A stretch of DNA of 37,764 nt from contig JWZX01003411.1 in assembly GCA_001275005.1 (NCBI GenBank), positions 1-37,764 of the forward strand. The letters run 5' to 3'. The position numbers were made by a program, and so were the translations under genes. Origin of the DNA: Chrysochromulina tobinii. Its lineage: Eukaryota. The notes below the pieces were generated by a model. It ran no database searches and had not been told where the DNA came from. It saw only the letters and a program-made list of their open reading frames with translations. Within the stretch, counting starts at the first letter, position 1. Every line of letters starts with the position of its first letter. Shown piece by piece: positions 1 through 37,764 of the stretch.

Positions 1-3000
1 GGGGTCGGCTGCGGCGGTAGCGACGGAGGAAGCTGGGGCGGCAGCAGCTTGGGCGGTTTCGGCGCTGGGCGGCCAGCCCTCCGGCCAGCCCTCCGGTGGG
101 GTCTCTGGCTCGGGTGCCATCCCGGGAGGCCAGCCAGTGGGCGGAGGTGCCGCCGGAGGCAAGCTGGGAGCAGGCCGATGGGGTCGCTCCACGCTCAGTA
201 GCAGAGCAGCCATCGGCGTCGACTCGGCGGCCACGGCTTTGGCCGGGAGGCCGCCCTCGATGGAGCCATGGTCTGGTCCTGATTTCGATATGGGCGCGAT
301 CTTCAACGAGGTCGGCTGTAGCCCAAGCCGTCGGGAGGGGGGCGGGTTGATCCCAGTGACCGCTTTCTTGAGCGGCACGTCCACACTGCGCGCAACGGGC
401 GGCAGGGGCTTGGCGGGTGCCAGTGCCTGCTTAGCTGGCGCCGAGATGGACGAGAGCGACGGCGGCGCCACCATCTCGATGGCCGGCCTGGACGACTTCG
501 AGCTCGGAGGCAGAGTGTGCTGGTTGATTCTGGAGGTGAGGTTCGCGAGCATCGAGACCACCGTCACAAGCTGCTCGTCGTTCGCGCTCAACGAATTCGT
601 GAGATCCGTACGCAGGTTGGAGATCTGAGCCTCGAGCTTCGCATGCTTCGCCTCGGCCAGACTCGCCATGTACTTGGCACACAGCATGGCCTGATACCTC
701 TTGTGGTGCGCGTAGCCACGCACCCGCTGATCTTCGAGGATCTGCTCGCTCGAATGGCGACTGCAGTCCGCACCGTCCCAGCTGAAGCCCTTGGTTTCGT
801 GAGGCGGTGGCTTGCACATGAGCTTGAACAGGATCCATTTGAGAAACCGAAAGATGTTTAACGGCGCGGGTAGCTTGCGGTAGTCCTTGTACTCGCGGAC
901 CGTGTCCGAGAGGAACTCAAACGCCCAGAACTCGCGCGCCTTCTCCTTCACCTCACCGTACACGTCGCCCATCTGCGCGATGAGAAGGTTGATGAGCACG
1001 ATGGTGGCGACGAAGATGTAGACATACATGGCGACGGGTACGAGAGTCGAATTCGGGTCCGCGCCTCCTGTGGGGACGTACGTCGAGATCGCCTCGAGAT
1101 CGAACTCTCCGAGCAGCCCCCAAAACGGCTGGTAGCCGGGCAGCGTGATCAAGTCGCCGTAGATCACGTACCCCGGCATGACGATCGCGAAGAAGGCGCT
1201 GAAGCCGAGCGTCCAGCACATCATCAAGCCGATCCAGGAGATGATCGAGGGCACCATCTGCCCCACGATGATGATGAGGCAGCCCACGCTACGGTCCATC
1301 TTCATCGCGTTGATAAAGCGCACCGTGAGCAGCAGCACGGCGAGCGCATAGAGAAGCTGGATGCAGTTGACGAGAAAGGCAGTCCAGTAGACGAGGTCGC
1401 CAGCAGGGGGGTCGCCACTCACAAGAAGTCTCCACGAGGCAAAGGTGGTGGCGGCCATGTAGTAAGGCAGTGAGTATTTCAGCGCCAACTTGATGGCAAT
1501 CACGAACATGATCGATGAGTACGTGAGGACGTCGATCCAGTTGTACACATTGCTGAAGTAGTCTTCGAGCCCGCCAGGCACTGCGAGGAGCTGCTCGAGC
1601 TCCTCGGCGATCTTGAAGCCCGTCCATACCCAATTGACAATCTCCCAGACCTGGATCTCGTCGGCGCCCATCGAGCCCGCGCGGAACATCCAGCTGGCCG
1701 CCTGCCACGGCCAGCCGCACAGGTTGAGGGCAAGCCAGAAGGTGTACACGAGCGCGATCGTGTTGTGCATGATGAACTTGACATACGGGATCGTGAGGAA
1801 GTTCGCGACGGCACTGATCGGCTTCCCGATCCTGGGCTTCGCCTCGCTGGCAATGCTCATGCACTCATCGTCATCTTCGCCTCCATCCTCGTTCCGGCGA
1901 TCACTCTTGAACAGGTCCCGCTGAATCTGGCTCTGGTTGCGCTGCAGGGAGCGCACGTGGCACCAGGGCAGCTGCCCGAGGAACAGCATATGCAGCAGCG
2001 TGCGCCACCAGCACGGGTCGATGATGCACATCTGGCTTCCGGGAAAGTCGCCGTAAAAGTACCGTTGCGCGAGCGTCTCGCAAAAGGGGTGGCTCACGAA
2101 GAGGCGGCACCTATGCGACTCATCGTCCACTTCGGTAGCATGATCGAGTACCGATTGGTGGCCGTGCCGCGCGGTGGCAAAGATGAGCTGGCGCATCGCG
2201 AGATTGCCGTCATCACACTGGTCGAGCACGCCATACGCCCAACGTTCAAATATGAAGGCTGATTCCCTCCATTCGTCTCTCTTCGAAGGATTCAGGTCCT
2301 TGTCGAGCGATTGCGAGTGCGCCAGGTGCGCCGCCCAAATGGCGATACGCAGGGGCTCCTGCGGTTGGGTGAAGGGGGTTGGGGGTGGGGGTGAGGGTTG
2401 GGGGTGAGGGGTGGTGGTGAGGGTGGCGCTCAGGCTCACCTCAGTCTTTGCCCACGCGCACTGGGCGAGCTCGATGTACTCAGCGCCAGAGAGCACGGCC
2501 CATAACGTAATGTCAGCCCACGTGGTCTTGACTGCGTTCGGTCTGGGCAGCTGCTCCTGTATCTTCAGCTTGCACTCGCGAGATTCCTTCTCGAGCTTAT
2601 TTCTCAGAGGCCCGTTCTTCTCCTGGATCTCAGCGAACGAATCCGAAGCCTCGGCCTTCCACCCCTCCTTCGGGTACTTCTCCGCACGCTTATGCACCCA
2701 ATGCACCATCTCGCGATTGACCGAGTTCTCCTCCTGTATCTTCAGCTCGCCCTCGCTCCATCGCTTGCGCGCCTTGTTCCAGATCTTGTAATAGTCCTGC
2801 AGGAACCCGGGCAGCTTCTCTGTAAACATCAACATGCCCTCGCCCTCTCCGCCGTCCTCTCCCTCGGTGGCACGGGCTTTGGCCGCCGCCTTCGCGTTGC
2901 GATCCTTGCGAAGCAGGGGCATCATCGACTTCGGCGCCATCAATTGGCCTAATCGGCGGTAGAAGGAGCCTCGACCGAACTGGGCAGACAGGTCGTCGTA

Positions 3001-5079
3001 AGATTTGGGAGTCCATTCATAGAGCTCCCCCCACGCGTGCTCGAGCGACGCGGACTGCACGCCCTTGCCATGCCTCATGAGAGTGCGGAGCAGCACGTGC
3101 TGCGGCGTCACATTGTACTGAATGAGCGCGCGCACCACCTCGGGCTCGTTGCCCAGCAGGGCGTTCGTGAGCGCGCGCGCGAGGCCGCGTGGGTCGACGG
3201 CATCGCTCTCCTCGAGCTGCGTGCGAAGGATGACGGGATCCTTCCAGCGCACCGCCAGGTTGATCGCATCGGTCGTCGTCTCGCAATCCGAGAGGATCGC
3301 TTGCAGCACCTGATGAGGGAGGCAATCATGAGGTCATCACAGGCAATCATGAGGTCATCACAGGCAATCATGAGAGGATCGCTTGCAGCACCTGATGAGG
3401 GAGGCAATCATGAGGTCATCACAGGCAATCATGAGGTCATCACAGGCAATCATGAGAGGATCGCTTGCAGCACCAGATTGCCAAAGTCGTTATGGACCGG
3501 CACGATTCCATTCTCGTCCATGGGTTCGGTCACGAAGAATGTGAGCTGCTTCTCCATGTTGGCACCTGCATGCAATCTCATCGGGGACCTTGTAAGTGGC
3601 ACTCAGGTGGCACTCAGGTGGCACTCTCGGACAGGTGAGATGCTTCTCCTCGTTCACACCGTGCTTTTCGAGGCCGAGCTTGCGGATGCCCTCCAGATAG
3701 GTGCGCGCTGCGTCGCAAAAGGCGGTGTTGCCGACGGGCAGCTCGACGAATTGCATGCGCTGCTCGAGCGACAGCCCTTCCTCGGCGCCCGCCTTGAAGA
3801 CATACTCATACACCGCCTTGGACGCCCCGCCGTTCTCATCACCCACGAAGCACATGACCGGCCGGCGTGCTGCCAGCGTCCTGTGGATGACCTCGAAGGT
3901 GCCCGGGCCGCCGCCGAGGGCAATGAGCACGAGCGCTGGCCGGGGCAGTTTGTCGCCGTCCTTGTCGCTCCCGTAGACCGTGTCACACGTTTGTCTCTCG
4001 AATTGAACGCGGAACTGTCGCTCCGTTCCGAAGGCGCGCTTGCCAGTGAGCGTCTCGCCCGTTTGCGGATCACGCGAGTCGACGAGCAGGAAGTGCGTAT
4101 GCCCCCAGTCGAGGAGGACTTCCCCGTCCGGCAGCTTCTTGGCCGGCGCCTCGTACACATACCGAGGGCCTTTACGCTGCTGCTCGTCGATGGACGAGCT
4201 CGAGCCCTTGCTGATGCTGCCTTTGCGCAGGTGAGGAAGAGTCGATGGGGCAGCTGCGGCGGCACTGTCGCGGAATTGGCGGCCCATGAACTCATCGCGC
4301 TGATTGATGATCCCGTACGGCGCGATGCCGATGCACGGGATCGGCAGGGACGCCAGCTCGTCCTGGCTCATCACCATTCCGATCAGCTCCATCACACCGG
4401 CGCGGGTGCCACCCGTGATGATCCATGGCACCGCGCCGTCGTCGTCCTCGTCGGCCTCGTCGCAGAGGCACGCGCGCGTGACGGCCTCGGTGAGCCCGCG
4501 CTTGAAGAGCACCTTCTGCTTTTCCGTCAGCCCGGCACCGGGGTTAGTGCCGCCCGTGACCGAGATGATGACCGACGGTTGCCGGAGCCGCCAGTGCTGC
4601 ATGCAGAAATTGATGAGATTCTTGAGTTCGTCCTCATCGTCCACGCTGACGTCGGGCACCCTGGCCCACTTGGCCGGCACACGCTTGCTGCCAGGGAACT
4701 CGATCCGGCCCCACTCGACCGCAACATCGCCCGGCCACTCGAGCTCCTTGGTCACCCACCAGTCGGCGAGGTCCTCGGCACTGTCGCGCGGAGTATTGAC
4801 GCGCGAATCGGCTGCTTCGTTGAAACACAATGGCTGGGGCGCGACCTGGACGACCGTGGCTGTCTCTCTCGAAGCCATGGCTGATCCCATGGCGCGGACA
4901 CTCTCGTTGCGGAGAGCCTGCCGTGGCAGGCTGGCGGGGGTGGGAAAGTCTGCCGGCCGTTCCCACTGCACCTCCTGACTGTACTGCTTGTAATAGTATG
5001 TGTCGCCGGTGGCCTCATCTTTGGCGGTGAGCCATGGATCAGCCACGGCCGGCCATGGCGGTGGAGGGGGCGGAGGCAT
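1..5079 (-). CDS. TRPM-like cation channel with N-terminal WW and SLOG/LSDAT domains; exons 5079-3660, 3565-3474, 3309-2440, 2358-<1 (3' end outside the window)
   Basis: WW motif WLTAKDEATGDTYYYKQYSQEVQWERP. TRPM SLOG motifs IISVTGG, WIITGGTRAGVM, HTHFLLVD, GGGPGT. The last exon, translated by hand, gives S4-S5 (VRFINAMKMDRSVGCLIIIVGQM), pore (PFWGLLGEFD), S6 (VLINLLIAQMGDVY) and a TRP-box-like WAFE...LPAPLN. Three GT-AG introns keep the frame. Confidence 0.9.
2359..2439 (-). other. Spliceosomal intron (81 nt) filled with C-rich CCCTCACC-like repeats
   Basis: GAG|GTGAGC...CCGCAG|GAG; splicing gives WAKTE-EPLRIAIWAA in frame. Confidence 0.85.
3310..3473 (-). other. Intron (164 nt) made of two identical 82-nt units, each starting with a 20-nt copy of the next exon
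   Basis: Unit = GTGCTGCAAGCGATCCTCTC + (ATGATTGCCTGTGATGACCTC)x2 + ATGATTGCCTCCCTCATCAG. The downstream exon begins GTGCTGCAAGCGATCCTCTC. Confidence 0.9.
3566..3659 (-). other. Intron (94 nt) starting with a diverged copy of the next exon
   Basis: CACG|GTGTGAACGAGGAGAAGCATCTCAC...GATTGCATGCAG|GTGCCAACATGGAGAAGCAGCTCAC; splicing restores the frame KHG-ANMEKQLTFF. Confidence 0.8.
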
Positions 5080-5154
5080 ATGAACGGGTGCCGAGTCGTC
5101 ACCGAGTTGATTGCGGAATTGTGATGACCTTGTTTCTGTTTCACGTTCACGACT

Positions 5155-5230
5155 CGTTCACGTAAAATTGCCATCTCGGCAAGACGCACACCCACAGGTC
5201 CCGTGGAGACACATCGTGGGGGGCGCAGAC
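5155..5230. repeat. Dispersed ~75-nt intergenic element A, copy 1 (copy 2 at 36488-36568)
   Basis: Shared blocks CGTTCACG, CATCTCGGCAAGACGCACAC, GGTCCCGTGGAGACACA and GGCGCAGAC in the same order. Confidence 0.85.
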
Positions 5231-5351
5231 CTAAATGTTGCTGGTGAGCTCCCAGCACGGTCAGGGGCAACTTATTGTGTGCGATTGACAAGTTAGACGC
5301 GTTCTTTGTGGCCCGCCCGCTGTCGGCTTCCCCTCGCCACATCGCGCACCG

Positions 5352-7958
5352 ATGCCGCCGACGAAGCCGACAAAGGCCCAGGTGCGCACCGCGCTCGCGC
5401 TCGAGACGGCAAAGAAGGCCGGCATCCCGCTCGAGGCGCTTCCCAGCTTGCTGGCCGAGCTGCCATCCGGCGAGTCGTGGTTCAGCGTGCTCAAGGCTGC
5501 CGGCTTCAACGTGCAATCGCGTGGGCCCTCCATCGCCCACATGAAGGCAGGCGGCGAGCCGATAACCCGCCGCGGGGCGGCGGCGCGTCTGCGCGCCTCA
5601 GGCGCCTTCCGCGAGTCCGAGGTCGGCGACATCGGGCCGTACATAGACGCAGCAACCAACAACACCTTCCTGTATCGCCTCGAAGGCCTGTGTGGCGCGG
5701 GCTACTACAGGGTGGACCTCCCGAAGATGGCGCTGCCAGCGAGGACCACCGGTGATGCACCAGCGGCCGGGCCGTCGTCGACCGTGCCACCGCCAGCCTC
5801 ACCTGCCGTTGCAGCAGCAGCAGTATCAGCAGCAGCGCCACTGCAGCCTCAGCCAGCAGCGGCCGCTGCGCCGACAACCGCCGCCGCCGCCGCTGCGCCG
5901 ACCGCCTCCGCCGCCGCCGCTGCCAAGGCGCCGCCAGCGGCGGCGAAGCGCAAGGAAGCCGCGGACGCGTTGTGTCGAGCATCGGACGCGCCCTCGTCGA
6001 GCGTTGTGTCGAGCGCGGACGCGCCCTCGTCGAGCGTTGTGTCGAGCGCGGACGCGCCCTCGTCGAGCGTTGTGTCGAGCGCGAAGCGAGTGCGCGTTGC
6101 GAGTGCCGGCCCGGGGAAGGCGAGCGATGGGAAGGCGAGCGATCCCGCCGCGCAGCCGCCCGCCGCACCGCCGCCCGCGCGACCCGCCACATGCTCAGGC
6201 AAGGCTGCGAGGGCTTCGGAGAGCTCGGCACCTCTCGCCGGTAACTCGTCAGAAGAGGATGAAATACCTCTCATCTCACCGCGCCGCCACGCCAACCAGA
6301 GTGCCAAGCAGAGTGCCAACCAGACCGACCAGAGTGCCAACCAGACCAACCAGAGTGCCAACCAGACCGACCAGAGTGCCAGCCAGAGCGCCGACCACCG
6401 CTGCGACGACGTCCTCTTCTCGCCCACCGCTGCTACGAACTCCGCGACGGCGGCGCCGGCGCTTGCGGTGGCGGCGCCGCTACCGCTGCCGCTGGCGCTG
6501 GCGCAGCCTTTGACTCAACTTCTCCACCTCTACCCCTTTGGCGCAGCGGGCGTGGGCTCGTCATTGGGAGGTCGGACGGAGATCACGATCCCGGAGGGCG
6601 CCGTCCCGGGCATGCCTCTCGACTTGATCGTGCCCGATGGTCCGGGCACGTGCAGTCGCGTGCGCATCATCGTCCCTGTGGGGATGCGGCCAGGCATGAA
6701 GCTCGCTGTTGCCATGCCGCCGTATGCGCCGCCAGTGGCCGTGCAACCTCTCGTGCCGGAGATGGCAACCTCGGAGATGGCAACCTCGGAGATGGCAACC
6801 TCGGAGATGGCAACCTCGGAGATGGCAACCTCGGAGATGGCAACCTCGGAGATGGCACGAGATCAGCCTCGGCAGAGGTCTCGGCAGCCCGGAGCGGTGA
6901 GCGGCCAAGCACCGCTGGCACGGCGAACGTCATTGGCCAGTTGGAGGACGAAAGCTGCTCCTCAGTCTGGGTTTGCGCTGGCGCCCGCGCTCGCGCCTGC
7001 GCCCGCGCCCGCGCCTGCGCGTGCGCCTGTGGTGGAGCTCGACGACGAGGAGGGGCAGGAGGACGAGGAGGTGGAGGAGGTGGAGGAGGAGATGGAGGGT
7101 TTCGAGAGCTCACGAGCAGCAGCGGCCCTCGAGCACGCCTCGAGTGCCTTCGCCGCCAAACATAGCCCTCGAGACCCTCTCAAGGCCGCCCTCGCACCGC
7201 TCGACACGGCGCTCGCGACCGATCCGCCACCAAGTGCACTCTCGAGCTGTGAAAGTGAGGCGCGAGGCTCCCGGCTTGCAGTGCGCACAGGCCAGCCACC
7301 CGCCGTCGCGCTCGGTGCAGCGCCAGAGCCGTTCTCAGAGGCTGCGGCGCTCGCCTTCGGCGTCTCGGCTCGAGTCGGTGTCGAGGCGGTGGCGGTGGCT
7401 GAGGCGCTTTCGTCGTGTTTCAAGGGCAGCTCTACCGCCCCCGCCGCCCCCGCCGCCCCCACCCCCGCCGCTGCGTCTGTCACCGCTGCCGCTGCTGTCG
7501 CCTCCGCCGCGGCGCCCTCTGCCGCCGCCGCCTCGACCGCCTACAACGACGTCGACGACGACGACGTGGACGATTTTGTAGTGTCCGCGTCTGCCACACC
7601 CACCGCTCCCCCCGCGCCTGCTTCGGCGGCGGGCGGCAGCGCCTTGAGTGCGCTGGCTCGCGCTGAGGCCCAGTCACTCCGCAATGCTGGCTCTGGTCAA
7701 ATGGCGCCCGCCGAGCCCAAAAAGGCGCGTGTGCGTCGACCGTGGACCGTGGCGGAGGTGGAGGCGCTCCGAGTGGGTGTGCTCCGCTATGGAGAGGGGC
7801 GCTGGGAGGCTATCCGGCTCGACACGCGCCTCGGCAGCGACTTGACCTATCGGCTCGGGGTCGACCTGAAGGACAAGTGGCGGAATCTGAAGGACAAGGG
7901 CCAGCGGCTCGCGCCGCACGCCAACAGTGCAGCTGGTAGCGCGCCTAGCCTCGAGTGA
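5352..7958 (+). CDS. Low-complexity protein with a C-terminal telobox-type Myb domain (TRF-like telomere-repeat-binding family)
   Basis: C-terminal RVRRPWTVAEVEALRVGVLRYGEGRWEAI...YRLGVDLKDKWRNL carries the VDLKDKWRN telobox signature; 868-aa open frame. Confidence 0.8.
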   Translation: MPPTKPTKAQVRTALALETAKKAGIPLEALPSLLAELPSGESWFSVLKAAGFNVQSRGPSIAHMKAGGEPITRRGAAARLRASGAFRESEVGDIGPYIDAATNNTFLYRLEGLCGAGYYRVDLPKMALPARTTGDAPAAGPSSTVPPPASPAVAAAAVSAAAPLQPQPAAAAAPTTAAAAAAPTASAAAAAKAPPAAAKRKEAADALCRASDAPSSSVVSSADAPSSSVVSSADAPSSSVVSSAKRVRVASAGPGKASDGKASDPAAQPPAAPPPARPATCSGKAARASESSAPLAGNSSEEDEIPLISPRRHANQSAKQSANQTDQSANQTNQSANQTDQSASQSADHRCDDVLFSPTAATNSATAAPALAVAAPLPLPLALAQPLTQLLHLYPFGAAGVGSSLGGRTEITIPEGAVPGMPLDLIVPDGPGTCSRVRIIVPVGMRPGMKLAVAMPPYAPPVAVQPLVPEMATSEMATSEMATSEMATSEMATSEMATSEMARDQPRQRSRQPGAVSGQAPLARRTSLASWRTKAAPQSGFALAPALAPAPAPAPARAPVVELDDEEGQEDEEVEEVEEEMEGFESSRAAAALEHASSAFAAKHSPRDPLKAALAPLDTALATDPPPSALSSCESEARGSRLAVRTGQPPAVALGAAPEPFSEAAALAFGVSARVGVEAVAVAEALSSCFKGSSTAPAAPAAPTPAAASVTAAAAVASAAAPSAAAASTAYNDVDDDDVDDFVVSASATPTAPPAPASAAGGSALSALARAEAQSLRNAGSGQMAPAEPKKARVRRPWTVAEVEALRVGVLRYGEGRWEAIRLDTRLGSDLTYRLGVDLKDKWRNLKDKGQRLAPHANSAAGSAPSLE
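5961..6082 (+). repeat. 33-nt coding tandem repeat (ADAPSSSVVSS), about 3 copies
   Basis: GCGGACGCGCCCTCGTCGAGCGTTGTGTCGAGC repeated. Confidence 0.9.
6291..6390 (+). repeat. 21-nt coding tandem repeat (ANQTDQS-like)
   Basis: GCCAACCAGACCGACCAGAGT variants in tandem. Confidence 0.85.
6759..6857 (+). repeat. 15-nt perfect tandem repeat (EMATS), 6 full copies plus a partial
   Basis: GAGATGGCAACCTCG repeated. Confidence 0.95.
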
Positions 7959-8241
7959 GCCGGAGCGCTGCTCGAGCTCGGGCGTGAGACAGAGTGTGTA
8001 TAGCGGCACAGAGACAGATGTCGCGGGCTCACTAATCGCCTTCGACCGTCGACCGATAATGGGCACGATCGTCCACGTGTATGTCGTCACGAACCGCCAC
8101 GCCGTCGCCGACATTTTTCTGTTCACATCTAATTTTTCCATAGACTGGTACCCCCCGCTTTATCGGAACCAGTGCGCTCGACTGTGCGTTTACATGTCCC
8201 GTCGTCCCTCTCTCATCTCATCCCCTACCCCGTCTGCCGCC

Positions 8242-11200
8242 TCATTTTTGGCCTGGGCTCTTTATGACCAGCGCTTTGAACTTCGATGCGGCGGCGGCGG
8301 CCTTGAGCCCCTTGGCAACCGCGGGAGCGGTTGGGGTCGCGCCGCCGCCCCCGCCGCCGCCGCCGCCGCTCGGTCGCAGGAGTTTCCTGAGCTCGTCGTA
8401 CGAGATCGAGCCGCCGCCATCGGAGTCCCACTGGTCAAAGAGAGCATCGACGGCCTCCTTGGGTACGTCGAGCCCGAGGGCGGGCATGGCCTTGTGGAAC
8501 TCCTTCCGAGAGACGTCGCCGTCGCCGTCGGTGTCCCACTCGCGAAACAGGTCGAGGACGCGCACCGCATTCGCTTGGAGAGCCTTGCTGATCTGCTCGC
8601 TGACCGGCAGGGCCCCTTGGGATTCATCGAGGTCGAGGTTGCCCAGGACGGACGTCTTCGTCTTCTTCTTGGGCGAAGGAGACCTCGCCGGCGTGGGAGT
8701 GGCAATGGGGGGGGTGCTCGCCTTCGGAAGGCCCATCCGCACCGTCTGCAGCTCGCTCTCGAGATCGAGCGCCTCCTCGAGCGCCCTGTTGAGCTCTTTC
8801 GCGAGCGCGGCTCTGTCCTCGAGCGCCGTACCGAGCTCAGCCTCGGCACGCGCCGCCCTCTCCTTCGCGTGGCCGGCCTCGCGCTTTCCTCGCGCGCCTT
8901 CCTGCGCCGCGACGCTCAACGCCTCCCGCAACCCCCTCGCCTCCTCGCGCGCCTCGGCGAGCTCCGCCTGCCGCGCTTCCTCATGGGCCCTGGACTGCTC
9001 CGAACCACGCCCGTGCTGCTCGCGCAGCCTGCGGCGCTCCTCCTCAAACGAGGTGCGCTGAGCGGCGAGGAGCTTCTCGAGGAGCTGCTGGTTGGCCTTG
9101 CGCTGCTGCGCGACGTCTTCCTCGGCCTCCTGCCGCAACCTCTCCGCAATCTCCGTCGCGAGATGGGCCGCCTCGAGCGCCGTCCTGAGCTCATCGACCA
9201 CCTTCCCGGCCGACTGGCTCGCCGCGAGCGCTGCCTTCACGTCCTGCACCTCGTCGAGCAACGCGTCGTGACGGGCACGCAGGGCGGCGAGCTCGTCCTC
9301 GTGGGCTAGGCGCACCTGATGAGGGAGGCAATCAGCGGTGCACTCAGCGATGCACTCGAGCTCGTCCTCGTGGGCTAGGCGCACCTGATGAGGGAGGCAA
9401 TCAGCGGTGTCATCAGCGGTGCAATCTCGCACCATCTCGAGCTGCCCTGCCTCGAAGCGCGCTCGGCGCAGCTGCATCTCCATCGATCGACTCTCCTTCT
9501 CCATCCGAGCTAGCTCCTCGGCCCGCCTCGTGTCACTCGCGTCCCGCGCCCAGTAGCTGAAGGCATCCGAGAGTGCGGGCGCACGTAGACGGTTACCCGC
9601 CACGAGCAGCTGCAGAAGGCTCGAGCGCCGCGCCTCCCACAGCGCGACCCATGCCGTCCAACCGTCGACGAGGCCTTGGTTCAGCATGCGCCTCCCAATG
9701 GAACGTGTCAGGGCCGCCACCCTCGCCTCCCTGTCCTTCTGCTGCGCCAGCGCTGCCCTCTCCGCCGCCGTGCCGGTGAGCTCGACGTGCTGACGCTCGA
9801 GGGCGAGGCGCTTCGACTCTTCCGCGGCGGCGAGTTGTCGCTCAAGACTCGACTGGAGCGTCGCCAGCTCCGCACGAAGCGCCCGCTCCGTCGTTTGGTG
9901 CGTCGTCATCGTCGCGAGCCGTTTGGCGATGGCCGCGTCGAGTCGCCAATGCTCGAATGCGCTCGAAAGCTCTGGCGACTGAAGGCGATGGCTCGCCGCA
10001 CGCAACCGGCCGAGGGCGTAGCGGCGCGCCTCGTATGCCTCACACCATGCGCTCCATCCCCAAACGAGACCTCGATGCAACATGCGCCTCGCGCTCTGTC
10101 GACGGAGCAACTCGATGCGCTCCTCTCTCCTGGCCGCCTCCTGCGCCTCCAGCAGGCTCTGCGCCTCTGCGTGCCCGCCCGTAAGCTGCGCGACACGCTC
10201 CAAGAGCGCGAGCCGCTCCGCCTGCATCGCCGCCAACCGTCGGTCCGCTTCCGCCTTGACGAGGCAGAGCTCGCCGACGAGCCGCTGCCTCTCGAGCTCC
10301 AGAGTGGCCTCGCGCGCCTGCTGCGCGGAGAGCGTGAGACGCTGCTTGGCGTCGGCACTGCGCGCGCCCCAATAGCCAAATGCCCTTTCAAGGGCGGGGG
10401 TGCGCAGCCGGTTGCTCACCCGTCGTAGCCTCTCCATCGCAAACACGCGCGCGCGCCACATGTCGTGCCACGCCGCCCAGCCGTTGGCGAGCCCTTGGTG
10501 GAGAATCCGACGGCCCACCTGCCGCCGCAGCAATTCGACGCGCGCCTCCCTCGCCTGCTCCTCCCGCATCGCCATGAGCTCTGCTGCTGAGCCGGTCAGC
10601 TCCGACCGCAGCCGCTCGAGGGCCGTCTCTTTGATCCGCTCCGCCGCCGCGAGCTTCTTCTCGTACCTGGCATGTGCACGATGAGGGGGGCAATCAGCAT
10701 GCAACGAGGATTGGCAATCCGCATGCAACGAGGGAGAGCTGCTGAGATCGTACTCGAGAACGACCTCGCGCAGCTCGGACTGCAGCGAGCTCGCCGCCGA
10801 GTCGATTGACCCTAGACGCTCCTGCTGCGCCTCGATGAGCTTGGCCTGGCGCGCACGGGAGCGTCGCTCGCATAGGGCTGTCCATGAGCTCCAGGCAGCG
10901 CTCACGTCACGGCGCAGCATCCGTCGACCGGCCCGCCGGCACAGCAGCTCCACACGTTCCCTATGCGCCTGCTCCATTGCCAAGGCGGCCTTCTGCTCTG
11001 CACTGCCGCTCAGCTCGGTGGTGACTCGACGGAGTTCGACCTCGTGGAATGCAGCGGCCTCGAGGAGGCGGCGATCGCTTTCGGCCTTGACCTCGTGCAG
11101 CTCCTCCGTGAGCCTCGCGAGCTCCGCGAGAACTCCGCCCCATTTAGAGTCCTCCTCGGACTGCCGGCGTGCCTCGCGCGCCGCCACAGCGTCGGCTACC

Positions 11201-12582
11201 CAGTGATCGAGCGCTGCCGCCAACCGGGGCGTTCGCAGCCGGTTCGCGGTGGTACGCAACCGCTCATGGGCGTACCGTCGCGCGCGCCACATGTCATGCC
11301 ACGCCGCCCAGCCGTTGGCGAGCCCTTGGTGGAGGATCCGACGAGCCACCTGCCGCCGCAGCCAATCGATGCGCGCCTCCCTCGCCTGCTCCTCCCGCAT
11401 CGCCGCCTGCTCCTGTGCGGTGCCGAGAAGCTCGATGCGCTGACGCTCAAGAGCGAGGCGCTTGGCTTCCTCGGCCGCGTGCAGCTGCAGCCGGCACGCC
11501 TGACGCATCTCGGCTAGCTCAGCCTCCATCTGCATCGCCTGCTCGCGCAGCTGCAGCTCTCGACCCTCTAGATCCGCCGCGTGCTTCGCGTCGTGCCGCG
11601 CCTCGGCCACCGCCGCCGCCCACTTCTCAAACGTGTCCACGACAACCCCGCTGCGCAGACGGCGCCCTGCCTGGCGCAGTTTCTCCAGCGCCAACCACTT
11701 GGCCAGCCAGAACGCATGCCACGCCGCCCAGCCGTTGGCGAGCCCTTGGTGGAGGATCCGACGAGCCACCTGTCTCTGGAGCCGCTGGAGACCGTGCTCT
11801 TTAGCCTGCTTCTCTCGCGCCGCCGCTCGCTCCTCCGCCGACCCGCTGAGCTCGAGGAGCTGTCGGTCGAGCGCCAGTCGCACCTCCTCCGCCATCTGCG
11901 AGCTCATCGCCTCGCGCTGCCGCTCGCACTCCGCCTCGGCCTCGAGCCGATGCCTTTCGGCCTCGAGCTCCTTTGCGGCGAGAGCAGCCTCATACCGTGC
12001 GCACAGCTCTTGCTGGGCGCGCTCAGCATCGGCGGTGCCCGCCTGCTCGATCCCTCGCAGTCGCGTGAGCTCCTCGTTCATCCGGCGAAGCGCCCTCTCG
12101 AGCGCGTGGTTGCGCTTGAGCAGCTTGCCCTGCTCCTCCAGATATGGCAGCCCAAGCTTCGATGCGGCAACTGGCGGCCTCACGCTCCGCTCGTGCAGCA
12201 ACGGCAGCCCGGCAACGCCCGGTGGTTGTGGATGCCGCGACGGGAACGATGACACCCGTTTCAGGTGCCCAATGCTCGATGTGTTCGACTCCGTCAACCC
12301 CATCTCGACCCCGTGCTCGAAAATGGGCGACATGGCCTCGACGTTGAGATACGTGAGCGGCGCCGTGTCGGGACGCGATCGGGAGAGCGAGCTGTGCTGG
12401 TCGGGGTAGAAGTCAAACGGCGAGTTCATCGAGGTGAGTAAGCTGCTGCTACTCGTCGGTCGCCTCTGTACGAGGCTGCGCCCGCCGTTGGTCGAGGGAG
12501 TCGAGGCGCGAGAGGAGGGCGTCGGCAGCAGCTCGTGTCGCCCGAGGACCGGTGCATCATCGCTTAGCCACACCGTATTCAT
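8242..12582 (-). CDS. Large coiled-coil protein with six Trp-rich repeats and a C-terminal EF-hand pair; probable in-frame introns at 10667-10753 and 9316-9432
   Basis: EF-hands DTDGDGDVSRKE and DSDGGGSISYDE. Repeats RRILHQGLANGWAAW-type x6 separated by E/A/R/L coiled coil. First ATG at 12582 (the ORF track starts at a TTG at 12636). Confidence 0.85.
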   Translation of the reverse strand: MNTVWLSDDAPVLGRHELLPTPSSRASTPSTNGGRSLVQRRPTSSSSLLTSMNSPFDFYPDQHSSLSRSRPDTAPLTYLNVEAMSPIFEHGVEMGLTESNTSSIGHLKRVSSFPSRHPQPPGVAGLPLLHERSVRPPVAASKLGLPYLEEQGKLLKRNHALERALRRMNEELTRLRGIEQAGTADAERAQQELCARYEAALAAKELEAERHRLEAEAECERQREAMSSQMAEEVRLALDRQLLELSGSAEERAAAREKQAKEHGLQRLQRQVARRILHQGLANGWAAWHAFWLAKWLALEKLRQAGRRLRSGVVVDTFEKWAAAVAEARHDAKHAADLEGRELQLREQAMQMEAELAEMRQACRLQLHAAEEAKRLALERQRIELLGTAQEQAAMREEQAREARIDWLRRQVARRILHQGLANGWAAWHDMWRARRYAHERLRTTANRLRTPRLAAALDHWVADAVAAREARRQSEEDSKWGGVLAELARLTEELHEVKAESDRRLLEAAAFHEVELRRVTTELSGSAEQKAALAMEQAHRERVELLCRRAGRRMLRRDVSAAWSSWTALCERRSRARQAKLIEAQQERLGSIDSAASSLQSELREVVLEYDLSSSPSLHADCQSSLHADCPPHRAHARYEKKLAAAERIKETALERLRSELTGSAAELMAMREEQAREARVELLRRQVGRRILHQGLANGWAAWHDMWRARVFAMERLRRVSNRLRTPALERAFGYWGARSADAKQRLTLSAQQAREATLELERQRLVGELCLVKAEADRRLAAMQAERLALLERVAQLTGGHAEAQSLLEAQEAARREERIELLRRQSARRMLHRGLVWGWSAWCEAYEARRYALGRLRAASHRLQSPELSSAFEHWRLDAAIAKRLATMTTHQTTERALRAELATLQSSLERQLAAAEESKRLALERQHVELTGTAAERAALAQQKDREARVAALTRSIGRRMLNQGLVDGWTAWVALWEARRSSLLQLLVAGNRLRAPALSDAFSYWARDASDTRRAEELARMEKESRSMEMQLRRARFEAGQLEMVRDCTADDTADCLPHQVRLAHEDELECIAECTADCLPHQVRLAHEDELAALRARHDALLDEVQDVKAALAASQSAGKVVDELRTALEAAHLATEIAERLRQEAEEDVAQQRKANQQLLEKLLAAQRTSFEEERRRLREQHGRGSEQSRAHEEARQAELAEAREEARGLREALSVAAQEGARGKREAGHAKERAARAEAELGTALEDRAALAKELNRALEEALDLESELQTVRMGLPKASTPPIATPTPARSPSPKKKTKTSVLGNLDLDESQGALPVSEQISKALQANAVRVLDLFREWDTDGDGDVSRKEFHKAMPALGLDVPKEAVDALFDQWDSDGGGSISYDELRKLLRPSGGGGGGGGGATPTAPAVAKGLKAAAAASKFKALVIKSPGQK
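9316..9432 (-). other. Compound intron (117 nt = 48 + 69) with two acceptor cassettes and a 28-nt copy of the next exon
   Basis: ATG|GTGCGAGATTG...TGATTGCCTCCCTCATCAG-GTGCGCCTAGCCCACGAGGACGAGCTCG...TGATTGCCTCCCTCATCAG|GTGCGCCTAGCCCACGAGGACGAGCTCG. Unspliced, it puts non-coiled-coil DCLPHQ peptides into the ORF. Confidence 0.85.
10667..10753 (-). other. Intron (87 nt) with a 6-nt junction duplication and a variant cassette
   Basis: GA|GTACGATC...CTGATTGCCCCCCTCATCGTGCACATGCCAG|GTACGAGA; removal gives LEYEKKL. Confidence 0.8.
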
Positions 12583-13057
12583 GTCGCAAACGGACGCACT
12601 CGTTCTCGAGCCAGCTGTCCTGCGAACCGCCTCCAACTCTCTCCCAGACTGAATGAGCGCCTGCGACTGAAGAGGACGTCAGCAAAAAAACCGCTTCGCA
12701 TGCATGCAACGTTTCCAATTTTGAGCGACTTTTAGTTCTTCTGCGGTGTTCCGCACCCTGCACATGGCTGCGCAAAGGGCGAGGGTGCCATTGGCCACGT
12801 CGCCCACTCGCAGCCTTGGTGGTTCCGCGCACAGCTTCGAGTCGCAGCTCTCCATAACATCCACGACGTTCGTCGATGAGTGCGCGAGCAGCTACTCGTC
12901 GCAAGGGCGGCGTGGCTCGCCACTTCGGGGCACGGTTGCGGAGCACGTGACGCTCAAAGAACGCAAGAGCGCGCCGCATCATTGGCGGAACAAGGAACTC
13001 CCCGCTCGCCCCGTCAAGACGGACGAGCCTCTGACTCCACCTCTGACTCTCGCGACC

Positions 13058-15115
13058 ATGGCCCAGCCCAAGCAGGTCGTCAGCCTGTACCGATCGCTCC
13101 ACGTGCCCCTCGAGGCGTGGGAGGACCTAGCAGAGGCCTCCTTGCCAAAGTCGCCCGTGTCGGCGATGGCGGATTTCTCGTCGGACGCGGCCGTGGTCGA
13201 CGAGGACGAGACCTCCGACGATCTCGATGGCGATCTCGATGGCCAGAATGTCGAGCCGTCCAACGGGGCGTGGCCCCAGCTGACGCCTTACCGCACCCCT
13301 GGCTTTGGTACCCACTTTGGCCTGGGCGAGGAGACGCCGACGACGCCGTGGGGCTTGTCACCCGAGCAGCCCCGGCGCATCCCGCACAAGATCGCCACGC
13401 GCCTCGGCCTCGGGGGCTTTCGTGACGATAAGGGTCCGAGCCTCAAGTCCGAGCCTCAAGTTCGAGTCGCCGAGCCTCGCGATGGCCTCCACACAGTCCA
13501 CCCCGCGTCCCATTTACTTGGCAAGAGCGTCGACGAGGGCCGCGAGGCGCCCGCCATGGCGCCCGCAGCGTACGTCCGCGCCACGTGGACGCATTGGAGG
13601 GCCGACGTGGACGCCGCCTTTGCACGCACCGACACCAACGGCGACGGACAGATCTCCCGTACTGAGCTTGTCCGAGCGTGCCGCCTCGACGACGGTATGC
13701 GTGCGCTGCTCGGCCTGTCGGAGCAAATCCAGCTCGAGGACGGCACGCGCGATGCCTTCGAGCGTCTCTTCGGACGTATCGAGGAAGATTCCAAGAAAGT
13801 TCGGCGAGATGCCGCCGCCCTCGTCGCCTCCACCATCACCCTCGACAAGTTCCGTGCCATCCTGGCGCCTGAGCTCCTCCGAGCACACCATGCGAGCTCG
13901 GCCCGCGCGCGTGACGCTGTGGAGCAGATGCGCTCGAGCTCGGACAGCCGGCATCAGACCTCAGGGCATCAGACCTCAGGGCATCAGACCCCAGGGCATC
14001 AGACCTCAGGGCATCAGACCTCGACGCATCAGACCTCAGGGCATCAGACCTCAGGGCAGGTCGAGTATCCCGGGGGTTTCGTGCCTCTGCCCGGCAGGCT
14101 CTTGCCCTCCTCACCGCCCACCACGCGGCCGCCGCCGCCCCCGAGCCGCTCTGCCGTCGTCGAGGCGTGCTGCAGTCCCCACGTCACAACTCCCTCCGAC
14201 CTACGCTGCGCCGCGACCCTCGAGGCGGCGCGTCGGCACTGGCGACCGCTCGTGCCATTCGTGCCGCCCGTTACATTTGGGCGCACGCAGCTGCACTATC
14301 TCGACCGAGCTCGCGAGGCGGCGCGCAGCGGCTGCGACCGTGTCGAGGTGGCGATCGAGGCGATCAGTCGCCTCACGCCTGCTCATCTCGGCGCCATCCA
14401 GCACCTCTACATGCTCCTCGTCGAAAGCAGGCATGGAGCCCCCAGCACTACAGGCGCCGCGCTGAGCACGTCGGAATGGCGTCACTTTTGCATGCACTTC
14501 CTGCGCCAGCCCTCGTCGTTTGGGATGCTCCTTCCGATGACGCTCCTCCTCAGCCTCCACGAGCGCTTCGAGCGACGCTGCGCACACGCTGCCGCCCGGG
14601 CCGAGCCAGGCACCCGCTACTGCTCCTCTGACGGATCGAACGCGTCGGCACCATCGGGACCGTCGGCCGTCTCTGCGGGCGTGGCCTCTGCGGGCGTGAT
14701 CTCCTCGGGCGTGGGTGCCTTCATCGGCTTGCTCTGCGAAGTGGCAGATCACTGGGCGCGACGCAATGGCCTCGCTCCTCCTGAGCCGCCCCTCTCGGCG
14801 AGCTACACGAAGGAGATGGCGGTGGCCGTGCCACTCGCGGGCACGGCGACCGTTACGGCGCCCGACCTTGGTCTCTTCGAGGCCATCCGTGTGAGGCTGC
14901 GCCTACCGCCTGGGCTGCCGGCGCTTCATTATCTCCTCGATCGCATCGCCATCGCGTCAGATCCCGAGAGCGAGAACGGTGGCGACGCCGTCAAGAGATC
15001 TCAGCGGCACGCGATCATACACGCGATCCGTCGCCGGGCAGGTCAGCGCTTCGTCAAATGCACGAGCTTGGATCGAGCACTAGAGCCGCTCCGTCTGTGG
15101 CCCGTGCCAGCGTGA
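13058..15115 (+). CDS. EF-hand-containing protein of unknown function, divergent from the coiled-coil gene
   Basis: EF loop DTNGDGQISRTE within a 789-codon open frame (from 12746). ATG 13058 is the preferred start; start and 3' end are uncertain. Confidence 0.65.
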   Translation: MAQPKQVVSLYRSLHVPLEAWEDLAEASLPKSPVSAMADFSSDAAVVDEDETSDDLDGDLDGQNVEPSNGAWPQLTPYRTPGFGTHFGLGEETPTTPWGLSPEQPRRIPHKIATRLGLGGFRDDKGPSLKSEPQVRVAEPRDGLHTVHPASHLLGKSVDEGREAPAMAPAAYVRATWTHWRADVDAAFARTDTNGDGQISRTELVRACRLDDGMRALLGLSEQIQLEDGTRDAFERLFGRIEEDSKKVRRDAAALVASTITLDKFRAILAPELLRAHHASSARARDAVEQMRSSSDSRHQTSGHQTSGHQTPGHQTSGHQTSTHQTSGHQTSGQVEYPGGFVPLPGRLLPSSPPTTRPPPPPSRSAVVEACCSPHVTTPSDLRCAATLEAARRHWRPLVPFVPPVTFGRTQLHYLDRAREAARSGCDRVEVAIEAISRLTPAHLGAIQHLYMLLVESRHGAPSTTGAALSTSEWRHFCMHFLRQPSSFGMLLPMTLLLSLHERFERRCAHAAARAEPGTRYCSSDGSNASAPSGPSAVSAGVASAGVISSGVGAFIGLLCEVADHWARRNGLAPPEPPLSASYTKEMAVAVPLAGTATVTAPDLGLFEAIRVRLRLPPGLPALHYLLDRIAIASDPESENGGDAVKRSQRHAIIHAIRRRAGQRFVKCTSLDRALEPLRLWPVPA
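13951..14055 (+). repeat. 15-nt tandem repeat (HQTSG), 7 copies
   Basis: GCATCAGACCTCAGG with minor variants. Confidence 0.95.
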
Positions 15116-15153
15116 GCCGGTACGCTACTGGTACGCCCTCGCGGGTACTGTGC

Positions 15154-15213
15154 GGGGACGACAGGGGCGCCTCTGATTGCGCCTCTGATTGCCTCCCTCA
15201 TCAGGGGACGACA
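15154..15213 (+). mobile_element. Acceptor-cassette insertion flanked by a 10-nt direct repeat
   Basis: GGGGACGACA (15154-15163) + GGGGCGCCTCTGATTGCGCCTCTGATTGCCTCCCTCATCA + GGGGACGACA (15204-15213). Confidence 0.6.
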
Positions 15214-16437
15214 AGGAGCGCGAGAGTGCAGGGGATCAGCATGCAATGCCGTGGCATCCAGGACGCCTTGCTGCATGCCGTGTGCCCTCGACAGGCAGTG
15301 GCGGCACGGCACGCGGCCACGTGTGGCTATGCGCATGCATGCAATGCCGTGGCATCACGTTTGGCTATGCACATGCAATGTCTTGGCGGCCACGCGTGGC
15401 TATGCGCGGCAGTGGCTGATCGCCGCTGCGCCGCCCGCAATGCCGAGTGAGAGGACTGCTGAGTGGACTGTGTGGTGATGTGTGGAGGGGCGCCGCCTGG
15501 ACAAAGCTGCGCCGGCGGCCGTGGCGTGAAGTACTGAATGCAGCACCGTAGCTGCACCGTTCCAACGCATGCGGACACGTTTGGACATCATGTGGACATG
15601 GACTGCGACGAGTTGCTGGTCGGCGGCGTAAAAGCCGTGACTGCCATGTTGTCGGGAACATGCGTCACGTGGGCACAGTCACGTTCGAATGTGTCGGTGG
15701 CGCTTGTGCGTTGTATGGCGCTGTCCCCGCTGAGTCGTGAGATAAACGTAGATCGTAGTCTGAAGTCTCTAAAACGTGCGCATGTAAAAAATTTAACCGA
15801 ACCGAACGGCACCGCTCCACAGATGGATCCACGCACGCGCACAGTTTTGTTTTCGAGTGTATGCCGGGCGACCGAGTGTATCGCTCTTCCGTTGTAACAC
15901 CATCTCAGCGATCGGCGTCCGGTCCCGGCAGAGCGCGGTCCGGAGTCCGGGAGACGTCCCCCGCCGTGGCTGCCCGCCTTTTGCCCGCCTGCCCCCCAGG
16001 CGTGGGCCACTGTGATCAAGCCGCGATTGGAGTCCCGGAGAGGTGCGCACGACCTCACGAGTGAAAGAGCTAAGAGGTCGACGTGAGAGCGCACAGTGAT
16101 CAGTGTGTGGAACTGGCATCTCTGGCAATCGCGCTGCTCTTACAGCCGTGAAATCGCCCCATGTGAACCGTTATTGAGATCGGGATAACCCTGTGTCCGC
16201 GACCGAGGGACGCTCCCTGGGTCCCGCCCTCCCGCGAAGACCGAAGAGACTTATTGTGCAATTGGGGCCGATGGTAGCTTGAACCCCAGACGACCAAAGA
16301 CCCGAGCGACCGCGCACACTCGTGACAGAGCAAACGCGAGAATCACACACAAGATGCAAATACGGTATACGCGGGCCCGGGCGAAGCGCCGACGGATAGC
16401 TTAACCGATCCACATTACACATCATATTTCATCAGCA

Positions 16438-16995
16438 CGACATCGGCGGGACTGGCGCACGCCGCGCCTTCCCCATGCAGCATCGGTCTTGCCGAGCCTA
16501 TGGATCATGGCATCGGCGGCTCGGCGACATGCGCCTCGTCCTCTGAGTCCGAGTCCGCCACCGACGCCTCCATCGTCTCCTTGGTATGCGTGTGGCGTGC
16601 GTGCGGATGCGAGAGCGTCCAGAAGCCCAGCTTCTTGTTCCGATAGCGAATTCGTATCTCGCCCTCAACGACCACGTACTTGGTGCGCCAGCCTGCCGGC
16701 AGCGGCCGGCGCAGGACTTCAAAACGTAGCACGCCACTCGCCTGCTGGATCTGCGCCGACACGGCGCTGAGCGAGGCTACCGGCACGCAGTTCACGCTCG
16801 TCACAATGTCGCCCGGCAGGAGCTTTTTTCGCCTCGCGCAGCGGCGCGTTCGCGTCGATGTGCGCGATGACTACGCCCGCGACCGTCTCGTCTTCGGGCG
16901 GCTGCAGCGTGAGACCGAGGCGAGTGGTCGGCGTCGCCTTGAAGACGTCCACCTCGAGCGTCTGCGGGCCCTTGGCTCTCCCAAACGAGAGGATC
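16438..16995 (-). pseudogene. Partial, disrupted duplicate of the PDZ gene (source 19876-20435)
   Basis: Near-identical ~560 nt. Extra T in the run at ~16824-16829 (frameshift), CGA>TGA stop at 16505-16507, a 3-nt deletion, and no 5' part of the parent gene. Confidence 0.85.
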
Positions 16996-17309
16996 TTTAT
17001 CTCTCGAGGCATTATATCACAAAAGCGACGAATTTTGCTGAGCGCGATGATTTGAAGCGTCAGTGGCCCGAGGCCGAGGCTGAGCGTCAGCTTAGCATCT
17101 TCAACTGGAAGACTCGGGCTGCGCATAAGGCACGCCGGGATTGCGCAATTGCGGATTCTAAATTTAGAGCGTTTCAAATTTGAGTCTTAATTTAGAGTGT
17201 CGCAAAACCCTTTGAATGCACAAGCAAAACCGCTCATGTGGACAGGATTTTGGCGCTATCGGTACCATTATCACACGCCCGCACTGTGGTGCGTGTACGC
17301 GGGGCAAAG

Positions 17310-18233
17310 TCAGGGTGCTGCTTTCTCGAGCTTCTGCAGCCCCGACTCCCATTCAGTGACATGGCGTTCCAGCCTTTCGCGCGCCTCCTGAACGGCCTGC
17401 TCGATGCTCGAGCTCTCGCCCGGCCTGTGTGGCACCACGAGCTCTCGCACGTCGAACGACAGGCGCGTGCCGAGGCTCGCCCATGCAGAGCAATGGAAGA
17501 TCCCCTGGGCGCCAGGGCAGTGGCCGCCGCCGTCGCCGGGGAAGATGATCGCCCGGCCCACAGGCAACCGTGGCCAATGGTACCAATCGCCCTCACCCGC
17601 GCCCTCTATGGGGAGGTGGTGTGCGCGGTCTCGGGCCGCTCTCCAATCGACCAACTCGTCCACTTTTGGACCTGCGGCGAAGAGCAACAGCGGCTCCGAA
17701 TCCACATTCGCCACAGGCACCCATAGATTATACATGGGTCGCTCGGCGACGCGCAGGTCTGTGTGGGCGAATGCGGCAAATGCCTCGCCGAATCGCTGGC
17801 ACGTTTGTGGCGTCATGCCAACAGGCCATTCGAACAGTGGCAGCCCGAGTGTCGAGCGCTTCGAAAGGAGCACTGATCGCAAGAAGAGCAGTGCCCCGCG
17901 TTCGCAAGCCTGTGCCCACGGCCGTGGCGGCTCGTGCTCTTCAGGCACGCCCCGTAGCTCAATCTCGCGGGCCAGCTCCTGCAGCGCGCCTGTCAAAGAT
18001 GGCCACAGATCGAAGCAGCCGAAATCAAGCGTGGGATGAAGCGTGTTCTGGAACTGTGGCAATCTGGTAGCGTCGACAGCATGAACCACCGCGTCATCCG
18101 GAGTGAGCTGGCCGGCGGCGCGTGCAGCGGCCGAGTAGAAGCCAGTCGTGACCGCGTGGCGCTCGTGCGGGCGATTGCCGCTTTCGGCCATCATGGTGAA
18201 CAGAGTTCGAGTCACGAAGGCTCGGCACCTCAT
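17310..18233 (-). CDS. Putative AsaB/CmcJ/NvfI-like Fe(II)/2-oxoglutarate-type oxygenase
   Basis: Motif order VVHAVDAT...YNLWVPV...PLLL...WYHWP...IIF...FHCSA...RLSFDVRELV resembles the family pattern HxD...NxWRP...WYY...H.AF...R.SIEVR (recognised by eye). Confidence 0.55.
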   Translation of the reverse strand: MRCRAFVTRTLFTMMAESGNRPHERHAVTTGFYSAAARAAGQLTPDDAVVHAVDATRLPQFQNTLHPTLDFGCFDLWPSLTGALQELAREIELRGVPEEHEPPRPWAQACERGALLFLRSVLLSKRSTLGLPLFEWPVGMTPQTCQRFGEAFAAFAHTDLRVAERPMYNLWVPVANVDSEPLLLFAAGPKVDELVDWRAARDRAHHLPIEGAGEGDWYHWPRLPVGRAIIFPGDGGGHCPGAQGIFHCSAWASLGTRLSFDVRELVVPHRPGESSSIEQAVQEARERLERHVTEWESGLQKLEKAAP

Positions 18234-18403
18234 GAAGGCCGAACGCTCAGAACGACGCGATTTGAGGAATTGAATTCCGAGGCCGGACAGGCTGGGACAC
18301 CCTTTCCAGAAACATGAACGCTAGCCGCTCGGCTTTCATGGCCGGAAGGTTCGTCAGGGGAATCGGAAAATTGTGCTCGTGTTGTTCCCGGCACTAGGCG
18401 ATC

Positions 18404-19429
18404 ATGGCCGAGCCCCTTCAGCGAGTCCTCGTCACCGGAGTGACCGGATTCATTGGTAGCCACGTTGCGCGCGTGGCCCAGCTCTCCGGACTGGCTGTGC
18501 GCGGCACTGTGCGCGGCACCGCTCACTATGGCATCGAGCAGGCCGTGCCGGGCATTGAGTTGGTCAATGTCGATCTCCTCGACAGCAGCGAGCAGGAGCT
18601 TGTGGACGCAATGTCCGGGTGCACGTTCCTCGCTCACGTGGCGTCACCCTTTCCGGGTTCCGACGTGAGCGATTCTGAGATGAAAACTGCCATCGAGGGC
18701 ACCTCCAAGGTACTGCGCGCGGCCAAGAAGGCCGGCGTGATGCGTGTGGTGCTCACGTCGAGCGTTGCAGCCATCGGCGGCAGCCCGGACAAGAGCAAGG
18801 GCACGGCGGCCAATCCGTACACGAGCGCCGACTGGTCACCCGACTCGATGCAATCGAGCTATGCTGTGAGCAAGACGCAGGCGGAGAAGGGTGCGTGGGC
18901 GCTTGCCGCAGAGCTCGGGCTCAAGATGACGACGATCCATCCTTCGTTTGTCCAAGGTCCGATGCTGCTGCCGCGTGCGCCGACCAGTACGGCGATGGCG
19001 AAGCGCATTCTCGAGGGCACGATGCCCGCCGTGCCCGCCATTGGTATGAATGTCGTCGGCGTGGTCGATGTGGCCGAGGCCCATGTCAAGGCGCTCCTCG
19101 CCCACGACACGGCGGGCGAGCGGCTCGTTGTCGCGGCCGGCAACCTGCTGATGACGGAGCTCGCCGTGGCAATCAAGGAGGCGTACGGAGCCGATGGCTG
19201 GCCGATCAAGACGATGGCCATCCCGTATGTGGGCCTGTGGCTCTACTCCTTCGTTGACAAACAAGCGGCCATGGTGCTTGGAAGCTGGCGCAAGGAGACG
19301 TACTACGATTGCAAGCCGACCGAGACACTGTTGGGTCGGCCTCTGCAACCGCCGATGGAGGCTGCGCTCGAGATGGCCAAGAGTCTCGTCGAGCTGGGCG
19401 TTGCTGTTAGGAAGGTCCAAAGGGGTTGA
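18404..19429 (+). CDS. Extended SDR, NAD(P)-dependent epimerase/dehydratase (aldehyde reductase/CCR-like)
   Basis: VLVTGVTGFIG, HVASP, VVLTSS, catalytic YAVSK, IHPSFVQGP, VVDVAEAHV. Confidence 0.93.
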   Translation: MAEPLQRVLVTGVTGFIGSHVARVAQLSGLAVRGTVRGTAHYGIEQAVPGIELVNVDLLDSSEQELVDAMSGCTFLAHVASPFPGSDVSDSEMKTAIEGTSKVLRAAKKAGVMRVVLTSSVAAIGGSPDKSKGTAANPYTSADWSPDSMQSSYAVSKTQAEKGAWALAAELGLKMTTIHPSFVQGPMLLPRAPTSTAMAKRILEGTMPAVPAIGMNVVGVVDVAEAHVKALLAHDTAGERLVVAAGNLLMTELAVAIKEAYGADGWPIKTMAIPYVGLWLYSFVDKQAAMVLGSWRKETYYDCKPTETLLGRPLQPPMEAALEMAKSLVELGVAVRKVQRG

Positions 19430-19828
19430 TGGAGGCCCCATCATCACGAAGGCTTGACCGATAAGGATGTTGATGTGCATGACCACGACGCGACCGTGCC
19501 ACGCGCACGGGAGGAGCGGGCCAGCTCAGACTAAGTCTGATTGATCATAGCACATTCAATTGAGCACATTGAACAACGAATACTTTAATCTCTTGGTTTT
19601 CGGAGCGAATATTTAATTGAATATAAAAAAAGAACAAAGTAGCGTGGGGTTGGGCGTATCGACAGACGTGTCACTCCAGTGTCACGACACTGCAGCGACC
19701 CCCGCAACCGACCCGTATCGTGTTGCTTTGAGGGAATCGAGAATGAAGCGCGCAGTGCCCGAAGCACTCTGATCTATGCTCGAGTTTCGTACGTAGTATG
19801 CACAGAGGGAGCTGTGGGGAATCCATGC

Positions 19829-20743
19829 TCAGATGGATTCGGTACGAAAGGCGACGCCTGCAGCGGCACAGGACGCGACATCGGTGGGACTGGCGCACGC
19901 CGCGCCTTCCCCACCATGCGGCATCGGTCTTGCCGAGCCTATGGATCGTGGCGTCGGTGGCTCGGCGCCATGCGCCTCGTCCTCTGAGTCCGAGTCCGCC
20001 ACCGCCCCCTCCATCGTCTCCTTGGTATGCGTGTGGCGTGCGTGCGGATGCGAGAGCATCCAGAGGCCCAGCTTCTTGTTCCGATAGCGAATTCGTATCT
20101 CGCCCTCAACGACCACGTACTTGGTGCGCCAGCCTGCCGGCAGCGGCCGGCGCAGGACTTCAAAACGTAGCACGCCACTCGCCTGCTGGATCTGCGCCGA
20201 CACGGCGCTGAGCGAGGCTACTGGCACGCAGTTCACGCTCGTCACAATGTCGCCCGGCAGGAGCTTTTTCGCCTCGCGCAGCGGCGCGTTCGCGTCGATG
20301 TGCGCGATGACTACGCCCGCGACCGTCTCGTCTTCGGGCGGCTGCAGCGTGAGACCGAGGCGAGTGGTCGGCGTCGCCTTGAAGACGTCCACCTCGAGCG
20401 TCTGCGGGCCCTTGGCTCTCCCAAACGAGAGGATCCTCATCCCGGGGGTGCAGTCAGTGCTACCTGTATCCCCGTTGACCGCGTTTTCGGATGGAGCAGC
20501 GGCGTTGTCGGAGGATCGACCCTTCTTGCCAAACGAAAGACTACGGGCGAAGAGGGTCACCGGCGATGCAGGCGCAGATGGGGGTGGTACTATATCAGTG
20601 CTGGATGCACCAGACACCGCTCTTGATGGTTTCTTGCTCTCAAAGGAGAAGGCTCGCGTGATGCGCTTAGTAATCTTGGCTTCCTCGGAGGTAGCTTCGC
20701 TGATGTATGAGCCGTTCGCGATGGAGTCTCTGTAAGCGGCCAT
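19829..20743 (-). CDS. PDZ-domain protein with a degenerate WW-like segment
   Basis: PDZ-like RLGLTL...VVIAHIDANAP...LLPGDIVTSVN...VLRFEVLR, followed by PLPAGW...YRN...HP; repeated RxxSFG motifs in the N-terminal part. Confidence 0.75.
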   Translation of the reverse strand: MAAYRDSIANGSYISEATSEEAKITKRITRAFSFESKKPSRAVSGASSTDIVPPPSAPASPVTLFARSLSFGKKGRSSDNAAAPSENAVNGDTGSTDCTPGMRILSFGRAKGPQTLEVDVFKATPTTRLGLTLQPPEDETVAGVVIAHIDANAPLREAKKLLPGDIVTSVNCVPVASLSAVSAQIQQASGVLRFEVLRRPLPAGWRTKYVVVEGEIRIRYRNKKLGLWMLSHPHARHTHTKETMEGAVADSDSEDEAHGAEPPTPRSIGSARPMPHGGEGAACASPTDVASCAAAGVAFRTESI

Positions 20744-20957
20744 GATCAGCCGAAACTCGAGGATCTGTGGGTGTGCAGCGACAAAGCGAATCGCAGATCG
20801 TGTCGCTGCAAAGCTGCGACGACACTCACTGAGAGATCCCTCTCCGAAGCCGCCCGTCGGCGTCTTCGCCGTCTATGGTATCTGTACAGCACCATTTACG
20901 GAAGCAGGCGCGGCGGATTCACGCTGGAAACATATTGTTCGTCAGATTCTATTTCAC

Positions 20958-22139
20958 TCAACACTGTCTCTCTCTCTCAGCGCCGTTTTCCAGTGGTGAA
21001 AGCCTTTCCTTGCCCCGCGCTTGCTCCAAATACCCGTCGTCCTCGAACTCGTCAAACCCCTCGCCCTCCGACACGGCGGATTCCTTCGGGGTGGCGAGGC
21101 CGTAGCGCTCCTCGGCAGCACCCTGGCGCGCGAGGGCCGGGTCGGTGCGCACGTCGTCGAGCTCGGCTTGAAGCGTGCGCGGCAGCTCACGGCTCACCGG
21201 CGTCCCGAGCAGCATGGGATGCAACGCGTAGGCCGCGGCGCCGACGAACATGGTGAGGCAGCCGAGATAGCGCGTCGGCCCCCATGTCTGCAGCTCGCCG
21301 AGCAAGATGGCGGAGAGCAGGATGAGGAGGACGATGCGGAAGTTGCCCAGCACGGCTGTGCCCACCGACGAGAATGTACGTACCGCCTGCATCAGCACCA
21401 CGTTATACATGACAGCGAGTATGCAACCACCCAGCACGATGACCGCCGTGGCCTGGGGCTTGTGCAGCGCAAAGCGTTGCAAGCCCTCCATCTCCTGCTG
21501 GGCGACCGCCTCCATCGCCATGAGCACGGCAAAGGCCACCGGGCCCGTGTAGAACGTCAGTTGGAACGAGTCGTGCTTTGAGGACATGAGCCTGCCCGAG
21601 AGAGACATCTGGGCAGACGACATGAGCACCGAGGCCGCGCACATGCTCACGCCCCACGCCTCGCCGTATTCGGAGCCGGTGAAGACGACGCACATCAGCG
21701 ATACGGTCACGAGCAGCAGGTATGCCGCGCCTACCGGCGTCGGGACCCGCCGCTCGAGGCAGAACGCGAAGCACGCCACGCACACTGGGATGGCGGCTCG
21801 GATGGCCTGGTTAAGTGAGAGCTCAATCGACACGAGCGACGCATTGTTGAGCGCAATCTGCGGCCCGTTGACGGCGCCAATAATGAGCAGCGCCCGCCAG
21901 TCCCTGCGCCAATTGTCCAAGTGCGTGCCCTTGTAGCCCTCTTTCAGAAGCATGAGCGGGAGTAACGCGACTGAGCCAAAAATCATGTGCGACGCAGTGA
22001 GCAGAATAGGAAATCGGAAATGGTACTGGCCAAGCGCCCATCGGTTGAGCATGTTGAGGGACGTGTTGAGCAGAAGATATGCTAGAGCCACGGCGATTTT
22101 GCAGGGCGGAGAACGCTCGAGTCGCGAGAGCTCGGGCAT
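20958..22139 (-). CDS. Triose-phosphate/nucleotide-sugar transporter (TPT/DMT family)
   Basis: LNRWAL...FRFPILLTASHM, LNNASL..I.LSLNQAIRAAIP, TFSSVGTAVLGNFR; about 10 hydrophobic segments and an acidic tail. Confidence 0.92.
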   Translation of the reverse strand: MPELSRLERSPPCKIAVALAYLLLNTSLNMLNRWALGQYHFRFPILLTASHMIFGSVALLPLMLLKEGYKGTHLDNWRRDWRALLIIGAVNGPQIALNNASLVSIELSLNQAIRAAIPVCVACFAFCLERRVPTPVGAAYLLLVTVSLMCVVFTGSEYGEAWGVSMCAASVLMSSAQMSLSGRLMSSKHDSFQLTFYTGPVAFAVLMAMEAVAQQEMEGLQRFALHKPQATAVIVLGGCILAVMYNVVLMQAVRTFSSVGTAVLGNFRIVLLILLSAILLGELQTWGPTRYLGCLTMFVGAAAYALHPMLLGTPVSRELPRTLQAELDDVRTDPALARQGAAEERYGLATPKESAVSEGEGFDEFEDDGYLEQARGKERLSPLENGAERERQC

Positions 22140-22350
22140 TGTGCATTAATTTGCTACTTATAGCGCCCGATACGACGCGCCGAAACGACCGAACCCACCG
22201 GCCATGTGCCCGGCACCCACACATGCGAGCGGCAGCGCAGCGCCCCATGGCGGGCGCCCCGCGGCCGCTCCATGGCGTCACGAGACATGCACACACGGGC
22301 AACGCGCGCGCTCGCCACGAAATAAGCTCAACGCTGCAATCACAAGTCGC

Positions 22351-24494
22351 TCATTCCGTCTTCGTCTGCAGGACGGTCAAGCTCCCCTCGGCGCTCTCGA
22401 TCACATTGACAAGCTGCTGGAGGCGCGACGTGATGTCGTCGAGACCCTCGGTGTTCACGGCCATCACCGTGAGCGCGACGGAGGACGTGCGCTTGAAGTT
22501 GAAGGAGAACTCGCCGCGCTGGTCGTTGGGCTGCACCGAGAAGGCTGTGATCTCGAAGTCACCGCCGCGCTTCTCGATGATCTCGAGCGCCTGGTTGATG
22601 AGCCCGGAGTCGAAGAGATGACCTTGGAGCAGCAGCTGACGAGAGGGCCAGCCCGTGCTGCTCGGGCCCGACTTGGATTGCGTTGCGGCTGCCTCGTCGC
22701 CAAGGCAGTGCGCCTGCGTGGGGGCGGCGACGCTGCGGTGAGCACCTGCATGCGAGGTCGACTCCCCACAGGGTTGCGTGCGAGGTCGACTCCCCACAGG
22801 ATCCGACAGCGACTCGCCTGCGTGAGGGCACCCCGAAGGCGTTCGTGGAACTTCTGGCCGAGGGGGACGAGAGGCGAACGGATCCCGCCGGGTACCCTGC
22901 ATGCAATCGGCGCGCGCGCGAGCGTGAGCACGGCAATGGCTGGGGGCTGGGATCGGACCGAAGGCATCCAAGCCCCAACCTGCATGCAATCAGGGCCTCA
23001 GGCACCCAGCCTCGATCGAGTCCTCCCAAGCGCCGAACAAGGCATTCCAACAGCGGCCCGGCAGGTGGGCCGGCAGATGGCCCGGCAGGTGGGCCGCCAG
23101 ATGGGCCGGCAGGCGGGCCGCCAGATGGACTCGAGAGGTCCATCTGCCACAGACTCGGCGACAATCTCGGCGACAATCTCGCTCCAAAACAGCTCTCACC
23201 GACCCATCTGATGGAGGCACCACTTGACTGGGATAGGATTGGCTTCGCTGAAGAGATCGCGATGCAGCGCCGCCAGCGGCTTGTCCTCCAACTCCGCCAC
23301 GTCTCGCTTCCCGGCCTTGGCCGCGGACATCACCTGCCGAGCGCGAGTCGAGTGTGCGAGAGGCTCACGAAGGGTGGGGCGTGCCTATGTCCCGCGGCCT
23401 ATGTCCCCTAAGTCCCGCGGCCTATGTCCCCTAAGTCCCGCGGCCTATGTCCCCTAAGTCCCGCGGCCTATGTCCCCTAAGTCCCGCGGCCTAAGTCCCG
23501 CGGCATCAGCATGCAATCAGCATGCAATCAGGCACCTTCGCGACGCTCTTGGGAGCCACGTTCGCCGTCACAGAGATGACCCCATCGCCTCCCTGTAGCA
23601 CGTAGTCCCTCGCCATCGCATCCTCGCCTGTCAAACACAGCGCACAAGCTCAGGACGTGGCGGCAAGGACGCAGCTAGGGTGCGGCCCACCGACAAGGGA
23701 GCTGCCGTCGGAGCCGCTCCAGTGGCCTTTCGGCGCTGTGCGGTGCAGGTGCAATCGCGCGGTGCGGTGCCGGTGCCTCCATGCGACAATCTCGGCGACA
23801 ATCTCGCACCTGAGTACAACTTGAATTCGTCATCACACACGGCGCGCATGGGCGCGACGCGCGTATTGTCACCAGTCGCATCCTTGAGGCCGCGGATCAT
23901 TGGGTGGCGTGACAGCACGATCGTCGTCTCCACCGAGAGGTCGACGCCAGTCCGGCCCGGCACGTTGTAGAGCACGATCGGCAGGTCGCTCGCGTCGGCG
24001 ATCGTCGTAAAGTGCTTGATAAGCCCGGCCTGCGTGGGCTTGACGTAGTAAGGCGTGACGATGAGTGCGGCGTCCGCGCCAAACAGCTTGGCCTGCTTCG
24101 TCATCGCGATCGTGTCCGTCGTGCTGATCGTGCCGGTGCCGACAATGATCGGCAGCTTGCCGCCAATCTCGTCGCGCGTCGCCGCCAACACCTCTGCGCG
24201 CTCGTCATCGGAGAGGGTGGATGCCTCACCCGTTGTGCCGAGGATGACGATGCCGTTCGTGCCTTCGCTCACGTGCCACTGCAAGAGCTTACGCAGGCAC
24301 GGGATGTCTACGGTGCCGTCATCCTTCATTGGCGTGACGAGGGCAACGAGCGAGCCGGCCGGCAGCGGCATCCCGGCCATCATCTGCGCGGACAGCGCTA
24401 GTCGCTGGCCGGGCAAGGAATACGGGCGCACCGCCGGCATGTGGAAGCCCGTCGTTGCGCCGAGCAAGATGAGGGAGCAGGCCATCATCGCCAT
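22351..24494 (-). CDS. dapA: Plastid-targeted 4-hydroxy-tetrahydrodipicolinate synthase (DHDPS) fused to a C-terminal LKR/SDH-linker (Saccharop_dh_N-like) domain; exons 24494-23810, 23627-23536, 23333-23200, 22896-22818, 22713-22351 (450 aa)
   Basis: [59 protein letters not shown] and [10 protein letters not shown] assemble in frame over three GT-AG introns; a fourth, GC-AG intron joins the last exon, which encodes [27 protein letters not shown]. The N-terminus is a signal peptide followed by G-FH. Confidence 0.88.
22714..22817 (-). other. GC-AG intron (104 nt) with the 10-nt direct repeat CACGCAGGCG spanning both junctions
   Basis: CAG|GCGAGT...CCCCCACGCAG|GCG; a phase-0 join puts the last 121 codons in frame. 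Confidence 0.7.
23057..23128. repeat. 24-nt intronic tandem repeat x3 in dapA intron 3 (22897-23199)
   Basis: CCGGCAGGTGGGCCGGCAGATGG-like units. Confidence 0.85.
23383..23503. repeat. 23-nt intronic minisatellite in dapA intron 2 (23334-23535)
   Basis: GCCTATGTCCCCTAAGTCCCGCG, about 4 full copies plus partial copies. Confidence 0.9.
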
Positions 24495-24687
24495 CTTCCT
24501 GATGAGACCTGCCGCGTGGGAACGCGGACAATGCAGGGTTCGCGTACCGGTACTGTAAGTTGATTGATTGCGAGCGTAGGCGCGTAGGTTTCGCTTCGCG
24601 CCGTGGTCGGTTGCGCTTCGTGAGACTCTTGCCTGTGTGACCGCTATTTCCGATTTCTTTTTGTGAGACTGTGAACGATTTTTTTCC

Positions 24688-25130
24688 ATGGACTGCTCCC
24701 CGCTACCGCCTCCGCTGGGAGCCGGAGGCGTGCCAAAGATATCGCGGCTCAGTGTGGAAGAGACACGCGAGGTGCAGCTCCAGCGCGTACTCGAGAATAA
24801 ACTGCCGTCGCTCGAGCAGGTCGTGCGAGAGCTCATAGAGCCACTCGCCCCGGAGCTCATGCAGGTGTGGATGCTAGCACTCAGTTCTCGCACGAACAAT
24901 ACAAATTGCTCCGCGAGGAACTGTACCCAAAGTACATCGAGCTATTGGAGGAAACCCTGGAGATCCTGCTTGCCGAAAGCGGATCGTCCGTGGATGAGGT
25001 GTTCGAGTTGGCCAAGGCGGCCGGTGAGCGCGGGCAGCCGTGGCCATGCACCGAGTTCCTGGCCGCTGCCGAGGACTTTCACTCTTTTCTCGCTCTCGTG
25101 CAGAGCTCCATCAAAGTCACCACACGATGA
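24688..25130 (+). CDS. Small BART (ARL2-binding/CFAP36-like) domain protein split over two frames
   Basis: Second frame FSHEQYKLLREELYPKYIELLEETLEILL...EFLAAAEDFHSFLALV resembles a BART domain. The frames join through acceptor AG 24884 with a donor at 24820 or 24865. Confidence 0.55.
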
Positions 25131-25645
25131 GCCAGGATACCCTCACCTGAGACTTGATGCTGGCGCTCACGATTTTCGCACGCATGTTCGTGCTGTAGCT
25201 CTCCGTAGGACCGGGCTCGACTATGAACTGAGAGACTCGACTTGAACTTTTACCCTCACGATTTGTCACCCTCCAACGTAAAAATATGATTGAAATGCGA
25301 GGGAGATGATTTCACGAGATTGCTCCACTTATTTGCATATTTTGGGACGATGACTCGGTCGCGCGCGCCGCGCACACACGCTGCGCGACATTGGTCATTG
25401 CGGAACCCTGAGAGACACCACACACACAACAACGAGATGCACGGCACGGCATGACTTCTTGCCCCGGTCAGACGACAGTCGCCCCCCCCCCCCCACACAC
25501 ACTTGCGTGTGACGATGATGAGTCTGACAGAGGCTCACAGAATGGAAACACTGTGGGAAGCTGAGGCCACACCTCGGTGGCCAAGTCGGCCTCGATGTCG
25601 ATGCCCTCAGGCGGCCGGTCTGCCGCGGCCGCCTTCTCCCGAGCC

Positions 25646-26629
25646 TTAACCGCCGGCCGCCTTTGCTGCGGCCACCTTCTCCCGAGCCTTTGCCGCCTTT
25701 GCCTTCGCCTCTGTCAGCTGCGCCTCAGCCTGGGCTAGCTCCGCCTCAGCCTGCGCCACCCCGCGTTCCGCGGCTTCCCAATCATCCTCAGCGGCCAGCT
25801 CTTCATTAGGCTCGTCCTCGGCCTTCTTGCCCTTCTTCTCAGAGGGCGAAGCACCCTTCTTGCCCTTGCCCTTCTTGCTCTTTGTTCGCTCAGTCGTGAT
25901 GCCATCAGCATCCTCAACGTTGACGGGGGAGGGCTTCTTGAGATGCGGAACGATCGGCGAGGCAGCGTCGATCTCAGCCAGCCTCGCCTTCAGCTTGGTG
26001 TGTTCTGCCTGGAGATCGAGCCGCTCTTGCTGCTCGAAGATGCCAATGAGGTACGACTTTTTCATATTCATGTCTCCTGCGTACACCATGTCCATCGCCA
26101 TCTGCCACGGCGTCTTGTTCGCGGGTGGCAGCGACTTGTCGATCTCCGCGCCATACTGGATGCACAGCTTGACGCACTCCTTGTGCTTCTTGCGCATCGC
26201 GGTCTGCAGGCCGGTGCTGCCGTCGAGACGCGGCTTGTTCACGTCTGCGCCGGCTTCGCAGAGCATGCGCAAGCACTCAACATTATTCTTCGAGCATGCG
26301 ATGTAGAGGGGAGTGCCACCATCCTGCGAGTTCGGTGTGTCCAAGTTGGCGCCGCGAGCGATGAGCAGCTTTAGGCAGCTCGGGTGGTTCTCCTGGCACG
26401 CGAAGAAGACCGGCGTGATGCCGTGCTTACCCGCGACGTTCGGATCGGCGTTGGCCTTGAGCAGCACGTCCACACAGCTGGTGTGCCCGTAGCAGCAGGC
26501 CATCAGCAGCGGCGTCGCGCCATCCTCGTCGGTGACGTTCACGTGCATGCCGTTTTCGAGGCAGGCCTTGAGCTCATCGAGACGGCCATGCCTCGCAGCT
26601 GCACGGAGTGCCTGCGCGTCGTCCGCCAT
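25646..26629 (-). CDS. Ankyrin-repeat protein, paralogue 1
   Basis: Ankyrin repeats GATPLLMAC, GITPVFFAC, GGTPLYIAC, GSTGLQTAM; charged/coiled-coil tail. Confidence 0.9.
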   Translation of the reverse strand: MADDAQALRAAARHGRLDELKACLENGMHVNVTDEDGATPLLMACCYGHTSCVDVLLKANADPNVAGKHGITPVFFACQENHPSCLKLLIARGANLDTPNSQDGGTPLYIACSKNNVECLRMLCEAGADVNKPRLDGSTGLQTAMRKKHKECVKLCIQYGAEIDKSLPPANKTPWQMAMDMVYAGDMNMKKSYLIGIFEQQERLDLQAEHTKLKARLAEIDAASPIVPHLKKPSPVNVEDADGITTERTKSKKGKGKKGASPSEKKGKKAEDEPNEELAAEDDWEAAERGVAQAEAELAQAEAQLTEAKAKAAKAREKVAAAKAAGG

Positions 26630-27424
26630 CGTCGCTCCAGGCGTGCTCCATTTTGCAAGTTACAAGACTTCCAAATTCGCCCTCAAACTTCTGCGGCATC
26701 AAATCTTTTAAACCCTCACACTCGCTTGCCACGACGCACGCGCGGCGTAGTTGCAATACACATAAGACTCAAAACGGCGCGTTTGACGTTTCTGATTACC
26801 AATTGCGGTAAGTCCGCGGATTCGTGTTTTGGAACTTGTGCCCCGTCGGAACCCGGGTGCTGCGCCATGGCGGACGACGCGCAGGCACTCCGTGCAGCAG
26901 CGAGGCATGGCCGTCTCGATGAGCTCAAGGCCTGCCTCGAAAACGGCATGCACGTGAACGTCACCGACGAGGATGGCGCGACGCCGCTGCTGATGGCCTG
27001 CTGCTACGGGCACACCAGTTGTGTGGACGTGCTGCTAAAGGCCAACGCCGATCCGAACGTCCCGGGCAAGCATGGCATCACGCCGGTCTTCTTCGCGTGC
27101 CAGGAGAACCACCCGAGCTGCCTAAAGCTGCTCATCGCTCGCGGCGCCAACTTGGACACACCGAACTCGCAGGATGGTGGCACTCCCCTCTACATTGCGT
27201 GCTCGAAGAATAATGTTGAGTGCTTGCGCATGCTCTGCGAGGCCGGCGCAGACGTGAATAAGCCGCGTGTCGACGGCAGCACCGGCCTGCAGACTGCGAT
27301 GCGCAAGAAGCACAAGGAGTGCGTCAAGCTGTGCATCCAGTATGGCGCGGAGATTGACAAGGGGCTGCCACCGGCGAACAAGACGCCGTTCCAGATGGCG
27401 ATGGACATGGTGTACGCGGGCGAC
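26072..27424. repeat. Inverted repeat: 558-nt arms (26072-26629, 26867-27424) with a 237-nt spacer
   Basis: The arms are the ankyrin-coding regions: 4 amino-acid differences in 186 codons and roughly 20 nucleotide differences by eye. Confidence 0.95.
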
Positions 27425-28216
27425 TTGAAGATGCGCAGGGCTTACCTCATCGGCATGCTCGAGCAGCACGAGAAGCGCGATCTCATCGCGGCGAATGAGA
27501 AGCTCAAGGCGAAGGTGAAGGAGCTCGAGGTGTCCGGGCGTGCTTTTGCGCTCAAGACGCCGATGACCTCGATCCTCCTCCCCACATCGGAGCCCAAGAA
27601 GGGCAAGAAGGCTGCATCGCCCAAAGGCGGCAAGAAGTCCGACGAGGAGGACGGCCCGCCATCATCTGCCGCCCCGCCATCTGACACATCGGATGCGGTG
27701 GCGGCGGCGGAGCAGGAGGCGGCGCAGGCGGAGCTCGAGGTCGAGGAGGCGGAGGCGAGGGTGGCGGCGGCGAAGGCGAAGCTGACTCGGGCGAAGGCGA
27801 AGGCGTCAGATACGAAGGCACGGGCGGCACAGAAGATGGCTCTGCAGCCCAAGGTCGTGGACACCTTCGGCCTCAAACCAATGCCTCCGGAGCCCAAGCG
27901 AGCCCCAAGCGCCAAGGAGATTGACCTGACGACGCTGTTGGCCTCAGCTGCAGCGGAGGCCCCCGACATTATGACTGAACGAGACGCGCCGGCGAAAACC
28001 GCGCCGGACACCTTCCGCCCATTCGCGCCTAAGATCAAATTCCCTGTCGGCAGCAGCGTGCTCGTCAAACGCAGCAACGGATCGGAAGACGCCGCCGTTG
28101 TGAAATCATATGAGGAGAAGTCGAAGCTCTACACGCTGGAGCTCGGCAAGGCTGGCTCTGGGAAGGAAAAGAAAACTCATGAGAAGAACATACGTGCCCC
28201 GGATGATCTCGCCTGA
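26867..28216 (+). CDS. Ankyrin-repeat protein, paralogue 2, with an extra C-terminal SH3/Tudor-like beta domain
   Basis: Same MADDAQ... N-terminus as paralogue 1, which fixes the start at ATG 26867; C-terminal FPVGSSVLVKRSNG...YTLEL. Confidence 0.9.
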   Translation: MADDAQALRAAARHGRLDELKACLENGMHVNVTDEDGATPLLMACCYGHTSCVDVLLKANADPNVPGKHGITPVFFACQENHPSCLKLLIARGANLDTPNSQDGGTPLYIACSKNNVECLRMLCEAGADVNKPRVDGSTGLQTAMRKKHKECVKLCIQYGAEIDKGLPPANKTPFQMAMDMVYAGDLKMRRAYLIGMLEQHEKRDLIAANEKLKAKVKELEVSGRAFALKTPMTSILLPTSEPKKGKKAASPKGGKKSDEEDGPPSSAAPPSDTSDAVAAAEQEAAQAELEVEEAEARVAAAKAKLTRAKAKASDTKARAAQKMALQPKVVDTFGLKPMPPEPKRAPSAKEIDLTTLLASAAAEAPDIMTERDAPAKTAPDTFRPFAPKIKFPVGSSVLVKRSNGSEDAAVVKSYEEKSKLYTLELGKAGSGKEKKTHEKNIRAPDDLA

Positions 28217-28759
28217 CGAGAATGAAAAATGCCTTTAGCCACGCATCTCTATGGAAGACAGGGTTCTGAGAGGTAAGGCGGCCGCGCAAAGGCCATAACC
28301 TCGCTCAAGATAGTAAGGCATCAGGGGTGTCCGAGACAGTCAGCAGTCAGTCAGTTACCCGCCATCAGTGTGTATTGCGGTGAATGAAGCTGTGTGCGAC
28401 GTAGCGTGAGAGAGACCAACCACAATTGACCAACCGGCGGGCTGTGGCGCCGGCTGCGCGGCGTATGCGGTCCGACCCGGGCGCGATGTGACCCCCGATG
28501 GCGATGACCGATACCGTATGGGTGATGCTCTACATGTTACATGTCACATAGGAAAGGATTACGTAGAGAGAGACACCGCGGGCGCTGCGGCGCATGCGCG
28601 TCCGACCCGGCGCGTTGTCCGTACATGTGCGATGTGGTGGACGACGGTTTGATTATTTGGTGCAGCTCGAGATACACAGTATGCTACTTTCCTGGAGGCC
28701 CACGCCCCTCCTGCGTTAGGTTCCGAGTGTCCACCGTAACCCCGGCCGATTCAATGGCG

Positions 28760-28825
28760 ATTCACAGTCAATGTGTATAACTCGACACCCAAAACACCGG
28801 ACCGGCGTACATACGTGTGCGGTTA
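28760..28825 (+). repeat. Dispersed 66-nt intergenic element B, copy 1 (inverted copy at 37526-37591)
   Basis: 59/66 ungapped identity by manual alignment; core ACACCGGACCGGCGTACATACG. Confidence 0.9.
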
Positions 28826-28903
28826 CAACTAGCTCGGCGGGGACCCCTAGGGACTATTCTAACCTCTGTGTGTCCGGGTTCATGCGCCGACGAGTCTCCG
28901 CGC

Positions 28904-30175
28904 ATGGCCAAGCCTGCCCGCCCTCCCCGACGACGGCCGCCTGCTCCTTATTACTGGCTGCGGCGTGGAGCATTTGCCTCAATTGCCGCACTGCTCGTCG
29001 CTGGAGCAGCGTACGCTTGGGAGCAACGGCGTGCCGCCGCACAGGCCGAACGTCTAGCTTCGGAAGCGGCACGCCCGCTTGTCGGCGCAGTCTCTCAGAC
29101 CGTCTATGAGCGCGGCCTAGTCGTGCGCAACACGGGCGCAAACTCTGTACTCCGCGAGCACGGTGCCTTCTTTTTTAACGTCACGCGACGATTGTCCAGC
29201 GGTCTCGTCCTCGGGTTTGTGTCGCCGTGGAGCCAGCGAGGCGAGGAGCTCTCTTGGCGCTTCGCGAGCAAGTTCACGCACCTGAGCCCGATGCTGTACG
29301 GCGTCGACGCGAGCGGCCGGCTCACTGCGTTCGAGGACGAAGCGTGGCTCGCCACGCTGCGACAAGGGCTGAGCTGCCCCGCGTGTCCACCTCCCGCGCG
29401 GCTTGTTCCGCTCATCACGCTGGCTGGTGCGGACTTGAGTCTGCTCTTCGGCGCGGACGAGGCGGAGGAGCACGCGGGCGCAGAGCACGCAGGGCGGCTG
29501 CTCGTCGCACTCCTCCATGCCGCCGCCACGCACTCGCTCGACGGCTACGTCCTCGATGCACACACGCATCTCGCATCCGTCCAGAGTGCTCAGGTGCGAG
29601 GCCGTTGCGCGCGCGCTCTTCATCTGTTCGTGCAGCTGCTGGCGGCGAAGCTTTCAGAGCTCGAGAATGCGGCGGAGCTTCTGCTGCTTGTGCCGCCGCA
29701 CCCTGCCCTCTTCAGTCCTGAGCAGTTCGCACAGCTCGCCGTGCCGCTTGGCGGCATCATCGTCTCAACCACGAATTACTCCGCCATCAAGGGGGACCCT
29801 GGGCCGTCGTCGCCCCTCGGCTGGATGAGGGAGGCGCTGGGCGCGCTGCAACCCGACCAGGCGACGACACCCAAGCTGCTTGCCACCCTGCCCATGCTTG
29901 GCTGGGACTTCCCTCTGCCCCGCGGCTCGCCACGCGCACTCGACGCCGCTTCGTATCTTGCATTGCTCGAGGCTCACCGCCCGGCGCGCTTCGAGTGGCT
30001 GCACGAGGCGGCTGAGCATTCGTTCACGTACGAGCTCAACGGGACGCGACACGCGGTCTACTACCCCTCGCTCAAGGGCGTCGCCGAACGCCTCGGCATG
30101 CTCCGCAATCTCGGCGTGGGCGTCGCGCTTTGGGAACTCGGCACCGGCTTGGACTACTTTTTCGACTTACTGTGA
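28904..30175 (+). CDS. CHID1: Chitinase-domain-containing protein 1-like (GH18, probably non-catalytic), N-terminal membrane anchor
   Basis: VLGFVSPW, KFTHLSP, LDGYVLD (no DxDxE), HAVYYPSL and the characteristic C-terminus GVALWELGTGLDYFFDLL. Confidence 0.88.
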   Translation: MAKPARPPRRRPPAPYYWLRRGAFASIAALLVAGAAYAWEQRRAAAQAERLASEAARPLVGAVSQTVYERGLVVRNTGANSVLREHGAFFFNVTRRLSSGLVLGFVSPWSQRGEELSWRFASKFTHLSPMLYGVDASGRLTAFEDEAWLATLRQGLSCPACPPPARLVPLITLAGADLSLLFGADEAEEHAGAEHAGRLLVALLHAAATHSLDGYVLDAHTHLASVQSAQVRGRCARALHLFVQLLAAKLSELENAAELLLLVPPHPALFSPEQFAQLAVPLGGIIVSTTNYSAIKGDPGPSSPLGWMREALGALQPDQATTPKLLATLPMLGWDFPLPRGSPRALDAASYLALLEAHRPARFEWLHEAAEHSFTYELNGTRHAVYYPSLKGVAERLGMLRNLGVGVALWELGTGLDYFFDLL

Positions 30176-30577
30176 CGAGTCACAGCAGAGTCACAGGCGC
30201 ACAGTCCACAGACACAGTGTGTCTGCACTTGAAGAGGCAGCAAGGGGGAGAAGAAGGTTGGGCCTCAGCTCCGGCTTGTTAGTGTGTCACGACATTGTAC
30301 AAGCGTTGCATACATTCGAATGAAAAGATAAAAGTACGATACACGAACCGATAGTTTGCCGTCTTCGGTCTATTGGGAAGAGTCTTGCTGAGGTGTTCCG
30401 TCACTCGACGCTGAACGATGTGGGCAGGGCACCAGACTCGACACGCTGTGAGCCAGGCGGCGCCCGCCCCAATAGAGAGAGTGCCACGCCTCACGATCAC
30501 GCACCGCAGCTCCAAGGGGAGCCTGAGGTGAGCCCCGTCGCTCGCGGCTGACAAGTCGTATACAAGTGTGTCGATGC

Positions 30578-32697
30578 TCAGAGCAGCTCGTTCGAATCGA
30601 ACGCGTGCGAGTGGCGATGCATGGGTGACGAGTGGTGAGAGGAGTGGCGGTGGACGGGGGACGAGGGCACTCGCAGCCGTACGCCGAGGGAATGGGCGTC
30701 ATCGCCCGAGAGTTTCGAAGCCACGTAGCGCGTGAGCGGGTGCTGGATGTTCTGCAAGTACACGCGACACACGGCGGTTACCGGTACAGCGATCACCTGT
30801 GCGCGGGCGCGAGTCGATGGACACGCGCTCAGCACGAGTCAGGGAGCTGTTGAGCTTGGGCGAGAGAGGGGGGAGAGGCACGATCGAGATACGATCGAGG
30901 TCACGAGCAGCCGGCACAAGCGAGAGCCAACTCGTCGCCCAGGGCGCTCTGTATCACTCCGCGTCACGCAGCGCAGTTCTGAGCGCAACGTGGTCCGCGC
31001 ACCATGCCGGTGATGCCCCAGATGCCGCCCCAGAGGAGGGTGGCCAGAAGCATCGCGACGGGCTGCAGCCGCGTGGCACTTCCGATCAAAAGAGGCTCCA
31101 TCACGTCCTTCGCAGCGAGGCCTATCAAGAGGGGCAGCACAAAGGCAAGGAGAGCCTCCATCGGCGTGAAAGCATCATCGAGCACCACGAGCGGCATGGG
31201 CAGGAGGATCGAGATGTACATGCCGATCGCCGGCACGAAGTTGAGAGCAAATGAGAGCAGCCCGAAGACAAGGAAGAGCTCGAGACCGACGTAGAAGAGA
31301 ACAGCCGCGTGAACGCCCGCTACCACAAGGGCGATGATCACCTTGCCTTGGATGTATTTGGACACCTGCGCCTGTGCGGCGCTGTGCATCAGGGCCACGC
31401 CATCCATTCCGGAGGCCTCTCGGTACAAGCTCCTATCCGCGCGCACGGTGTCCACGCTCCTGACCGCGCGGCGCTCGCGCTGCGTGCGCTTCTCCTCGTC
31501 GTCGGGGCCGCGCCGGTCGGCGCCGTGATGGGCACTTGCATGCTTCTCCTCCTCGTCGGGGACGCCGTGGGAGCCGAGCAGCATGAACATGAGGAAGAGG
31601 ACAATGTACACGAGGTCCTTTATGACGTGGACGGCGCTCCCTAGCAAATCGCTGATGAGCGACGACAGGTTGATCTCGTTGAACGCCTCCTTGAACGCCT
31701 GGTAGATTTGCTGGTCGTGGTCGGTGGCGTAGCCGGCCGTGCCATTGGTTGCGACGCCGGCGGTCGCGATGAAGGTGTCATTGAGGAGGCTCGTCGTCGT
31801 GTCACGCAGCGCGCGCCCGACATGGTGCCCGAAGCCCCAAGCTGCCAACGCCGGCGGTGGGAAGCTCGGTGTGAAGCTCGGTGTGAAGCTCAAAGCTGCC
31901 AACGCCGGCGGCGCGCTCGGTGGCGTGAAGATGCCGTTGGCGGCCGCCGTGTCATTGACGGGGAGCTCGCCATCGCTGCCTGTGGCCCAAGTCAGCAAAT
32001 CTGTCGCGTCCTCGGTGACAGAGCTGACGGCCTCAGCCGCCGCATTGTAGGTGCCAGCGACGCTCGCCTTCGCTTCGGCCGTGCGACGTTCGAGCTCCAT
32101 CTGGGCCTCGTCCGAGAGCTCGAAGGCGAGATCGAGGATCTGCGACACGCGCTTGTTGTATTGCTCCGCGTTCTTTGCGAAGACGGCGACGGATTCGGCG
32201 ATCAGGAGCCCGATGTTGAAGACGATGAAGAGGGCAAAGAGCACGGTGATCAGCACCGCGATCCCTCGCGGTATCTTGTACGGCACGCACAGGATGTACC
32301 GCTTCCGATTGAGCCAATCAATCATGGGGAGCAGCAGGTGCGCGATCGCGATCGCGAGGAAAAGCGGCACCAAGATCGAGCGCAGGTAGTAGAGCGCGGC
32401 GAAGATGACGGCTGTCGCGATGACCGCCAGGCACGTGGTGCGTATGTGCTCGTCCACTACCTTCTCGGCCGGATTGAGAGGATCGGTGCCAAACAGCCGC
32501 GTCGGTTCCAAGCTTTCGTCGTGCCAGTCGATCTGCGGCGACTGCTGAAGCTGCCGCTGAAGTTGCTGCCGGAGCTCCTGGAGGTTTTCAACCTCACGTC
32601 GATTGAGCTCCATGATCTGCTGCCTAAGCGCGCTGACCTCTCCCTCGAGGGCCTCGACGGAGGGCCGTCGGTCTAGGCCGCACAGGACGGTGTGCAT
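30578..32697 (-). CDS. AI-2E (PerM/TqsA) family transporter; exons 32697-31003 and 30796-30578
   Basis: ILVPLFLAIAIAHLLLP, SKYIQGK, LSFALNFVPAIG, MEPLLIG, LWGGIWGITGM|VIAVPVT across GT-AG intron 30797-31002. Confidence 0.9.
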
Positions 32698-32882
32698 GTG
32701 CGGCACTCGATCGCCCGCGGGACCCTCAGGGGGCAGAAGCGGTCGTGTTTGCGACTGTATAAGGACGCCCGCTATTCACGAGGCATTGAGAGAAACTCCG
32801 ATGTGCTCGAGGTCGGCTATTCAGATGACATCCTCCTCTCAGACGAAAAGGTCCGCGCCCAGGCCATTCCCTTTTGGCCTCT

Positions 32883-34388
32883 ATGCAGGCAGTGGTTGAC
32901 GCCCACGAAAGTGCAGTTCCAACAACCGCGAGCGTAAGCCGGCAGCCGAGCTGGCTTCCGCGGCAGTGTACGTGCGGTGATGACGACGACGATGACGAGC
33001 TCGGTGACAGCAATGACAGCAAGGACAGCAGTGGCGAGGCTGATGAGTCTGACGACGAAGATGGAGACGTCTTTCTCGCACTTTGTCGGCCAGCCTCTGA
33101 GGATGCCACCGAGGATGAGCCTGCAGACGCCGCCTCGACGGCTGTCTTCGTGCCGGTCTCGCCACCCACGAGTGATGTACCCGCCAGCCCCAGCACTGGC
33201 CTCGGCGCCAACCCGTATGCCCCGGTGTGCATCGTCGAGCTTGCGCAACCTGCCGCCTCATCACAATCCAGGGCCTCATCACGGCCATCATCCAGGCGTG
33301 ATGGCAGCCTCGCCGCTTCTGCTGCCTCATCGGAGCGTCAGCCAACAGGCGCAGTACCGCTCTCGAAGCAGCGTGCACCTGCGCCAGCCTCGACGGTCAG
33401 CGACGGGTACTCGACCCCGACCGAGCCGTATGTGTGCTCGCTGAGCGCCCCCGTGCTCTTCACTGCACCCCACGGTCTCAAGCTCAAGAGAGGCATAGGG
33501 CCGCGGCAGAGCGCCCGCAACCACGCGCGCGAGAGATACACGACGGAGTTAGTGCTGAAGCTCGCTGCATGCTTTGGTAAGGGACGCGCCGGCGTGTCGT
33601 CGCCGCAATCGAATGCCTCGCCGTCCATCGCCTCGTTGATGGTCTGGAATTACAAGACGGCTCCGATTGACGACCCCACGCACGCCGACCCGAACTTTTT
33701 AGATCGACGCTCGCTCTGCCATTCGCCTTGGCATTCTTGCCTCCACGCCTGGAAATCGCTCCATGGTTTCGGCTCCTCGGAGGCGTGCCCACGCCTCTTC
33801 CATGTCGACATTCACGGAAAGAACGACCGGAAGTCCGACATGGACATCGACGTTGGGCTGCAGGCGCTTGAGGAGGAAGGATGTCTGACGGAGGAAGCTG
33901 TCCAAACGCTGCGCACAATACTGGTGACGGAGCTCAGGAGAGCCTTCAAAGGACGCATTGCCGTCTCCTCAAAGGTGAAGAAGCCCTTCCCGATAACAAT
34001 CGAGGCTGACCCGATCTTGAATGGCTATTGGGGGCGTGGCACCGTGATGACCATATCACACCAGGCTGCGCTCCTGGGCATCACCGCCGTGCAACTCGAG
34101 ATTCCTCTCGCCATCCGCCGCCTGCTCATGAAGGACGAGGCGCTCTTCGACGCCTTCGCCTCCGCCATCTACAAGCCGTTCGACAAACTCGTTGCCAAAG
34201 CAGCGCTGCCGCTGCGTGAAGGTTGGGCAACGAGTGCAGAGTTGGGCCGCTACTTGGAGGGCCTAGGTTCTGCTGAAGAGCCGCTCTGCGCGCTGACGCT
34301 GACGCAGCTGGACACGAACGTCATTGACTCGATGCTCTCGGATCTAAGACGCGCGGACACGAGTAATGTGCATGGGAAAACTATCTGA
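32883..34388 (+). CDS. Putative N-formylglutamate amidohydrolase-like metallohydrolase with an acidic/disordered N-terminus
   Basis: PVLFTAPHG, RERYTTEL, HVDIHG and AVQLEI appear in the order seen in this fold. Confidence 0.6.
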   Translation: MQAVVDAHESAVPTTASVSRQPSWLPRQCTCGDDDDDDELGDSNDSKDSSGEADESDDEDGDVFLALCRPASEDATEDEPADAASTAVFVPVSPPTSDVPASPSTGLGANPYAPVCIVELAQPAASSQSRASSRPSSRRDGSLAASAASSERQPTGAVPLSKQRAPAPASTVSDGYSTPTEPYVCSLSAPVLFTAPHGLKLKRGIGPRQSARNHARERYTTELVLKLAACFGKGRAGVSSPQSNASPSIASLMVWNYKTAPIDDPTHADPNFLDRRSLCHSPWHSCLHAWKSLHGFGSSEACPRLFHVDIHGKNDRKSDMDIDVGLQALEEEGCLTEEAVQTLRTILVTELRRAFKGRIAVSSKVKKPFPITIEADPILNGYWGRGTVMTISHQAALLGITAVQLEIPLAIRRLLMKDEALFDAFASAIYKPFDKLVAKAALPLREGWATSAELGRYLEGLGSAEEPLCALTLTQLDTNVIDSMLSDLRRADTSNVHGKTI

Positions 34389-34534
34389 GATACGTTCACG
34401 TGTGGGTATTCCTCGAAGCGTTCGAGAACCGAGCATGCCTCCTTTTTCCAAACTTTCTCATCAACACACAAATAAAGAGCTGGCCAGCTACGTCGCTATT
34501 ATACGTCCCAGGACGGCGAGCCTGTGCGGGTGTA

Positions 34535-36315
34535 TCAGGTCCTCTGCACCGATGGCGCTGCGGCGTCGGCGGGGAAGGTACCATAGCCGTGGAAGAGTCG
34601 CTCGATCTGCTCGAGGGAGCGGCCGGCGGTCTCCGGCATCGTAATGTACAGCCACACGGCGCCGAGCAGTGCCACGCTGCCATAAAGCCAAAAGGCGGCC
34701 GGTGAGCCGACCGCCGTTTGGAGCGAGAGGAAGGTGGCCGCCACGATAAAGTTCGTGACCCAGTTGGCCGTGGTCCCGAGGGCGACGCACGTGGCACGCA
34801 CGCGCATCGGATAGAGCTCGGCGTTCAGGGCCCACGGGATCGGCGACATGCCAATGCCAAAGGCGAGTAGGTACAGGACCAGGCCGCCGAGCGTCAGCGC
34901 GCTCTTGAGCTCACAGAGCTTCGAGGGCGGCGGCGGCGGCGGAGCCCAGGGCGGCAGCGGCGGCGTGAACGGCGATGGCGGCGCGTCGGGCGGCGGCGGC
35001 GGCGAGGCCACCGGGCAATGCTCGTCGCTCAGCACGAAGGCGTATCCTTCGAGAGCCAGAGCAAGGGCGACACAGAGGAGGGACGTGAGCACTAGAGGGC
35101 GTCGGCCGACACAGTCGATGAGGCTGCCACCGATGAGGCAACCGACGAGCTGGGACGTTGCCACTGGCACGGCGAGCCAGATGACGGCCGAGCCACTCGC
35201 CACGTGGGCCTCCATCAGGATGGTGACGGAATAGTACATGACGGTGTTGATGCCGACGAGTTGCTGGAGCATCAGGAGCCCAACGCCCAGTCGAAGCTGA
35301 CGGCGTACAGTCCATAACTCGGACCAGCTTACTGGGCCGCTGCCCTCGCTGCTGCCCTCGCCGCCGCCAGCGATTTCGTACCCGGCACCGGCACCGTTCA
35401 GGCCAGTGGGTGGCGGCACGCTGCCCATCGCAGTGCGGGTGGAAGAGGCGGGCAGCAGCGGCGGCGGCGGCCGACGGCGCGGCTGGATTCCCTCCGCCTC
35501 GAGCGCTGCAATCACCTCCGCCACCTCCGCCTCGACGGCATCGTCAACGTCGTGCGAGTCCGCCCTCAGCCGTCGCAGCACCTGACGAGCTTCCTGTTCA
35601 CGCCCACGGGAGAGCAGCCATCGCGGCGACTCTGGTAAGAAGTATAAGCCGACGAGCTGGATGGCAGACGGCACGCCGCCGAGACCGAGCATCAGTCGCC
35701 AGCCGTGGACCTTGTCGCCGCTCAGTAGTCCGGCCACGATCGCCGCACCCACCTGCGCGCACGCACGTCCATGTCAGGGGACGTGAGCGCGGGTGGTGGT
35801 CTTGGGCAGCGGCAGCGTGGGCGGCGGCGGCGGCGCACCTGCCCTATGACGACGCAGCTGTTGTTGAGAGCGACGAGGAAGCCGCGGAGGCGCGGAGGTG
35901 CGAGCTCGGCGAGAAAGAGTGGCACCGTCGAGGACGCAAGGCCCACCGCCACGCCTACCGTCATCCTACCGACCAGCAACCAGTTGAAGTTCACCGCAAA
36001 GGCCATCACGAGCGCGCCCGCAGTGAAGATGATCGCCGAAGCGACGAGCACGGGCTTGCGCCCGAAGATGCGGTTGGCGCTGCCGCTGGCGAACGCGCCG
36101 ACGGCCGCCAAGCCCGTTGTCGACGACACGATCATTTCGTGCGCCACGTCATCCAGCTCCCACTCCTCCCTGATGAGCACCATCGCGCCGCTCACGACAC
36201 CGGTGTCGTAGCCGAACAAGAAGCCACCTATACACGAAACTGCCGTGAGCGTGTAGAGGTAGCAGCCTCCAATCCCCGAGTTGATCAGAGGTTGGTGAGC
36301 CTTATCATCTACCAT
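34535..36315 (-). CDS. MFS sugar porter (H+/myo-inositol or polyol transporter-like); exons 36315-35839 and 35752-34535
   Basis: GGFLFGYDTGVVSGA, FGRKP, LAELAPPRLRG, LPESPRWL, QQLVGINTVMYY, PWALNAELYP, MPETAGRSLEQI; GT-AG intron 35753-35838. Confidence 0.95.
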
Positions 36316-36392
36316 CCCTGTCGCCGAGGAGTTGACCGCGATATCGATTCTGCTTCCCGGCGTTTTCCAAACCTTTCTCGTTTCCCCACAGA

Positions 36393-36430
36393 AGTTCAGT
36401 TCAGTTCAGTTCAGTTCATTTCAGTTCAGT
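36393..36430. repeat. (GTTCA)n pentanucleotide microsatellite upstream of the sugar porter
   Basis: AGTTCAGTTCAGTTCAGTTCAGTTCATTTCAGTTCAGT. Confidence 0.85.
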
Positions 36431-36487
36431 CCCCACAGAAGAGCGGGGGCCCTGCCGCGAGCTGCGGCCCCAGGAGGCGCTCCACTA

Positions 36488-36568
36488 CGTTCACGATATT
36501 TTGTCATCTCGGCAAGACGCACACACCCGCCGGTCCCGTGGAGACACACCGTGTCGGAGGCGCAGACA
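36488..36568. repeat. Dispersed element A, copy 2
   Basis: Matches 5155-5230 in direct orientation. Confidence 0.85.
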
Positions 36569-36820
36569 TGAGGCGCTCGCCTTGATGAGGGACTTAACTT
36601 TGCGCCTTACGCCTGTGCGATTTCGAGCGTTCCTCATGTTTATTTCCCGCGGGGCTGCTCTGGCCGCCGACGGCCCTTGCCAGCGAGCAGCGACAGCGTC
36701 GACCTCCATCGGGCGCTCCGCCATTGGAACAGACTTGACTTGATTTGACTTGACAGACCGATCCGGTCTTCAAACTACAGTATTGAAGCACTCCACTAGC
36801 TTCCAGCCTTCCACAGCCTG

Positions 36821-36896
36821 CTCGACTTTTACTCAGGCAAGGCCACTTCGCATCTCTCCTTGCGTTTGCGCGGTCGAACCTTCATGCAAAACTGAG
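36821..36896 (-). promoter_or_regulatory. Candidate SECIS element (type II-like) in the selenoprotein 3' UTR
   Basis: Sense strand: UUUUGC-AUGAA-GGUUCGACCGCGC-AAA-CGCA(aggagaga)UGCG-AAGUGGCCUUGCC-UGAG-UAAAA. It has an AUGA/GA core, AAA 13 nt above the core and an apical mini-stem; helix II is imperfect. Confidence 0.65.
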
Positions 36897-36954
36897 CACG
36901 CAGTGTGGAGCAAGCACCTCCGCAAGCCATGTCTTTCTCCCTCCTACGATTCTC

Positions 36955-37464
36955 TTATGTGCCCTGGGCAGTTTTGGCTGCTTTGAGGATGACGTCATCA
37001 ATGTCGAGCGCCTTGAGCGCAGGGAACGGGCGCGCCTCTGGGCCAGTCGTCACAACCACCACGCTGCCCACGCGCACCTCAAACACACCTTTTCGTGGCT
37101 TGTCCGCATTGATAGCAACCTGCACGTCTCCACCTCCACCACCGAGCATACTTTCCAGACCGCTTGCGATCTTTTTCGCCCGCGTCTTGAAGGCCGATCA
37201 TTGCGTGCACGCTTCGATCCCAATGAGAGGGAATGCCCTACCTTCTGAAACACTAGCAGCATCGGCGGGGCAGGCGGTGGCAGAGAGCCGCTCGATAAGC
37301 TCCGCTTTGCGGCCCGACACGGGCAAGCCAGCTGTGCGCAATTTGTCCTTGAGCTGTACGACCGTCAACATTGACAGGTCGCCTTCAGCACCAGCGACCA
37401 TCCGGGCCAAAGGCTGATTCAGCGCCGCGGCCGACAAGTAGCCAACGAGTAAAGTTAGACGCAT
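36955..37464 (-). CDS. Selenoprotein H-like (Rdx family, CxxU) protein with a signal peptide and SAP domain; UGA at 37198-37200 read as Sec (169 aa)
   Basis: ORFs 37198-37464 and 36955-37149 share a frame: IEACTQ-UGA-SAFKTRAKKIASGLESML...INADKPRKGVFEV...RPFPALK. SAP motif LTVVQLKDKLRTAGLPVSGRKAELIERL. Confidence 0.88.
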
Positions 37465-37525
37465 GAAAGGAGTGCTTTCGCTCGATCGACCGGGCGTTCG
37501 CGGACTTCTAAGTGTGAATTAGTGT

Positions 37526-37591
37526 TAACCGCATCCGTATGTACGCCGGTCCGGTGTCTTGGGTGTCGAATTCTAAACATTGGCTGTGAAT
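37526..37591 (-). repeat. Dispersed element B, copy 2
   Basis: Reverse complement of 28760-28825 at 59/66 identity. Confidence 0.9.
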
Positions 37592-37764
37592 TGGTCGTTT
37601 GGACATTCTTCCGGTGCTGTGAATAGGCATGAACTCTAGAAGGAAATTAACGAAGGAAGTGCCTTATATAAGCCACCTCACTCAGTTTGTAATCAGGGTA
37701 TGAGGAAGGGGTGCAAATCCAGATATTAATCCCTCCCCTACCCCCTTGGGTAAATCACTCAGTT

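Follow-up and report, generated by a model that had tools for sequence, protein, structure and literature searches.

How can a new spliceosomal intron enter a gene and leave its mRNA unchanged? Where most new introns come from is an open question; gain on a large scale is now mostly credited to transposons. The question is raised by a stretch of 37,764 nucleotides from the haptophyte Chrysochromulina tobinii (contig JWZX01003411.1; hereafter the window), in which one 19-nt sequence, the cassette, recurs at the end of short inserts. A preliminary description proposed that each insert consists of a copy of the sequence that follows it, a short repeat array and the cassette, and that the copy supplies the donor and the cassette the acceptor, so that splicing restores the gene exactly. 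Here this footprint is followed through the window and a metagenome, and the ways in which it could have arisen are weighed.

Anatomy of the inserts in the window

All five exact 19-mers reported for the window were recovered, together with the variant (10678-10696, minus strand, three mismatches), and the 19-mer was absent from all 100 shuffles of the window (Table 1). Exact copies of the following exon start measure 20 nt at locus A, 5 and 28 nt at B, 6 nt at C and 9 nt at D, as the range of 5-28 nt given earlier for the window had it. Each unit of locus A is made of the 20-nt copy, a TGATTGC/TGATGAC array and the 19-mer, and locus B consists of a 48-nt unit (5-nt copy) and a 69-nt unit (28-nt copy). 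At both A and B, the second cassette is part of a tandem repeat, 82 nt long at A and 69 nt at B, which directly adjoins the first unit with no exon between. Thus, the window holds three loci plus a variant, not the five independent inserts counted before. An assembly artefact was ruled out as the source of these tandem units: the ends of DNA contigs in run X4 (3445/3319 at A and 9380/9317 at B) match simulations with at least two units, not with one. Locus B of another assembly (L057) has three cassettes, so the number of units there varies between assemblies.

Table 1. Features of the cassette-bearing loci in the window
Feature	Position	Strand	Remarks
Locus A intron, 164 nt, GT..AG	3310..3473	-	TRPM-like channel gene; two 82-nt units
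Locus A, 20-nt copy of exon start 3290-3309, source of GT donor	3454..3473	-	
Locus A, first-unit 19-mer acceptor cassette	3392..3410	-	
Locus A, second (tandem) unit 19-mer cassette; acceptor in spliced form	3310..3328	-	RNA contig ends and simulation
Further intron of locus A gene, 94 nt, GT..AG	3566..3659	-	left out of one RNA contig
Locus B intron, 117 nt, in frame, stop-free	9316..9432	-	EF-hand/coiled-coil repeat gene; putatively spliced
Locus B, first-unit 19-mer cassette	9385..9403	-	
Locus B, second-unit 19-mer cassette	9316..9334	-	
Locus C, predicted in-frame intron of 87 nt, GT..AG	10667..10753	-	6-nt copy, degenerate cassette 10678-10696
Locus D insert: 9-nt copy, short array and 19-mer (15186-15204)	15155..15204	+	

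In the predicted intron of locus C, the AG sits 11 nt beyond the degenerate cassette. The copy at locus D (15155-15163) begins with GG and lies downstream of the stop that ends the frame 12725-15115. This insert is possibly the 3' part of an intron that starts at a good donor upstream, GTGAG at 15112, or a part of the 3' UTR. The second intron of the locus A gene in Table 1 carries a 25-nt decayed copy of the next exon start (five mismatches) and a TGAGTGC array, without an exact cassette. In relatives, the read-through of this intron (ANEEKQLTF, VNEEKQLTC, VNEEKHLTC) is nearer to the exon.

A short inverted repeat (5-7 bp), a feature said at first to be lacking, is seen. The cassette end TCATCAG and the array unit CTGATGA are reverse complements, and the two pair in the fold of 9385-9432. 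Two of four inserts fold better than their shuffles, and no common fold is claimed. The insert of locus D folds back on itself over 15156-15204 (z -3.25), and its copy is followed by bases close to the reverse complement of the array unit, a trace that snap-back synthesis could produce. Only three module-free introns are found in the window, which is no matched background set, and none of them has an aligned copy of at least 5 nt. The module-free introns 2359-2439 and 23628-23809 (minus) start with GT, and the 5 nt after it are identical to the first 5 nt of the next exon (a repeat with an offset of 2).

For the TRPM-like host of locus A, a homologue search returned distant proteins only; its N-terminal WW domain is a weak Pfam match (3661-5079, minus). 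Loci B and C share one EF-hand coiled-coil repeat gene, and locus D is positioned after an EF-hand gene. Elsewhere in the window, the DapA protein is 76% identical to that of Haptolina ericina and 94-99% to metagenome proteins. Module-free introns of the DapA homologues are partly shared and partly lineage-specific. The DapA gene (22204-24503, minus) has a fused C-terminal PF04455-like domain, as in other haptophytes, and tandem repeats inside several introns; the 5' part of its first intron varies among relatives that are 94-99% identical. Two near-identical ankyrin-repeat genes (25646-26629, minus, and 26588-28216, plus) stand head to head as an inverted duplication with different C-termini, and one coding stretch has a partial second copy (16719-17126 and 19829-20743, minus). 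The depth of DNA contigs in run X4 is about 87-100 at 8378-16500 and about 42-43 at 1000-5195, a step that reflects either a collapsed duplication or hemizygosity of the left part. No Rfam match was found in the window.

Splicing of the inserts

One RNA contig (X16, record 16) skips 3566-3659, and three skip 2359-2439. At locus A, RNA contigs end at 3454 in two of three runs and at 3310 in all three. When assembly was simulated, a mixture of unspliced and fully spliced forms gave ends at 3454/3310, and the genomic form alone at 3445/3319. The assembly graph thus appears to hold both the unspliced and the fully spliced form of locus A; this evidence is indirect and of graph level, with no spliced-junction contig among the RNA contigs listed. 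At B and C, RNA cover is too thin for the suggested check on junctions, and at D it is nil.

Proteins point the same way at cassette loci elsewhere. Full-length NDUFS1 (P0283) and ProRS (P0463, P0472 and P0474) are continuous across the copy start, and so is a gene model of Chrysochromulina parva (P0504). Furthermore, L037, a locus with a cassette, falls at 90% into one cluster with a C. parva gene model; the organism is, with its DapA also of haptophyte type, a haptophyte similar to C. parva. Many spliced copies in unrelated genes thus leave the mRNA unchanged, as is expected of introners. The evidence supports the view that the footprint introns are spliceosomal, with a donor from a target duplication of variable length and an acceptor from a shared piece.

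The footprint in the metagenome

A metagenome scan for the 19-mer gave at least 140 loci, out of about 2700 stretches estimated in all. Of the 233 matches listed, 187 were distinct. The 126 kept as terminal sites had sufficient flank and no other cassette in the 110 nt downstream; the remaining 61 were dropped. At these 126 listed sites, the bases right after the cassette are GT in 85 and GC in 22 cases (107/126), against a background of 8.1% and 7.9% (16% together) after any CAG. An upstream copy of the exon start with an anchored score of at least 10 is present at 58 sites, while the rate among controls is 1.0% for the swapped ones (n = 3690) and 2.4% for the shifted ones (n = 496); the other 68 sites, with no significant copy, make up a short-copy class. 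The preliminary description had named both the excess of copies and the GT/GC fraction as checks, and the excess over controls is large.

A set of 54 sites has zero to three cassette mismatches and a copy without another cassette before it; a few of these are array self-matches. Their aligned copies are 13-55 nt long, so that 5-28 nt was too narrow a range, and their introns 44-204 nt; 49 start with GT or GC. Neither in this set nor in the window is the duplication of a fixed short length. The upstream exon ends show G at 43, A at 30 and C at 27 of the 54 sites. Where frames were called independently on both sides, removal from the copy start to the AG restores the register at 24 of 28 sites (p = 2e-8), and it does so at 37 of all 54; the phases are 14:5:5, a bias to phase 0. 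The claims that the duplication provides the donor and that the gene is restored are supported at most of these sites; at locus D, with its GG, exact restoration is only putative.

The acceptor side consists of array plus cassette, with a match of only about 3 nt to the upstream exon. End-to-end similarity between introns is absent, as the 5' part is a locus-specific exon copy, and at one locus (L006) a bare cassette stands with a copy of 19-23 nt. The poor fit to a DNA transposon with fixed duplications, noted at the outset, is supported. The full-length donor element that had been sought did not appear: in the 600 nt preceding each of 238 listed matches, a sample that is a small part of the genome, the sites have no longer body in common. 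Likewise, no viral donor was seen among the viral contigs scanned, which gave no match to the 19-mer and one, intron-like and at a contig end, to the second module described below. Bacterial genomes gave five matches against 4.3 expected, with no arrays, and thus no donor either. The cassette intron at 1243-1576 (minus) of L062 lies inside what we take, by motif, to be a family-A DNA polymerase gene.

The orientation, first described as always sense, is sense by the codon model in 88 of 95 clear calls among 152 listed sites scored. Four of the seven antisense calls were inspected: only that of L140 held, L037 and L098 read as sense, and L130 was left out. At L140 (282-378), a 59-nt antisense insert of array and cassette is surrounded by 19-nt repeats (four mismatches). 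It adds 78 nt in frame, and 26 codons are kept in a glycine-rich protein at this one locus; its spacer is the same as that of its sense neighbours. A hammerhead or snoRNA origin of the antisense CTGATGAG, a motif of such RNAs, was considered and rejected, with no Rfam match at the gathering score.

A second 3' module

The cassette is not the only piece that leaves this footprint, contrary to the first account of a single fixed one. A second 3' module, GCATGCAAGTGCTCACCAC...CCCACAG, has an upstream copy at 30 of 55 sites compared with 5 of 53 controls, some of the copies being self-matches. Both modules span about the stretch from branch site to AG, and in the last NDUFS1 intron shown in L015 one of each kind is stacked at a single site. 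By eye, the second module has no inverted ends. Since its footprint is the same as that of the 19-mer module, the footprint is not tied to one element.

Gain, turnover and decay

Do these introns occupy new positions, or are they old introns in new dress? For second units, turnover is real: tandem second units occur at 17 of 57 significant sites, with five mismatches in 413 nt, and in two relatives (P0525 and P0526) the exon contains a match to GATTGC by which the second unit of locus A joins the array. For first units, three cases suggest that the positions are new. In ORFs of distant haptophytes, one from an Isochrysis scaffold, the sequence continues unbroken across the NDUFS1 site of L015; these ORFs have unrelated tails and are accordingly read as genomic. 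The intron position is thus absent in distant orthologues, where its conservation would have spoken against recent gain. The 29 residues encoded by the intron of locus C are missing at the matching place in the two sibling protein repeats shown. Finally, a cluster of nine members (P0138) has an extra NDUFS1 intron of about 76 nt, with an exon-start copy and the second module; L015, whose predicted protein agrees with it in 191 of 192 residues, lacks this intron. The last difference, read from predicted proteins, could also be loss by deletion between the repeats. Within NDUFS1 (P0138, P0281, P0286-P0293), the second-module intron is present in some alleles only. One of them, P0281, is without the intron yet has the residue of the intron copy (T), which fits a repeat-to-repeat deletion or an assembly collapse.

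For the 19-mer introns, the suggested search for presence and absence found no intron-less genomic allele among the relatives listed, at most 15 of up to 40 read per cluster, for L006, L015, L037, L041 and L069, which speaks against recent activity of this module. P0137 was rejected as such an allele: P0294 shares its marker residues yet contains the intron, and P0137 is probably partly spliced RNA; the group P0137/P0221/P0295 was ambiguous and also set aside. In an all-against-all comparison of loci, themselves selected for holding a cassette, no presence or absence of a cassette intron was seen, and loci differ only in array length and unit number. The exon-start copies appear to decay with time. 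P0506 has a longer and exact copy where that of L037 has decayed, and copy decay tracks cassette decay weakly (65/1041, 29/291, 7/42 and 1/44).

How the footprint may arise

Two further clues bear on the source of the inserts. Arrays on the same contig resemble each other: the mean likeness among listed sites is 3.8 against 1.7 (0 of 1000 permutations). At 120 sites of culture-type assemblies it is 3.9 against 1.6, and 2.6 against 1.6 without the two strongest clusters. In L120, two introns 200 nt apart have 23 nt of idiosyncratic array in common. Introns of Oikopleura are also said to resemble their neighbours, and haptophyte introns are reportedly rich in tandem repeats of 10-11 bp, according to the genome paper of Emiliania huxleyi. 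The other clue is microhomology of at least 2 nt at the 5' junction, found at 6 of 12 sites against 5%; the sample comes from the 13 of 70 sites with a copy that abuts an array unit, after a 29-nt tandem case was dropped, and includes several tandem units.

New introns may therefore come from microhomology-mediated copying of the 3' end of a nearby intron, with duplication of the target, a reading to which we give a probability of about one half. A DNA strand ending at a (CAG)GT-like exon site would anneal to an existing acceptor junction, AG|GT. Synthesis would then copy the piece from branch site to AG, together with a variable part of the array of that intron, and the strand would return to the target at a distance of 2-55 nt, by way of a microhomology of 1-6 nt, so that the target is duplicated. 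The first exon copy would become the donor and the imported piece the acceptor, the mRNA remaining unchanged. Sense events at GT or GC would survive selection, and each new intron, ending in AG|GT, could be the next template. Later slippage would add tandem units and alter array length, and the copy would decay. What we infer are the double template switch, the polymerase at work and the nature of the template (DNA or RNA); existing models include fork template switching, templated insertion by polymerase theta, and target-primed reverse transcription. On the other hand, gene conversion at a later time could also make neighbours alike, and enrichment of CAG upstream is also expected from selection on donors. 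The preference of the preliminary description for templated synthesis stands as the best fit among the readings.

An RNA template could serve instead: a non-LTR or Penelope-like reverse transcriptase would prime at a nick, start copying at the AG end of an excised intron (or of a SINE-like RNA) and stop early, leaving a variable duplication. A fixed 3' end, a ragged 5' end, variable duplication and microhomology are marks of target-primed reverse transcription, and all are seen here, with a small sample for the 5' microhomology. That both modules cover the same branch-site-to-AG stretch fits as well, and RNA of the same gene could yield local likeness, at the price of an added cis assumption. 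However, a duplication of as much as 55 nt is long by the standards of this route. Neither a poly(A) or other tail nor a longer element body is seen, and the window has no Rfam match; nor did a full-length master element or an RNA head with a 3' tail turn up in the upstream flanks searched. We regard such RNA-templated insertion as rather unlikely.

It is also conceivable that no new positions arise at all, and that slippage in old introns duplicates array, acceptor and exon start, after which the first intron is deleted between AG|GT sites. The common and young tandem units, those of A and B in the window included, the GATTGC junction in relatives and the presence of the 19-mer introns in all listed close relatives agree with this. 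It accounts for second units but not for first ones, and it is at odds with the NDUFS1 position absent in distant haptophytes, the polymorphic second-module intron in mid-exon, the sibling repeats without intron C and the antisense insert; as a general account it is improbable. More improbable still is a tiny non-autonomous DNA transposon with CTGATGA...TCATCAG ends and a short duplication, whose long copies and arrays came by later slippage. Module 1 does have inverted ends of 5-7 bp, CTGAT(GA)/(TC)ATCAG, inserts often start at a CTGAT unit, many sites have short copies only, and a donor from the duplication with an acceptor from the element is a known introner layout (10.1101/2020.10.14.339549, as far as its accessible text goes). 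Yet copies of 13-55 nt without a fixed length, the bare cassette of L006, a second module with the same footprint and no such ends by eye, the lack of end-to-end similarity and the local likeness all stand against it.

Significance

If the acceptor end of a neighbour is copied, new introns have a route that requires no transposon. A broader view may be put forward tentatively, and is more doubtful than the copying itself: gain would feed itself, as introns seed nearby introns when the microhomology of their own AG|GT captures a GT in an exon. The intron would be made precisely in one step, reversibly through deletion between repeats, and such events could account for a considerable part of the introns of this alga, perhaps also of other haptophytes. 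Many footprints can be dated by comparing copy and exon, in an alga that can be cultured and also lives in the wild, which opens the template, the polymerase and the rates at which introns come and go to direct tests. Footprint introns are often in frame or tandem, by which gene models and short-read assemblies are misled. New here are arrays like those of neighbouring introns, junction microhomology, an antisense copy with duplication and a second-module intron that varies between alleles.

Comparison with known systems

In a full-text search that took in few subscription papers and included the accessible parts of PMC4580454, PMC10996645 and PMC11282704, no description of the footprint was found. 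Neither module motif occurs in the available supplement rows of PMC9860276 or PMC12130899; further supplements and introner sets could hold families. As far as its methods are accessible, PMC12130899 demands end-to-end similarity and drops repeat-driven families, and it lists no introner family for C. tobinii; the footprint class is likely missed by such screens.

Several models of intron gain share single features with the footprint. In Daphnia pulex, introns were gained through repair of staggered double-strand breaks, with repeats of 4-12 bp (PMC4202315, accessible part). As there, a direct repeat of the adjacent exon end lies at the far end of the new intron, and events recur at one site. 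However, Daphnia inserts are mostly of no known source, whereas here the acceptor end is common genome-wide, so that inserts are not unrelated between loci, and the repeats are longer. Tandem genomic duplication, in the part of PMC3443670 available, also takes the donor from a duplicated exon, but its AG comes from the duplicated upstream exon, and here from an imported piece; the two splice sites thus do not both stem from the exon. Intron transposition and template switching in reverse transcription likewise reuse intron sequence (PMC3443670, same part). By the same source, reverse splicing moves a whole intron, in sense only and without duplication, a pattern not found here.

The closest systems are the introner-like elements of Symbiodinium and of Polarella glacialis (classes 4/5 and 6/8/10), which, according to the accessible parts of 10.1101/2020.10.14.339549 and PMC9860276, carry the acceptor and take the donor from a duplication. 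As far as described there, they agree with the footprint in having the donor in the first duplicate and the acceptor in the insert, an unchanged mRNA, many unrelated host genes, exon starts biased to GY and a bias to phase 0. Their duplications are of fixed length, 4 or 8 nt, with similarity across the family, whereas those here reach 55 nt, the shared part is the 3' piece alone, there are two modules, and neighbours are alike. The Chrysochromulina introner given in the part of PMC9860276 consulted has the reverse layout, with a 4-nt duplication and the donor carried. The footprint class thus works like introners, with a co-opted donor and a carried acceptor, yet it lacks a fixed duplication length and end-to-end similarity. 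In E. huxleyi, a haptophyte like this alga, family fam24 co-opts the 5' site and carries the 3' site; in the accessible part of PMC12130899 its class is unknown, with "10bp terminal direct repeats", five copies, annotation for two paralogy groups and no mechanism. It is the nearest hint in print, as far as that part goes, and by its description alone, fam24 and the footprint introns may be products of the same process.

Follow-up and report, generated by a model that had tools for sequence, protein, structure and literature searches.

A spliced DHDPS-PF04455 fusion found across algal lineages, with a predicted regulatory role for the added domain

The dapA gene in the window, a 37,764-nucleotide stretch of the Chrysochromulina tobinii assembly (contig JWZX01003411.1), encodes a DHDPS that carries a C-terminal domain of the Pfam family PF04455 (Saccharop_dh_N). 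The fusion is real and widespread; a regulatory role for the domain is a prediction. Entry into lysine synthesis is through DHDPS, a feedback-controlled enzyme targeted in crop biofortification and herbicide work. The architecture is already known insofar as automatic annotation assigns both Pfam families to such proteins, naming them simply as the enzyme. Our search of the open-access literature, with subscription journals outside its range, found no description of a DHDPS-PF04455 fusion, and no DHDPS carrying an ACT-type domain was evident in it.

The dapA model on the minus strand has five exons, which together form an open frame of 1,353 nt and 450 aa (Table 1). All four introns were seen as joints in assembled RNA contigs, taken from 6 of the 14 runs that contain the stretch; these six have separate study codes, are all mixed-culture metatranscriptomes from 2019 and may be one campaign. 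Introns 1 to 3 are GT-AG. The initial annotation had proposed that the last DHDPS helix is joined through a GC-AG intron to the exon that follows, and this join was found spliced in all six runs: each has an RNA contig that skips intron 4, and the junction across it runs from 22710 to 22815, with 83 letters on the shorter side. Read unspliced, the exon-4 frame continues for >100 codons of unrelated sequence before a stop. In runs X15 and X18, whose type is unrecorded, intron 4 is present unspliced, as expected of DNA. The 10-nt direct repeat common to the two ends of intron 4 allows the joint to slide by 10, giving 11 possible placements, all of which yield the same mRNA; only 22817-22714 starts with GC or GT and ends with AG. 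As the initial annotation had supposed, the last exon belongs to the dapA transcript: RNA contigs bridge 22710 and 22815. The database protein P0096 is identical to model residues 3-450. No RNA contig among those checked covers the middle of intron 4, a comparison in which a rare unfused isoform could be missed, as contigs drop rare forms. The fusion of dapA with Saccharop_dh_N is thus confirmed. An artefact or a separate last-exon gene is largely ruled out by the RNA joints, the shared architecture, the identity to P0096 and the motif spacing in related proteins.

Table 1. Features of the fused dapA gene, in positions of the window
Feature	Position	Strand	Evidence
Exon 1 (presequence, bulk of DHDPS barrel)	23810..24494	-	Pfam DHDPS E 3.5e-62; RNA contigs 23809-24519
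Presequence, likely bipartite and plastid-directed, ~aa 1-40	24375..24494	-	Motif scan
Arg99, equivalent to E. coli His56	24198..24200	-	Alignment to E. coli DapA and 3pud
Ile123, equivalent to E. coli Asn80	24126..24128	-	Alignment to E. coli DapA
Asp127, equivalent to lysine-site Glu84 of E. coli	24114..24116	-	Alignment to E. coli DapA
Lys204, equivalent to Schiff-base Lys161 of E. coli DapA	23883..23885	-	Alignment
Exon 2 (DHDPS)	23536..23627	-	RNA joints 23626/23809 and 23330/23533
Exon 3 (DHDPS C-terminal helices)	23200..23333	-	Pfam DHDPS E 2.3e-06; RNA joints
Exon 4 (final helix of DHDPS; lacks a stop)	22818..22896	-	RNA contigs 22815-22897
Intron 4, GC-AG, 104 nt, phase 0, 10-nt direct repeat at ends	22714..22817	-	
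Exon 5 (linker and PF04455 domain)	22351..22713	-	Pfam Saccharop_dh_N E 6.4e-12
Variable linker, ~20 aa, closing with conserved W-P	22645..22713	-	W 97%, P 94%
PF04455 Saccharop_dh_N domain, 97 aa	22354..22644	-	Pfam E 3e-12; model pLDDT 88.6
10-aa motif at the strand 1-helix 1 turn, candidate ligand loop	22594..22623	-	Near-invariant in fused, LKR/SDH-type and ArgZ-type sequences
TGA stop	22351..22353	-	3' UTR contigs extend to 22122-22168

Several further features of the locus were observed. A contig retaining intron 3 (22868-23228) stands next to the spliced form in all six RNA runs examined; pre-mRNA, library DNA and regulated retention are alternative sources of it. Short tandem arrays lie inside the introns at 23384-23499 (23 nt, five copies), 23055-23128 (24 nt, three copies) and 22747-22800 (28 nt, two copies), and run X15 is missing 83 letters of the 23-nt array. 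In the cluster of the database protein P0003, 9 of 14 members are gene calls of 285-287 aa; the one short call inspected, P0092, reads exon 1 into intron 1, so that such calls hide the fusion.

By family score and catalytic residues the window protein appears to be a DHDPS. It scores 305.8 bits with the TIGR00674 dapA model, above the equivalog cut-off of 206.15, and the NAL, KDGA and HpaI models all fall under their own cut-offs. Besides the Schiff-base lysine, alignment to E. coli DapA finds the equivalents of Thr44, Tyr107, Tyr133 and Arg138 retained. The same residues are conserved throughout the 94 fused proteins that we compared with E. coli DapA for these counts and those of the lysine site, with the proteins covering each position as denominators: T44 in 79/80, Y107 in 81/82, Y133 in 82/82, R138 in 83/84 and K161 in 85/86. 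The P0003 model, built on an alignment of 71, has a pLDDT of 88 and matches proteobacterial DHDPS structures with a TM score of 0.94-0.95 over the target. At E. coli position 162, beside the catalytic lysine, all 84 fused proteins covered have Asp; elsewhere Glu stands there, in 10 of 11 unfused sisters and in all six His56-type relatives.

The lysine site is a different matter from the catalytic one. The classical lysine-inhibited enzyme has His or Glu at position 56, Asn at 80 and Glu at 84, and the window protein has Arg, Ile and Asp. Among the fused proteins, 80 cover position 56, with Lys in 70 and Arg in the other 10. Of the 81 with a residue at position 80, 77 have Ile, 3 Val, 1 His and none Asn, and none of the 81 with a residue at position 84 has Glu. 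In the accessible passages of the two sources, Lys or Arg at position 56 is a marker of lysine-insensitive DHDPS (PMC5109050), and N80I and E84K are desensitizing changes in plant DHDPS, N80I being the lysine-overproducing change of tobacco (PMC8821502). Because positions 56, 80 and 84 are all replaced, classical lysine feedback is predicted to be missing from the fused DHDPS.

Searched against longer proteins, the last exon had 89 matches, of which 86 have DHDPS plus PF04455, one PF04455 alone and two LKR/SDH; a full-length search added eight further fused clusters, bringing the family to at least 94 clusters. Named members come from Prymnesium parvum and Haptolina brevifila, both haptophytes, Pseudopedinella elastica, Aureococcus anophagefferens and a Nitzschia RCC80 dataset, with the species names taken partly from transcriptome labels, which can be contaminants. 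The same architecture had been suggested as something to look for in haptophytes, where the Prymnesium and Haptolina members now provide it, and the ESM Atlas holds a 53-member eukaryotic cluster with both families in which Haptophyta are most frequent. The spacing between two motifs is 64-76 aa in 90 proteins.

A tree of the DHDPS part, calculated by a quick method with SH-aLRT support only from 41 fused and 19 unfused or truncated sequences and rooted on E. coli, places 54 algal-type rows in one clade (support 100). Adjacent to it stand six sequences, including one with the label Chromatiales, in which His56 and Asn80 are retained. Within the algal clade are 11 unfused proteins (support 89; labels Fibrocapsa, Heterosigma, Chrysophaeum, Aureoumbra and Calcidiscus), and all 41 fused proteins fall in one group (support 96), together with a 312-aa Haptolina entry whose sequence stops at the last helix and a 322-aa unfused protein on a long branch. 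The unfused algal sisters have Arg56 and Ile80 in 11 of 11 cases. Since they too are without the site, its loss most likely preceded the gain of the domain, and the DHDPS tree is compatible with a single gain. We infer that His56 and Asn80 were lost from a gammaproteobacterial-type DapA in algae and that the domain was afterwards acquired once, in one sub-lineage; those passages of a study of diatom DAPA that are available report a gammaproteobacterial origin and are silent on fusion (10.1101/2020.10.01.322594). Strict compensation, in which the site was lost because the domain had arrived, is ruled out by the 11 sisters. That they lack site and domain both also counts against the domain being indispensable.

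Both Pfam families expected in the 450-aa model were matched, and they are the only ones in the 448-aa protein. There PF04455 scores 47.3 bits (46.2 for the last exon alone) against a gathering cut-off of 23.5. A bifunctional LKR/SDH has both catalytic domains on one chain; this chain does not, and it stops at 22351. The domain is nearly as conserved among fused proteins as the enzyme, with a median identity of 0.69 versus 0.75 and 43 of 95 columns conserved at ≥90%; the linker has a median pairwise identity of 0.29 and 1 conserved column in 20. In P0003 numbering, G340, L342, D344, L347, I348, N349 and S386 are near-invariant in all three enzyme contexts, namely fused, LKR/SDH-type and ArgZ-type. 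The polar residues D344, N349 and S386 are thus common to enzymes that all handle basic amino acids. Conservation of D361, N372, D373 and the loop 370-387 is confined to the fused group; the loop has low pLDDT in the monomer model. On the enzyme side, residues of the DHDPS C-terminal helices are conserved in the fused proteins only (E. coli numbering): of 91 proteins, 89 have Arg at 241, all have Arg at 281 and 83 have Cys at 291. They may form a docking surface for the domain or, given a single fusion origin, may be inherited passengers. In the ESM Atlas, P0003 residues 331-429 lead to a cluster of 3935 PF04455-only proteins (92 aa, 73% bacterial, score 0.88), which may be stand-alone modules or fragments.

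The initial annotation had linked the last exon to the region between the two catalytic domains of LKR/SDH. The Pfam match and the grouping in a domain tree uphold that relation, but it is not unique, as PF04455 is also found in ArgZ/AgrE and in MJ1480-type ornithine cyclodeaminases, to which the profile connects the domain with a sequence E of 2e-12. A domain scan of 1.84 billion representatives gave 71 matches; 55 of the 57 checked with Pfam carry PF04455, the long ones being LKR/SDH, and a profile search returned the same two architectures among the best 120 of 214 matches. The domain tree covered 21 of 100 fused, 39 of 82 LKR/SDH-type and 13 of 120 prokaryotic ArgZ-type frames over 104 columns, a sampling that left out archaeal and most non-cyanobacterial PF04455 members. 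In it the fused domains are one group (91/87, not starred), and fused domains and LKR/SDH linkers stand together against the prokaryotic group at 100/100. The domain was likely recruited from an LKR/SDH linker. Across 185,579 prokaryotic genomes, the form of the motif with Phe occurred in one stretch, with no confirmed relative; beside the Leu form, no DHDPS match occurred in the at least 120 prokaryotic frames listed, which represent about a third of the collection; and a plasmid search for the motif gave one chance match. A prokaryotic fusion or donor is not supported by these three scans.

The domain had also been described as possibly ACT-like. Its predicted topology agrees: the model runs beta-alpha-beta-beta-alpha-beta (E2-8, H15-25, E29-36, E54-61, H65-81, E88-92), which is the ACT topology of ~80-90 residues, but fold matching does not tell an ACT domain apart from its other ferredoxin-like counterparts. 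MJ1480 (3mgj) matches with Z 13.6 and rmsd 2.0 over 84 of 86 aligned residues (Foldseek TM 0.77), placing the model in the PF04455 fold, and AgrE (6lrf) with Z 11.8. Next are 2nyi (Z 10.2), 1u8s (9.8), 3p96 SerB (9.2), 6dzs (8.4), 6wo1 AHAS (8.3) and 1zpv (8.1), with aspartokinases at 7.6-7.8; 1zpv is titled as an ACT domain protein, and the others we take to be ACT-bearing proteins. M20 peptidase dimerization domains reach Z 8.4-10.1 (6c0d: Z 10.1, rmsd 2.7, 87 aligned), and designed ferredoxin folds and aIF2-alpha match the domain as well as ACT proteins do, so that ACT proteins (Z 7.5-10.2) interleave with M20 dimerization domains and designed folds. Foldseek ranks the matches in much the same way, with many rows for M20 dimerization domains and with PGDH at E 8e-4. 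Compared with E. coli IlvH, the domain profile aligned over 62 columns at a pairwise P of 5e-4 and a probability of 30%, the start of the ACT match falling on the SGL part of the 10-aa motif; 2f1f gave a profile match at E 0.036. The ACT regions of E. coli LysC and SerA gave no significant alignment with the domain profile, and no Pfam ACT family matched the domain at E 10. As modeled, the domain resembles an ACT domain in shape and placement and is a candidate member of that family.

Action in the plastid had been part of the original proposal. A motif scan finds a likely bipartite presequence, consisting of a hydrophobic signal ending in TTG-F and a transit region free of acidic residues, from which the location itself is inferred. 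In the fused family, the scan found an ASAF-like motif after the hydrophobic stretch in 31 of 39 Met-initiated N-terminal extensions of ≥25 aa; the meaning of this motif is taken from the available passages of 10.1101/2020.10.01.322594. The layout suggests that the fused DHDPS is directed to the complex plastid.

Around the gene, Rfam at gathering score gave no matches over 21500-25500, so that no riboswitch was found there. An EamA-family transporter gene (20958-22142, minus strand, E 5.8e-13) starts ~200 nt past the dapA stop, and the dapA 3' contigs, which reach 22122-22168, abut or overlap its 5' end. About 180 nt upstream of dapA is a divergent, RNA-covered gene (24667-25245, plus strand); the frame tested has no Pfam match, and the product may resemble BART/CFAP36-type proteins. 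An ankyrin-repeat protein with a charged tail is encoded at 25646-26659 on the minus strand.

We propose, as a reading whose chances we put at even, that lysine feedback on this DHDPS acts through the appended domain, because a committed step without its usual site carries a conserved ACT-like module, likely from a lysine-degrading enzyme, with a polar, glycine-containing loop. ACT domains bind ligand at a loop in the corresponding position. In the proposed mechanism, a spliced, likely plastid-targeted DHDPS without the classical lysine-feedback residues would be inhibited when its C-terminal ACT-like domain bound lysine. The GHLFDxGLIN loop of paired domains would hold the amino acid, and its binding would be transmitted to the active site via the DHDPS C-terminal helices or an oligomer change, both by analogy with aspartokinase, PGDH and AHAS. 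Against this reading, 11 of 11 unfused algal sisters manage without site and without domain. Lysine is also not the sole candidate ligand, because conservation of the motif is just as high in ArgZ/AgrE, whose substrates are arginine and ornithine. Our literature search found no binding or kinetic data for any PF04455 domain. That plant LKR is activated in a lysine-dependent manner speaks for the reading, but this effect is described as acting via phosphorylation, not the linker (PMC7253579).

DHDPS activity depends on quaternary structure, and the domain could instead be a ligand-free dimerization or stabilizing module that sets the oligomeric state of the enzyme. The M20 dimerization domains are among its best non-family fold matches, the fused-only residues of the DHDPS C-terminal helices would suit a fixed interface, and the conserved loop 370-387 has low confidence in a monomer. 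We nonetheless consider this unlikely: the most conserved polar and glycine positions are in the strand 1-helix 1 loop and recur in three unrelated enzymes whose partners differ, a pattern more in keeping with a small-ligand site than with an interface for one partner, and the unfused sisters seem complete without the domain. Somewhat further down we would place an allosteric sensor of another nitrogen metabolite (arginine, ornithine, saccharopine or glutamate), possibly an activator, that ties lysine synthesis to nitrogen status. The motif is near-invariant in ArgZ/AgrE-type sequences, the domain opens the TIGR00300 ornithine cyclodeaminases, and the fused-specific D361, the PND loop insert and a change of His to Gln in 24% indicate that the site has diverged from the LKR/SDH form; LKR/SDH linkers are the nearest relatives, however, and the domain sits on an enzyme that commits to lysine synthesis and is without its lysine site, which makes this improbable.

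ACT-like folds often mediate protein contacts, and there is a slim chance that the domain docks a partner protein such as DapB or aspartokinase, or a pathway complex in the plastid, in the manner of the stand-alone ACT subunits that regulate AHAS. The fused-specific conserved loop and the W-P motif are surface candidates, but LKR/SDH would be an unlikely partner if the compartments differ, as we assume they may. An artefactual join (template switching at the 10-nt repeat, or merged gene calls) or a neutral passenger domain is highly improbable: the repeat at the intron ends with its GC donor, six RNA runs that may be one campaign and database calls stopping at 285-287 aa would favor it, but the short call inspected reads into intron 1, the frame is kept, both domains occur in 86 clusters from several lineages, the motif spacing holds in 90 proteins, and the domain is far more conserved than the linker.

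The classical rule predicts that the algal fused enzymes are unregulated, and a conserved appended domain would be a different control in abundant marine algae. A broader proposal, to which we give somewhat less than even chances, is that PF04455 is an unrecognized ACT-type sensor of basic amino acids and that algae with red-derived plastids moved this module from the lysine-destroying to the lysine-committing enzyme; one module would then switch catabolism on and synthesis off, a second, independent route to lysine control of DHDPS. If true, it would explain the conserved inter-domain region of plant LKR/SDH and the middle domain of ArgZ/AgrE. The fusion places PF04455 on one enzyme that is simple to assay. 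What the LKR/SDH inter-domain region does thereby becomes open to direct test, with the unfused sisters as natural controls.

Compared with known DapA (EC 4.3.3.7; PF00701, TIGR00674), the fused protein has the same catalytic Thr44, Tyr107, Tyr133, Arg138 and Lys161, but it adds a C-terminal domain of ~100 aa and an N-terminal presequence, and His56, Asn80 and Glu84 are replaced. The nearest solved DHDPS structures, from Burkholderia (6mqh), Pseudomonas (3noe and 3qze) and Acinetobacter (3pud), are 44-50% identical, and the solved DHDPS among the Foldseek matches listed have ~290-305 residues and no added domain.

The inter-domain region of plant and algal LKR/SDH (AASS) belongs to the same Pfam family, PF04455, and has the GHLFD-GLIN motif with Phe and ~30-46% identity. 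In LKR/SDH, however, the domain sits between two catabolic dehydrogenases, whereas in the fused protein it is C-terminal on a biosynthetic aldolase, and it differs from the linker by a conserved insert between strands 2 and 3 and by a conserved Asp361. In the part of a 2010 paper that is accessible, the LKR/SDH inter-domain region is conserved and its function "not yet understood" (PMC3017810). The best structural matches are the middle domain of ArgZ/AgrE (6juy, 6lrf-h) and the N-terminal domain of MJ1480 (3mgj; TIGR00300), which have Leu for Phe in the motif, no insert and other host enzymes. ACT feedback enzymes (aspartokinase, PGDH, the AHAS regulatory subunit and SerB) share the topology of the fused domain and, as described in the available text of PMC10464499, likewise attach a small domain to an enzyme that commits to amino acid synthesis; the fused domain differs from theirs in having no Pfam ACT match, a weak or absent sequence match and a ligand that is putative.
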